Assembly (NCBI GenBank): GCA_965153285.1
Contig: OZ229121.1
Source: Podarcis tiliguerta
Lineage: Eukaryota
Direction: 5' to 3' (one strand)
Length of the DNA stretch: 64,000 nucleotides
Positions within the stretch are counted from its first letter, which is position 1. Every line of letters begins with the position of its first letter. The position numbers and the translations under genes are program-made. The notes under the pieces were generated by a model. The model did no database searches, had not been told where the DNA came from, and saw only the letters and a program-made list of their open reading frames with translations. Below are positions 1 to 64,000 of the stretch, one piece after another.

Positions 1-581
1 GATCAGCATTCAGAAAAGACGCTTTTTAAAGATATATATAAAACCGTAATGAGCAAGACAAGAGAGAGGACTAGTAACAACAAAATCACTAGCAGTAACC
101 TAGAATTTCCTTCTCTACACCTGTTGCTTCATAGCACGATGCAGTTGCTGGCAATTTCATGGCTACGGTTTTCTGGTTTAGCTAAAAGGACAGGAGATGA
201 TGATGCGTGCAAGAGCCCAGTTGCGAGACGGGCGCCCCCTAAGCATCCCCCCACCCACCCAAACACACCCCCGTCATTGGCTGAGGAAAAGGGGGTGCTG
301 AGCAGGCCCCCGCTTGGATACCTTCAGGAAGATGAGGAACAGCTATATAAATGCACACACACACAAGTATCTGTGGCCACACTGTCCCGGTTCTCCTTAT
401 CCCGGGCTGAGCTGGATCCGCGGAAGCCCCTCGGGGACAGCAGTCGGGTGACCTGGACCAGAAACAAGGCAGGGGCACCAAGCCCGAGGCTCCCTCGCCG
501 CCCCTCGTTCCCGACCGGATTCTTCCTCCGCTACCCTCGCAGGTGCCACCGCCGCCGCCACCGGAGAACAAGCGCAGCGTG

Positions 582-595
582 GTTGCCATGGAGAC
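582..595. promoter_or_regulatory. RFX X-box motif GTTGCCATGGAGAC
   Basis: 12/14 match to the palindromic RFX consensus GTTGCCATGGCAAC, inside the CpG island. Confidence 0.8.
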
Positions 596-616
596 CGGAG
601 GGACCAGAGCATTGCG

Positions 617-629
617 GTTGCTAGGAGAC
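617..629. promoter_or_regulatory. Second RFX X-box GTTGCTAGGAGAC
   Basis: Matches the 13-bp RFX variant GTTGCTAGGCAAC; 21 bp from the first X-box. Confidence 0.7.
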
Positions 630-633
630 TCCC

Positions 634-642
634 GTAAACAAA
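634..642 (+). promoter_or_regulatory. Forkhead (FOXJ1-type) site GTAAACAAA
   Basis: Exact RTAAACAAA forkhead core 4 bp from the second X-box. Confidence 0.6.
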
Positions 643-1423
643 GGCAGGCGCCTCCTTCACCGCCATTCGTCGGGGGGGGGGGGTTCCTTCTAACAGCACC
701 GCCCTCCCGAAGGGGAGGGACGCATCTGTGGCAACGTGGGGGTCCCTTTCCTCGACTGGCTGCCCGAGACGTCAATCGTCTCGCCCACCACCCTCCTCGC
801 CAACCACGCAGCGCGCGCGCGCACACACACACGCTGTACTGCAGGGAATCTCGAGGCCGTGTTTTATTTTTGTTTTGGGAGGGTGGCCGCCTTTTTTCTT
901 CTTGCTGTTGTTAAATGACTGGGGATCATTCAGAAGCCCTTGCCGCAGGTCCTCCAAGATCTGCCAGGGCGTGCTTGATCTTTCTTTTGCCTAAATGACT
1001 GTGTAAGGATGAACACCTTAGCCAACACCTAAAATGCTTGCTTAAAAAGTCAATCATCACTGGTGGTTCGTTTTTGAATATATAATTTTATTCTCTTCAG
1101 CACCCCCTGCCAAAAAAGGTGAACATAATTACAAACCGAAATGGAACTATAAAAGTTACAGCAACAGCAACCATAAAATTAACTCACAAGTCCCAGTGTT
1201 TCAAAGATAGAAGGACAACAGCAGGGATATATTTCACCATGCATTGTCCCAAAAAGAATATTTGCCCTTTATAACATTTAAATGCTTTTTTACTATTCAG
1301 ATTCAGGCTATTTATATTTGGGTGGGGAAAACATCAATGCATGTATTGTTCTTTTCAAGTATGCAAAAGCGACAGAGAAATTGGGATTAGACAAAATGGG
1401 ATTTTGGGGATCGTCTCCAATAC

Positions 1424-1916
1424 TGTTGTTATAGAGCTGTGAGGTTCAGTTTCACAGAATGAGGGATGTTTAAGCAAGTCAAGCTAAGTGAAGAAGCTTA
1501 GCCTGACATACTCTGTTTTGTTGGGGAAATGGGCCTTTGCATAAGTAAAGAGTTGATAGTGTGCAAATGATTTGTTGCGTCAGAAGCAAATGGACAGAGA
1601 CCTTTCTGGATGGGGTTTCTTTATCCTTCCCTTGTCTGGATGTGATGTGATCAATGGGTCAGCCAGGCTGTCTTGAAAGGGCACAGAGACCTGACTTGCT
1701 CTGCATAAAAATCCAATGCTAGGGCATGGGAGGGATGGTTCTCCTAGAAAGCTAATGTGCTCAGCCTGTGTATGTGTGTAAATAAACATGATGTCATAAA
1801 AATACTACCAGTCTCATTTATCTTCATTCCAAGAGAACCAACACCAAGGTAAGTGCTGGGATTGCTGAAACTTCACACTGCTCAGGAGTGTGTAGCAAGG
1901 GGGAAACAACACAACA
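1424..1916 (+). mobile_element. Possible degenerate solo LTR
   Basis: TGTTG...CAACA ends, TATA-like CATAAAA (~1704) and AATAAA (1781); no clean TSD, so the boundaries are uncertain. Confidence 0.35.
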
Positions 1917-3905
1917 GAACAAACACATGATAGTGTAAGAGAAGCAATCTATTTACATATTGTGAGACTGATTACCTGTGTGAGCACAAAAAAACAAAAA
2001 GTAGCCATTAATAAAGCACAAAAACTTAATAAAAAAGACCAATTTGTATTGTGCATGATCTCTCTCTCATTTGGAGATTTAATACAGTATAGAGAAGGAA
2101 TGAAAACCAAGTGGTAATAATAGAAAATTGCTTCTCTTCACTTTGAGTTGCTTAGACTTGGCAGGAAAGCTGCTCCAGAATCATACCTATCCAGTCTCTC
2201 AGCTGTTTGCATAATTTTGCCCATGTAATGTTTGCTGTGAGATGCAAATGGAAGATACAGACATTGTAGGAGACCAAGGGATTGTTTAGACCAATTTAGT
2301 GTAATAAGACCAGCGCAGGACCTTTTCACTACATTTATATGAAATTAAATTTATATTACCTTATGCCACTGGATACTCCCGCCAGGCATGAAACAATTTC
2401 TTATCTGCTTATACCTTTTACTACATTCTTTGTAGCGTCATGGAGGCTATGTTCTAATGGCTAAGCAATTTGTCATTATCTGCAGGCCTCAGGAAAAGGG
2501 TTTCCAATTTTCAAGAAATGCACTTTCCATCTAAAGAGCTTGAACTGTCTGCATAAGATCCATTACCTAATGAATGACTGAAATATCCCAATAGTTGTAT
2601 ACCAGGTGTATAAATGTAGATGCCTGAGTAATCTTCCAGTTTGGACTATATGTAACTTTGGTGCTATTAACAAAATTAAAAGTTCTTTAAAAGTATAACA
2701 TTCAGTATCTTTCGAACCCTATTCAAAAAGATGTGGGGCCTAGGGGAATATCATGGCCTTTGATATTTTTAATCCACTCCTATATATTTTTTTTGCCAAA
2801 ATCCTTGAATTTATTTAAAAGACCACCATATATGCTTAAAGGAGCCTCCCTTCCCACATTATTTCCAACAGACCCTATTACTCTTTTTACATATGTATTG
2901 AATGTGCACAGATGTTACATACCACCTGCTCAAAATCTTATAAATTAACTTCCCTCAGAGAAGCACTTAAATGGGTTTGTTTTTGTACCATATATCTGCC
3001 CAATCCTCCTCAGTTATTTCCATCTCCAAATCCTTCTCCAAGCTTAACATATGTTGTTTTCTTTTCTTTTTTAAAGTGCTTTGCAAAAAAACACTTGTTC
3101 AATTCTGAAACCAAACCCTTCAAATCTACTTAGCAGCCCCCAACAAGTGCTCAGACCTAGTCAAATATCTACTTGACTTCATTTTTACAAAGTGCTTCTT
3201 CACTGGCAGGCAGTGGGAAAATGAAGCTTGATATGTTTTACCATATATGATTATTTCTCATATATTCTAAATCGATTGATAATATATCAAAATGTATCTA
3301 ACCCACATCTGTTCCAAAACTTGTAAAAATTCTTTCTTGAGAAATTCTGGACACCTACATAGATTTGCCCCTTATGCATATTTTGCTTATATCCACAAGC
3401 TGATGATATAAGCTTGTATCTTTTCTCTGCACGAGCAAACATAGCAAGAGTTGTTCTTTATTTCCCTCAAAATCCCTTCAGGGCTTGTCAGTATAAGTGT
3501 TCACCCAGACAAAATTTGCCTTGATATAGTCGGATGAATAATTGGCTTGCCAGTTCCCCCGTTTCCATCGGGTAAGGTAACCCTATCCCCTGATTTATGT
3601 CTGTTGTCCAGATTTTAAAATAGCCGGAGATAAGTATACAATAATCACAGCAGCACATTCATTTTGTTCTATAGCCAAGTTGTCAGTTCTTTTCTGTTCA
3701 CTGCCTCAGCTGATCACCTTTCATTATCCATGGAGAAATATGCTATGAAAGACCATTGGCAAAACAGGGTGTATCATTTCAGGAGGTGAAATTTAATTTT
3801 TGCAAATTTCTTCAGGGAGGAGTCTAAAAATATGTTTTGGGTGTGAGGAATTTAAAACTGCTATTATTTTTGTGATTGGACAACATTTAGCTTGGTAAAT
3901 CTACG

Positions 3906-4302
3906 TTTGGTTAAAAAGCACATTAACTACTCTCAGAAAACCAAAGAATTTTAATTTTAGCTTCTGAACATGTCAGGTAATACTAAATAACACTAAACAA
4001 CAACAACAAAATTTCAAGTACTTTGCAATCATTTTTTATGGTTTCCAAGCAATTTTACACACATTTTACTTACCAAGCAAAACAAAATTATATTAATTTA
4101 ACCGAAATATCTTTTGAATTCCTAAGTCATGTTACAACTTTTTAGCACCCTTCATTTTTTAAAGTTGAAACATTCTATATTATTGTTGATTATGATTATG
4201 ATTATGATTATTTAGTATTATTTAGTATTATCTGACATTTTCAGAAGGTAAAATTTGAATTCTTTGGTTTTCCGAGAGTAGTTTATGTGCTTTTTAACCA
4301 AA
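3906..4302. mobile_element. Foldback/MITE-like element with ~92-bp inverted arms
   Basis: 3906-3997 (tttggttaaaaagcac...cactaaa) is the near reverse complement of 4211-4302; AT-rich spacer containing (ATGATT)n. Confidence 0.75.
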
Positions 4303-5202
4303 TATGCCTTAATACGACAATAAATCAGTCAGCCTCTAAAGTGCCACAGTGCTTTTTCTAATGAAATCTGTTATACTACTCACTATGCTCTGAAGATGAC
4401 ATGGTTATTGGCATTTAATTTACCAGTATATAGGGCATGGCTGAATTCACAGGAATGCTAGACTTAACATTATTAAAAAGTGAAGAGAAGGCAGCTCTTT
4501 TCCCTACTAGGTTAAAAAATATCAATTAGCATCATGGGGCTTATGTAAACAACTTCTTGCTGGCTCATAATCTGTTTATGAGTCAAGTTGTGCTTGGAGG
4601 CTCTTAACTTAGAACCAGAGGCAAGTTTGTATATTTTTCTTTGAGGCATCCAGGCAGTGGAACACCACAAGTTATAACCTGTTTTTAAAACAGCTCGCAT
4701 GGAGCCATAAACCTCAGATGTTGCAGGTCAACTGGTGTGGTCCACTGACTTCAGTCTGCGCAGATCTTCACAGCCCTACAGTCACTGCACAAGTCATGCT
4801 CTTTCAGTCAAAATTCCCCCACACCTGGCAAATGCAAATGAAAACTTTTAAAAAGGTTTCCTAAACCAAAAAGGAAACATTCTTAGAACACATTAACAAT
4901 TCAAATGCTGCATGAATGTAATAATATGACATATTTTATTCAAGCTTATGCTTGGTTGAGGTCAATTATTTTCAGAGACAGCCACAATGTTTTGAGGATA
5001 TTCTACCAGAGGAATGGGTTTTGTGGATTTGGGGGTCATGCAGAAGCATTGATTGTGTGAACTGGCACCTGACATGATCACACAAAAAGCAGCAGCCACA
5101 TGACCCCCCACCACCTGAACCCATTATACCTCTGCCTTTTCCCAGAGGAATAAAGACCATTGGCTGCAGGAGCTGATCTTTCAAGGTGCCCATTTTTGGT
5201 AC

Positions 5203-5460
5203 TGTTATGTACTGAAGTTCTCACCCTGGTCCAGCAGGGGGATACTGTAGATAGTTCAGGTCCACATATGCAAATAAGGGATCGAAAGTGATGTTCAGTG
5301 ATTGGATAGTTACAGAAAGTTGTTACAATTACGCTGTTCTGGAGCTCTACATAAGCAGGCTGGCTGAACCCTTCAGTTCAGTTCTGTTCTGCCCTGTGAA
5401 TAAACAAGAGCTGTTTGAAGAATCGCTGTGTCGTCTGATATGTTCACCCACAACTTAACA
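5203..5460 (+). mobile_element. Solo LTR (258 bp) of an LTR retrotransposon
   Basis: TGTTA...TAACA termini, perfect 5-bp TSD GGTAC (5198-5202 / 5461-5465), TATA-like TACATAAG, AATAAA at 5399-5404. Confidence 0.85.
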
Positions 5461-6454
5461 GGTACCCACTGCCATTTATAGAGAAACAAGAACACCCATA
5501 TTTTCCTCTACGGAAAAACGGCCTCTTGACTAGGAAATAGTTGGGTAATATTTCTAAGAAATATTAACATCTCAACATTCATCATTACACAAATGCAGGA
5601 AATAAGTGATTAAGCATTGCCTCTCAAAGCAACTTAAAACTCCAGCGTATTGCGTGGAAATAAAACCCTCATGGGAAATTTCAGGCTTCCAAATGCTCAT
5701 TCCTTACAGCATCATTCACCTCTGGCCCTAATTTTGGCCTTTGAGTTGGCAAGGAGCATATTCTCCAGGAAGAGATTCTCCTTCTTTATACCTAAAATCC
5801 TCATGGGTTTCCCCCCATATAACAGCGTGGACCTTGTGTCTCATCTCCCCCTATGTTTTGCTCCAGCTGTGGTCAATTAGAAAAGCTGATTACTGACCTC
5901 ATGGAGGGCCCCACACTCTCACCGATTCTCAAGAGCTCATCTTGAAGCCAAACTGTTACACCGAGTTAATCAGCGGTAAATTACTGTCTGTCAGAGAACC
6001 AGCAATATGTCTTTTTGCTAGACATTCTTCCCCCGCCCCCAGTCTGTATACTGCATGTATTGAAAGCACTATAATGCCAAGAAATATTCTATATTGTTGA
6101 CCTTCAAGAAGCCAGCAGTGAAAATAGTTATCTGTTTTTGAAATCAAAGCCAACTTTGTATAATTGGCTAGGTCAAGGCTATGGTTGTATGGAAACCATA
6201 TCAAATTAAAGAACACAGACAGAAGATAGTGGCTTGCCAATTTGCCCCAATCAGATAAATATGACAAAAAGATGGAGTAGATGCAAACTACATTGTTTGA
6301 AACTTTGAGATTGTTGAACACTCAACTCGTCCCTTTTGCCTTGCTTAACTGCTTGCATGCTGTGGAATGGTTTGTGAACATTCCGGTTGCTGAGTTTAAA
6401 AAATAATCGCCCGTGTTGAAGACCTTGAGCCAGATGGGGCTGTTGGTGGTGAGA

Positions 6455-6680
6455 ATTAACATAGGAAAGAGCCTTGCTGGATCAAATCTCCATCCAGCCC
6501 AGCATTTTTGTTCTCTGAACCACCTGCCCCCAGAAAGCCAACAAGCTGGGCAGGAAGACAATAGCCCTCATCCAATAACAGGGATCCATTGGCATGGTGC
6601 ATTTGAACCTAGATGTTCCTTATACACATCCTGACTGCTAGTCATTCTGTCCTCAAGGAGTTTATCCAGTCCCATTTTAA
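6455..6680 (-). mobile_element. CR1 LINE 3' fragment
   Basis: aacataggaa...gctggatca...catccagcccagcat...; resembles the reverse complement of reptile CR1 3' ends and the copy at 8416. Confidence 0.55.
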
Positions 6681-6695
6681 AGTAATTTTCAAGCA

Positions 6696-7052
6696 CCGTA
6701 TTTTTCCATGTATATGACAAGGTTTTTATATTAGAATTTCATGTTAAAATATGTGGGTCGTCTTATACACAGATAGTACATAGTGGGGACGTGTTATTGG
6801 TTGCTGCCAGGAGCCGGAGATTGTCAGTGGCTATTGGGCGTGTTATTGGTGGTTGCCGCAAGGGCTGGGCTTGATTGGCTGTCGCTGCAGCAATTAGGCA
6901 GGCGATCGGTGGCTTCTGCAAGTGAGGGGAAAGTCGATAGATGGCTTTTGCAACGCTAGTGGCAGCATAGGTCAGATATTTTCTTAATTTGGAGTCCCCC
7001 CCAAAAGGGGGCGTCTTATACACGGAGGCATGTTATACACAGGAAAATATGG
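6696..7052. mobile_element. Tc1/mariner-type MITE (CCGTATTTT TIR family)
   Basis: TIRs ccgtatttttccatgtata / tatacacaggaaaatatgg followed by TA; shares sequence, inverted, with 25454-25625. Confidence 0.75.
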
Positions 7053-7834
7053 TAATTTCATCACCACAAAAGGGTGGCAGCAAATTGGTAGGTAGTTCTT
7101 ACTTACTTATTGCAATTACACTACAGCCCACCTAAAAACAACAACCGCCAATTTAAAAACAACAACCCTGATATATCCCACCTTTCAGGGTACCAGTTCT
7201 TTCAAGGCCGCTTACAAGTTACAAAAAACCCCCACAGCATTTTAAGATCCACAGCCAACAATACAAATATATAACACAGGATCTTTCCCCCAGGACAGTA
7301 GACAGGACAGTGTTAGATTGGCTAAGGTGAATAGATGCATGTCTGTACAGTGTATGACTGGGTTATGTGACTAACTATGAATGGCTTATGTTGCTTGGAA
7401 GAGATTAGTACATGAATGGGGAGAGGGAGGGACACATAAATAGGATGGCTGAATGGAAAAGCTGGTTGAGTTTGAACATATTAGTGAATGGGGAGTAGAT
7501 GTTAAAACACTATTTCAAATCAAACGTTCAGCCAGTGTCAACAACTTACCACTATGAAATAGAGAGAGCCTCAAATCTGGAACATTATGCCTATAAATTC
7601 CTTGTTCACTGCAATAAAACAGGTAATATCTATGCTTGATGTAACTGTCATATAAATACGGTCTGTTGATTTTAAGCACCTGAGATGTTTCTACCGACAT
7701 TATTAGAATCAGAGTCTTTTTAAAACACACACAGACACGTTCTTTTCACACTGGCAACACTACTCATTCATTTTTTTCTCAGTCACCTTTATCAGTCAGT
7801 GATGAAACATAGCCACTGGTGCATGTATGTGTTG

Positions 7835-7860
7835 GTGTGTGTGTGTGTGTGTGTGTGTGT
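7835..7860. repeat. (GT)n microsatellite
   Basis: Seen directly. Confidence 0.95.
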
Positions 7861-8048
7861 AAATAAATTGTGTCTTTAATAAAGTGAGATACACCAATAA
7901 ATCATCATGGAAGCCAAATTGGATTGAACAGATATTTTTGAGCTCATTTTGCATCATTAACATGGCATAATAGGTAACAGTGTTATGCAGAAATCAGAGC
8001 AATTGTGCACATAGGTGTTAGGGAGAGACTAGGTGATGTAGTTAATTA

Positions 8049-8277
8049 CAGTGGTACCTCAGGTTAAGGACTTAATTCGTTCTGGAGGTCCGTACTTAAC
8101 CTGAAACTGTTCTTAACCTGAAGCACCACTTTAGCTAATGGGGCCTCCTGCTGCCGCCGCTGCGCCACTGGAGCACGATTTCTGTTCTCATCCTGAAGCA
8201 AAGTTCTTAACCTGAAGCACTATTTCTGGGTTAGGGGAGTCTGTAACCTGAAGCGTATGTAACCTGAGGTACCACTG
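8049..8277. mobile_element. Tc1/mariner (Tigger/pogo-like) MITE
   Basis: Perfect 18-bp TIR CAGTGGTACCTCAGGTTA, TA TSD on both sides, internal TAACCTGAAG repeats. Confidence 0.9.
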
Positions 8278-8415
8278 TACACAACTTCCACCGCTTCCCT
8301 TGCCAATATGCAAATAACTGTAGTGCTTTAAAAACACTGCTTGAGAGAAGAATGGGGAAGGAAGCAAGACTGTGAGAAGGGGCTGCTGAGGAGGCTCTAA
8401 ACATCCCAGCTATAC

Positions 8416-8890
8416 CATAAGAACAGAAATAGAGTAATGCTGGATCAGACCAAAGGTCCAGGTATTTTGTTTTCCAAAGTGGGTAGCTGTATGGTTCTGG
8501 AAACCCCCCAAGCAGGGCATAAAGTTGGATGCTCTCTTATGATGTGGCTTTCTAGCAAGTTTTGCACTGCCTCTGAACATGAAGGCTCCATTTTGTTTTC
8601 ATTACTAAATAACAAATAGACTTGTTATCCATGGACTTGCTTAAATCTCCTTTAAAGGAGTCAGTACCATATCCTGTGGCAGTGAATTCTATACATCAGT
8701 TGGAATGTATCTTGTCTGTCCTGAATCTACAGCAATCAGCTTCATTCGGTGAACCCCAGATTTTAATATTGCAGGAAAGATTTTTTTAAAAAAATCTCTC
8801 TCTCTCTCCACTTTTTCTCCACCATACATACTTTCATAAACCTTATTCGTGTTTTCCCCCTTAGTCATCCTTTTCTTAAAAGCCACAAAC
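8416..8890 (-). mobile_element. CR1 LINE 3' fragment
   Basis: cataagaac...gctggatcagaccaaaggtcca... and gcttcattcggtgacccc motifs typical of reverse-complemented reptile CR1 3' regions. Confidence 0.65.
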
Positions 8891-9739
8891 ACTTAGCCAT
8901 TAGGTCTTGTGTTCCAAGTACCACCAGGATCTTACACCACAATATCGAGTATTATGAAAAACAAAGTATTCTTGGCCAGTTGTGCCAAATTTAGCAGGTA
9001 AACATTAAAACGCTACAAAAAAAAAGAAGAATCCAGGATCTTGCCTCAATAGTATAAGAGAGGGAAAGTATAAAAGTATTTCTTATGTATTCAGATATAG
9101 TATTTCCAGAACCTGAAAACAAGTTTCAACATCTGGATTCACCTCAGAGACTATTGGAAGTTCGCACCACAATAAACTGGTCAATCAATTTCATTAAATG
9201 CAAGGTAGACAGAGACTGGCATGAAAAGCTTTCCTGTATACTAATAGCAAATTCATTCTCCAGGTATGGGTCCTTGTGTAGCCAAAGCAGCAACATCTAC
9301 ACATAAGAAGAAGCAGGTTACCAGCAGGCTTAGGGGAAGCTCAAGGTTTGCAGAACTACAAAAAATATTAAGGGGAAAAATGCCCACGGAAAACTCAGCT
9401 TGCTAAGTGGTCATAGAATGCTGAGTGTTGGGTGGGGATGAGAAAATGTGGGGGGCTGAAATGGCTGTCAGGAATGCTGAACAGGATCACTCACCCCAAA
9501 CTGCAAGACTTTGTTGTAGGTTCCACTTGAATTCTATTTACACACTCAATTTATGCATGCATTCATAATGTTTACTTTGTGAAAGCAAATGTCTCTGAAA
9601 ACTCATGCCACAATAGACTAGAAAGTCTCGGAAGTGCTGCAACACTCTGAAGTTTTGGGTGTTACTACAATGGCCACTAATCTAGGCAACAGAAATAATC
9701 AATGGGATACCACCTTAGTAGCCACAGTCATTGTTTAAA

Positions 9740-10066
9740 ATATAATTTTATTTATAATTTTCATTTACAACAATTATTCAACAAACATTCTAACATATCA
9801 AATTTTGACTCCCTTCCCCCTCTTTCTGCAGTTCTTTACATTTACTTTCATCATTTCCTGCATACTCCAAATTATCTTAACTTATTCTTTTCTTCATCTA
9901 TTCTCATGTACATCTCATATACATTTTTTTTGAAACTACAGGTTTTTACAATAATCCTGCCAATGTCTTGATCTGTTTAAAATTTGTTTGTAAATACTCA
10001 AGAAAACATTTCCATTCCTTTCTAAAAAGTTTGTTCTCTTGATTTCTGATTCTTTCGGTAAGTTTC
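9740..10066 (-). mobile_element. L1-like LINE 3' end fragment
   Basis: Minus-strand reading KLTERIRNQENKLFRKEWKCFLEY resembles the lizard L1 ORF2 C-terminus; followed by a 3'UTR and A-rich tail. Confidence 0.5.
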
Positions 10067-11825
10067 ACCACAGTCATTGGACAAACTCTGATTTGCCTTT
10101 TTTTCTGTATGAAGATACCAAGGTAGTGCTGTCATTTTGCAGAGCTGATGAAGAAAGGTGGAACAGCTATTTATAAATGTAATCAGGCATGGGACATTCC
10201 TCATAACAAGAAAAAAGTGTCAACTGAGCACATGTCATGAGATTGACTATGAGACTGGGAAAGCATGTATTTACAAGCTTCAGCTGATATTTTCCAGATA
10301 GAGACAGTATTTTCTGTTCCTTGAAAATTGACTTATTTCCAGTTTTTGACTTTGTAAGTTATTTATTAGGAACAGTCAAGGTTACTTCCAAAACCAGCAT
10401 CTTTCAGAACTATCCAAGCAGTCTTTAGCAACTGCATCCTTGACCATTATGGCATTTGGAAGAAATAAGTAAATCCCTGTTTACTTTTTGATTAGGTGAA
10501 CACATGCTACAGGTCAGATGACCTGGACTGGAACAAGGTTTAAGAGCTGAACAGCAGACAGCTCAAGGTATCAGTTGTGAATTCAAGGGAGGAGGGGAAT
10601 GAAGTCTTTCCCAATGGGATTCAACATGATGGGGGGAAAGTATGTGATTTTCAGAAGAGGCTGTCTGGCCAAGAGATGATGCTTTCAGCAATCTTCAAGA
10701 AGAATAAAGGCTGCCTAAAGTGAGACAAGATATTTGGGATAATAAATTGAGGATTAATAATATTCAGGCAGTTGCTTTTCTTCACAATGACAGGGAATGA
10801 GATTTTGCAGGACACTTCTTGAAATGGCTTCCAGATGGGAATGCAGGGCACACTATCCAAGACTTAATGTGATTTAGGGAGAGCTTAACCAATAAAAAAA
10901 GGAGGGATGATGCACGTTTCAAAATCAGAATAATATTGTGCTCTTGTTTTCTACCTTCCTCGTTCTGTGGCTTTATTTGCTTTGGCATTATGCAATCTAC
11001 TGCTTCGGTACATATTTCAAAAAAGGAGAGTGGCTAGAGAGATCAGGTGGAAAAAAATTACCAAAATGGGATTAGTTTTCATTCTTAATGGAGTGATTAG
11101 CAGAAACATACCCTTTTATGGTCTTATTGGAACCTATGTGATCATCTCAATATAAACAATCTGTGAATCTCCCCTTTCAGTATTCTGGTTTGTGGCTGTT
11201 CTTAAGAGTTACATTGCTTCTCTTGGAGTGGAATGAAACAAGGGATTAAACAAGGAGAAAATCAGGAGCTCCCAGAGACCTTTGGTTAAGCATATGAGCT
11301 AAAACCAACATAATTGACATGCAAAACCTGTTTTTCATATGATCTCTTGGGGTATCTTGTTAACATGCAATGTCAATTATATATTCAAAATATAGTCAAA
11401 TTGCAGGCTCTGGTCCAGCGTCTTCCCATCCCCGCAACACGGCAGAGGTAGAGATAGGTACATCAAACAGATTTATTTTGGACTGGGGCTCAGCCTGAAA
11501 GAAGAGAAAATGATAGCATGGAAGTGCCTCTCAACAATTGCAGAGCATGTCTCCCTTACCACTGGGAAGCTGCAGTTATGCTCTGAGTTTTTGAGGAGGC
11601 CCTGGGACAGCAGCTTGCTCTGCAAAATGTTGCTGCTTCCGATTGCGCCAAGTCTTGACTCTCAACAGATATCTATCACCCTATATCAGCACAGCCATGC
11701 TGACTGGGCTGCATGCTCATTACATGTTCAAAGCACATTCAAAGCATATTATTCCCCTCAAAAAATTCTGGGCACTGTAGTTTGCTAAGGCTTGCTGGGA
11801 ATTGTAGCTCTGTGAGGGGTAAACT

Positions 11826-12154
11826 AGGTAGAGGTAAAGGGACCCTTGACCATTAGATCCAGTCGTGACCGACTCTGGGGTTGCGGTGCTCATCTCGCTT
11901 TACTGGCTGAGGGAGCTGGCGTACAGCATGACTAAGCTGCTTCTGGCAAACCAGGGCAGCACATGGAAATGCAGTTTACCTTCCCGCCGGAGCGGTACCT
12001 ATTTATCTACTTGCACTTTGACGTGCTTTCAAACTGCTAGGTTGGCAGGAGCAGGGACCAAGCAACGGGAGCTCACCCCGTCACGGGGATTCGAACTGCC
12101 AACCTTCTGATTGGCAAGTCCTAGGCTCAGTGGTTTAATCCACAGCACCACCCA
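11826..12154 (-). mobile_element. Sauria SINE (older, internally deleted) nested in a palindromic MITE
   Basis: (ACCTTT)n-type tail at left; ggggattcgaac (B box) and cacagcaccaccc (A box) at right; colinear with the copy at 45499. Confidence 0.9.
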
Positions 12155-14177
12155 TAATTCTTTTGAGGGAAAGAATGTGCTTCAAACATGCTTTGAAATG
12201 TGTACTGTGTACAAAACCTCAGGCTGATGGGAGTTGTAGTTGTAGTTTAAACCATCCGGAAGGCACCAAGTTAGGGAAGGCTGCCCTGTTAAACAGAAAT
12301 AAATATGCACAAATATTCACAGGCACAATAAAAATGTGTAGCCGCAATGTTGCCTTCCCAGTTTTCCTTCAAGGAGCTAGAGGCAAATGTACAATTGCAA
12401 AGCAGACTGTAACATTTTGCAACTGCAAGATTTTGGTGGTGACAAAAATCAATCTTTATTTCCACTAAGAAAGCAGGTTCTAAAATAAACTGGACTGGTT
12501 GCAGCTTGGTTAAATAAGAGCTGCTAAGGGGTGGGGAATCCTTTGCAGTTGTATCTGGTTTCCGTCACCATACTGATCATATTATGTCAGCAGTCAAGTG
12601 AAATATAAAGAAATATTATGTTAAAGCCAAGGAATACTTCCCCCAATACTAACCCTCTCACTTGGATGACATACGGATGCTGTTGAAGAAGGAAGTTAAA
12701 ATGGGGTTGCAGGTTTCATTCTACATCCATCTCAGTTAGGTGGCCAAATTACAGAACAAAAGATGCCCTTTTATCAACGCGGTTTATATTGTTTAACCAG
12801 AGCACAAGTATGTGTTACAATACGTGTCTTCCTGCATAGTGTACATTCTGATACTCTTCATTCAGCCAATTTTCTGGTATTTTTCTCAAAGTCTCTGCCA
12901 TGGATATTCCAATCGTCCATATGGGTACATTTACTCTTCATTTTTTTTCCATTTCCTTTTCTGGTAATAACTTTTCTAAATCAAGCTTTTTCGCTGAAAA
13001 AACTGGAGCCATTCTAGCCATGCTGAAGGAACCAACGCCTTCCAGGTTTGGTAATTACATATTTTATTGTTGGAAGAAACAAATCGAATGGTTTCCTTTT
13101 TCTTCAATTAGGACTTTATGTAGCACTAGAGATTTATTCCCAGACTCTTTCATTGGACGCCCAGTAATGTATTGAAGAATTGGAGATGCATTTATTTTAA
13201 AGTTCTTTATTTCTGAATGCTGCTTTTCCAAAAAGTCACGTGATCAGTTCCAGAAAGTTATTTACTCTGATTTGTTTGAAATGGTGGCATTGGAAGCTTA
13301 ATAGTAAAACTGGATTACATATGTTTTTGCCAGATAGTAACAGTATTCTTTTTATATGCGTAACATCAGGTTTGATTCCCATTGTTGGTACTTTATAGAA
13401 GGCAACTGAAAAAGTACAAGGACCTTATGCGATGTGTAGTAAAAGAAATATATAGTTGCTCCAGGCTAATTTCCCATTATGGTGCGCATTGTGATGGAGT
13501 TTACTGAATGTTACCACATCAAGCAGTTACTGGAGTTGAATGAGCCATCATAGATCCAATAGCAAAGATCTTCCATCTCCCTGACATGCCTCAGATGAGA
13601 GGAAACAGTACACAGAGGCCGATAGACTGATCTTCCTGGAATACTGGGACCAATGGGAAACAAAATCTCTCTTTTTAAGGCCAAATGAAAGGAAACAGAC
13701 TTTTTCTCACCTTCTTTCCTGTCTGTACAAGCCCAGCAGGCCTGGCAATTGGTGCCCCACCAGCTCCCACCGCTGGCATTGGCTACTAAAAAGAATTAGG
13801 AGTGTGCTTTGTCTGGGTTTGTACCATGGATGAAAGTTCAGCTTCCAAATGCACTATTTGGATTATTTTATTTTATTTTATTTATTGCATAGTTAACCAA
13901 GTACATTGCAGGCAGCTCCCCATTTATGTGAGTTCAAGGCATGCACATGTGCGCATTGCCACAAACCCAAAAAGGGACGAAAAGAGTGCAAAATTGGCAA
14001 AAGAAAATGTGCAAAAACAGTGTCTAGTAATCCCACAAGCTTTGGCAGTGCATTCCCAGGAGCCTTTGCAGTACATTTTAAAGAATGAAATACAGTGTAT
14101 GATAACAAGCCATGGTTTCCCCTCAATATCTTCAGTCTAAGTGGTTATGGGCTCAATTCCACCTCCTTGTGTGCTCA

Positions 14178-14182
<5 letters not shown>

Positions 14183-14263
<81 letters not shown>
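14183..14263. repeat. Compound (CT)n(CA)n microsatellite
   Basis: Seen directly. Confidence 0.95.
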
Positions 14264-14266
<3 letters not shown>

Positions 14267-15224
14267 GATATACACAAACATTCTTGCTGTTACTTCTTAT
14301 TTCCCTGCATCCCCTGCTTAGTTAAGTAAGTGTAGATTTTTATCCCAGTCTGTATCTGCACTGTACTTGTTGTTGCTTTTTTATTTGGTTTTTATTGTTT
14401 ATTTGTGCTTTATGGGAAGCTATTTCTGAATCAAATAAATAATGGCTTGGCAATACCTTCAGCATGCAATAAAGGCAAAATGAATGCTAAACAAATGTAA
14501 TAAATTTGTTAATATTTTCCATCTTCAAATCAAATGAAGGCTGGGGATTTTGCTAATTTCAAAAGCTTGGCATCGCCCAGAGAGCTTGCAGTATTACAGC
14601 TGTGCATGGCAAAATGTTCCACATATTTACCATTTTTATGATTAGCTGTTTTTTGGCTGCTTCTTTCTGTGTGTGCCTCTGAATACACTTTCAGTCACAA
14701 CCTGCCCTTTGTCATCTGATTGTAGCACTAATAACAACATATGGCAGAACAGTCAGACACATCTTCAGGAACTGGGAAGTCTAGGACTTTAGGCAACCAT
14801 CGCGTAATCCCACCCTTACCCACTCACCTGGGATTTTCCATTCTCTCAGTCTCACTTCTCTTGCTCCTACTACATAAAGCCATCTTTTCCACAGCACCGG
14901 GCCTCTCCTCCCCCTGCCGCTCTTACTGAGATGGTTCTGAAAATGAGGTGCTGGCTTAGGCCTGCAGCAGAATGAGGGAGTCTGAGTGGACTGTGACACT
15001 ACTGGCAGCATTTTGTGGTGGGCAGGGCGGGAGAGGGGAGGCATTTTTAATATTTCTCCACAAAATGTTCCTGCAAGTGAAACAGCTCACCCTTCAGGGA
15101 GAAAGATTATAGCTCAGCCTGCCGCCTGGGAAATATTTGAAATTAAATAACAGGTGGTATTAAAAATATTATATACAGTGTTATATAATACTGCATATAT
15201 GTGTATATACTGTATATATATGTT

Positions 15225-15448
15225 TTCGGATGTCTCCGTTGCCGAACGTTTCAGTTTTCGAATGCCGAAAACCCAGAAGTAAATGTTTCCGTTTCTGAAA
15301 GCGCCTCAGAAGCCGTTCGACTTCCAAGACACATTTCTCTATTTTCTAATTGGATTTGCCAACTGCCCATTGTGCCTCAGTTTTCGAATGTTTTGGAAGT
15401 CAAACAGTCTTCCAGAACGGATTACGTTCGAAAACCTATGTACCACTC
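15225..15448. mobile_element. Tc1/mariner MITE, one end degraded
   Basis: Right TIR ...gtaccact(c)ta; shares ttccagaacggattacgttcgaaaacc, inverted, with 59328-59558. Confidence 0.7.
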
Positions 15449-17077
15449 TATATCTTTCCCAACTTATGGCTGAAGTGGGGCAAGTCCATTCTACACATTC
15501 TATACCACTTTACTCTGTGTTGTATGCTCATATGAAATGTTTTAAAAAAATGCTCTCAATCAATTGCTTTAAAAAGTAATAATACATGAATTCAGTGCCA
15601 GTCAAATTTCCCAACGATGATGCTGATGCTTCCATTAAGGAGCTATGAGAAAGGGTCACATTATGAGAAATATTCATCTAGCAGTTAAATGATCTTGTGC
15701 CTAAGTCATTTGATTTACTTTATGTCAAGGGTAAGGAGGATAGGAATTGAGGGAATGAGCAGCGTCAAAAGGCTCAAGGGATACCCTTTTAGTCAGCTAA
15801 TATGTAATTCTACCTTTGAATAGGATGACCATGCCTCCTGTTTTACAAATGGCAGTCCTCTGTTTGAAGGGCTATCATAGGACTTTCTGCTGTTTGAAGG
15901 AACCGACTGCTTGCAGGGCTCCCCAGTCTATGACCGCTTTGAAGATAAATAACTCTTCAGAAGAGAGAGCGGGGCCTTGAGGTGCCAGACTGAGTAGGCA
16001 CACAGGCCAGCTGGCCCCAGTCTTCCCCACTATGGCGAGATGTATGGTATAGAAAATGGTATGTAAATTCTACCAATTATTTCTAAATCTGCAATTGCAC
16101 ACATCCATTGGCATTTTGTTTTCCCTCTACTTTTTTGGTCACGCATAAGCAGCCAGCCTTAGCTTCAAAAGAGAAAATGTCTGCGAATACGGAGGAAATA
16201 TCTATTTTAATGCTTTGTTCAAAAGGAGCCTGGACATTTGCAATTCTACTCTGGGTGAAGCGTGCCTTCCTGTTCTGACAGCATATTGTCCCTCGTCCAC
16301 AAAGTAGCTTTTAGGATTTACAACAAGACGCAGATCCAGACACAACTTCTAAGAGCTGTGTAAATCTTACCGGGTTCAGAGGAGCCTGCTGTCAGTTTTG
16401 CAGGCTCAGAGTGTTCTTTCTGGTGACATCAATCATGACTCAACCTGGCCACCAGTGCCACAGATGACAAAAGAGACCTATTTTTAAACAGTGACACCGA
16501 TACAGCGAGGAGAAGCCTGCCTTGGGCCAGAATTATGTCAGCCTTGCTGTGGATATTCAGAAAGCATGTGCTATGTTATTTTGGGAGTATTGTCAGATGG
16601 TCTTGTTGTGGTCTCTTAGATTTGTGAAAATGCTCCCCCCCCTCTCACTTTTTAAGGGAACATTACAAAACTGCTGGGCCAGAACTGCCATCTTGCATTA
16701 GGACCAAGATGTGGGATAGGAAATGGTTCTTCTCACTGTCCTTTAACTCCATCAGAGGCAACTGCTCCCTAGGAAGGACAGTTGGTTTATTATCTTTGGA
16801 CTTTGGCAGACACTTGTATGGTACAAAGCCTTAAGACTAAACTAGATGCCACAAACCTCTTCTACAGGTAACATCAAGCCAGTGTTCCTTTTTAAAGCGG
16901 AAAGCTACCTCAGGAGAAGGAAGAAAAGATAAGTGGGGATGCACCCCTTTCCTCTCTCCCTCCTAGGGGGAATACTATAGGAAGGGACCATTGGTAAGAA
17001 ATCCTGCATTTAAAGGAGACTGTTGGCCCCTCCATATATTCTGTTTATTGCAGATTCATGATGATTTGATGCTATTG

Positions 17078-17116
17078 AGCCCGGCCTTGGCTGGGGAGGG
17101 CGGGGTATAAATAAAA

Positions 17117-17157
<41 letters not shown>
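17078..17157 (+). mobile_element. 3' end of an L2/SINE-type retroposon with (ATT)n tail
   Basis: gagggcggggtataaataaa followed by ~13 ATT repeats. Confidence 0.6.
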
Positions 17158-17380
17158 GGTCACAGGTAGAGCCTGCTTCCAATTCTGTTTATGTCTGCAA
17201 GTTTTGGGGCAGGCACATTGCTTCCCTTCCAACCAGTGCATATCCCAGAACTTCCTGCTGAAAGCCCATCACTTTTTAACACCACAAATGCTCTCATTTA
17301 GTTTTGCCCTGCTTTCTTTGAACTATAGCCCTTCAAGAGAGCAATGATGCAGTAGCATTGGGGAAACATCACAAAACAAA

Positions 17381-17636
17381 GGGCTCGTCCACATTTGTCC
17401 TGCGATTTCTAGGTATGGGCTCAAGCGTGTTTTTCCCCTCTCTTTTGTCTTGCTGCTTTCGCTGTCTTGTATACTGCTGAGTTGGAACAAATGTCAATTG
17501 GGTTTTCTGCAGATTGACATTTGCTCCGATTCAGCAGTAAACAGTGGGTTTTCTCAAGGAAAGTAATGGGACAAAAGAAAAACGTCTCAGACCTGCGCCT
17601 AGAAATCACACGGCAAGTGGAAGTGTGGGTGAGCCC
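17381..17636. mobile_element. PIF/Harbinger-like MITE
   Basis: TIR gggctcgtccaca / tgtgggtgagccc, internal inverted arms (gatttctagg / cctagaaatc), 3-bp AAA flanks. Confidence 0.6.
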
Positions 17637-18603
17637 AAACTGAAGCAGATTATTGTGTTAAGAACATGTTGCAGAATAAACCACTGCAATAAAAGCACCA
17701 GCCTGAAGGAGATGTCAGTTTTCAGCAGTTAGTTTCCCAGATTAAAGCCTTCTCATCATTTGCAACGCCAAGAGTGGGAAAAGCCACCAGTGTTCAAGAA
17801 GGAAAAAATATTGGTCTCAGCTGAAGTTTGATATCTTAAAGAAGAGTTTTCCCTTCTTAACATTTGCTAGCCATAACTGTGTGTTTTAAGGGTTTCACAT
17901 TTTTAAAGAATCCAGTATAAAATTTTGACATAAATACCTAAAGAACACCTGATGATCTTTTCATCTGCTGTTCTTTGAAGCTATCACACCACACTCCAAT
18001 ACCAAAGATTTACAAGGCCACCTTCACGTTCCTTCTCCCGTCTTATGCCTACATGTGTCTGCTACACTCTGCTGTTCTTCAATATAACAAGGTGTGATAT
18101 AACAAGCTTACAGGTGTAAGCATGCCACTGAAACTGTTAATGCCACATTTGAAAAAAGCAGATTGCTAACATTTAGGACAACGGCCATTTTACTCAGAGT
18201 TAATATCTACACTTATATAGAAGAACGGCATTTTTTAACAAAAATAAAAATGAAAAACTTGCCAGCTGCACAAGAGTTCTGAAGCTTTCATGTCGCAGGA
18301 GTCTGTCTTATACATCAGACAAGCATATAAAAGAGGCTTAGGGGGAATTTAACAAAGAAAAAGAATATCCAGGTGGTTTTTAAACTAGAATACAATAAAG
18401 GGCTGGGTTTAGAGAAGTGTAAGTAATAAGCAAACAAATTGAGAGGTACAGTAGGAGAAGTAACCTTAAAAAAAAAGGGAAGAAAAATTGTGTTTTATTT
18501 GAAAGCATGGGTGGGAAAGCCCATAAAATCAGCCTGGCCTGCTTTGTCTTCCCTCCCCCCCCCCCCCTCAATACATATACACCACACACTAAGCAGCTAC
18601 ATG

Positions 18604-18750
18604 CAGTGCTTTTTTCATGGGGGACGCAGGGGTATGCATACCCCTAAACATTTTGTGAATCTAAGTTTGGCCTCATTGAGGGGCAGTATTTCAATATGAG
18701 TAGGAAAATGAGAGTACCCCTAAACCTTTTTTAAAAGAAAAATAATACTG
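18604..18750. mobile_element. hAT-type MITE
   Basis: CAGT...ACTG termini with perfect 8-bp TSD GCTACATG (18596-18603 / 18751-18758). Confidence 0.85.
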
Positions 18751-19453
18751 GCTACATGTAATTTCAAAACGTCGTTCTATTCGAGTTAGAATGTGTTCTA
18801 AAATGTAAGGATTCTGAAGCTAAATTTAAAAATTGAAGCATTTCATTTCATGTTTTGCCTCTTAACTCGTTGGTGATGAGGCCACAGAATAAACTCTTTG
18901 AAAATAACCAGTTTTTTATTTTTAACATCACTTATATTTCTTTTTGAAAACTAAAATACGTGAAACAAAAAACAGTCCAAAGGTCATTGACTAAAGAGAC
19001 CTGCTTTGCATGCAAAAGCCCAAGGATCCAATCCGTAGCCTCGCCAGGTAGATGAAGGGACCTGGGGCAGCAAATAGGCCAAAGGTAAAACAAAACAGCT
19101 AAAAACATGTAAGAACAATTCCAAAAGAGATCCAGACTAGGAAAGAGCTCCATTTGGGTGTTTGAGATACCTATAAAGCAATTAAATATGAACACACACA
19201 GAATTTGGTTTGGATGCATCATCCTCTACTGGCAGAATGGTTTATCTGCACTTTCAAGGTCTTCCAAAGCATCCAGGATGAACCATCTCTCTGAGTTAGA
19301 TGTCAGAAGTGGACCTGAAAGTCATTTGCTTATTAGATTTATGCCTTGGCCCTTCTCCAAGTCCCTCATGGCAGTATATAAGGCTCTTCCTCATGTTGTA
19401 GAAGAAGAAAAAGAAGAGGAGTTTGGACTTGATATCCCACCTTTCACTGCCCG

Positions 19454-19553
19454 TAAAGGTAAAGGGACCCCTGACCATTAGGTCCAGTCGTGGATGACTC
19501 TGGGGTCCAGTCGCCTTTGACTGAACTTAACCATACAGGGGTCCTTTACCTTT
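19454..19553. mobile_element. Two Sauria SINE/Bov-B-type 3' ends in inverted arrangement
   Basis: aaaggtaaagggacccctg... followed by ...caggggtcctttaccttt. Confidence 0.7.
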
Positions 19554-21591
19554 GTTTTTTGTTTTTACCTTACCTAATAATGGCTAAAGGTCATCTAGTG
19601 AGTTTCATGATATGAGTAGTCTCATACTAATAACATTATTGTTGTTATTATTTATTAAATTTATATATTCACCCGAAGATTCCAGGGCATCTCTGAAGAT
19701 ACTAGTTCTCATGAATATGGTGTAAACACTACCATCTATTTCTTACTCATGTCAGACCAGCTCAACCTGGGCAGGAAAATAAAAGATAATTTGGTGCCTC
19801 TTGGAGTCCTTTATCCCTTTTGTGTGAGTAAAAATTAGCATGCTGGTAGCTTGGCTGTCACACAGGCAAAAGAATTTCAATTCTTGGCAGGTTCACATTC
19901 CTTTGTATCTGGCCTACATAAAGTATTACCAAGTGGGCAAAGAAACCTTTTTAGGTGAACAATTGCATTAATCTCTTTTGGGGGGGGGGGTATAATCTAA
20001 ACCTGAGTTTGTAAAGAGTTTGTAAACCTGCCTTCCATCAGACTCCCAGCTCCAGCAACATAAGGAAATGCAATGTTTGGAAATACAGAGTTCTAAGCTT
20101 CCCGAGATGTGTGAATGTTCCACTTGTGTAGAACATATATCTTTCTCCACCTATAACTTCACTGCTACACTGCACAGGAAAATGCTATACTCATTCAATT
20201 AGGCAAGAAAGAAACTCTTGTAGGCATGCTTTTCCAAGGAAACAAAAATATCTACAGTCCTAACTGCAGTTGGAAAAAAGTTTTGTGGGTGCAATTGACT
20301 AAGCAGTAAAGTATTTACTTGAAGTAACACACTTGTTAAGTCAGAGTCATTGTGACATAGTAAAAGTTTTGTTTCTATGTAGCAAATTTTTAAAAAACCG
20401 TATGTGGATTAGCTCAGTAAATTCATCCTAAGAAGTCAACATGCTGACTTAACTAAACACCTTAACAAGAAACTGTGATCAACATATTATCAACATATAC
20501 CCAGTTTTAGTCAGTTCTCCAAATACACTTTGTGTCCCCTTCTAGGATGATAGAAATAATTATTGTATTTGTTTAAAAACCAATAAAAATTGTTGTTCTT
20601 GTTTTTTTAAAAAATAAAAACTGTCACCTATTCTAGAATCTCTAGATACCTTATTGTAAAGGAAAACTTATTCAAAGATTTTCAATTAATTTCAAGGCTC
20701 TCTCCACATTAGAACACAGACATTGCTGCCTTAATTATGAAAATCTGCCTTTATTTTTTCTATCTTTAGCTGATTAATCAACTTATTCAAGTATGCAATT
20801 CAAATTATTCAAAGCACAGTAGCATGTGACAAGGAGAAATACTCTGCACCAATGGCGCATGAATCCAATGCATGCAATACAAGCTATGGGCTTTCAGGTA
20901 GTGGTAGAGAAAAAATGGACTTTAGGGTTCATCTTTAAACCCCTAGAGGTTTTCCAGAAGGAAGGTCTACTCTAAATCAAGTGAAGGCTTCTAAGGTGCA
21001 GGTGTTTAGAGCTGATTGTGAATATGCCATCATAGGGTGTGTGGTGACACCATTATTATGGAAAGCTCCCCAGAATATGCACTATGGAAGGAGAAACTTG
21101 CTGGTTTGCTGTTAAACTCACATGTTGTAATATGTTGCTTTTATTTTGTCATTATATTTTGTCATCACTTGTAAAATGAGGACAGAACCTTGTGCAATTT
21201 GTTTACACAGTCCCATCTGAATTAGGGGTCATTTGTATTCTTAATATTTGCTCTGTGTGCAGATGCGGGCAATTACAGGACAAAGAAGAAAATCTTAAAT
21301 CTCTGGACAAGTTAAATATTTGGGTCCTAAACATATACTGGGGTACAGGCCCCAGGCATTTCAGAAATGGCTCTGCTGCATTGACTAGTATGCTTCAACA
21401 AAATAATTGTTTTCTACAGCAGAATCATGGCTTAAGTTAGCTCGTTAAGTTAGTTCATTCAGTTATGCTACTTGTTTGAATGTGATAATGGTAACAGATA
21501 TTGCAAGCACAATTCAAATTTTTTTAAGATGATAGATTTGAGTTCCTTATTTTTAAAAAAGAAGCTTTCCCACGGTACATTTTGTCAATAA

Positions 21592-21597
21592 TTTATT
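21592..21597 (-). terminator. Candidate MPP7 polyadenylation signal AATAAA (3'UTR about 2.45 kb)
   Basis: AATAAA on the minus strand at the end of an AT-rich, repeat-poor stretch after the stop, with a U-rich downstream element; another AATAAA lies at 22456-22461. Confidence 0.4.
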
Positions 21598-24036
21598 GAT
21601 TTAAGATTGATAAAGTTGCAATTCAGGCACATCATCTGTAAGTGAACTGATGACAACTTCAAGTATTGCTCTGAATCCATAGTATAAAAACTTTTAACAT
21701 TTGCTTTACAATGACAAAACAGCAAAAATACAATAAGGATATTTATATTTAAAACCATAAAACCATTGTACTCAAACCCATGCAGTACAATTTTAAAAGG
21801 CTGAAAAAAGTCAGTTTCACTTTGAGCCAAAAATTGACTTAAGTTTTTCTGAACTATACCCATGCTATGTGTATGATCCAAGGCTCCAAACAGTTTCAGT
21901 GTGCACACACAGAACATGCCGCAGCATTGGAGAGGACAGGCAGCTCCTACTTATGCAAAGCTCCAGAGCTTTTTGGATCATGCTCTTATTAAAACAAAGG
22001 TGTCCAAGGTCATTGCAGACTCAGTTGCTGCTTCAAAGCTAGTGAACTCAAAGGATAGTAAATTCTCTCTTGACAAAAAGAACATGGGAAGCTTACAAAG
22101 ATTAATAGTGTCAATTATTGCCAGTAAGAGCACAGTGCCGAAACGCTGTCTTTGGAGCGACAATCAGGATGAAAGGGAGAGAGCTTCCTCCCAAACAGCA
22201 TTCTGGGATGTCACAACATTTGAAACCTATATGCCCAATTTCCCCTTGTTTTCAAGAAAAATATATGGTAAGAATAGTCACACAAACTATAGCTGACAAA
22301 CAGGACAAATGTATTTCTAAACAAATGTTTTGATCCTCTCATATACAAAATGTAGATATTGACAGATACCCAGCATTCTTGGCACTGGCTCTTGCAGTAC
22401 ACACTGAATGTCAAAGACGCATAATGCCTGCCAAACAAACAAACAACCACAGTGATTTATTTAAAGCAGTACTGAAACACAGCCGGGAGGGAGGGGATCC
22501 AGTTCAGTATTTTTCATGCAATTAATTGGTGCTGAAGTACAACCATAGATCACCAAAAACAGTAAAACCTGAGACACTCAACATTACATGATGGATGTTC
22601 AGGGCCAGGCTACATGCGTCACTCTAGCACAAATGTTTCCAAAAGACGATATTCTGGTTGTTGGCACTTCCCTTGTATTACACAATTTTAAAACATGAAT
22701 GCAATGAACCAAAAAACCAACCATCTATTTAGACTACATTTGCAAAGACCTGGTGGTTTATCTGTATCGAAACTAAAACATTTACATGGAATGTTGAGTT
22801 TATAAAGCCAGTGTTTCAAATCACAGACACCTAGGGATCTGTTTAATAAATGATCACATTGACAAGAAATGCAAAAAATTAATATATCCCTTCTCATCCC
22901 TTTTCATAAATATATATAGTCTCACTAAATTCTTTTGCCTTTAAATAAGACAGCTAACCCTTTTATACATTAACATAAAATAACTGGACTTCCTGTTTGC
23001 ATACTAAGCCTCTGATACATCACTGTCACGTATAAATTGGAAAGGCAAATTCGCTTGAACACAACAAGTATTTCTCTTTTCATCTACTAATAAACTTTGT
23101 GTCAAGAGGAAATCAAGAAGAAGCAAAAAAATTACTTTCTTCATTCCAGAAAACACAGCTCTGGGTCAGTGTAAAATGAGAATGATCCACTAGTTTTAAT
23201 TACAAATTTTCAAATAAAAAAATAGGTTCTGGGTTTTCTCAAAGGCTGTTTTAGAAAGGTTTATAATTAAAACAATGAAGCACTTATATAAATAAAATCC
23301 ATTTACCCAACTGCCTCTTTCCCAAAGACTAACCCTCCACCCTGTTATCTTTGTTAGAATTACCCCAATCTAAGCTTTGATGCACTGCTGTGAATACTCC
23401 CCAAGGGTAATCTACAAATACTCAAGATGCAGAGCAATATTATTGCTTATTGAAAAGATCCAAGAAAGTTTTTCCACCAACATAAATAAAATTTGCTGTT
23501 GTGGTAAAAGTCAGTCTGGATGTGGAAGACAATACTCAGCACACACACAAAATTCGGACTGAGCGTAAGCAAGTTCAAATATTTGTATTTTAGTTAAAGA
23601 AATGGTAGCCACTTTTGCATCCCCAGTTTTAAAAATTTCAAGTGCTAACTATTATCCAGGTCTGGAAGTAGCAAAATTGGAAGCCACTTAAACACTGATA
23701 TCAGACCTTAAGACTTTTTAATATCAATGCTCAGCTTAAAGGATATCTCATACTGGATTGATGAAATGTGGTATCGTAATAGCTGAAGATTCACTTCAAA
23801 AACCAGTAAAATTGAATCTGGTAAAAAATAAGGCTTCAATGTGATATTCTGCCTCCGAACCCCTATTCCAAACAGGAAGGTTTACACACAGAAAAATAAG
23901 ATCAACATTCCACTGCACCAAGTTTGTAAATGCACCAGTTTGCCAAAGCTCGAAAAGCTTCCCACCAACAAAATGTCCATTTAGATCCAACTGAGTACCT
24001 TATTAAAATATTATGAAACATTTTATTTGTTTAGTG

Positions 24037-24216
24037 TTATGAATGCACCCAACTGACTGGAACCCAAAAGGTGTCTCGCTCCAGTCTGTCAAAGGTTGTT
24101 TTCAACTCATTGTAAGCTGTAGTAAGATCATCATTTACTATAACTTTGTCAAAAAGGTGGCTGTATTGGCTTTCCATAATTTGTGCTGATTTAAGCATTT
24201 CTTGAAAGTCTTCCTC
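24037..24216 (-). CDS. MPP7: MPP7 last coding exon ([14 protein letters not shown]...[10 protein letters not shown])
   Basis: tttag|GAG acceptor, 180 nt, TAA stop; MAGUK WVPVSW C-terminal motif. Confidence 0.97.
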
Positions 24217-24306
24217 CTAAAAGAAAGAGAAGTAGTCATTCAAAAGGAAAAGCAAAACAAGTTACAAATCTGCCGAATGCGGAGTTAACAAGGAATCAGG
24301 TTTTAT

Positions 24307-24518
24307 GGCTTGGTTCCAATGATCTTGCTGTGTGAGTAGAAGGCATTTCCATTTGTGCTGGGGGAAGCTGCCAATTTCCTGAATCCCCCCGCAAAACTAT
24401 TCTGAAGAGTCCCCTGACCCTCAGCAGCCACCGGGGTGTGTGTGTGTGTGTGTGTGTGGATCTGTGCCCCTCCTGCATAAGTAGACATGCTAGCATACCA
24501 GGATTTTGGATCAAAGCC
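24307..24518. mobile_element. Harbinger-like MITE containing (GT)n
   Basis: TIR ggcttggttccaa / ttggatcaaagcc, TAT flanks on both sides; related TIR at 31203-31326. Confidence 0.6.
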
Positions 24519-25453
24519 TATGCTTAGCTAATAGTTCATAAAACAGGGAATAAAAATTATATGTTCTTTATTACAAAATTCACACAAGTCTTCGTTTCAA
24601 ACTATTTTGTTATTGTTTTAAAAACTCTATTTTGCCCAGCAATTTACAAATCCTTCCTCTTTATCCGCATATCAGCATTATTAGTCACTAACTGATAATT
24701 AAAGAAATGTCTCTGTGCTAGAAAAAGCACTGGAAAAATGTTTTTAAGCTATTTACATTAATGATGTACTGACCAACTACATTACCTAAGACTCTGCCTG
24801 CTATTAGCAAGGGATTTACTAGAACACAGTCTGTATTTTTGAAAGTTTGGTAAAAATCCAAAAGAATCGTTCCTTTCAGATTCCTGGGTCTTACTAGGGC
24901 TCATTCAGTAGGTTTTTGCTCATGTTTTTGGAAACATAGAATGTAACTACATAAAATTAAGACAGAAAATCCTAAGAAGAGTAAGTCCCCAGGACTGTGT
25001 TATACTTTTACAAATTAAGAAACTATTTATGTATTTAATAGTCTTGTGAAGTCTCACTAGCCTAATTATTCCAAATTCGTGTATTTTTTAAAAAACCAAC
25101 ATTTACAACAATTTTGTCAGAAACAAATTGACAATATCCACAGCTGGCATCCTTTGCTAGGCGTTCACACTGTTACACATACTCCTTTCCAACAACCTCC
25201 ACAGGATTCAATCCTGAGAGACATTCTTGCTTGCGTTCACATGATATTGCCGGACACGGAGGCTGTGCATCAATACGTTTATTAAACCACCTCTGCCTTT
25301 TCTTGTCACCCATACTTATTCCTATAGTTTAGGTGCATATCTGGAGCAAAAATAGAGCTAAATCTACAGAAACGTGATACAATTATAATTAGCCAGACTT
25401 GTGACCCACTCATCTTGCAGTGGCAGCTGAAAAGAATGCTGGGAGGGGACATA

Positions 25454-25625
25454 CCGTATTTTCCTGTGTATAAGATGCCTCCATGTATAAGACACTCCTG
25501 TTTGGGGGGGAATCCAAATTAAGAAAACACCCCTCAGCACTAACCGTGCGTAAGATGAGCCCCAATTTCAAACCTTTTTTGGGGGAGATTTTAAAAAACC
25601 TGGTCTTATACATGGAAAAATATGG
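25454..25625. mobile_element. Tc1/mariner MITE (CCGTATTTT family)
   Basis: TA|ccgtattttcctgtgtataaga ... tcttatacatggaaaaatatgg|TA. Confidence 0.8.
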
Positions 25626-25898
25626 TAACTGCCTCCATCCCTAACATGTTAGGTGTGATACTGTTTCTGTCACTGCCTAAAGGACAGGCAATAAGAGCAT
25701 GAAATGAAGGGAGAAGAGAGAGGGAGGTGGTGGTTCTGGAAGTGATCGGCCTCTCTGATTCTGTTTCCAATACTTCAAAAAAATGTTATGCTGAAAAAAT
25801 ATTATGTGCACTGTGAACCAGGGTGTGCAGTCACCTTCACTGACAGACACAGCCCCCCGGCACCTTGTCATATTTGCAGGAACGCAGAAGTTACTTAC

Positions 25899-26042
25899 TT
25901 GAAAAGGCTTGGCAGCACCTTTTTCATCCTTGCTTGAAATTATCTTGGCATTTTTTCTCGTTTCTCGCAAACGCTCAATTGAAGGAGGTTTTATAAAGAT
26001 GACAAACGGTTTAAATTCTAATGTCCTTAAATGCTTTACTGT
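25899..26042 (-). CDS. MPP7: MPP7 exon, GK domain ([13 protein letters not shown]...AAKPFQ)
   Basis: ccag|ACA ... CAA|gtaagt, 144 nt, phase 0-0. Confidence 0.97.
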
Positions 26043-26554
26043 CTGGAGGGAAGAAAATGCTAAGTTATGAGCAGCTTGTTTCAAAATGTATTTACTTTGA
26101 GTAAGGCAAGTCACCTGGCACTCTCCAGTTTCCATCTGGCACTTCTCTATATTTTTCTCCCTCATCCCCCAGAGCTACTGCTATTAAGCATAATTTATAT
26201 AGCATTTTAATTGTGCAGAGTAATTTACAATCGCTCATTCAGAAAGATCCTCCATAGTATTTCCTGAAGTATCAGTCATGTTGGTCATGTATTCTAGTTC
26301 CATTATATAGGAGTGTATGTGAATGAGTCCAGTTCTGAACAGGCAGGTAAAAGTTCTCAAGTTGGAATAATTTAGCAAAAATAAATCTGTTTTCATAGTT
26401 AATGTGGTAAGCAGCTAGTCTTTTAGTACCCAGGTCCATACTTTCCCTTCTACTAGGAGTTCAGTCCCAAGGTGGCCAGTAGAACATAGATTTCACATTT
26501 CAGCTCTTACCCTCCTAAAGTATCTTATTTGTTTCTACAAAGCAATGCAAATCA

Positions 26555-26740
<186 letters not shown>

Positions 26741-26851
26741 TTAAAGACTCCCCAAACGTAGCATTATACAGAGAAGATTCACACAATCCATTCTTTTCAC
26801 TTCTATGTGAGAGTCTATTACAGATTTTTTTGCTTTGAGATTATATATATG

Positions 26852-27119
26852 CAGTGGTACCTAGGTTTAAGAACAGCTTAGTTTATGAACAACTTGGGTT
26901 AAGAATGCTGCAAATCCAGAAGGAGGTGTTTTGGTTTGTGAACTTTGCCTTGGAAGCAGAACATGTTCTGCTTCCGGTTGAGTGTGTTTCATTTGTAAAT
27001 TGAGTCCCTGCTGCTATGGGAAAGCACACCTTGGTAAAAGAACGTTTTGGTTTAAGAACAGACTTCTAGAAGTTTAAGTTTTGGATTAAGGATTAAGTTT
27101 GTAAACCAAGGTACCACTG
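26852..27119. mobile_element. Tc1/mariner MITE
   Basis: TIR cagtggtacctaggttta / taaaccaaggtaccactg (1 mismatch). Confidence 0.85.
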
Positions 27120-27306
27120 CACATAAATACACACACACACACACGCACAGTAAACCTGCTTTTATTTCACTGAAACAGAGCAAAAGACCTAAAGAACAAA
27201 TAGCCTGCTAAAGTTTTTTTATCCTCATTTGAAACTAATGAAGTAAAAATATGCATAATCTAAACAATAGATTATTGAACGCTGTTTCCACATCTGACCT
27301 GTTTTA

Positions 27307-27362
27307 TCACAGAATCATAGAATTACAGAGTTGGAAGGGACCATGAGTGTCATCTAGTCCAA
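27307..27362 (-). mobile_element. Truncated CR1-type/SINE 3' tail
   Basis: acagaatcatagaattacagagttggaagggacc...catctagtccaa. Confidence 0.7.
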
Positions 27363-28000
27363 TTGTTCAATATAACTTCTTATATAGAAAGACTAAAAAA
27401 TGTTTTTTTGGAGGGGAATGTAACATTATCTTATGTAACACTGCATCAGCATAATACTGAACAAGTTTGCAAACTTGAGAGTCAGTGAGGCCCTTCCCTC
27501 TTCCTCCCACCCATACCCCCAGCACAGGAGCAGGACTTTGCTGGTGCTGTATACAGAAGTCACTTTTGAAGTTAATAAAAAGAGTTAAAACTTCTGACAT
27601 CTGTCCTGGACATTTCAGAAGAGGTCTCAAACGCAAAACAGGAGATCTGCTGTCTAGAACTGCTACTGTGTTCATATGGATTATAATCATAGTTGAGGGC
27701 AACAGTATATGCAATTGTATTATTCCCATTAGTGGTAATTAATTTTTTCCATTAGTGGTCAGCAGTTGTCAGTTAATGTGCAAATAAATGGTTCAGGCAA
27801 GCCAACGGATTACAGGCAGGGAAGTAAGCAGAGATTTAAGAGAAACTGAATACACATTGCTGCCCCCCCCCCAATTCAAATGAAGTTTGTTCTAATCTGA
27901 ATATTCAGAAGAGGAAGCACCTTCCATTTATAAATTGATGTCTAGCCACAAAATGACAAAAAACCATTGTTATGACAAAAGTTCTTGCTTTCCCACATAC

Positions 28001-28094
28001 TTGTTGTTCTGTACATCTGTCTCAAACAAGTGCTTGGAAATAAAGATGTACTCAACGCCATCACTTTCTTGGCTTCTTCTTGGTCTTGTTGTGT
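28001..28094 (-). CDS. MPP7: MPP7 exon, GK domain ([16 protein letters not shown]...VQNNK)
   Basis: ccag|AC ... AA|gtatgt, 94 nt, phase 1-2; GK signature TTR. Confidence 0.97.
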
Positions 28095-28168
28095 CTGGTT
28101 TTATTGCAAAAGAAATAAGAAACAGTTTACAAATGAACAAAAAACCAACAGAAGTCTTTTCTGTTTGA

Positions 28169-28285
28169 TCACAGAATCATAGAATTGTAGAGCTGAAAGG
28201 GACCGCGAGGGTCATCTAGTCCAACCCCCTGCAATGCAAGAATCTTTTGCACAACGTGGAACTCAAACCCATGACCCTGAGATTA
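28169..28285 (-). mobile_element. tRNA-Lys(CTT)-derived SINE with CR1-like tail
   Basis: Minus strand GCATGAGACTCTTAATCTCAGGGTC... (tRNA-Lys anticodon arm) joined to an ...ATTCTATGATTCT tail. Confidence 0.8.
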
Positions 28286-29556
28286 AGAGTCTCATGCTAT
28301 CAGCTTGATGTTAATTACCAGGACATTGTTGCAATGTGAGTGGTGGTGGGAGATTAAACACAAAAGCTCCTCCCTCCTCTGACCAAGATCAGGAATTGGC
28401 TTAGGTTCCATGCATTCTCTCCTCATTCATGTTCCCTTCATAACACACAGAAGCGTTCCCAGAGTTTTTGAAAGCAACCCAGGATATCAAATCACCTTTC
28501 TCTAGTGGTTTCAAGATTCAAAAGGACATATGAGAAAGCATGCGTGTCCAAGAACCATTATTGATCTCATGGCACAGAATTAATTCAGTTTTTGGACATC
28601 CTTCAAGTTGATATGATATTATCTTTGTTGCAATTCCTGAAAATACATTATCCTAAAAATTAGAATGCTTGCAAGACTTTGTGCCAATACTGCTTATTCT
28701 TTTTGTAAAATCTGAGCAAATATACCCAATAAAAACAGTCACATTAAAGCACTGGTATTACACATGTGCTCTACCACACACATTTCATTCATAAAATTTT
28801 GTGAAAGTTTCAATAAGCTTTCAAGTTATATTGAAAACAAGTGCTTCAATCCCTGCTTCAAGAGTTCCTTATTTACTTCCTGCACTACTGAATTCAGTGT
28901 TTCATTTGTCACTATAGATAACTTTATTTTAGATTTTCTCAACAGTTAGAGCAGATTCAGGCCTTGCTCAGATGCAACAAAGCTTGTTTTGAGCCTTAAG
29001 CCTGCATGCTCCCTTCCCTGCCCCTAAAATAATTAAAGTACTAATTCCTGTCCCTCAGCTGCATAAACACTCAGCAAATGGGTGGCTTGCTCAAATCTGT
29101 TAACACAGCAAGGATATCAAATATGGATCAGTTCTAGTCATCCCTTGGAATGGTTTTGCCTCTATTCTAGGAAGTTGGGAAGTGATGTGGAAGCACCAAG
29201 TCAGCATTAAAGGTGCAGATGGGAGTGCAAACCTGACTATGGCATAACAGGCCCCTGGGCCACTCCAATTCTGTCCAGTAGGGCCACAAATCCCTACTCT
29301 CTGTACCATTTGTGGCACAACTTCTACAGGTTGGACAAAGCTCCACAATGCTGGAAGAGTACCTACCCCCATGTCTCACAGAGATTTTAACGGAGAGCTC
29401 TTATTTTCTAAAGTGTTTAGCGACAGCAAGAAAAAAGCACAGCCTTTACATTCTTATTCAAGGTGAGCACTCCTAAAAGGCATACCCTATATGTTCAAAC
29501 ATGTTCACCTTATGCCGGATTAAGTAACACTGAACTTTATACAGAACTGATTGTCA

Positions 29557-29649
<93 letters not shown>

Positions 29650-29805
29650 TTAAAATGCATTGTAATCAATTATCCTTTGATTACTATTTCGATCATGCAA
29701 CACCTTATGATGTGAGATTTAAAAGACACAAGGCCAGAACAAGATGTGTAACTTCAGCACCATCCACATTCTCTAGGCAGAGATAAAGAGATTGTCCTTA
29801 CATCA

Positions 29806-29960
29806 AGTAACACTCTGTGTATATCATTATCTGGCAGAATAGGCAGCGGGTTGTTCATTCTTGAGACCTGTGGGCTTCAGGAACTGCAGTTCTACATTAC
29901 CTGGAAAATGAACAACCCGCTGCCAGTTTTGTCAAAGAATGATATACACACAGAGTTACT
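29806..29960. mobile_element. Short hairpin MITE with ~55-bp inverted arms
   Basis: agtaac..tgtgtatatcatt..ggcagcgggttgttcatt versus aatgaacaacccgctgcc..aatgatatacaca..gttact. Confidence 0.75.
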
Positions 29961-31202
29961 AAATATACAAAAATGTGAATCTGACAGAGCAGAGATTATT
30001 GGAGATACCCAAGAATCATGACTGGATATCCATCTTCCCACCCAACATATTTAGGATCCACTGTACTTTGAATACAGGCAGCAATTTCAGGTGACTTTGT
30101 TTCATCTTCTTAGCTTTCTCAAGACAAGACACACAAAATTGAAAGGTGTATTTCAGGCTTCCTCATCAATTCCCATCACCCCTGACCATTGGGTCCTGCT
30201 AGCTAGTGATCATGGGAGTTGTAGGCCAAAAACATCTGGAGGGCCAAGGTTGAGGAAGCCTGGTGTATTATGTTCAGCCCATCTTCTGCATAGATGGAAA
30301 AGCTGAAAGAAACACTTAAGTGATTAGCGTTTCTCTTCTCAGCTCCAGATCATATAATTTGATATAGAAGGGGCCAGGTCAGGGTGTGAGCCATTTATAA
30401 ATTTTCTGAAGTTTAATATATTCAGACCCATCACAGTTATTAAATATTCAGATTTGACTAGTTGCACCCCAACCCATATGTGCAGTAAAGAAGTACTAAT
30501 GAAGGCCAAATACTTTTCATTATTTCCAAACTATAGATTCTCCAGAAAAGCCAAGCTGTTGCTGAATTTACACCATGTGCACTTAAGCAAGAAATGGCAT
30601 GGCAAGTTTCATCTTTGCTTTGCATGAACTATAATTTATTACTGCAGATGAATGTCTAAAATGTAAACAAAATTTGTTGGCGCAGTCTGAAAATTAAAAA
30701 TGACTGTGAAACTATCAGCATTAGATTTTTGTTCTTGTATCACCATTCTTACAATTATGCATCTCCAGACAACAGTGACTTATATGAAAGTAAATTACAA
30801 TCTTATCTCTATGGAAATGGAATGGTTACTGGTAGGTTGAAAACTGATTTTTCATGAGCACTAGGAATAAAGCCTTCTATAAAGGTAGTATCGAAGCTCT
30901 GCACAGCTATGAAAACATATTTGATTTCCACTTATTCATGGTCTTCCTCATAAGGTTTGTGAAACATTCAAGGTGTTTGAAAATGATTGTTGTATTGTTT
31001 TGTTGCTCTGCTGTATTGTTTTGCCTTGAAATCCAACCATTTTGGAAATTTTAACTAAATCAATGCTATATGAACAGTCTTCAGTGCTTTGAGTATCTAG
31101 ATGACCAGCAACCATGGCAAGGCATCTGTAACAGCTTACTTCATCTAATTTTATTTTTGGTTTGAACAGCTGTATCTGAAATAAAACTCAGGAAAATTTA
31201 TT

Positions 31203-31326
31203 GGCTTGGATCCAAACTTTTTCGCTTCACTTTTTGCTTCACAGAAAGAGTTGAGCATACAGAAGAACCGGTCCCATGATTCCAACTCTCCTTCCATTCG
31301 CAGACCCCAAAATTAGGATCCAAGCC
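31203..31326. mobile_element. Harbinger-like MITE
   Basis: Perfect TIR ggcttggatcc / ggatccaagcc. Confidence 0.6.
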
Positions 31327-32198
31327 ATAATATTTAAACAACTAGTTGTTTAAATCATTTTAAACATAAGTAATCATTTTAAATCATAAGTAATCATTTT
31401 AACTTTTCATGTAAAGGTCCACTTCAGACTCCTCCTGCCACTACTCTGAATCAAGATCCTCTATTAAGGTATTCTACACAATTTCCTACTTCTCCCTTAC
31501 CTAAGTATAAAGTGACATACAGGGACCACAGGACTATGATATTAGAATTTAAAATAACCCAAATAAATTCATCTGCTTTTTTCCTGACATTCTGCAGAAT
31601 GTTTTACCCAAATGGATGCTTTTCTTGTACAAACTGGTCATCTTTCCTAACATGACAAGATTAAACCTTTGCACTGAAGTATCAATCGACACATTTCCCA
31701 GAAAGGAAATGAGTGTTAAGGGGTTAATTTCAGCCTTCCCTGTGTATCCCACTTGTGTATTAAAAATCTCCAGCTGCCTACCACAAACACCATTACTAGG
31801 TTTAAATAATTACTTTTGCCTCTTTTGTTCCATATTTGTTGAGGAGATATCATTTTATGGTTTATATCCAAGGTGCAACTAGAGCAAGATGTTTGCAAGC
31901 TGGGGGAAACCCTCTTGCTGTAAATCCAATGCTGGTGATCCATATTCTGCCTAATCTGCCACCATACTCCTTCTGATTCCCTTATTTCCTGCAATGAGGA
32001 GGGGAGATCACAGCTCATCATTATGTGCTGGAGCAAAGGTCAGTCAGGATATGTACAGTAATGTTAAATTCAGACCTGCAGCATTTGGAGTTCTGCTTGT
32101 CTCTTAGACAAAGCACCATTCCTGCTAGCATTCGCTTTATTTTATCAGCTGATCAGTTCCAATGCCCTTCTGAATATCAATACTCCTAACAGTTAATC

Positions 32199-32332
32199 AA
32201 TCATAGAATCACAGACTTCTAGAGTTGGAAGGGACCCACAAGGGTCACCTAGCCCAACCCCCAGCAATGCAGGAATCTTTGCTCCAACATGGGGCTCAAA
32301 TGCACAACCTTGAGATTAAGAGTCTCAAGCTC
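32199..32332 (-). mobile_element. tRNA-Lys-derived SINE with CR1-like tail
   Basis: Colinear with 28169-28285. Confidence 0.8.
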
Positions 32333-34244
32333 AAAACTTGTGCTTTCTCCAGTGGGTTAACATACCACCCCATAGCTCAGGGCCCACTTACCTAAAAACA
32401 ATGGCTACTTTTATTTTAGGGACTAGAATGCAGCTAAATAAGCATTCACTATCCAAATTATCTACTGGGGTGAACCAAAACTGGTTAGAGCCTCCATCTC
32501 GGCCTGTTAGGTAGAAGAGAGAGAGAAAAGGCAGATGGCAGCAAAAGTGTGGGAGCTGGGATGAGATAGAAAGGAAAATCACATCCCAAAACAGTGATAG
32601 TCTAAACTCTACATCGAGTTTATATTCTGTGAATTAGAATTCATTTATTTAAAGTAAGTTTAAGTGAAACATCTACTTGGCAGCCAATTATTTTTTTAAA
32701 TAGACTCCAATAATAAATTGTGTTTTCAGTTACTATAACTGAACATTTTTGCCACAACCAATTATGTGAAAATTTAATTATTTGTCCTTGTATTTCCTGG
32801 CACTAACATCAAAATTGTATTTCACACATCGTATTGGATGCAGCTACTAGCATGTCCAAAGCTTTTAAATCTGATCATTTCTACTGTACCTATATTAACA
32901 GTGCCAGTTTTTCCACATTTTACCCAAGACATTTTTATGATATTGGCCAGACTTATGCTGCTTCTAATACCAAGAGAAAAACATCAAAATTACTGAAGTC
33001 TGCAATAAATTTGTGAGCTGCTTTTGTTACTGTAAAAGCACACTTTCTTCACTTGATTTAGTACCACCAAAATAAAACGAAATTTCTAGATATCCCTCAG
33101 AGCCAGCATATGTGATTTGTCATAAAAAGTCTACTTATCACACATTTCACAGAACTCTGTTGATATAGGTGTAAAATCAACTCAAGCATGTTATTACTTG
33201 CTGTGTAGAACCCACAATCTCTCGCTCACAGTAGTAGGTGCCTGAACTTGTGCGTTAGAGAATGACAAAGCTGTTTATTAAAAACTGATTTTAAGTGTTC
33301 CCTTGGATATGAGCTATATAAAAACAGCAGTTCTACAGTTCATAACAGTCCCTGATAGAGGGTCATATTTCTTCTGGTCTGCAACTTTTTATAATGGAAG
33401 AAATTCTGCTAATGAAACATTGGCCTATACAGTACTGCAAAAGAAACTAAAATGTAGTGCAACAAGTAGAAGAACAATTTATAATTGTTGGATTGTAAAT
33501 GGAGTATATTGGAAAATATTTCTAAACGGCTTTTGTAAGATCTCTAAATTGGTTATCAAGTGTTGAGATTGCTGACTAGATTCAAAGACCATAACCCCAC
33601 CCTAATTTATGTTCTGGACCATATCTTAAGTTACTGCAAGTGACCAGTGAGGTAATATAGGAATCACCCAACACAAGAACAGAACAGAACCCTGCTTGGG
33701 CTACCCTGCAACTATAGTCAGCTACTAGTCCACATTGCCCCCACTATTTTTTGATAAAACACAGTTAAGGAAGACTAGGAATCTGTTTGGAAGAAAAGGG
33801 TAGCTTGTTTATGTAACGCATTAGCAAACAGTGTTTGGTATATTGATTGCTTCATAGTTATGTTCCTTAGCTTCATAATTGATGTAATAGTGGGTATTTT
33901 TTTATTGGCTACTGGCAAATAATAAAACTCTGACAAGTTTACCCTGGAGTCAAATAGAATGGCACTCTAAAGCAAACGGAAGCAAAACTGATGAAATCTG
34001 CTGTGGCTATGTGTCAAACACTTAATAATAATAATAAAGAGTCTTGCACCATGACTGCAGATCTGCTTGTGATTAGCTATCCCTACAGTGTGATGAGATT
34101 TAAGAGCACAGGAAAAGGGGAGCGAGCTAGCTAGCTAGCTAGCTAAATAAATGTCTTGTGAACCATCTCAAGGCATTTGTTGACTATGAATACAAGTTGA
34201 CTATTTGTTGACTATGACCTGAATACCAGTTGGCAGGAATTACA

Positions 34245-34373
34245 ACTTGGGAGAGTGCTATTGCACTCATGTCCTGCTTGTGGGCTTCCCATAGGTATGT
34301 GGTTGGCCACTGTGAGAACAAGATGCTAGACTAGGTGAGCCTTGGCCTGAATCAGGAGGCTTCGTCTTATGTT
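34245..34373 (+). mobile_element. CR1 3' fragment
   Basis: ggttggccactgtgagaacaagatgctagactag...ggcctga...tcttatgtt. Confidence 0.65.
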
Positions 34374-35213
34374 GTCTTTTTGAGACAGGTAAAATAAAGC
34401 CGAATAAAGCTTATAACACCTCTGCCTCTGCAGTGTAATTCACCCAACCGGGCAAGATTCTGAATCAAGTTTTAAGTGCTCGGCAAAGAGGAGCTCACAA
34501 TCCTTAACTAAGAACTGAAACACATTACATCTGCATGATAGGGAGAGAAACTTTACAGAAAGGCTATAAGCTAAACATCCAGCTACTCCTTTTCCATGTG
34601 GGAAAACAATGTATGTGACTGAAAAGGGATGAAAATCATCTTTTCAGAAGGTGAATGCACAGGCTGTCAGGCCAGGAAAAAGAATGATGGAAGCTGTAAA
34701 GACAGAAGTTCACTCTCTCTGCTTCTGGGCCTCACATACTGAGGAGAGCCTTCTCATATCCTTCTTGCTTTCAGGCCCAGGATAAATATGATGAATATTC
34801 ATGCAATCTGGCCAATATGGCTAGGTGGACATGAAACAAGTCCATGAGACTTTTATGCTGGATGCTTACTGTTCTCAGATATGCATATAGACACATGCTC
34901 TAGCTGCCATTGTGCTGGGGCACCTCTGAACTTTTCAGCTATCAGCTTTCTGAGGGTTACATGCCAGTGGTGGATGAGGCCAGAGGCAAAAGAGCAACTA
35001 ATGTACATTTTTATCTGTGTACAGTACCTGCCTGCCCTTGTGGTTCCTTATAAATATACTTGAATATATGGACCTCAGGAAACATCTGCTTCCACATGAG
35101 CCTCTTGAGACTTTTGAGCATTTCAGGTTGCTTTGGCACATGATTTTTAAAGTTCAAAAAGATAACATGAAACAAAACAACCTAGGTTCCCAATTCAAAT
35201 AATTAAAACTTAC

Positions 35214-35384
35214 CAACCAAGACAACAAGTCTGTATTTCTCATTGGGCTGTCGTCTATACTTTGCTACTTCTTCGTAAGTTGGGACATCTGCTGTATCGT
35301 ACTGATCACTCTTCTTGCATTCATACATAGTCTTGTTTGTTTTTCTATCTTTTCTGCTGAGACGGAAACTCCTCCTGAAACCAG
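35214..35384 (-). CDS. MPP7: MPP7 exon, HOOK to GK start ([15 protein letters not shown]...TYEEV...LVVLV)
   Basis: acag|CT ... G|gtaagt, 171 nt, phase 1-1. Confidence 0.97.
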
Positions 35385-38300
35385 CTGTAGTTACGAGATT
35401 TAAAAAAAGAAGCAGAAGCAAGGGTTACTGTCATCAGCCTAGCCAGTAGCCCATCTGTAACAAACACTCCTTCATATGGGCATTTGTTACTTTTGTTACT
35501 TAGTAGTTTTTCTTCCTTATATCTTAAAGGACCAAATTCAAAGTCCAAATTGTTTTCCATACATATTTGATTAGGCTCATGCAAGGGCATATGGGAGCCA
35601 CATGGGGTGAAATTTAACGTCTTTTTAATCTCCATTGTTTTGTGTTTACTTTTGAAGTCCCTCTATGTTTTTAGATAGGATTGTGGCCTAATCACATTAC
35701 CAAATTATTTTTATTCAAAAGGTGCCAATTTCAAAGTGTATGGGTTGCTGGTGAAAATTAGGAATGATGTATTTTTTAAAAAAACAACATCATCATATTG
35801 GTATAGCAGGCTAGATCTCTGTTAAGCACTGAGAACAGAAATATGGGGAAATGTCACATTTGTAATACAGACTTGCAAAATTTGCTGATATCCCTACCCC
35901 CAAAATACTGATAATTACCCAACTCCCAGATACTGATATTTTAATAAGTGCTTGCAGAATCAACAGAAGACACTCATTCTTTATCTAAATACGTTCCCAG
36001 CTGAGATCATATATTTGACATCCATACTGGTTCAAAGAAAGTCAACAACAGCGATGAATGTTTCTAAAAACCTATTAGTCATAGCTGTCAACTTTTCCCT
36101 TTTCTTGCAAGGAATCCTATTCAGAATAAGGGAATTTCCCTTTTAAAAAAGGGAAACGTTGACAGCTATGCCTATTAGTAGCTTCACAGTCTTGAATTAC
36201 ATTAAAAATCCATTTTAATCATTGCAACACCAGTATGCTTTGTTTTGATAACACATACATCATTAAATGGGGCACAAGATAAAATATAATTAAGGGGAGA
36301 AACAGTCAATATATTAGACGACATAGCTCAGCCAGTCTACAGTCGTGTTTGTCACTTGAGTCAGATGTTCTACTCTGAGCAATCCAGGACAGGCTTCTTA
36401 TGATGGGAAATAGATCTCATGCCTCCTTGCCTGCTGAGACAGATCTTCACTGAGTTGTTGCTTGTCCTTACCAAGATCTGCTTGCCTTTTATGTTGCCTA
36501 GAAAAGCCCAACGTATCAGTATGATCACCTTTAATTCAAGCCACTTGATACTTCTTTACGTTTCAATACTTTGCATCCTCTGGTGCACTATTGGTATGAC
36601 CAGAACCTTCATAAACACCACGGGAGCAGCAGTGAGACAAAATGGTAGTGCTCAGAGTCAATAGTGACTGCTTTTAATAGAGCCACCCTGAACTCCCATC
36701 ACAACTGCATCCCAGCATGCTGATCTGCCAGAGAATACAATACTTCTGACGTGCTGCTGTAGATCAGAGCTAGAAATTAAAAGATAACTGAATGCAGGAA
36801 TAATTCTGAATCACTACAGCCAGCCATACACCTGAATAGGCAAAATTTAAAGCTGTGATTGTCAGATGGAGGGTGGTATACAAATTTAATAAACAACAAC
36901 ATCAACAACAACAAATAGAAATGGAAGGAAAATGCAAGGAAAGTCATTAAAAAAACTCATCAGAGTAGATGTTGAAATAAGGGGTGTATGAAGAGATGTC
37001 AGTAATAGTGTTTCTGCCTTTGCACTGAGCACTCCCTTTCCCAAACAACTTGGGAACAATCCTTGATGTGTGCCAGGCAAGAGGAAAAGGTGATGATAAG
37101 AACGATTCTTTGGAAATGTCCCACCCCTGGCAAAACAACAACACTTGAGAACAAGCAGGGAAAAGGTGATGGTGGTGGTGGTAGTAGTAGTAGTAGTAGT
37201 AATACTTATGCACTTGCTCACTCATAAAAAAGAACCAGGAAAAATGTGATAATTATTATCACCATCAATATGAAGCCTCTGCACTGCCCTCACCCAAACA
37301 ACTTTGGAATAATCCCCATTGTAGGGTATGTAGCAGGAACAACGAATGGTTGTCATAACCTTCCCCCACCCCCCAGTATTCTACTGAGGCATCTATCAAG
37401 CAGCCACCCACTCTACATTCCAATAGGCAGCAAACACAAACAAAGCAGCAATGGGTAGGACCCCCAGATTTCCTCTCCCACATTTTCAAAGAGTTTCTGA
37501 AGCAGCTGCTCTATATGGATGGCAGGAAGCAAAGTGAAACAAATAGAGCAGCAACTGGGTGGATCCAAGGACTAGGATATAAGACAGAAGCAGGAAAAGG
37601 GCACTAAAGGGGGACAGCAGCTATTTGGAGCCCCAAGTTTTCCCACTGCCTGGTGCCTCAACAGCTCACTTATCAATCACAGCTCTCACTTCACTCACTG
37701 GCTAATCATTTCACAGAAATTCCTGGTGCTTAGAAGGGTACCTGCACACTTTGATTATAATTTTTTCCTAGGAGGGGTAGAGACATGTACTTTTGAAACA
37801 TAAAAGCTGGAGGCACCAAATAAGGCCTTCACTGGTTTCATGGTGCTTATGGCAGCCTGGTAGCTCCTTCCAATAGTGGAGTCAACTTTGCAAGCTAACC
37901 CTGTTTCCTGCTGGTGGGAGAGGCACTATTCTACAAAAGAATAGCTGCTGCTCAAAAGGCTTAGGCTCCCCTCTAGAAGTACATACCTGAGGGAAAGCAA
38001 AAACTTTCCTCTGTTTTGTTCCACAGATCATCAGTGAAAGGCACTGAAAATTAAGCCAGCTCCTGGGTGCAGAACCCTTTGAATTGATCCCATTTCATGG
38101 TCAAACTAGATTGTAACAAATTAGCAAACACTGAACAGGACTTCCCACCCCCCAAATGCTAATCCCCTCTTCCTGGTCAGGTTAAAGTGTTAGACTATTC
38201 CAAGTGCAATCAACCACTTTAGAAATGCTACACACTGAACATGTTCCTAGCAACTAGCTGTAGAAACAAAAGGGAGCAACACCCCCTCTTCTGGCAATGG

Positions 38301-39859
38301 CTCACACCATTCTTCTCGGAGACTAAAACCGGTATTTATATTGAGTTTATAGAGTTTTTAAGTATGTTGATAAATAGCTATTTAAATAGTTTTCTCCAAA
38401 AGGGTGAAACCAATTATTGTTTTTAATAGTATGCAAACAGTTTACTACCAACAAAATAGTTTAACTACATGGTTTGAACCATTAAACTACATGAAAATTA
38501 GTTCAACTTCTGTCCTTCACTGCTGCCCATTTAATACCAATCACTGTTTTTTCAAAATTGTATGCACTTTTTTCTCTATATACATTGAAGGCAACCCTTT
38601 GCCTTCAATGTATATAGAGAAAAAGACAAGCCATTGTTTCCAATAAGTATCAACAGCAAACATCTCACAAAAAGTAGGTATCATTTAGACATAAATGGTA
38701 AAGCCCTGCCCACAGGCTCACAATCTACAATGATATACATGCTTGTGTGTCAAATTTAATACAGTTTGACAGACATTATAGACAAATAGCAAGTTCTCTG
38801 TTAAACCAGCACCATATCATTGACTAGCACAGTAAAAACATAGTTAATTATTTCTGGACAACTCTAGTCTGCAGGAAGTTCATTTCTGAGGCCACCTTAT
38901 AACAGTACACCCAATTCCTGACATATGACTAGGGCTTTTAAATAGTTTTTATTCTGTATGTCTGACACCACTGTGGTTTCCCATTATGAATCCCAGAAAT
39001 AACATTTCATGAAAACCGAATGAAGCTATAACACTTCCACCCTGTATCCATAGTTAAGAAACTGGGAGTGACCCAATGGTCTCCCCTTCTTCCTCCAACT
39101 TTCCAGCAAAAGTTTCCTTCCAAGCCTTAGCTTAGAGTGCATCTGCATTGGCACTCACAAGGTTCCCTTCTAAACTAACGCTTGCTAACCTGCTTCAGAT
39201 CCTGGTTGGAACAATGGAGATCAGTGAACATACTGGGCCAAGAGTGATACCAAACTGAACAGGCTGACTGCAGATACCTCAGGGTATGTAAGTATCACCT
39301 ACATGGAGGCTCATAGAGCCCTGCTGGTAGAGGTATGTAGGAGGAAGGCAAAGGTAGTGATGGAGTCCCCCCCCCCATTACCAATGAATTCTGGCATACC
39401 TCTACACATCCCATGAACTACTCAGAATAATCTTATGATAACTACCTAGTTCCTTGATCTGAAACTTATTGTTATGCAATTTTTTTCTGTATGACAAAAG
39501 GTGCGAGTTAAGGTTGATAATCCATCATACTCAATTCTACTAAGTTAAAGAAAACATATATTTCAACTGAAGAGATCAACTAGCAAGGTCTGGCATTAAA
39601 GTTGCTAATTTGAATAGTGCCATCAGTGGTACTGCTATTATTTATCAGTCTCCCAACAGCAGTTCCCTGAGTGATGTCAATGATCAAAAACTATTTAAAC
39701 AAAACAAGAAATCATTAAAGAGAATAAAACAACTATAAAATAGAGACCACAAGATTAGAAATCACAGCAATAATCAGAGAGAGCTCCCAAAATAAATTTC
39801 ACAGAACTAAAATGACCATGCTAAAATCACAGCAGCATGCAAAGATTAAATAATTTAGA

Positions 39860-40095
39860 AATACAAACTATTTTAAAATGCCTGGGAAAATGAATAAGAA
39901 AAGTTATTTGCCTGGCACCAGGAAGGCATTAAAATGTGTGTCAGGTGGGCCTCTCTGGCATTCCACACCTCAGTTTGCAGGGGTACTCAGAGAAGAGTTT
40001 CAGATGATTATTTCAAGGCACAGATAAATGTAAGTGGGAAGAAAATATCATTCAGCTACTGAGGTCCCAAATCATAAAGGGCTTTAACAGTGAAA
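39860..40095 (-). mobile_element. Degenerate L2 LINE 3' fragment
   Basis: aaatgcctggg...tttgcctggcacc...caggtgggcctctctgg...ggtcccaaatcataaagggcttta motifs. Confidence 0.45.
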
Positions 40096-41126
40096 GCTAT
40101 TCTGTTTCGATTGGTAGGCCTCCTGTGGCATGCAAATATCAGGCATACAGATTTAGTGCACAGCTTCTAAAATCTATCTGGAAGCATGGTGACACACAAA
40201 CCTCTCTACCAGTCTACCCATTTGCAGTGCCACCTTCCCCTTTAATAAAACATGTGACATTGATATATTAATAAATTATGTAGCATGCCCTCAATTAGTC
40301 TCCACCTACTCTTGTGCTGCTGATTTACCCTGAGTAGTTCCTGCATCACCATGATCTCAACCTCCTTCTCTATTCTACCCCATTTTATGCCCCAATATGG
40401 GCCAATTCTTACCAATAATTTGTGTCCTCTTCCCACATCCCTTCCTTGAAGAATAAAGAAAAGCTGATATGGTATGTTCAACTTACAATGGTTCTTGTGT
40501 AGCATCTTCTAAGGAATTACCAGTAAACCACTTCAAGAATAGGTGAGCAAAGATGAGCCAGTCCGTGGTATCATTACTTGGCTCATTGACAAGAAAGTAA
40601 TCCCAGCCATCCAACAGTACCAACTTAATTCCCTGTAAGTCAGCAGTAGCCAACGTGGTACCCTCTAGATGTTATGGAGCCACCAACTCAAGTCAGAGTG
40701 GCCAATGGTCAGGGATGATGAAAATTGTAGCCCACAACATGTGTCAGGTACCACAATGGCTATCCCTACGCTAAGTCACGAGATTACAACTTTCACCATT
40801 CCTACCAGCTTATTCAATGATAAGGGTTGATGGGAGTTGTAGTTCAATATCATCTGGGACCCAAGATTGAAGAACACTGTGATAGAAAAATAATGTAGTC
40901 AGAAGGAATATAGCCAGCCTAGCATTTTGTCTAGGACAAGTATTTAAATTTCTTTGCAAATTCTACCCAAGTAAATTATTTCCTCATATTCAAGGTAGCA
41001 TTTCAATGCATTCTATATTTCAATGTTAGTAACATATGTTGCGGTTAGGATGCAGATCCTTTGTGTCAAATCCAGTGAGCCATTTTTTAATCTAGCAGAT
41101 TCATTGCATGCAGTGATGCCCATTAC

Positions 41127-41156
41127 CTGCAAACTCTGTAGCCATCCAGGAAAAAG
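41127..41156 (-). CDS. MPP7: Putative MPP7 alternative 30-nt exon or alternative donor ((A/S)FSWMATEFA)
   Basis: ctctctttctttctcag|CT...CAG|gtaatg, phase 1-1, no stop; only 39 nt from the 42-nt exon. Confidence 0.4.
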
Positions 41157-41195
41157 CTGAGAAAGAAAGAGAGTCTTTTGTAAGCAACTGCTCAC

Positions 41196-41237
41196 CTATG
41201 TGGGCTCCACTGTTGTGACCAGCACATTCAGCTTCCT
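41196..41237 (-). CDS. MPP7: MPP7 alternative HOOK microexon, 42 nt (EEAECAGHNSGAHI-A)
   Basis: cttcatccag|AG...ATAG|gtgagc, phase 1-1; parallels MPP3 ETCDCEGYLKGHYVA immediately before G(L/F)RRS. Confidence 0.8.
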   Translation of the reverse strand, partial: RKLNVLVTTVEPT

Positions 41238-41731
41238 CTGGATGAAGTGTAAAAGCGTACAGAACAAAAGCCAAGAAATAAAGCAGAATAGTTAGATGCC
41301 CAGCCATGAATGCAAAAGAAGAGTTACTTAAAAATGACAACTGCAGAAAGCACAGCATAAAAAGCCTTCAATATGCTACTGCTTAAAAATAAATCACTGT
41401 GTTGTTCTGAAGTTGAGCAAGAGATTTTGGAGTACAGCAACATGCATATTTAACTTTTCACTGTTTTATTGCCTTATTCATGACAGAAAATAAAGAAGTG
41501 ATTTTAAAAGGTGTTCTACTTTATATTTTAATGTAGGATAAAAAATACAACAGCTGAAACACAAAGGTAAAGAAATCTACAAAGAATATCAGGAGTTTTT
41601 CTATTTGGCTCAATGGATCAGACAGAAAGGGTATTTTTAATGAATATAACTTCTTAGGTATAAAATAGTATTGGTGCCTATTTAATATACCAAATGTCTA
41701 ACAAAATACTTTACAGCTTTTGGGTATATAC

Positions 41732-41732
<1 letters not shown>

Positions 41733-41771
<39 letters not shown>
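41733..41771. repeat. (GATA)n microsatellite
   Basis: Seen directly. Confidence 0.95.
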
Positions 41772-42493
41772 GGTAGATAACCTATCTAAAGAAATCAATG
41801 AGCTACAACTGTTTAAATGTATGCTGCAAGTAAAAAGTCCCCTAAAGATTGACACAGCAGTAAAGCATCTGTCAAGCTGTGTTCCAATATTGCACCCCTA
41901 ATGACTGGAAAAGATCCACTTTATTCAGTGTCAAAGTTTGAATTTAAGAAAGATAATCTATTAGAGCCATGCAATAGGACTGACATCATCTTTAGCTCCA
42001 TGGAAATGTCTTGTGTTAACATATCTGCTTTGTTCAGTTATGTTACTTTGCTAACATTCAGAGGTTTTAGCACACATTCACTCCTGTTCTGCATACTTGA
42101 CCCATGTGCAGAAACAGGCAGATCTGTTGTGTTGGGCCCCCAAAATGCCTGCTATGTGAGGAGAAGGAAAAATACAAAAGAAGAAACCACATCTGACAAT
42201 GGGATAACACATGTGGATCCCTGTGCCTTACCCCACAGGAATCTTCATGCACACATGCCAGTACTGTGCTGTAGGAACTACGTGCAGAAAGCAACAGGTT
42301 CACAGTCTTCTGCTACCACGATTCTCAGGACTGGAACAACAATTCCAGCAACAACAAAGCAACTGGCTGCTATGACTACATATACTGCTATCTATACGGA
42401 TTATTTTCTAATTGCCTCTAAGTCAGTGATGACCTAGAATACTTAGTTTTTAAGCCATCACTTGCAGCCCAGCAGGGAAACTTGTACATGTAC

Positions 42494-42505
42494 CTTTAAT
42501 TTCCT
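42494..42505 (-). CDS. MPP7: MPP7 alternative HOOK microexon, 12 nt (EEIK)
   Basis: tttttcccccttttgcgcttctcag|AGGAAATTAAAG|gtacat, phase 1-1; parallels MPP4 EELS. Confidence 0.7.
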
Positions 42506-42601
42506 CTGAGAAGCGCAAAAGGGGGAAAAATAGGATGCAAAGTGATTACATGGACTGAAGACATAATGGAAGAATAAAAGGGGGGGGGGTAAAACACCTA
42601 C

Positions 42602-42622
42602 CACACTCAACTGTTTCCTCAG
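42602..42622 (-). CDS. MPP7: MPP7 alternative HOOK microexon, 21 nt (SEETVEC)
   Basis: gtcttttggctgttctaag|CTGAGGAAACAGTTGAGTGTG|gtaggt, phase 1-1; parallels MPP4 DEETFES. Confidence 0.78.
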
Positions 42623-43066
42623 CTTAGAACAGCCAAAAGACAAGCAGACATGATTTACATTATATTCAGCACATAATAAAATGGGAAAAACAGAGCTGAG
42701 TGATATAAAGAACAGGTTAAGAGCATATTTTGCAGAAGTATGATGCACGGCACGTTCAACATTTTGCTGCAAAAGCCTGTACCCCAATTTCTTTTATGGG
42801 AGTAGGAAATGACAAAACCTCACTTTCAAAATGTGTAAGGTTTTTTGGTGTGTATGCAAAGGCTATATTCCCCTAACACTGTTTAAGAGACAGAAAGGTT
42901 TGCACCAGCCCTGGGATGAAAAAACAACACATTAACTAGTCATGTTCTGCTTAGCATCATAAGTAAGTCACTGGGTTTTCAATTGTAATTTTGAAATGGT
43001 TACACTCTTAAGTCGAAGTTAAGTTGTCTACAGGTTGTTGCTTTCATCCAGAGACTTCCTCTAGCC

Positions 43067-43262
43067 CAGAGCTTTCTAAACTTTTCATATTGGTGACACT
43101 CTTTTTAGACATGCATCATTTTGTGACGTAGTAATTCAGTTTTACTAGCAAACCAGAGGTTAAACTAACCCCCTATAAGAGCACAGGGAGTGTTTGTGTG
43201 ACACACCTACACACTGCAGCTTACACACTAATGTGTCGTGGCACACGGTTTGGAAAGCTCTG
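43067..43262. mobile_element. hAT-type MITE, directly followed by a second short MITE to ~43410
   Basis: TIR cagagctttctaaac / gtttggaaagctctg. Confidence 0.75.
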
Positions 43263-45498
43263 TCTGAGCCCGGAATGAGGGAACCTGAGGTTCTCCAGAT
43301 GTTGCTGGACTCTGATTCCCATCAGCCCTAGCCAGCATGGCTAATGGTCATGAAGAATGGGAGCTGTAGTTCAGTGACATATGGGGGCGACAGGCTCCCC
43401 ACCCCTGCCCTAGTTTATTAGACACATCCCAAAGACAACTTACAATGCAGTAGAACAAACTTTCTTTGGGCTCATTTCTCTGCCTGCTTGCCCATCAAAG
43501 TCTCCCCTCCCACCAAAGACACTTCTGCTAGTACCACTTTTATTGCTCCTTGATCAAGCATCATTACTTTACTGATGAAATGTCATACTATGGTACAGAT
43601 ATCAGGGCACAACACACATGCATATCAGTTTTAAAGGGCACATGCATGTAGTTATTCAGATTCTTGTCCCTTTACAATACAAGGAAGTCACAATCACAAA
43701 GGAAGGACAGGACACCTACTTGAATGCGTTCTTAAGAGGCAAAGGACTAATAATAGTTCTTTACAAATGATACAATGTATTATGAGAGACTTGCTCTTAC
43801 AGAGCAATACCATTATCTTCTCAGCCAAGAAAGCCCAAGATCTGCCAAATCCACACACTTTGGATTGCGCTGTTAAGAAAGAATTAAATTATAAGAACTT
43901 GAACTTGATAAGCCCCTGCTAAATTTGTCATAGCCCGCCTTCTTTGAACCCAGGAAGAGCTTAGTTGCTTAGCTGAGAAAGAAATGAAGAAGAGGACAAA
44001 TGCTTACTGGGGAAGAAAAGCCTCCTTCAGAATTTATTTTTTCAATGAGGATAAATTTTCCCACCTGAACTGTTAAGGGTGTTGCATTTATGAAGTGAGC
44101 AGTGTGTGAGATCTGTTAACACAAAACTTGGCCAGATCATTACCATGAAAGCCCCTTGCATTCACAAGGAGAGACAAGATTTCCACTGGCATGCTTGGAC
44201 CCCTTTGGAGGCTACATCAACAGGAAAGCTTCCTGCATGGAGCACAATCCATGAAGTTGCATAATTATTAGTCACTGATGCGGGTACCTGCTACTTTGAT
44301 GTGAACCAAAGTATCCAACATTTCAGTTCCATAACGTAGCCTACTTATATTTGGCATGAATTATAAATACTGTTAGCCATCTCAGTTCTTAGATATCAAG
44401 CCCTTATACAGCTAAAACAGCACAAAATGGAGATTGGGGGGGGGGCATTATGGAAGGAAATAGCCAAGAAACTACAAAACAGCACACTGAAGACTGAGCA
44501 TGCTCAATGAGCAATATTATGTTAATGAATATTCAGTCACTTTCTATTGAAAATCTCAAAGCAACTTGACAAGATTAAAATAAACAGTAGATTTTAAAAC
44601 AATATACAATACAAAATTACTAAAATGTGACTGAAACAAAATCTTGGCTGACTGGGGGTGGAGGAAAAAAGGCTGTGTACATGTGTGTACTGAACAGGAG
44701 CATGCCACACTACAAATGATAATAATTGTGGTTCCACTTTCTTATATATTTTTCTAAGATGGAAAGGCAAGTTTGGTTAGAATGGATAAAGAAAAAATTA
44801 AGCACGCAAAAGAAATATGGTTGTAAGATGCACAGAAAGGAAACTGACAAAAGAACTGGGCTGAAGAAGTAACACAAATTAATTGAAAGTAAATTGGAAC
44901 ACAACTGATGATTGATCTCAAGGATCTGTTTCATTATCAGTTGAACATGCAACTGCTTTGCGACAAGGTTCTAAATGTTTGCCATTTGCTATGCACAACA
45001 GATGCATAACTCTATCCAGTATATTTGGGGGAAAGCAGGAGTCATTCAGTTCAGTCACTTGCCTGCATCACAATGCACAGCAGCCCCATTTTATAAATGA
45101 GCATCAATTGACAAACTATCATAAGCAGGATCACTAAGATTTTCGTGAACGTATGAAAATCTTAAGGTATAAAATTGAATTTCCAAGCTATACCGAAAAT
45201 ATTTAACAAAATTTGTACGTAAAAAGATTTGCGTGAGAAAGTATAAAAACAAAAAATGCTAATGTATTTTTTTAAGTGGATAACTTTTAGGCAAAAATAC
45301 TGAAATTCATCAAATGCACTCTTTGGTTTGATGAGACAGCAAACTGCAAAGATGAAGCCTGTGTTAATGCCGTCACCACAGCAGCAAGTGACCCAAGACA
45401 AGATGACACTGACTTTATATAATTTAGGACTGCAAATAGTCATAAAAAGTGAGGTCAAAGTCTGCTGTCCTTGCAATAGTAGAGAATATTAGAGGAAG

Positions 45499-45863
45499 TA
45501 AAGGTAAAGGTAAAGGTACCCCTGCCCGTACGGGCCAGTCTTGACAGACTCTAGGGTTGTGCGCCCATCTCACTTAAGAGGCCGGGGGCCAGCGCTGTCC
45601 GAAGACACTTCCAGGTCACGTGGCCAGCGTGACATCGCTGCTCTGGCGAGCCAGAGCCGCACACGGAAACGCCATTTACCTTCCCGCTAGTAAGCGGTCC
45701 CTATTTATCTACTTGCACCCAGGGGTGCTTTCGAACTGCTAGGTTGGCAGGCGCTGGGACCGAACAGCGGGAGCGCACCCCGCCGCGGGGATTCGAACCG
45801 CCGACCTTTCGATCGGCAAGCCCTAGGCACTGAGGCTTTAACCCACAGCGCCACCCGCGTCCC
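45499..45863 (-). mobile_element. Full-length young Sauria SINE
   Basis: 5' GGGACGCGGGTGGCGCTGTGG (A box), GGTTCGAATCCC (B box), 3' (ACCTTT)n tail, perfect 10-bp TSD TTAGAGGAAG (45489-98 / 45865-74), CpGs intact. Confidence 0.95.
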
Positions 45864-47464
45864 TTTAGAGGAAGACTCCTCACTAAATGTCAGGAAGAAT
45901 ACTAGGTTTGAAAGAAGAGTGAAGATGTGTTTGGCTTGCTGACAAAACAGATAGTGTTATAAGGAGTTACAGTGTAGAATTTGACAAAATGAGTTTTGCT
46001 TTCAGTATTTGGGCGCCACATAAAAATTTGAATTGTGCACAATTAATTCTCAAAATTATAAAATAGGTTGCATCTTGCTTGAATGCACACCATACTAAAT
46101 CACATGATATTGATATTGAACTATATAAATATATTTGACAGTGATTAAATATTTCTTCTCTCACACTTAGTGAAAATTTTAAAAAGTATATAATTCAGTT
46201 TATATTTAATATCAAAATTACTATTTTATTTTGGTTACACACTTAACCAGGTCTTTCAGAGATTAACCACCCCGTCCATTACACAATGCTAATTATGGAT
46301 TAACAATATTAAATTATTATTAGTCATATGAATGAGAACACATGTGATACAGCTTAAATATAAAAGCAAACTACCATGGTAAAAATCATGGTTCTGTTGG
46401 ATAGAAGGTGTTTTGGCCAGTATTAGTCTAACTGATTTTAATTACTGATGGTTCATGCTCTCTTTTGAAGACATATTACATCAAATGAATGATAAGTTTA
46501 AGGACACGTGCATAAGTTACACCATATAACAAATGTCACCAATTTCATGCAAATGTAGTCCAGTGCTATCCTATGTCAGAAATAGAGCTAGTTCACAAAT
46601 ATAAATGACTGCTTCTCCATGCTCCTGACCTGCAACACACACACATAATTCCATGCAACCATTTTATATTAATTTTCCAAAACCTCACAGAAAGTGGCTC
46701 ATTAGCTTGCTGTCCAACTTCAAGTACACCAATAAAATGATTTGGTTTAGAGTAATGTTACTGTCTTTGTTCTATAGAAGAATGAACTACTGTGTTTTTT
46801 TAAAAACTAGAACTCTGAAACCTTCAAACATGCTATTTTTAGTCCATGATGAGAGATACTGTGCTTTCACATCATTTGCTTTTGATATAATTCTAATTAG
46901 GCACACAGAAAAAGTACTTGCTAGAATATTCTTGCTACATTTTAAAACATATGCCTTATATATGCCACTTCTTAGAAGTCCAATTCAGTTCTAATAAGAA
47001 AAGCAGACAGAAAATTTGATAAGCATATGAGTGGTAATAGATCATATATCAGCCTGATATTTATTGATATGTTCTAAAAACATACTCCAAAGCAGCTTCA
47101 CACAACCTCCAGATATTGTTGGACTATGCTTCAAAAGTAGATGGTTGAGCCTGAAAAAAAGCACTGGCTTCACATGTGTCCCCTTTGTGTACTATTTAAA
47201 TACCCAGTGAGTCATTAAGAATGCCCTTCCAATAATTAGAGATTGGCATATTTATTATTTTATTCACTGTAGGGAATAGGTTTTGCATAAGTATTGATGT
47301 CGGAAGCGGGGGTAAGCCATTTTCTTTAACGAAAATCCCATTTCTACAGCATCACAGGTTTGGGCCTGCTGATATATCTGAAGATACCAGTGCCATATCT
47401 TAAAAAGAGCTGATACAAGCCATATTTGTGTGAACAAAGGAGTATGATTTTTAAACAGACTTAC

Positions 47465-47529
47465 ATGATTTTCTATTGGAAACTTTCAAGGGCTGAACCT
47501 GTACATCTGATCTTCTTAGTGCAAGCCTC
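47465..47529 (-). CDS. MPP7: MPP7 exon, HOOK start (RLALRRSDVQVQPLKVSNRKS)
   Basis: atag|G ... T|gtaagt, 65 nt, phase 2-1. Confidence 0.96.
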
Positions 47530-48028
47530 CTATAAAATGATTTGGGGGAAGGGGGAAGGGAAGAGAAGCAAAACTCTTTATAATTTTCATAGCTATTTTG
47601 AGATTAACACTCCATATCAGTCTTTTCCAAAGTATCCTGATTTTTAGAAGACATATTCCTAAACAATACAGTCTACTCACAAGTCTATGAAATTAAATCC
47701 TAGAAGGGTTTTTTATGTTCTCCAAACACAGCTGCAGTTGTTATTCATGCATAGTACATCAATAAAGATACCAAAGTACTATTTTCCATATGTTTTTCCT
47801 TTCCAAGGTGGATCACAAATATTCTATACGGTTTTGTCATTATTAATGTGAATAGACAAATAAAGAAAACCAAACTACTTGGACAACAACTTACAAAGTT
47901 CAGACATTTTACCATAGGACAAAACTTGAAGGTTTATTGACCTTATAATCCATAAGTGCAGGCATAACAATTATATCAAAGATATACTGATCACATTTTA
48001 AGTATCAGAGAAATCAGAAACTGCTCAC

Positions 48029-48225
48029 CTTTCTTGGAAATGCTTTGAAGGAATTAAGCCTGCCCTGGGATTGGCATTACCTTCAAGCTTGGCTTGCCAC
48101 CAAGTTGCATCATCCTGGCTCATGATCTGAAGAATATCACCTTTTCGGAAAGGAAGTCCAGCTTCTTTACAGGGAATTGCTTTATCCTCACTGGGATCAT
48201 AGTCAAACAGAGCTTTCATGAAGAT
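48029..48225 (-). CDS. MPP7: MPP7 exon, SH3 domain ([11 protein letters not shown]...WWQA...[11 protein letters not shown])
   Basis: ccag|ATC ... AG|gtgagc, 197 nt, phase 0-2. Confidence 0.98.
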
Positions 48226-48414
48226 CTGGAAGAAGGCGGCCTTATTTGTAATTAAATGTCTTATTACAACCCCCAGTCTCCGTTTTTATTGCTTATTGGC
48301 ATACAAACAACATGTGTAAAAATACAATTGTAAAACACATTTACATATGGGTACAAAATATATTTCAGCCAGCAATCTCAGTAAGTCCCTTTTTCTGAGT
48401 AAAGGACCTCTTAC

Positions 48415-48489
48415 CTTTCCTTCTTTAGATGCAGTTTCTTCTTTGATACTGGGTATAATTTTAAATGTAATGGCTCCTTGCGACTGGGA
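48415..48489 (-). CDS. MPP7: MPP7 exon, PDZ end ([13 protein letters not shown]...KEGK)
   Basis: ttag|TCC ... AAG|gtaaga, 75 nt. Confidence 0.97.
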
Positions 48490-48979
48490 CTAAAAGGATG
48501 TGAAAAACAAATTATTAAAGCATTCAGTACAAGTTAAAGAAAAACAATAAGGAAGGTAGAGCTAATGTAACTTGTAGTGCTAGTTAACTTGATGTGATTA
48601 ACCTCTTAGTACCTCTTTATAATAGGCTGTGCTACGATATTCTCTTCTGTCCTAAAAAACAGACAAGTTCTGATAATTTATACAAAAGTTTGTTAAGAGT
48701 GTTTACAATCAAGTGGTGTATAAATTGTTATGGATTTTAAAAAACAAAACCATAAAATAAAGAAGTAAATAGCCTCTCTTGTTCTATCAAAGAGTTAATG
48801 AACCAAGAAATAAAGGATATAAAAATAACCAATAAGGCCAAGTCAGGCAGGAGGAAAAAACTGAGGACTGTGCCTGCCTCCCAGAGTTCTTTGCTCCTCC
48901 CTCCATCATGCGCCACCATTGTAACGCAACCCATTAAGCTCATCATCAACTGCCTTAAATTATTCCATTTGTAACCTAC

Positions 48980-49065
48980 CAGAATTTGTATAATTTCTTC
49001 TGGTTTTTTATCATCTACAGGAATTCCATTAACTTCCTTAAGTTCATCGCCAACATGAATGAGAC
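48980..49065 (-). CDS. MPP7: MPP7 exon, PDZ ([14 protein letters not shown]...IIQIL)
   Basis: acag|GT ... CTG|gtaggt, 86 nt, phase 1-0. Confidence 0.97.
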
Positions 49066-49658
49066 CTGTGGAGCATATTTATTGAATAACCATTTTAAAG
49101 TTCAATACAATTGTGCATATCTAATGTTGTTTCAAGTCATGGTCATTCCTACTCCGCAAAGCACAACAGATTTCTACTTCTCTTCTACCAAAATGCAATT
49201 TTATAGCAAAGTCTTTCTGTCTCTCTCTCTTTGGGAAGGCAAAAGAGAATTGTGTTTGTAGTTGTTTATTTTAATATTACTATAGTTTTGTTGTAATGTG
49301 ATTGTTTTTAATCTTTCTGCCCAGAGAATCTTTGTTACAGAAGAGAATATAAATGCTTAGTGCACAGAAGTGCTCAACTGTGAAACTGCGATACAGAGAG
49401 GCTGATTTGATACCTTCCTTCTTGCTGAGTTTCTAAATGTATTTCACTAATGAGATAATTTTCAAACTGCTAAATTGCATCCATAATACCAAAATCCTAT
49501 CAGAGATCCTATCACAATAATCTAACATAATATACATGGCAGAAACCACAAAAAGGTTTCTGGATGCAATTACCTACTTTTACCAAGCAATTTAGAATTC
49601 ATTTGAAGCACTAGGCTGGCCATCACATCCCAGCAATCACACTTTTAAACATTCTTAC

Positions 49659-49740
49659 CACTTCTATCTGCAGCACCTCCACGCATTATTCGAGCCACAA
49701 CAACAGCTCCAGTCTGTTCATCCCTTTTAATAGTAGCTCC
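49659..49740 (-). CDS. MPP7: MPP7 exon, PDZ ([27 protein letters not shown])
   Basis: aaag|GGA ... G|gtaaga, 82 nt, phase 0-1. Confidence 0.97.
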
Positions 49741-50599
49741 CTTTAAAAATAAATTGAAACATTATTATGATTTAATGCTGGGCTACACTGAACAGTTTTC
49801 TACCAGCAACCTTTCAGTAACTTGAGGAAGGTAACTATATTTGAGATTCCTGTCTTTACAAATGAAGCTATCAGGACCCCTCTATTCTCTGGGTGTTAAA
49901 AGTATTTGTGAGGTGTTCGAGTACTGAACAATGAAAACCTTAACACTACATATAGAAGACGGCAAGAGGCCAGATTTTGTTTTTGTTTTAAAAGACTACA
50001 TTCAGAGGAGTTTTCCACATCTCCCACATTATCTGTGCTTAAAAGAACATCCCACTTTAGAACACAGTAATTACTATTTGGCCTAAGGCATCTTGGGGAA
50101 TCTTGGATAGTTTCACCAAGCAAAATTAAGTGACCTGAAAACCATTCTACATTTCAGTACTGCTTTGGAAAACACATGGTGAAGGATTCAGTGTTTTTAA
50201 AAAGTGGAATATTTCTTACATTACGGTAACTGTTTTTACAATTATAAAACAGGTACAAGACAAGTGCAGCAGCATGAACAAAGACATATGTAGGAGATGG
50301 CTGGTGTGGAAGCCTACAGGAATGAGTTACTACTTTCATTCACACTACAAATTACCACCACCAAGCTTTCCCTGCAGTGATTTGTGGCAACAGAGATGGG
50401 TTGAAATGGAAACTGAACTTTGAAATCTAAATCTGATCAGATCTTCTATCAGCCCAGAGAGCCAGTAAGCCAGGGGTGGGGGATATCAGGTTCAGAGACC
50501 CAATGCAGCCCTCCAGGCCTCCCTATATATCCTTCTGAACTCTTCCCAGGTCACACCTCTCTCCCCAGACCATATACCTAACCAGCCTTGCTGAAGTGC

Positions 50600-51270
50600 T
50601 TTCCCCTAGCTGCTGGAATATATCTCTGAACTGCAATAATTTCTACTGCCTGGTGGTCATTCTTCCTCTGGTCACTGCTGTGCATACACAACCTGACTGC
50701 CTGTCTCCAGGCACTGCAGTTGTCTGCAAGGGATTCCCACACAAAATTGCCAGCCTTCATGTCACATTTGCAGACATCTTTATATGGCAGAGCTGATTTG
50801 CCAATGGACCTGGTGCCTGAAGCCAGCTCCCCATAAAGCACATCCTTGGGAGCCTGCCATCTTCCATTCTGTGGTCATGACCAAGCCAGGGTTGATATCA
50901 CTGAGAGAGAAGTGTGAACATAATGGGAATTGGGGCCTGGAAGAGTACATCTTTGTTTGAGATTCTTTCCTGCCATGTGATGTCCAAAATCATTCTGATG
51001 CAGCGTATTTGGAAAGTGTGGAGGCATCGCTCCTGGAAGGGTATAAGTTGACCACAACTCACTTCGATAAAGCAGCATGTAAGCATGGTCAATCTTAATC
51101 TTGGTATTAGCCATTGCATTACATTTTCCCATACCCTTCTGGAGAGGCAAGCCAATGCCGTAGCTGCCTTACCAATATGTCTGTTCAGCTCAGTGTCAAT
51201 GAAAAGGTTGCTGGTCATAATGGAGCACAAATTTTGTGCACCACTCATATTTATTAGCACCTCATCAATT
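50600..51270 (-). mobile_element. RTE-clade LINE fragment (frameshifted RT C-terminus)
   Basis: Overlapping ORF pieces ELNRHIGKAA, RCIRMILDITWQERISN and LYGELASGTR are typical of RTE ORF C-termini. Confidence 0.85.
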
Positions 51271-51460
51271 TCCTACATTTCCTACCCCATTCCAAGAGAC
51301 ACTCATAGCCTTTCCTCCAACATGCAGAAATGTTATTTCAAAGTCCCCCTTATTAGTGTATAATTTGTGCACAACTGTGCAATGACACCGGCTCATATTT
51401 TTGAGTGTCAGGTATGATTTTATTGTTATTTGGGTTGTTGTTGTTTTTAAAAAAACTTAC

Positions 51461-51592
51461 CAGTGGTTCTCTATTTTTCACTAGCCTGATTATTTTCACA
51501 GAGTCTTCATCATCATCAATATCATCAGGCATGGGAGGTAGCACTGGGTCGTAGTTCTTTTGGGCAACAGTATCATGCACAGAAAGCAAAGC
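51461..51592 (-). CDS. MPP7: MPP7 exon, L27C end to PDZ start ([12 protein letters not shown]...[13 protein letters not shown])
   Basis: tcag|GCT ... CTG|gtaagt, 132 nt. Confidence 0.98.
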
Positions 51593-52408
51593 CTGAAAAA
51601 AAAATCATATAAAAAAACCCCCAATTCACAATTGGACCTTGATAAAATGGAAGTTTACCACTTATGCAGTCTTGCTATTACTATTGCAGGGCTCACATCT
51701 GACCATTTGTCTGGTGCTACGTTCTTGTCTCAGCCTATGGACAGTACTTTCTTTCTTAACTGGAAGTGTGAACAGTACAGTAGTGAAGTACTTGTCTGCT
51801 TAAGTTACTACTGGAGTAAGCTACACCAATTTGAAAAGAAAGTGGAAGCACACCCTGAAACTGTTTGAACATAGCAAGGAGAGAGCAAAATAATATTTGT
51901 TACATCTTGTCCTTCATTTGGTTTGGAGGACACCTTTTATTAAAGCTGGCAAAACTATAATGCAATTGTAAATTCCTTAGGCATGAATAAAGAGGAAGTT
52001 ATCCCATGCAAGCTGAAGTCTTTAATCTTTTCATTTTCTTTCCATGAACAAAGACTGTGTGTACCTTACAACTTGTCTTTACATCAGAGGATGCTATTGG
52101 AAAATCTTCTACATTTCCAGTAAGATCATATTCACACAGGCAGCTCTGGAAAAGTTATTTTGTTTTAGCTGCAATTCTATGTGTATGATTCATTAATATA
52201 AACATGTTCCATATTTAGAACTTTAAAGGAGGTATGATTCAAATTCCTATACTACCTAAATATAAATATTGATGTTCAACTAAATTCTTAGACATGATCT
52301 AGCTGGAGATGAGTACTTGCCATGTCTAGATGTGGTACAATATTTTTCAGATTAAAGCACTGATCATTTATCATTTCACAATGCATAGTTCTGTAAAGAA
52401 GAATAATG

Positions 52409-52542
52409 CAGTTGGTAGAGCATGAGACTCTTAATCTCATGGTAATAGGTTCAAGCCCCACTTTTGGGCAAAGGATTCCAGCACTGCAGGGGGTTGGAAT
52501 AGAAGACCCTTATTGTCCCTTCCAAACTCTACAATTCTCTGA
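52409..52542 (+). mobile_element. tRNA-Lys-derived SINE with CR1-like tail
   Basis: cagttggtagagcatgagactcttaatctc..ggttcaagcccc + gtcccttccaaactctacaattct. Confidence 0.8.
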
Positions 52543-55500
52543 AACATTTAAAATGCCTGTTCCTAATTCTAATTCAGAAGTTTACAAAGTGGGGATGATC
52601 ACAATAACTCCACTCCAATGCTATTACTTGCTCCTGATACTGTCAAAAGAATACTGATTAGGGGTATTAAAATGCCACTAGTGTAACTCAGCTGCATATT
52701 TATATTTGCATATATATTAATTGAAATCATATTAGGCTATTTTCTCCTTTAACTATTTCAGTTTTATTGTTGCATGTAACTTCCTGTAACAAAAAAAAAA
52801 AGGCGATTTCCCATCCTGAAAATATTTTGAACGTTTTACATCCACCAGTCAGAACTGTTAGTCATACAGAGATGGTCAACACAAAAGTAGTGACTTTTTG
52901 CCTTCTTACACTCCTGCTCCCTCCTGCTCAGGGCTAGTAACCTAAGGAGATACTTTGGACTGTCTAGCTATTCTTAAAGTTCACACTTCATGCCATCTGT
53001 TTAAAATTCCTCCCGACTGCACCTCTTGCCACCATTTTACTAATTCAGTTTTCCATTCTTTCAGAAGGATAAAAATGAGTTTTTCAATCATCAGGTGCTT
53101 TGGGTAGTTTCCAATGAAATTATCCCCGAAGCACAAGGACCTCTGTCTGTGCAGTAAGACTTCCTCTCTTTCTCTCTTCTCCCCCACCCCAAGCTGTTCT
53201 GAGGGTTTTCCCAATCCTCCAGAGAAGATTTGAAGGAGGAGGGGGAGCAGCCCTGTGGAACAGGTAGAGGCCATTGTGCTAATGGGACAATGATAAAATC
53301 CTCTGTCCTTTAATTATCAAGTTCTTTTTTATAAAACAAAACCCTAAAGAATAACATTATAGAGCCATTCACAGCTGAAGCAGACATATATGCTGCCATG
53401 ATCTCTAGTCAGACAATTTCTGCAGGCCTGTAAATTGCTTTGAGGAGAAAACAAACATTTTGGTTTCTTGTAGCTGTTTTGCTCTGGTTGTATGCAAATT
53501 GTATCTGCAATTGTGATATTATATAAAATTAAAAAGGACACCTGAATCTGTAACAGATATAAATGTTGTAATAAAGGGAACATCATTTTTGCTGCTCCAT
53601 CTAAATGATTTGTACATAGTTCAGGGTTAATTTCTTAAAATAAAACATCCAAGAGGAAAATTATGTCATTTTCTTTTTCCTTCCTGAGTGATCTGAGATA
53701 GATATTTGATTTGTTGTTTTCTGGCTTTACAGTTTTCAAAGAGACAGATCTGTTGCTTGATTTATGTGCACAGATTTTCAAATTCACTCATAGCAACCTG
53801 ACACGCCATGAGTACCCAGTTATTTATGTATAAATAAATATGACGTAAGAAGCTTATGTTTTACTCCACAAAAGGCAATGCATATACCAAACTGAGACAG
53901 GTCAAAACAGTGTACGTCATTTCATACAACATCTTTTTATATATAATGGTAGAACACTTAAGGAGCTGAAGTGCAAAGCTAATCAAAGGAAGGAGCAGTT
54001 CTCCCACTAGCAGACCACTGATCGGGGGAAGACCAATGCAACTTCCACTTTATCGAAACTCGTGACAACCGCCAGGCAGGTATGCACCAGCCTCATTAAC
54101 ATCCAGATCCAGAAATCCACAAGCATTTCAATAGACCTTGTGTATGAGCTCAGCAACCACAAATAATTGGTTTTGCAGCAGGTTAAACTGTGATCACTTC
54201 TATCCTTGCCAACTACTGCATCAGGGCCATAGGCTTCTTTGGTATTAAGCAGTACAGCCAAAGTGTATTTTACACGAATAATGTTTCTATTTTAGTTGCT
54301 TCCTATGAAAGTGTAATATCTTTGTTTCAAATAAGGGTATGATTAACAAATATGTCATGGAACATTCTGCTTTGGCCTGTAATTAATGCTTATAATAATC
54401 TACCCAAAGTTTCTTATGAATCCACTGAAGCCAAAAAGAAACCACTGAGGGGGAGACAAGCCAATAGTGTAATAGTATTTTCCTGGCTTGGAGCATAAAA
54501 CTTGTAATTAACCATGAAGCTCATCCAGCAAAGGATGGCATGTATTTTGAAATCCACTAGATTCTTTGGCTTAGATGTTGTTCTGTGAAGGTATGGTTTA
54601 TTTGGAATTTTAATCCCAGTTCATACTGATTACCCAGGTTTGACTTAGGGGACACACAAATACCCCCCCCCCAATACATTTCCCAACAATTTGCCCAATT
54701 AACTTGCTTTCACCCCAAACACTGTTTAAGATATTCAGGCAATTAGTTTAGATAAATTTCCCAGGGAGGTGAGTTGCAAGAGGATAAAGGGCCTTTGGAA
54801 ATATGTTTATCTGCAACTCCTAGCAAGTGATTTCAGGATAAATAATTGCATTTAGAGAGGCTATAGAACTGCACCCTCTCTATTTCTACCTACTGTCTGG
54901 CTCCAGGCAACAAAGAGTTCTACACTGTGCAGTAGCTGCCAACTACACCTCTGTGTGTCTCTGCTGACCCTATTGTGACAATTCTTAAAGGAGGAGACTC
55001 AGTTCAGCTTCTGGCTGCCTCATACATGCAAAACAACTGCATTTTCTTTCAATGGAAGCATGCACAGGATTGTATGGAATGGCTTCTGTGTAAACCAGCT
55101 TCTACTGGGATACAGCCTGCAGCAGCTATCTCTGTGACTGCAGTGGTTGTAAAAGCTGCCCCATTCTTAGAAATGGCAGGTGCAAGTAATATCAGCACAC
55201 AGTCCTTTGAGGAATATATGGAATTTGATATGCAAAGTAGCTTTGGTGCTTTATTAAAATGTTCATTAAATCTATTCAGAGTGGTAACTGAGAAGGAATT
55301 TGCTTTAAAACAAAATTAAACTTGGCACAATTTACACTGAAATTTAACAGAGGTATATCTTTAATCAGTATAAATTTATTGAATGGAAGAACTTGGCTGT
55401 TTCCCCAGTTGTTGGGGTTTTTGTGTGTGTGTACATTACGATAGAAAACTGTATGGAAGAGAGACTGCCTTAAGGTATTATATGCAGCATATGTATTGCC

Positions 55501-56123
55501 TTCATATTCAGGCAGTGTTAGATCTGTACAACTGTTTATGCCATGTTACTTTCTCTCCCAAGAGTGCCACAGTGGTCTGCCAGCACTCCTTGTTTCTGCA
55601 CTCCTACAGAAAAAAAAAGCAGAACAGAGAGTAACAAGGGACAAGAAGAAGTGCAAAATGTGTCTTAATGGAATTAGACACAAAAATACAAGCAAGTGGG
55701 GGCTACCTGTAACTATGTAGTCTGCTGGTAACAAGCAAAATACTCATAATAAAAGTTTTATTTGTCAGGTTATTTCTTATTGGCATATTTGTCATGCCAC
55801 AAAAAATGTGAAGTTGCTTCGACTTAGCACTCCCCGAAGGCCTGCTTAGATGCAAGGTATGATTATCTGCTGATGAAGCAACACAGACTTCATTTTTTTC
55901 CACCAAAATATTCAATTGCACTCATACACTACAAGTGTTTTGCAGATATCAATAACTAACCATAGTGTGTGATAGAGCCCTTTTTAAACCACTTAAGGAA
56001 ATCCTGCAGTTTTGCATATCCACATGGACTCAATAAATATACAGCAAAATCCTTAGCAGACTTTGAAAGCTGAGCGAAGCAACCATGCGTTCATTTCAAC
56101 AGGTGCAAGCAACACATCCTCAC

Positions 56124-56204
56124 CTTGAGATTGGGTTTTGACAGTAGTTTCAACAATTCTCTGATCTCACTGTTTAGTGGTTTGCTCTGCAGCTCTTCAG
56201 CCAG
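56124..56204 (-). CDS. MPP7: MPP7 exon, L27C ([27 protein letters not shown])
   Basis: gcag|CTG ... AAG|gtgagg, 81 nt. Confidence 0.97.
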
Positions 56205-58101
56205 CTGCAAAGGGGATTGAAGTGACACAAAGAACATTAGCAAGAGCATTGTTTTACTCAGCGTGTCAATGACAACCAGGAATCAATCCTGTTCAAGGTT
56301 ATTACTTTCCAGTGTGTTCAGCATGAAGAAAAACAGACTATCAATCATTACTCTTCATTTTCTGGCCCTTATGCTAAATTCTGGCCAGGTCTTTCAACTG
56401 AGTTTGACTAAAGTAATCATATCTGGCACCAGCACACCCAGATCACATTCTGATTTATAGCAATGAGGGCAAATCCCTGCACTTGATCTGAGTGAATGGT
56501 CCTTTGCATGCAGACAAAGGGCTGCTTGTAAAAATGACTGGATCTAACATTGACACTGTCTATAAAAAACAGCTTCTGAATGAAGTGGAGAAATCCACAC
56601 TGCTTCCAAATTGCCACAGTAGCTATTCTGTTTAGGGCTGGGATAGGGAAGCAGAGTGCCCATATAGTGCTAGTATTTTCAACTTTATCATGTTTACATA
56701 CACAGGACAAGTAGCTTGTTAAATGTCAGACAAGTTAATCACAGGAACATGGCTTGTATTAGGTTCCCAGATATAAACGCATTCTAAAGGCTGAAATATC
56801 ACCTTCAATAAGAAACCCAATCATATATGGGCTATATCACAAAACACTACCCTGAAAATACAACAGGTTAATCAAAAGCCAGGATTACTCAACTCATCTG
56901 AAAATTAGTTTTAGGCTTAACATGTTATGCCTGCTAGAGGATTAGAACAGAGATGGGGAATCTAACCCTCCAGATGTTGCTGGGCTATGATTCCCTTCAT
57001 TCCTGACCACTAGTCATGCTGGCTGGGGTGATGGGAGTTGGATTCTAAAATCATCTTGAAGTCTACAGGTTCTCCATCCGTGATTTTGAATAAAGGAAAC
57101 AAGGACAAATTACGGGGTACATTTTAAGTTCTCGGGAGAGAGTCTCTCAGTCTGAAACATTCTTGTTCTGAATTTTGCAACACCTCACAATGATGGAACA
57201 TCCAGCAACAGTGAAAGTGAATCTGCAAAATTGTGTTTATATCTCTACTGGCCTGAATAGATTCTGTGTATGAGTGCCGTTACCTACAAGAAATTACAAT
57301 GGGCAACCACACAGACCATCAATGAATTCTCTATCGATTGTTTACAAAAAAACTGTACTGTACCAAATATTGCCCTTGAGTGTGCTCCCACTGTGTCAAG
57401 CATGCATGAGTTTCACTTAAATCAGTTTAACTTACTTTTCATTCTGCCTACCTCAAGCTCTGTCATAGTTTATACAGGTGTGCACACAATTCATCAGGGT
57501 TGTAGAATTCACCATATAATGCAGAAAAGGCAGGCTTGATTTTTATTAATAAAAATTATAGTAGCAGGAAATTAAATACTCTATCAATGCCAACCCGTCT
57601 AGATTTTAGTTTTTAGTTATGAAAGTAATTTGGAAAGCTTTAATATATATAAATCTCTGCTTCTTTTTTAAACAGCTATTTTCTGACAACCCCTTCCTAT
57701 ATCTTTCATAAGCCTCATTTCTTTTAGTATTATCAGTCATTTTTCTTATTCTGTCAGCACTTCAGCTATATCATTTATCTTTATTTTTAGAAAACATTCC
57801 TCTTTACTATGACTCTCATAACACACCAGAAGCTAACAGCTTCACCTTCACTGTAGATTTCTAACCTACCATTTTTCTTTTGTGGTACCAAGGCTGAACA
57901 AGAGTCTATCTAGATGCTGTGTTATTATAAAAGAAACATGTCTAATAAAAATCAAAACAACATTAGCAATCCTGTGATGACAAATCGCTGGAAACCTTTG
58001 CACACCCAGCTCACACGGTCCCATTCATATACTGATTCTATACTCTGCTTTCAGACAGTTTGGGGAAATATGGTGCCAATGGTCTCATCAGGGACACTTA
58101 C

Positions 58102-58179
58102 ATCATCTGCCAAGGCTGATGCGCCATGCAACATGGGCACAGGGCTCTGTTTTTCATAGTAATGCAGTTTTTCATGGAT
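58102..58179 (-). CDS. MPP7: MPP7 exon, L27N end ([26 protein letters not shown]); most 5' coding exon in the window
   Basis: ctag|ATC ... GAT|gtaagt, 78 nt. Confidence 0.97.
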
Positions 58180-59327
58180 CTAGGAGATAATGGAAGAAAG
58201 AAGTTTACTTAGCAGTAGAAGTAGAGTCTGACAACATAAGTTGGCAAGTTAAACATTTGCAAAGAAACAAACTTACGGAAGCATTTAGCAGTGAACATGT
58301 AGATATAATTCATCATCAGCTTCTAGTGAAGCACTGAGAGTATGAAGTCAGATGGAAAAAATGTTGAGTATGTAGACAAACCCACAGAAAAGTTAAACAT
58401 TTGCTATTCCTTTCCCTCTTTTAGGTTTTCTGGACTTATATTTCTCACATATTTCCTTCCTTATCATTTACGTCTTTTCTTTCAATCCATATGCCCCAAT
58501 CCGTTTTTAAGCCAACTCAAAAATGTAGCCATCACCACACCTTAAGGCAACAATATCTATTAATTCATTATCGATTGTATGAAACAGTACTCCCTTTACC
58601 TGTTTGAAGCAAAATTTCATTGTATAACCCCAATTTTTTTCCTTATCATAAAGACAATCTTAAGAGTGCAATCCTATGCATGTTTACTCAGAAGCAAGTC
58701 CTACTGTTTTCAATGGAGCCTAATCTCAGGTATATATGTATAAGATTTCATCCTTAATATATTCAGCTGGCTGCCACCAGTGGGGACAACAGATATACCA
58801 TTGCTGGATTATAGTTATAGTAGCACTCAGCACTTCCATCTTCCCATTGTTGCCTTCTATATATTTTACACCAGCACTTTATACTTAAGGACTTGCGATT
58901 TAAAAGAAATAAAAAATAATTCACATTTATTCATTTTCAATAAACATAGAGTCAAAACTATATGCATAAAATATCTCTGTAGAAAATTCTAAAGATAATT
59001 AATAAAAATTACATTCTGATAAACAAATGAGAATAAAAAGTACTTGTAATGTATCAACACTTCAGATCTTGGCATCTTATGTAATTGTTTATTGCCATCC
59101 CTTGACTGAAGTGGTGGAATTAGCACTTTGTTCTGTTTGCATTTTTGTTTACAATAGTATAATAAAACAAAACACAACAGACAGGTACATATAAAACACA
59201 GTATTTTAAAACTGTCAACTACCTGGCTATACAAAATAAGCAAACATAAAAATGTCTTCATTAACCATACCATCAAAGCTACACGGGGCAAGTTGTTCTA
59301 TTAAAAACACAGTGCACTTAATGTGTA

Positions 59328-59558
59328 CATTGGAACCTCGGGTTTCGAACGTAATCTGTTCTGGAAGACCGTTCGACCTCTGAAACGTTAAAAAACCGTG
59401 GATCAGTGGGCGGTTGGCAAAATCCATTGAAAAATACGCAGCAGAAGCGTTTAACTTCCAAGGCACATTTGAAAATGAAAGCAATTATTTCTGGGTTTTT
59501 GGCATTCAGGTTCCGAATTGTTCGGCCTCCGGGACACTCGAAAACCAACGTTCCACTG
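59328..59558. mobile_element. Tc1/mariner MITE
   Basis: TA|ca(t)tggaac...gttccactg|TA. Confidence 0.8.
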
Positions 59559-62500
59559 TACTAGAAACAAGGTCTTAGTGTTACAGGTCCAGTTCTCTGG
59601 AATCAATAACCAGCTGAAATCAGACAGGTGCCTAGAGTGATTATGTTTCGGTGCTTACTGAAAACATTTTTTAAAGGAAATTTTTTCTTGAGGTTTACTC
59701 AAGTCTTCTATGGAAGATCAATTTTATATCTGATGAAACTCTTTCATTGTCTTTAAAGTCTATATGGATGGTTTAATTGTTTTAGTTTGTTGCACTGATT
59801 TTATTATTCTTAGAACATGTGTGCCTATGTTTTATTTGATTTTAAATGCCATGACACCTGTGAGTATCAGGTTGGCAATCCCTGAACTAGTATGGAGTAG
59901 ACCTTTATCAAGGAAACAAAGGGCGGGCTGTATTTCTGCAGTAATGTAAAGAGAGAAGCAACACAACTGAAGCTTGAATCAAATTCTCTGGAGGGAATGG
60001 TATCTTTCAAGGTTGTTGAACTGGTATTCTGAACTTTCTGGATTAACCAGGTACCATGAGGACTTCTTCCACTTGCTGCTCCAATATCTTCAGGACAACC
60101 CTAGATAACAGCTGGAAGGAGGGGAGGCATATACCAGCACTTTCAATCCTTTTTGTTGCTAGCTAAGAATTTTCATCCTCAGCCTAAAGACATCTAGACA
60201 TTGAGAAGAAAAGTATGGGCCATTTTCCTGAAGCAAATGTAAGTCAGGATCCCCAAAGCAACAACCTCAAGTGAAGCATCTACTGGCATCTTTCAAAATT
60301 TGTCTGCTCAACTAGTGAGCTACCTTGTCTCTCTCCACTGACATATTCTGACAACATTTTTCCCCCCTGCTCAATTAAAACCTTGCATGCCTTTTAGTGA
60401 AGTCACAGGTCTCATGCCTTCCTGTCTGTTCATATACACTTTTGTAGATACATTGCTGATATGGATCAGTATATCCTTGTTCTTGTTGTATTCTTGAAAT
60501 CTGAATGATCTCAGCTCCAGACAGGTGATGGAACTCCTTGCACTGTGTTGCAATCTACAAAAACCCATCATTAAGACAGAAAAAATAACTCTCCACTTGC
60601 AGCAGACATCAAGCCACAGGACTTGGAGAAAAGGAGGAGTCATAAATAAACCCTGGTAATTTAGCAAGTCAAAGTTTGCAGACTCTGGGTTAAGGATCTG
60701 TGAGGAGGCGTAGCATCACTGACTCCCTTCCCCACTACTCCCTCCAAATCTTCACCAGACTATACCATAATTAAAACTTATGGTAGCACAAAACTTAACC
60801 GCAGTTAATTCTAACCAAGGTTTACTATTAATCTTGATTTGAAGCTAGGGTATGAAACGACTTTGAAATTCTAGTTAGCCACGGTTAAAAGGTCAGTAAA
60901 ATAATTGTACTAACCTTTCACTTTCAACATTAACTAAGAATTATTAACTTTAGTACTGTACCATGTTTCAATATGCAAAATGCATATTTAGTTTTATTAC
61001 TATTTGATTCTGCCTTCTGCTTCAATATATTTGCTTTACTTACCAACAGTAGATGCAGACAAAGAATATATTTCAAGATCCAAATTAATAGGAAAGTACT
61101 AGAATGCAGAAAGGCATTATACTTTTGCCCATTTGAACAGAATAGTTTAAATATGGGCTATAAACCCCCCTTACTCATCGCACAGTTTCTTTTCCTTTCC
61201 TTTTTTTATATTTCTGAAAGCAACTTTATACTTTGACTTCTTTGTTCCTCACACAACACAATAAAGCAACTATTATTTGAAATTTCAGAGACTTCATTCA
61301 AGTGTACTTTTTTGTTCAGTAAGGAAAGGTTTTGATGACTTTGCTTATAGGAAGAGGTCCCCTTAGTGGGTAGAGGAAATTCACTTTAAAGCCAAACAAG
61401 TCACCCTTCCTCCAAGATAAATTTCCCTGCCCCTTTTTGAGCCAAACTCCCTGCTCAGCTACTGCAGAAAGAATGTCCAAAATTGGATGAGGTTTTGTTG
61501 CGCACTTCAAGCTCAAGTTTCTTAGAACTTGTACACTCTTCAGGACATTTCGAAAGCTGAATTAATCTCTTCTATTTGAGATGAGAACATGACGCTTTAG
61601 CAATAAACCTATTTTTATACATGCACTGTACACAGAACATTACTAAACCTTGTCTCCTTTAAAGCCCGAGGTCCCTCAAGAGATCTTCAGTAAAACTATA
61701 TTTTTGTTGTTTTTAGTTTTAAAAAAATGAATTTGCTTGAAGACTTCTTCCCTCTTGGAGTACACTGATTCCTTCCATACACACTATTATTGACATAGCA
61801 TCAAAGCTAAAAATGAATTCTATTTGACTTTTTAACCTTGAAACTTGCACACAAAGGTGCTTTCAACAGCAGCCTGAAGCACACCCATTATGTTATCCTT
61901 TATTCTAGGTTACAGCAGATTACTTCTACAATCTCCATTTCAATGAAATCTACAATTGGCTTCACATCGCAATGCTATTTATGTTTGGTCATTAGCAGCA
62001 ATCATTAGAAGATGAGGAGCAAATGTGAACCTATGGCTGCAATGCATTATGTGTGTGAGAGAGAAGGAGGTGATATATACTTGTCTGCAACAACCTTTAT
62101 CTGTGAAACCAAGAGCTACTGGTTTTGTAAAGTGGCCATAACTGGAGAACAAAGGTGCAATACTATAAACATTAATCCAAATTAATTAAACAATCCAAAT
62201 GCTAAAAGTGTGTTGAAAAATTCTCTGTCTCTCTCTCTCTGTTTGCCTGTGTGTAGTTTACTACAGCTTAAAAGTAGTTACAATTATTTTAACTAGTATC
62301 TCACTTTCAAAAACAATGCACAATTTTTGTACAATTTTCAATCCAGCAACTTTATGCTTAAACATTCCTATTTGAAACAGGATGATTTTTTTTCTTAAAT
62401 GGCAATTTGGCACACACCAATGGCAGACATAGCCAACTCCTCAAATAATATAAGGCCATATAAAAGGTGGTGTGCCTATTGCATCACATTCAGAAAGGGG

Positions 62501-63119
62501 TGTGTGTGTAAAACGTAACAATTAAAAAACATGTGCATGTAAAATACAGAATTCCACCAAAGAGATTTTACAATTTCCAGTTCTTCAGCCCCTTGTTAGA
62601 TGTTAAAACAGAGAACAGACACCACATGTACAGTGCAAACATATCAAAAGTTGACTCAAATGTAAGTTCCATGGATATGAATGTTACTTATTCCCAGAAA
62701 ACTAGGTACAGGATTGCAGCCTCATGCCACAATTGGCAGCTGAATTAGATTTCTGTTTGAAGATAACTACTAACGACACTGTGCCATCTGCACAGCAAAC
62801 ATGTTCCACAAATTAGTAGCTATTTTAAAACATTGTGGTTAAGAAAATTTTGTTAACAAGAATGTCAACTATAAATTAAGAGAACATAAACATGAGAGCC
62901 ACATACTTATAACTCAAAACATAGACCAAGTGAAGAGGTCTGTATCTTAAAGATGGTGTGGTGCACTAGATATAGATATGTAAAGATACATAAGCTACTC
63001 TGACAGCCTTTTTTGGCTAAAGTTATACATGTCGTAAATGAATAAATAAATTGTCCTTGTACTTCCCTGTATCTTCTTATGCCCACGCATAAAGTCAACA
63101 GCAGTTTCACTCCCCGATA

Positions 63120-63361
63120 CAGTCGTACCTTGGAAGCTTGAATGGAATCTGTTCCAGAAGTCAGTTTGACTTCCAAAACATTCGGAAACCAAGGTGCAGC
63201 TTCTGATTGGCTGCTGGAAGCTCCTGCAGCCAATCAGAAGCCACACCGGATATTCGGGTTCCAAAGAATGGTCGCAAACCAGAACACTCACTTTCAGGTT
63301 TGCGGCATTTGGGAGCCAAAATGTTTGACTCACAAGGCGGTTGTCCATCAAGGTATGACTG
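63120..63361. mobile_element. Tc1/mariner MITE with internal palindrome
   Basis: TA|cagtcgtaccttg ... caaggtatgactg|TA; internal gcttctgattggctgc / gcagccaatcagaagc. Confidence 0.85.
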
Positions 63362-64000
63362 TATAAGTATCTTTCCAGGGTTACAATCTAATTCTTTGAA
63401 GGCAACAACCAGAGAGCAAATGAATGTATATCTTTGGAAGTAGGAAGTGTTCTATTCAAATTGGAGGTCACAGAAATGCTTGATGCTGCAGCACTGAAGA
63501 AGCTAAGCAAGTATTAATTAATCTGATCCATCCCTTGAATGGGAAACCACTGGCAGCCGCATCCAAGAACAAAATAAACTTTTTTTAAAAGTCATCTTTT
63601 ATCTTTTTGTTCTCTGAGGAATCACAGAAATAAGTTTTTCAATGCCCATATTCACTGTCAAGTATTAATGATATAAAGGTTGGACTTTGCTTAGCCTTCA
63701 GATGAACCCATGTTTACAATATCTAAGAGAAGAAAAGTGAGCCACGATCAAAGAACTGGGATTTGTATATTATCAGTAGATGTCTATTGAAAAATGTGCA
63801 TATTACCCTTTTGAAAAATCATTTCTCCTTAAAGGATGAAGCATTCTCCATTCCTATTTCTTTTTGGCTGCATTGCTGCTTCTCTTTGGAACTCTCCCAG
63901 CAGCAACTTGGGAGTTGGCTAAAGCTACAGCTGATCCAAAAATATTTTTCTAGATTTTTAACATTTCTGCCACTGATGGATTCCGGGGAATCACCAGAAA

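What the first reader, a model, noticed from the sequence alone, without database searches (positions are those of the whole stretch)
41196..42622. Hidden three-microexon cassette (21+12+42 nt) in the MPP7 HOOK region
Seen: three phase 1-1 exons with polypyrimidine tracts and GT-AG borders at 42602-42622, 42494-42505 and 41196-41237. Joined, they turn NRKS-S-GFRR into NRKS-SEETVECEEIKEEAECAGHNSGAHIA-GFRR (+25 aa, acidic, two Cys). Known, from recall: canonical human MPP7 (576 aa) lacks this insert, while paralogues have similar ones at the same position (MPP4 DEETFES/EELS/..FFIA-GFRRS; MPP3 YDQPCDK/ETCDCEGYLKGHYVA-GLRRS). Inference: this is an ancestral MPP3/4/7 microexon module retained in reptile MPP7. 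It places an acidic patch beside the basic HOOK segment and could tune SH3-GK conformation or partner and membrane binding. ORF-based annotation would miss it; predicted non-mammalian isoforms may already include part of it.
Basis: partly seen in the sequence, partly recalled or inferred. Interest (0 to 1): 0.85.

Follow-up and report, generated by a model that had tools for sequence, protein, structure and literature searches.

The report
Known MPP7 HOOK-region microexon cassette
The three tiny exons are real and very old alternative exons in the linker of the scaffold protein MPP7. Two of them are already in public gene models for this lizard and all three in models across vertebrates, so the finding is ordinary apart from an unannotated 12-base exon.

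Summary
On the minus strand, 42622-42602 (21 nt), 42505-42494 (12 nt) and 41237-41196 (42 nt) are AG/GT-bounded, open, phase 1-1 exons between the last SH3-side exon and the HOOK/GK exon of MPP7.

Splice signals alone prove nothing: the intron holds 440 chance look-alikes. The encoded peptides settle it.
- The 597-aa Podarcis muralis and P. raffonei isoforms read exactly exon A + 21-nt exon + 42-nt exon + exon B.
- Isoforms with all three exons (about 600 aa) are annotated in mammals, birds, turtles, a crocodile, frogs, a gecko, a lungfish, a paddlefish and a shark.
- MPP3 carries homologous segments.

It is neither hidden nor a reptile retention.

What is new:
- The 12-nt exon is intact here but absent from the lacertid models I saw.
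It lies 39 nt after the 42-nt exon, so the two are probably mutually exclusive.
- The 12- and 42-nt exons give TAG if joined directly to exon A.

The MPP4 comparison is untested, and function is inferred only.

The parts
47465..47529 (-). Constitutive exon A (end of the SH3 side, ..RLALRRSDVQVQPLKVSNRKS + T); leaves phase 1
   Evidence: tblastn of P0104
42602..42622 (-). 21-nt microexon (S-EETVEC-), phase 1-1. It starts with CT, so it is compatible with exon A. It ends in G.
   Evidence: Identical peptide in the Podarcis 597-aa isoforms P0104 and P0239. Conserved as YEETVEC from shark to mammals.
42494..42505 (-). 12-nt microexon (E-EIK-). It starts with AG, which gives TAG directly after exon A's T. 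It is intact here but absent from the lacertid models seen.
   Evidence: Pattern hit once against 0 in 100 shuffles. Orthologous EEIK/EEIE in mammals, birds, turtles, frogs and the gecko isoform P0244.
41196..41237 (-). 42-nt microexon (E-EAECAGHNSGAHI-A). It starts with AG, so TAG after exon A unless a G-ending microexon precedes it.
   Evidence: Identical in P0104 and P0239. Homologous to the MPP3 segment EDCDCEGYFNGQYIA.
41157..41195 (-). 39-nt spacer between the donor of the 42-nt exon and the acceptor of the 30-nt exon. It is too short to be spliced out as an intron.
   Evidence: Counted. Models carry either the 21+42-nt exons or the 30-nt exon alone.
41127..41156 (-). Fourth microexon, 30 nt (S-FSWMATEFA-A), phase 1-1. 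It starts with CT, so it can follow exon A directly.
   Evidence: It is the HOOK insert of the 586/584-aa isoforms of Podarcis muralis, P. raffonei, Zootoca vivipara and Lacerta agilis.
35214..35384 (-). Constitutive exon B ([19 protein letters not shown]...YRLVVLV): basic HOOK motif and the start of the GK side

Best explanation
The interval holds the alternatively spliced microexon cassette of the HOOK linker of MPP7, the segment between the SH3 and guanylate-kinase domains, in a wall lizard (Podarcis, most likely P. muralis).

Shown:
- All the exons are symmetrical (phase 1-1), so frame is kept in any combination. Models across vertebrates show skip, 21, 21+12, 21+42, 21+12+42 and, outside squamates, a shortened 39-nt form alone.
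- In this sequence the 12- and 42-nt exons begin with AG and exon A ends in T. They therefore read through only behind an exon that ends in G (the 21-nt or 12-nt exon).
- A 30-nt lacertid exon sits 39 nt downstream of the 42-nt exon.

Inferred:
- The 30-nt and 42-nt exons are mutually exclusive, because 39 nt is too short for an intron.
- The full insert carries 8 Glu and 1 Lys, about -7 net. It lies immediately before the basic stretch [15 protein letters not shown], about +7 net. MPP-family HOOK/D5 segments bind FERM/4.1 proteins. Inclusion most likely masks or weakens the basic HOOK motif electrostatically and lengthens the linker. That would tune partner or membrane binding and the SH3-GK arrangement in a tissue-specific way.
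For: Sequence and frames.

Identity with annotated isoforms:
- P0104 (P. muralis, 597 aa) and P0239 (P. raffonei) read NRKS-SEETVEC-EEAECAGHNSGAHIA-GFRR.
- The window protein matches P. muralis best.

Breadth among the retrieved MPP7 models:

| HOOK form | Models |
|---|---|
| all three exons | 52 |
| 21+42 nt | 34 |
| 21+12 nt | 6 |
| 39-nt form alone | 43 |
| 30-nt exon | 10 |
| skip | 25 |

- The taxa run from sharks to mammals.

Transcript-level support elsewhere: P0101 (586 aa, all three exons) and P0091 come from Logan contigs of 5.8 and 2.6 kb. These can only be spliced mRNA.

Gecko isoform P0244 has all three exons.

The insert lies between SH3 (232-295) and GK (389-581).

The mouse Mpp7 21-nt 'NEURAL-UP' microexon is listed in PMC8395343, table S2.

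HOOK/D5 as the FERM-binding segment of MPPs: PMC7662862.
Against: - There is no RNA evidence from this genome.
- The 12-nt exon is absent from every lacertid, iguanian, snake and cordylid model I saw, and its donor (gtacat) is weak.
- The functional part rests on charge arithmetic and on family knowledge. The AlphaFold model was poor overall (mean pLDDT 56.8). It only shows residues 282-376 below pLDDT 50, which does not discriminate.
- I found no paper that tests these isoforms.
Confidence: 0.9

Rival explanations
1. The 12-nt exon is a relic in lacertids. It is still recognisable but no longer spliced in, and only the 21-, 42- and 30-nt exons are used.
For: It is not present in any model of Podarcis muralis, P. 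raffonei, P. lilfordi, Zootoca, Lacerta agilis, Anolis, Pogona, Phrynocephalus, Crotalus or Hemicordylus that came back. Its donor is gtacat.
Against: - The AG, the GT, the frame and the peptide EEIK are all intact. An unused 12-mer in an intron should not survive the long separation from geckos, birds and mammals.
- A gecko model uses the exon (P0244).
- Exons of 12 nt are commonly missed by read aligners and model builders (general knowledge).
Confidence: 0.25
2. The cassette mainly serves dosage control. Combinations that place the 12- or 42-nt exon directly after exon A create TAG and send the mRNA to nonsense-mediated decay, so the protein insert is secondary.
Against: - The insert peptides are conserved at the amino-acid level from shark to mammals and in MPP3. 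That argues for selection on the protein.
- Other vertebrates use a downstream acceptor that gives an in-frame 39-nt form (SY-AECAG.., 43 models).
- In this window an AAG 6 nt into the 42-nt exon would likewise give an in-frame 36-nt form (read; use not shown).
Confidence: 0.1
3. The three stretches are chance AG..GT open mini-frames with no biological meaning.
For: There are 440 such candidates in the same intron, 9 of them with decent signals.
Against: The peptides are identical to annotated isoforms of the same genus, and they are conserved across vertebrates. The pattern test gave 0 hits in 100 shuffles.
Confidence: 0.01

Closest known systems
Annotated MPP7 isoforms with the HOOK insert (e.g. 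Podarcis muralis XP_028607220 / UniProt A0A670J7G2, 597 aa; mouse XP_017173497 and XP_006526392; 600-601-aa 'isoform X1/X2' models in birds, turtles, frogs and mammals)
   Same: Same gene, same position between NRKS and GFRR, and the same exon peptides. The 21- and 42-nt exons of the window are letter-for-letter those of the Podarcis models.
   Different: The lacertid models seen lack the 12-nt exon that is intact in the window. Squamates start the insert with Ser (TCT) where other vertebrates have Tyr.
MPP3 HOOK segment (bird MPP3, P0038 and cluster)
   Same: It has homologous two-part insert segments, a 7-residue block and a 15-residue E-D-x-D-C-x-G-Y-x-N-G-x-Y-I-A block before GLRRSF. Insert-less forms also exist (P0050, P0078, P0082).
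   Different: It is a paralogue. No counterpart of the 12-nt exon appears in the MPP3 sequences retrieved. The 7-residue block is only loosely similar.
Mouse Mpp7 21-nt microexon listed as NEURAL-UP and 'not annotated' (PMC8395343, table S2)
   Same: Same gene and the same 21-nt length as the first exon. Mouse isoforms X5/X6 contain EETVEC.
   Different: I could not check that the mouse coordinate is this exon. Tissue regulation in the lizard is untested.
Alternative HOOK-region inserts of other MAGUKs (DLG1/SAP97 inserts I2, I3, I4, I5; the MPP6/PALS2 isoforms), from my own knowledge
   Same: These are short alternative exons in the SH3-GK linker. They change binding to 4.1/FERM proteins and localisation. 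That is the working analogy for function.
   Different: The inserts are unrelated in sequence. DLG1 I3 adds a basic 4.1-binding motif, whereas this cassette adds an acidic patch next to a constitutive basic motif. Nothing here was tested.

Membership tests
MPP7 (MAGUK p55 subfamily member 7) orthologue | L27-L27-PDZ-SH3-HOOK-GK architecture | tested here: met
   Pfam on P0104: L27, PDZ 141-216, SH3 232-295, GK 389-581. The exons of P0104 map to window 58206..24040 on the minus strand.
MPP7 (MAGUK p55 subfamily member 7) orthologue | Near-identity to named MPP7 proteins | tested here: met
   The window translation differs from the P. muralis models essentially only where the alignment runs over exon ends or the alternative HOOK insert, and differs at more positions from the other species compared.
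Annotated MPP7 HOOK microexon cassette | Exons lie between the ..NRKS exon and the GFRRSF exon, are phase 1-1, and encode YEETVEC-like, EEIK/EEIE-like and EDAECAG.NSG.Y[IL]A-like peptides | tested here: met
Annotated MPP7 HOOK microexon cassette | Inclusion seen in RNA of this organism | not testable with these tools
There is indirect support only: models of the same genus contain the 21-, 42- and 30-nt exons.
Annotated MPP7 HOOK microexon cassette | The 12-nt exon is included in lacertid gene models | tested here: not met
   None of the Podarcis, Zootoca or Lacerta models retrieved has it. Among squamates only the gecko models do (P0244-P0246).
Ancestral MPP3/MPP4/MPP7 HOOK module | Homologous insert at the same position in MPP3 | tested here: met
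   P0038 and its cluster align with the 21-nt and 42-nt exon peptides.
Ancestral MPP3/MPP4/MPP7 HOOK module | Homologous insert at the same position in MPP4 | not tested
   No MPP4 sequence came back. The third search found the teleost mpp7b paralogues instead.
SRRM3/4-dependent neural microexons | Length of 27 nt or less, with a UGC motif close upstream of the acceptor | tested here: inconclusive
   Lengths of 21 and 12 nt fit. TGC sits about 12 nt upstream of the 12-nt exon's AG and about 24 nt upstream of the 21-nt exon's AG (read). No statistics were done.
SRRM3/4-dependent neural microexons | Neural-enriched inclusion | not testable with these tools
   The only evidence is a mouse table entry, Mpp7, 21 nt, NEURAL-UP. 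There are no lizard RNA data.

The most novel reading that the evidence does not exclude
Podarcis uses all four microexons under a hard-wired order code:
- the 21-nt exon licenses the 12- and 42-nt exons, which otherwise give TAG;
- the 42- and 30-nt exons exclude each other because only 39 nt separate them;
- the unannotated 12-nt exon is included in neurons or retina.

Together these would give a graded acidic mask, or alternatively a hydrophobic lacertid-specific insert, over the basic FERM-binding HOOK motif.
Probability: 0.35. Interest if true: 0.35.

Novelty: already known. Interest (0 to 1): 0.15.

Why it matters
The result corrects a high-scored lead. The cassette is genuine and conserved for over 400 million years, but it is already in public gene models, including those of this lizard genus.

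Some things remain of modest value:
- The 12-nt exon looks missed in non-gekkotan squamate annotation.
- Lacertids have an extra 30-nt alternative exon.
- The sequence itself imposes simple rules, a TAG gate and a 39-nt spacer, on which combinations are allowed.
- I found no paper on what these HOOK isoforms do, in MPP7 or MPP3. A MAGUK specialist could therefore use the conservation map to design binding tests.

Tried and rejected
- **Splice signals as evidence.** Rejected: the intron holds 440 chance candidates.
- **RNA evidence.**
  - The look-up of sequencing runs with exon B gave no holder on record as RNA, plus one added single-cell RNA run of the same species label that is not indexed.
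  - In the later local comparison I replaced them by N.
- **DNA of other species for intron conservation.** The genome collection on offer is bacterial and archaeal only, so no cross-species intron alignment was made.
- **MPP4.** The third homologue search, with a fish 'MPP7-like' protein, returned the teleost mpp7b paralogues and not MPP4.
- **Structure.** AlphaFold2 on P0104 with 59 aligned sequences gave mean pLDDT 56.8, with the whole 282-376 stretch below 50. This is compatible with a disordered linker, but the model is too poor to support any contact, so I ran no fold search.
- **Joined spliced model.** I searched exon B by reference and natural database proteins by id.
- **Human entry.** One human entry (P0309) appeared in a hit list. 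I left it out of all comparisons.
- **Papers.** Five searches found no study of these isoforms. They found only the mouse microexon table and general MPP reviews.

Full report
**What is in the sequence**

I read the minus strand directly and translated each exon by reference.

| Element | Window coordinates (minus strand) | Length | Boundaries and reading |
|---|---|---|---|
| Exon A | 47529..47465 | 65 nt | ends ..KVSNRKS plus one T (phase 1) |
| 21-nt exon | 42622..42602 | 21 nt | aag acceptor, starts CT, ends G, donor gtaggt |
| 12-nt exon | 42505..42494 | 12 nt | strong pyrimidine tract, cag acceptor, starts AG, ends G, donor gtacat |
| 42-nt exon | 41237..41196 | 42 nt | cag acceptor, starts AG, ends G, donor gtgagc |
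| Exon B | 35384..35214 | 171 nt | starts CT GGT TTC AGG AGG |

- The introns between them are 4842, 96, 1256 and 5811 nt.
Skipping them gives NRKS-S-GFRR.

**Is it more than chance?**

- Not on splice signals. The 12,080-nt intron holds 440 open AG..GT phase 1-1 mini-frames of 9-60 nt. Nine of them have a pyrimidine-rich upstream tract and a near-consensus donor.
- The coding content is decisive.
I searched exon B by reference. I then searched with natural proteins from that result and pulled out the segment between FQER and GFRRSF from every protein returned.

**What the databases already hold**

- P0104 (Podarcis muralis, UniProt A0A670J7G2, RefSeq XP_028607220, 597 aa) and P0239 (P. raffonei isoform X1) read NRKS-SEETVEC-EEAECAGHNSGAHIA-GFRR. 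That is exon A + the 21-nt exon + the 42-nt exon + exon B of the window, residue for residue.
- The window's MPP7 translation matches the P. muralis models best. The remaining differences sit essentially where the alignment runs over exon ends or the alternative HOOK insert. The window is therefore a Podarcis, most likely P. muralis.
- Among the MPP7 models retrieved, with one human entry left out on purpose, the HOOK forms are:

| HOOK form | Models |
|---|---|
| all three exons (25-27 residues, e.g. YEETVEC-EEIK-EDAEYAG.NSGTYIA) | 52 |
| 21+42 nt | 34 |
| 21+12 nt | 6 |
| 21 nt alone (Anolis) | 2 |
| shortened 39-nt form of the third exon alone (SY-AECAG..) | 43 |
| skip (includes 4 Hemicordylus models read as TS) | 25 |

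- The taxa include sharks, gar, paddlefish, lungfish, frogs, turtles, crocodilians, birds, marsupials and placentals.
- Mouse isoforms X5 and X6 (XP_017173497, XP_006526392) contain all three exons.
- Two full-length proteins with the insert come from Logan contigs of 5.8 and 2.6 kb (P0101, P0091). Contigs that short can only be assembled mRNA, so co-inclusion is seen at transcript level in amphibian-like species.
- A mouse islet study lists an Mpp7 21-nt microexon as NEURAL-UP and 'not annotated' (PMC8395343, table S2). I could not verify that its coordinate is this exon, but the length fits.

**The paralogue claim**

- Bird MPP3 (P0038 and its cluster) carries YDQSSDK + EDCDCEGYFNGQYIA before GLRRSF. 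These align with the peptides of the 21- and 42-nt exons. Insert-less MPP3 forms also exist.
- The teleost mpp7b paralogue also ends its insert ..SGIHIA.
- The module is thus ancestral to at least MPP3 and MPP7. It is not something reptiles alone retained.

**What is new relative to the models**

1. *The 12-nt exon.*
   - It is intact in the window: AG, GT, frame and the peptide EEIK, as in mammals.
   - A degenerate pattern for it, including AG and GT, hits the 64-kb window once against none in 100 shuffles.
   - It is missing from every model I saw for Podarcis, Zootoca, Lacerta, Anolis, Pogona, Phrynocephalus, Crotalus and Hemicordylus. Gecko models (Sphaerodactylus X2, P0244) have SEETVEC-EEIE-EEAECAG...
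   - An unused 12-mer should not survive intact in an intron over the divergence from geckos, birds and mammals. I think it is still used and simply missed by model builders, at about 0.7. Without reads this is inference.
   - It lies at 41156..41127 and is 30 nt: tctcag|CT TTT ... GCA G|gtaatg, encoding S-FSWMATEFA-A.
   - It is the only HOOK insert of the 586- and 584-aa isoforms of P. muralis (current X1/X2), P. raffonei, Zootoca vivipara and Lacerta agilis.
   - Only 39 nt separate it from the donor of the 42-nt exon. That is below any workable intron length, so the two should be mutually exclusive. The models agree: they have either 21+42 or 30 alone.
3. *The TAG gate.*
   - Exon A ends in T, and the 12- and 42-nt exons start with AG. 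Either exon directly after exon A therefore makes TAG.
   - The 21-nt and 30-nt exons start with CT and are free of this.
   - The gate is not absolute in other vertebrates. They use an acceptor 3 nt further in and get an in-frame 39-nt form.
   - In the window an AAG 6 nt into the exon would give an in-frame 36-nt form. No model shows its use.

**Where the insert sits and how it may work**

- Pfam places SH3 at 232-295 and GK at 389-581 of P0104. The insert (318-338) lies in the middle of the HOOK linker, directly before [15 protein letters not shown].
- The full insert has 8 Glu and 1 Lys. The basic stretch has 8 Arg/Lys and 1 Asp.
- MPP-family HOOK/D5 segments bind FERM/4.1 proteins through a basic cluster (review PMC7662862).
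- My reading, which is inferred and not shown, is that inclusion adds a flexible acidic mask and extra length next to this basic motif. That would lower or redirect its binding and change the SH3-GK geometry. The hydrophobic 30-nt alternative would do something different.
- AlphaFold2 with a 59-sequence alignment gave a poor model, with mean pLDDT 56.8 and residues 282-376 all below 50. This is compatible with disorder and supports nothing more.

**What could not be done**

- The look-up of sequencing runs found no holder on record as RNA.

**Verdict**

It is wrong on 'hidden' and on 'reptile retention'.
- The feature is already known at the annotation level, and its function is unstudied in the papers I could search.
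- Interest is low. The small residue of interest is the unannotated 12-nt exon, the lacertid 30-nt alternative and the built-in combination rules.

Noticed in passing
window 41127-41156 (minus strand): There is a fourth, 30-nt phase 1-1 microexon encoding FSWMATEFA. It is the HOOK insert of the 586/584-aa isoforms of four lacertid species, and I saw it in no other taxon retrieved. It lies 39 nt downstream of the 42-nt exon.
   Followed up: yes
window 42621-42622 (first two bases of the 21-nt exon): Squamates start the insert with Ser (T+CT), where every other vertebrate MPP7 retrieved has Tyr (YEET/YEEA, loosely like a pYEE-type phosphotyrosine motif). The Tyr, and whatever signalling it may carry, seems lost in squamates.
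   Followed up: no
window 41232-41237: An AAG 6 nt inside the 42-nt exon could act as an alternative acceptor. It would give an in-frame 36-nt form that escapes the TAG gate, by analogy with the 39-nt form annotated in birds, turtles and mammals. No lacertid model shows it.
   Followed up: partly
window 41732-41779: There is an (AGAT)12 microsatellite in the intron between the 12-nt and 42-nt exons.
   Followed up: no
window about 58096-58206 (minus strand), residues 51-52 of MPP7: Lacertid isoform pairs 597/595 and 586/584 differ by a two-residue VK deletion in the first L27 region. This is probably a 6-nt alternative splice-site choice.
   Followed up: no
orthologues P0140, P0148, P0177 (marmot, mole-rat, false killer whale): Some mammalian models extend the third exon by 6 residues (..YIDAVCATA), apparently through a donor 18 nt further on. 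The window has no equivalent reading.
   Followed up: no
window 24040-58206 (minus strand): MPP7 residues 45-597 span only about 34 kb in this lizard.
   Followed up: no
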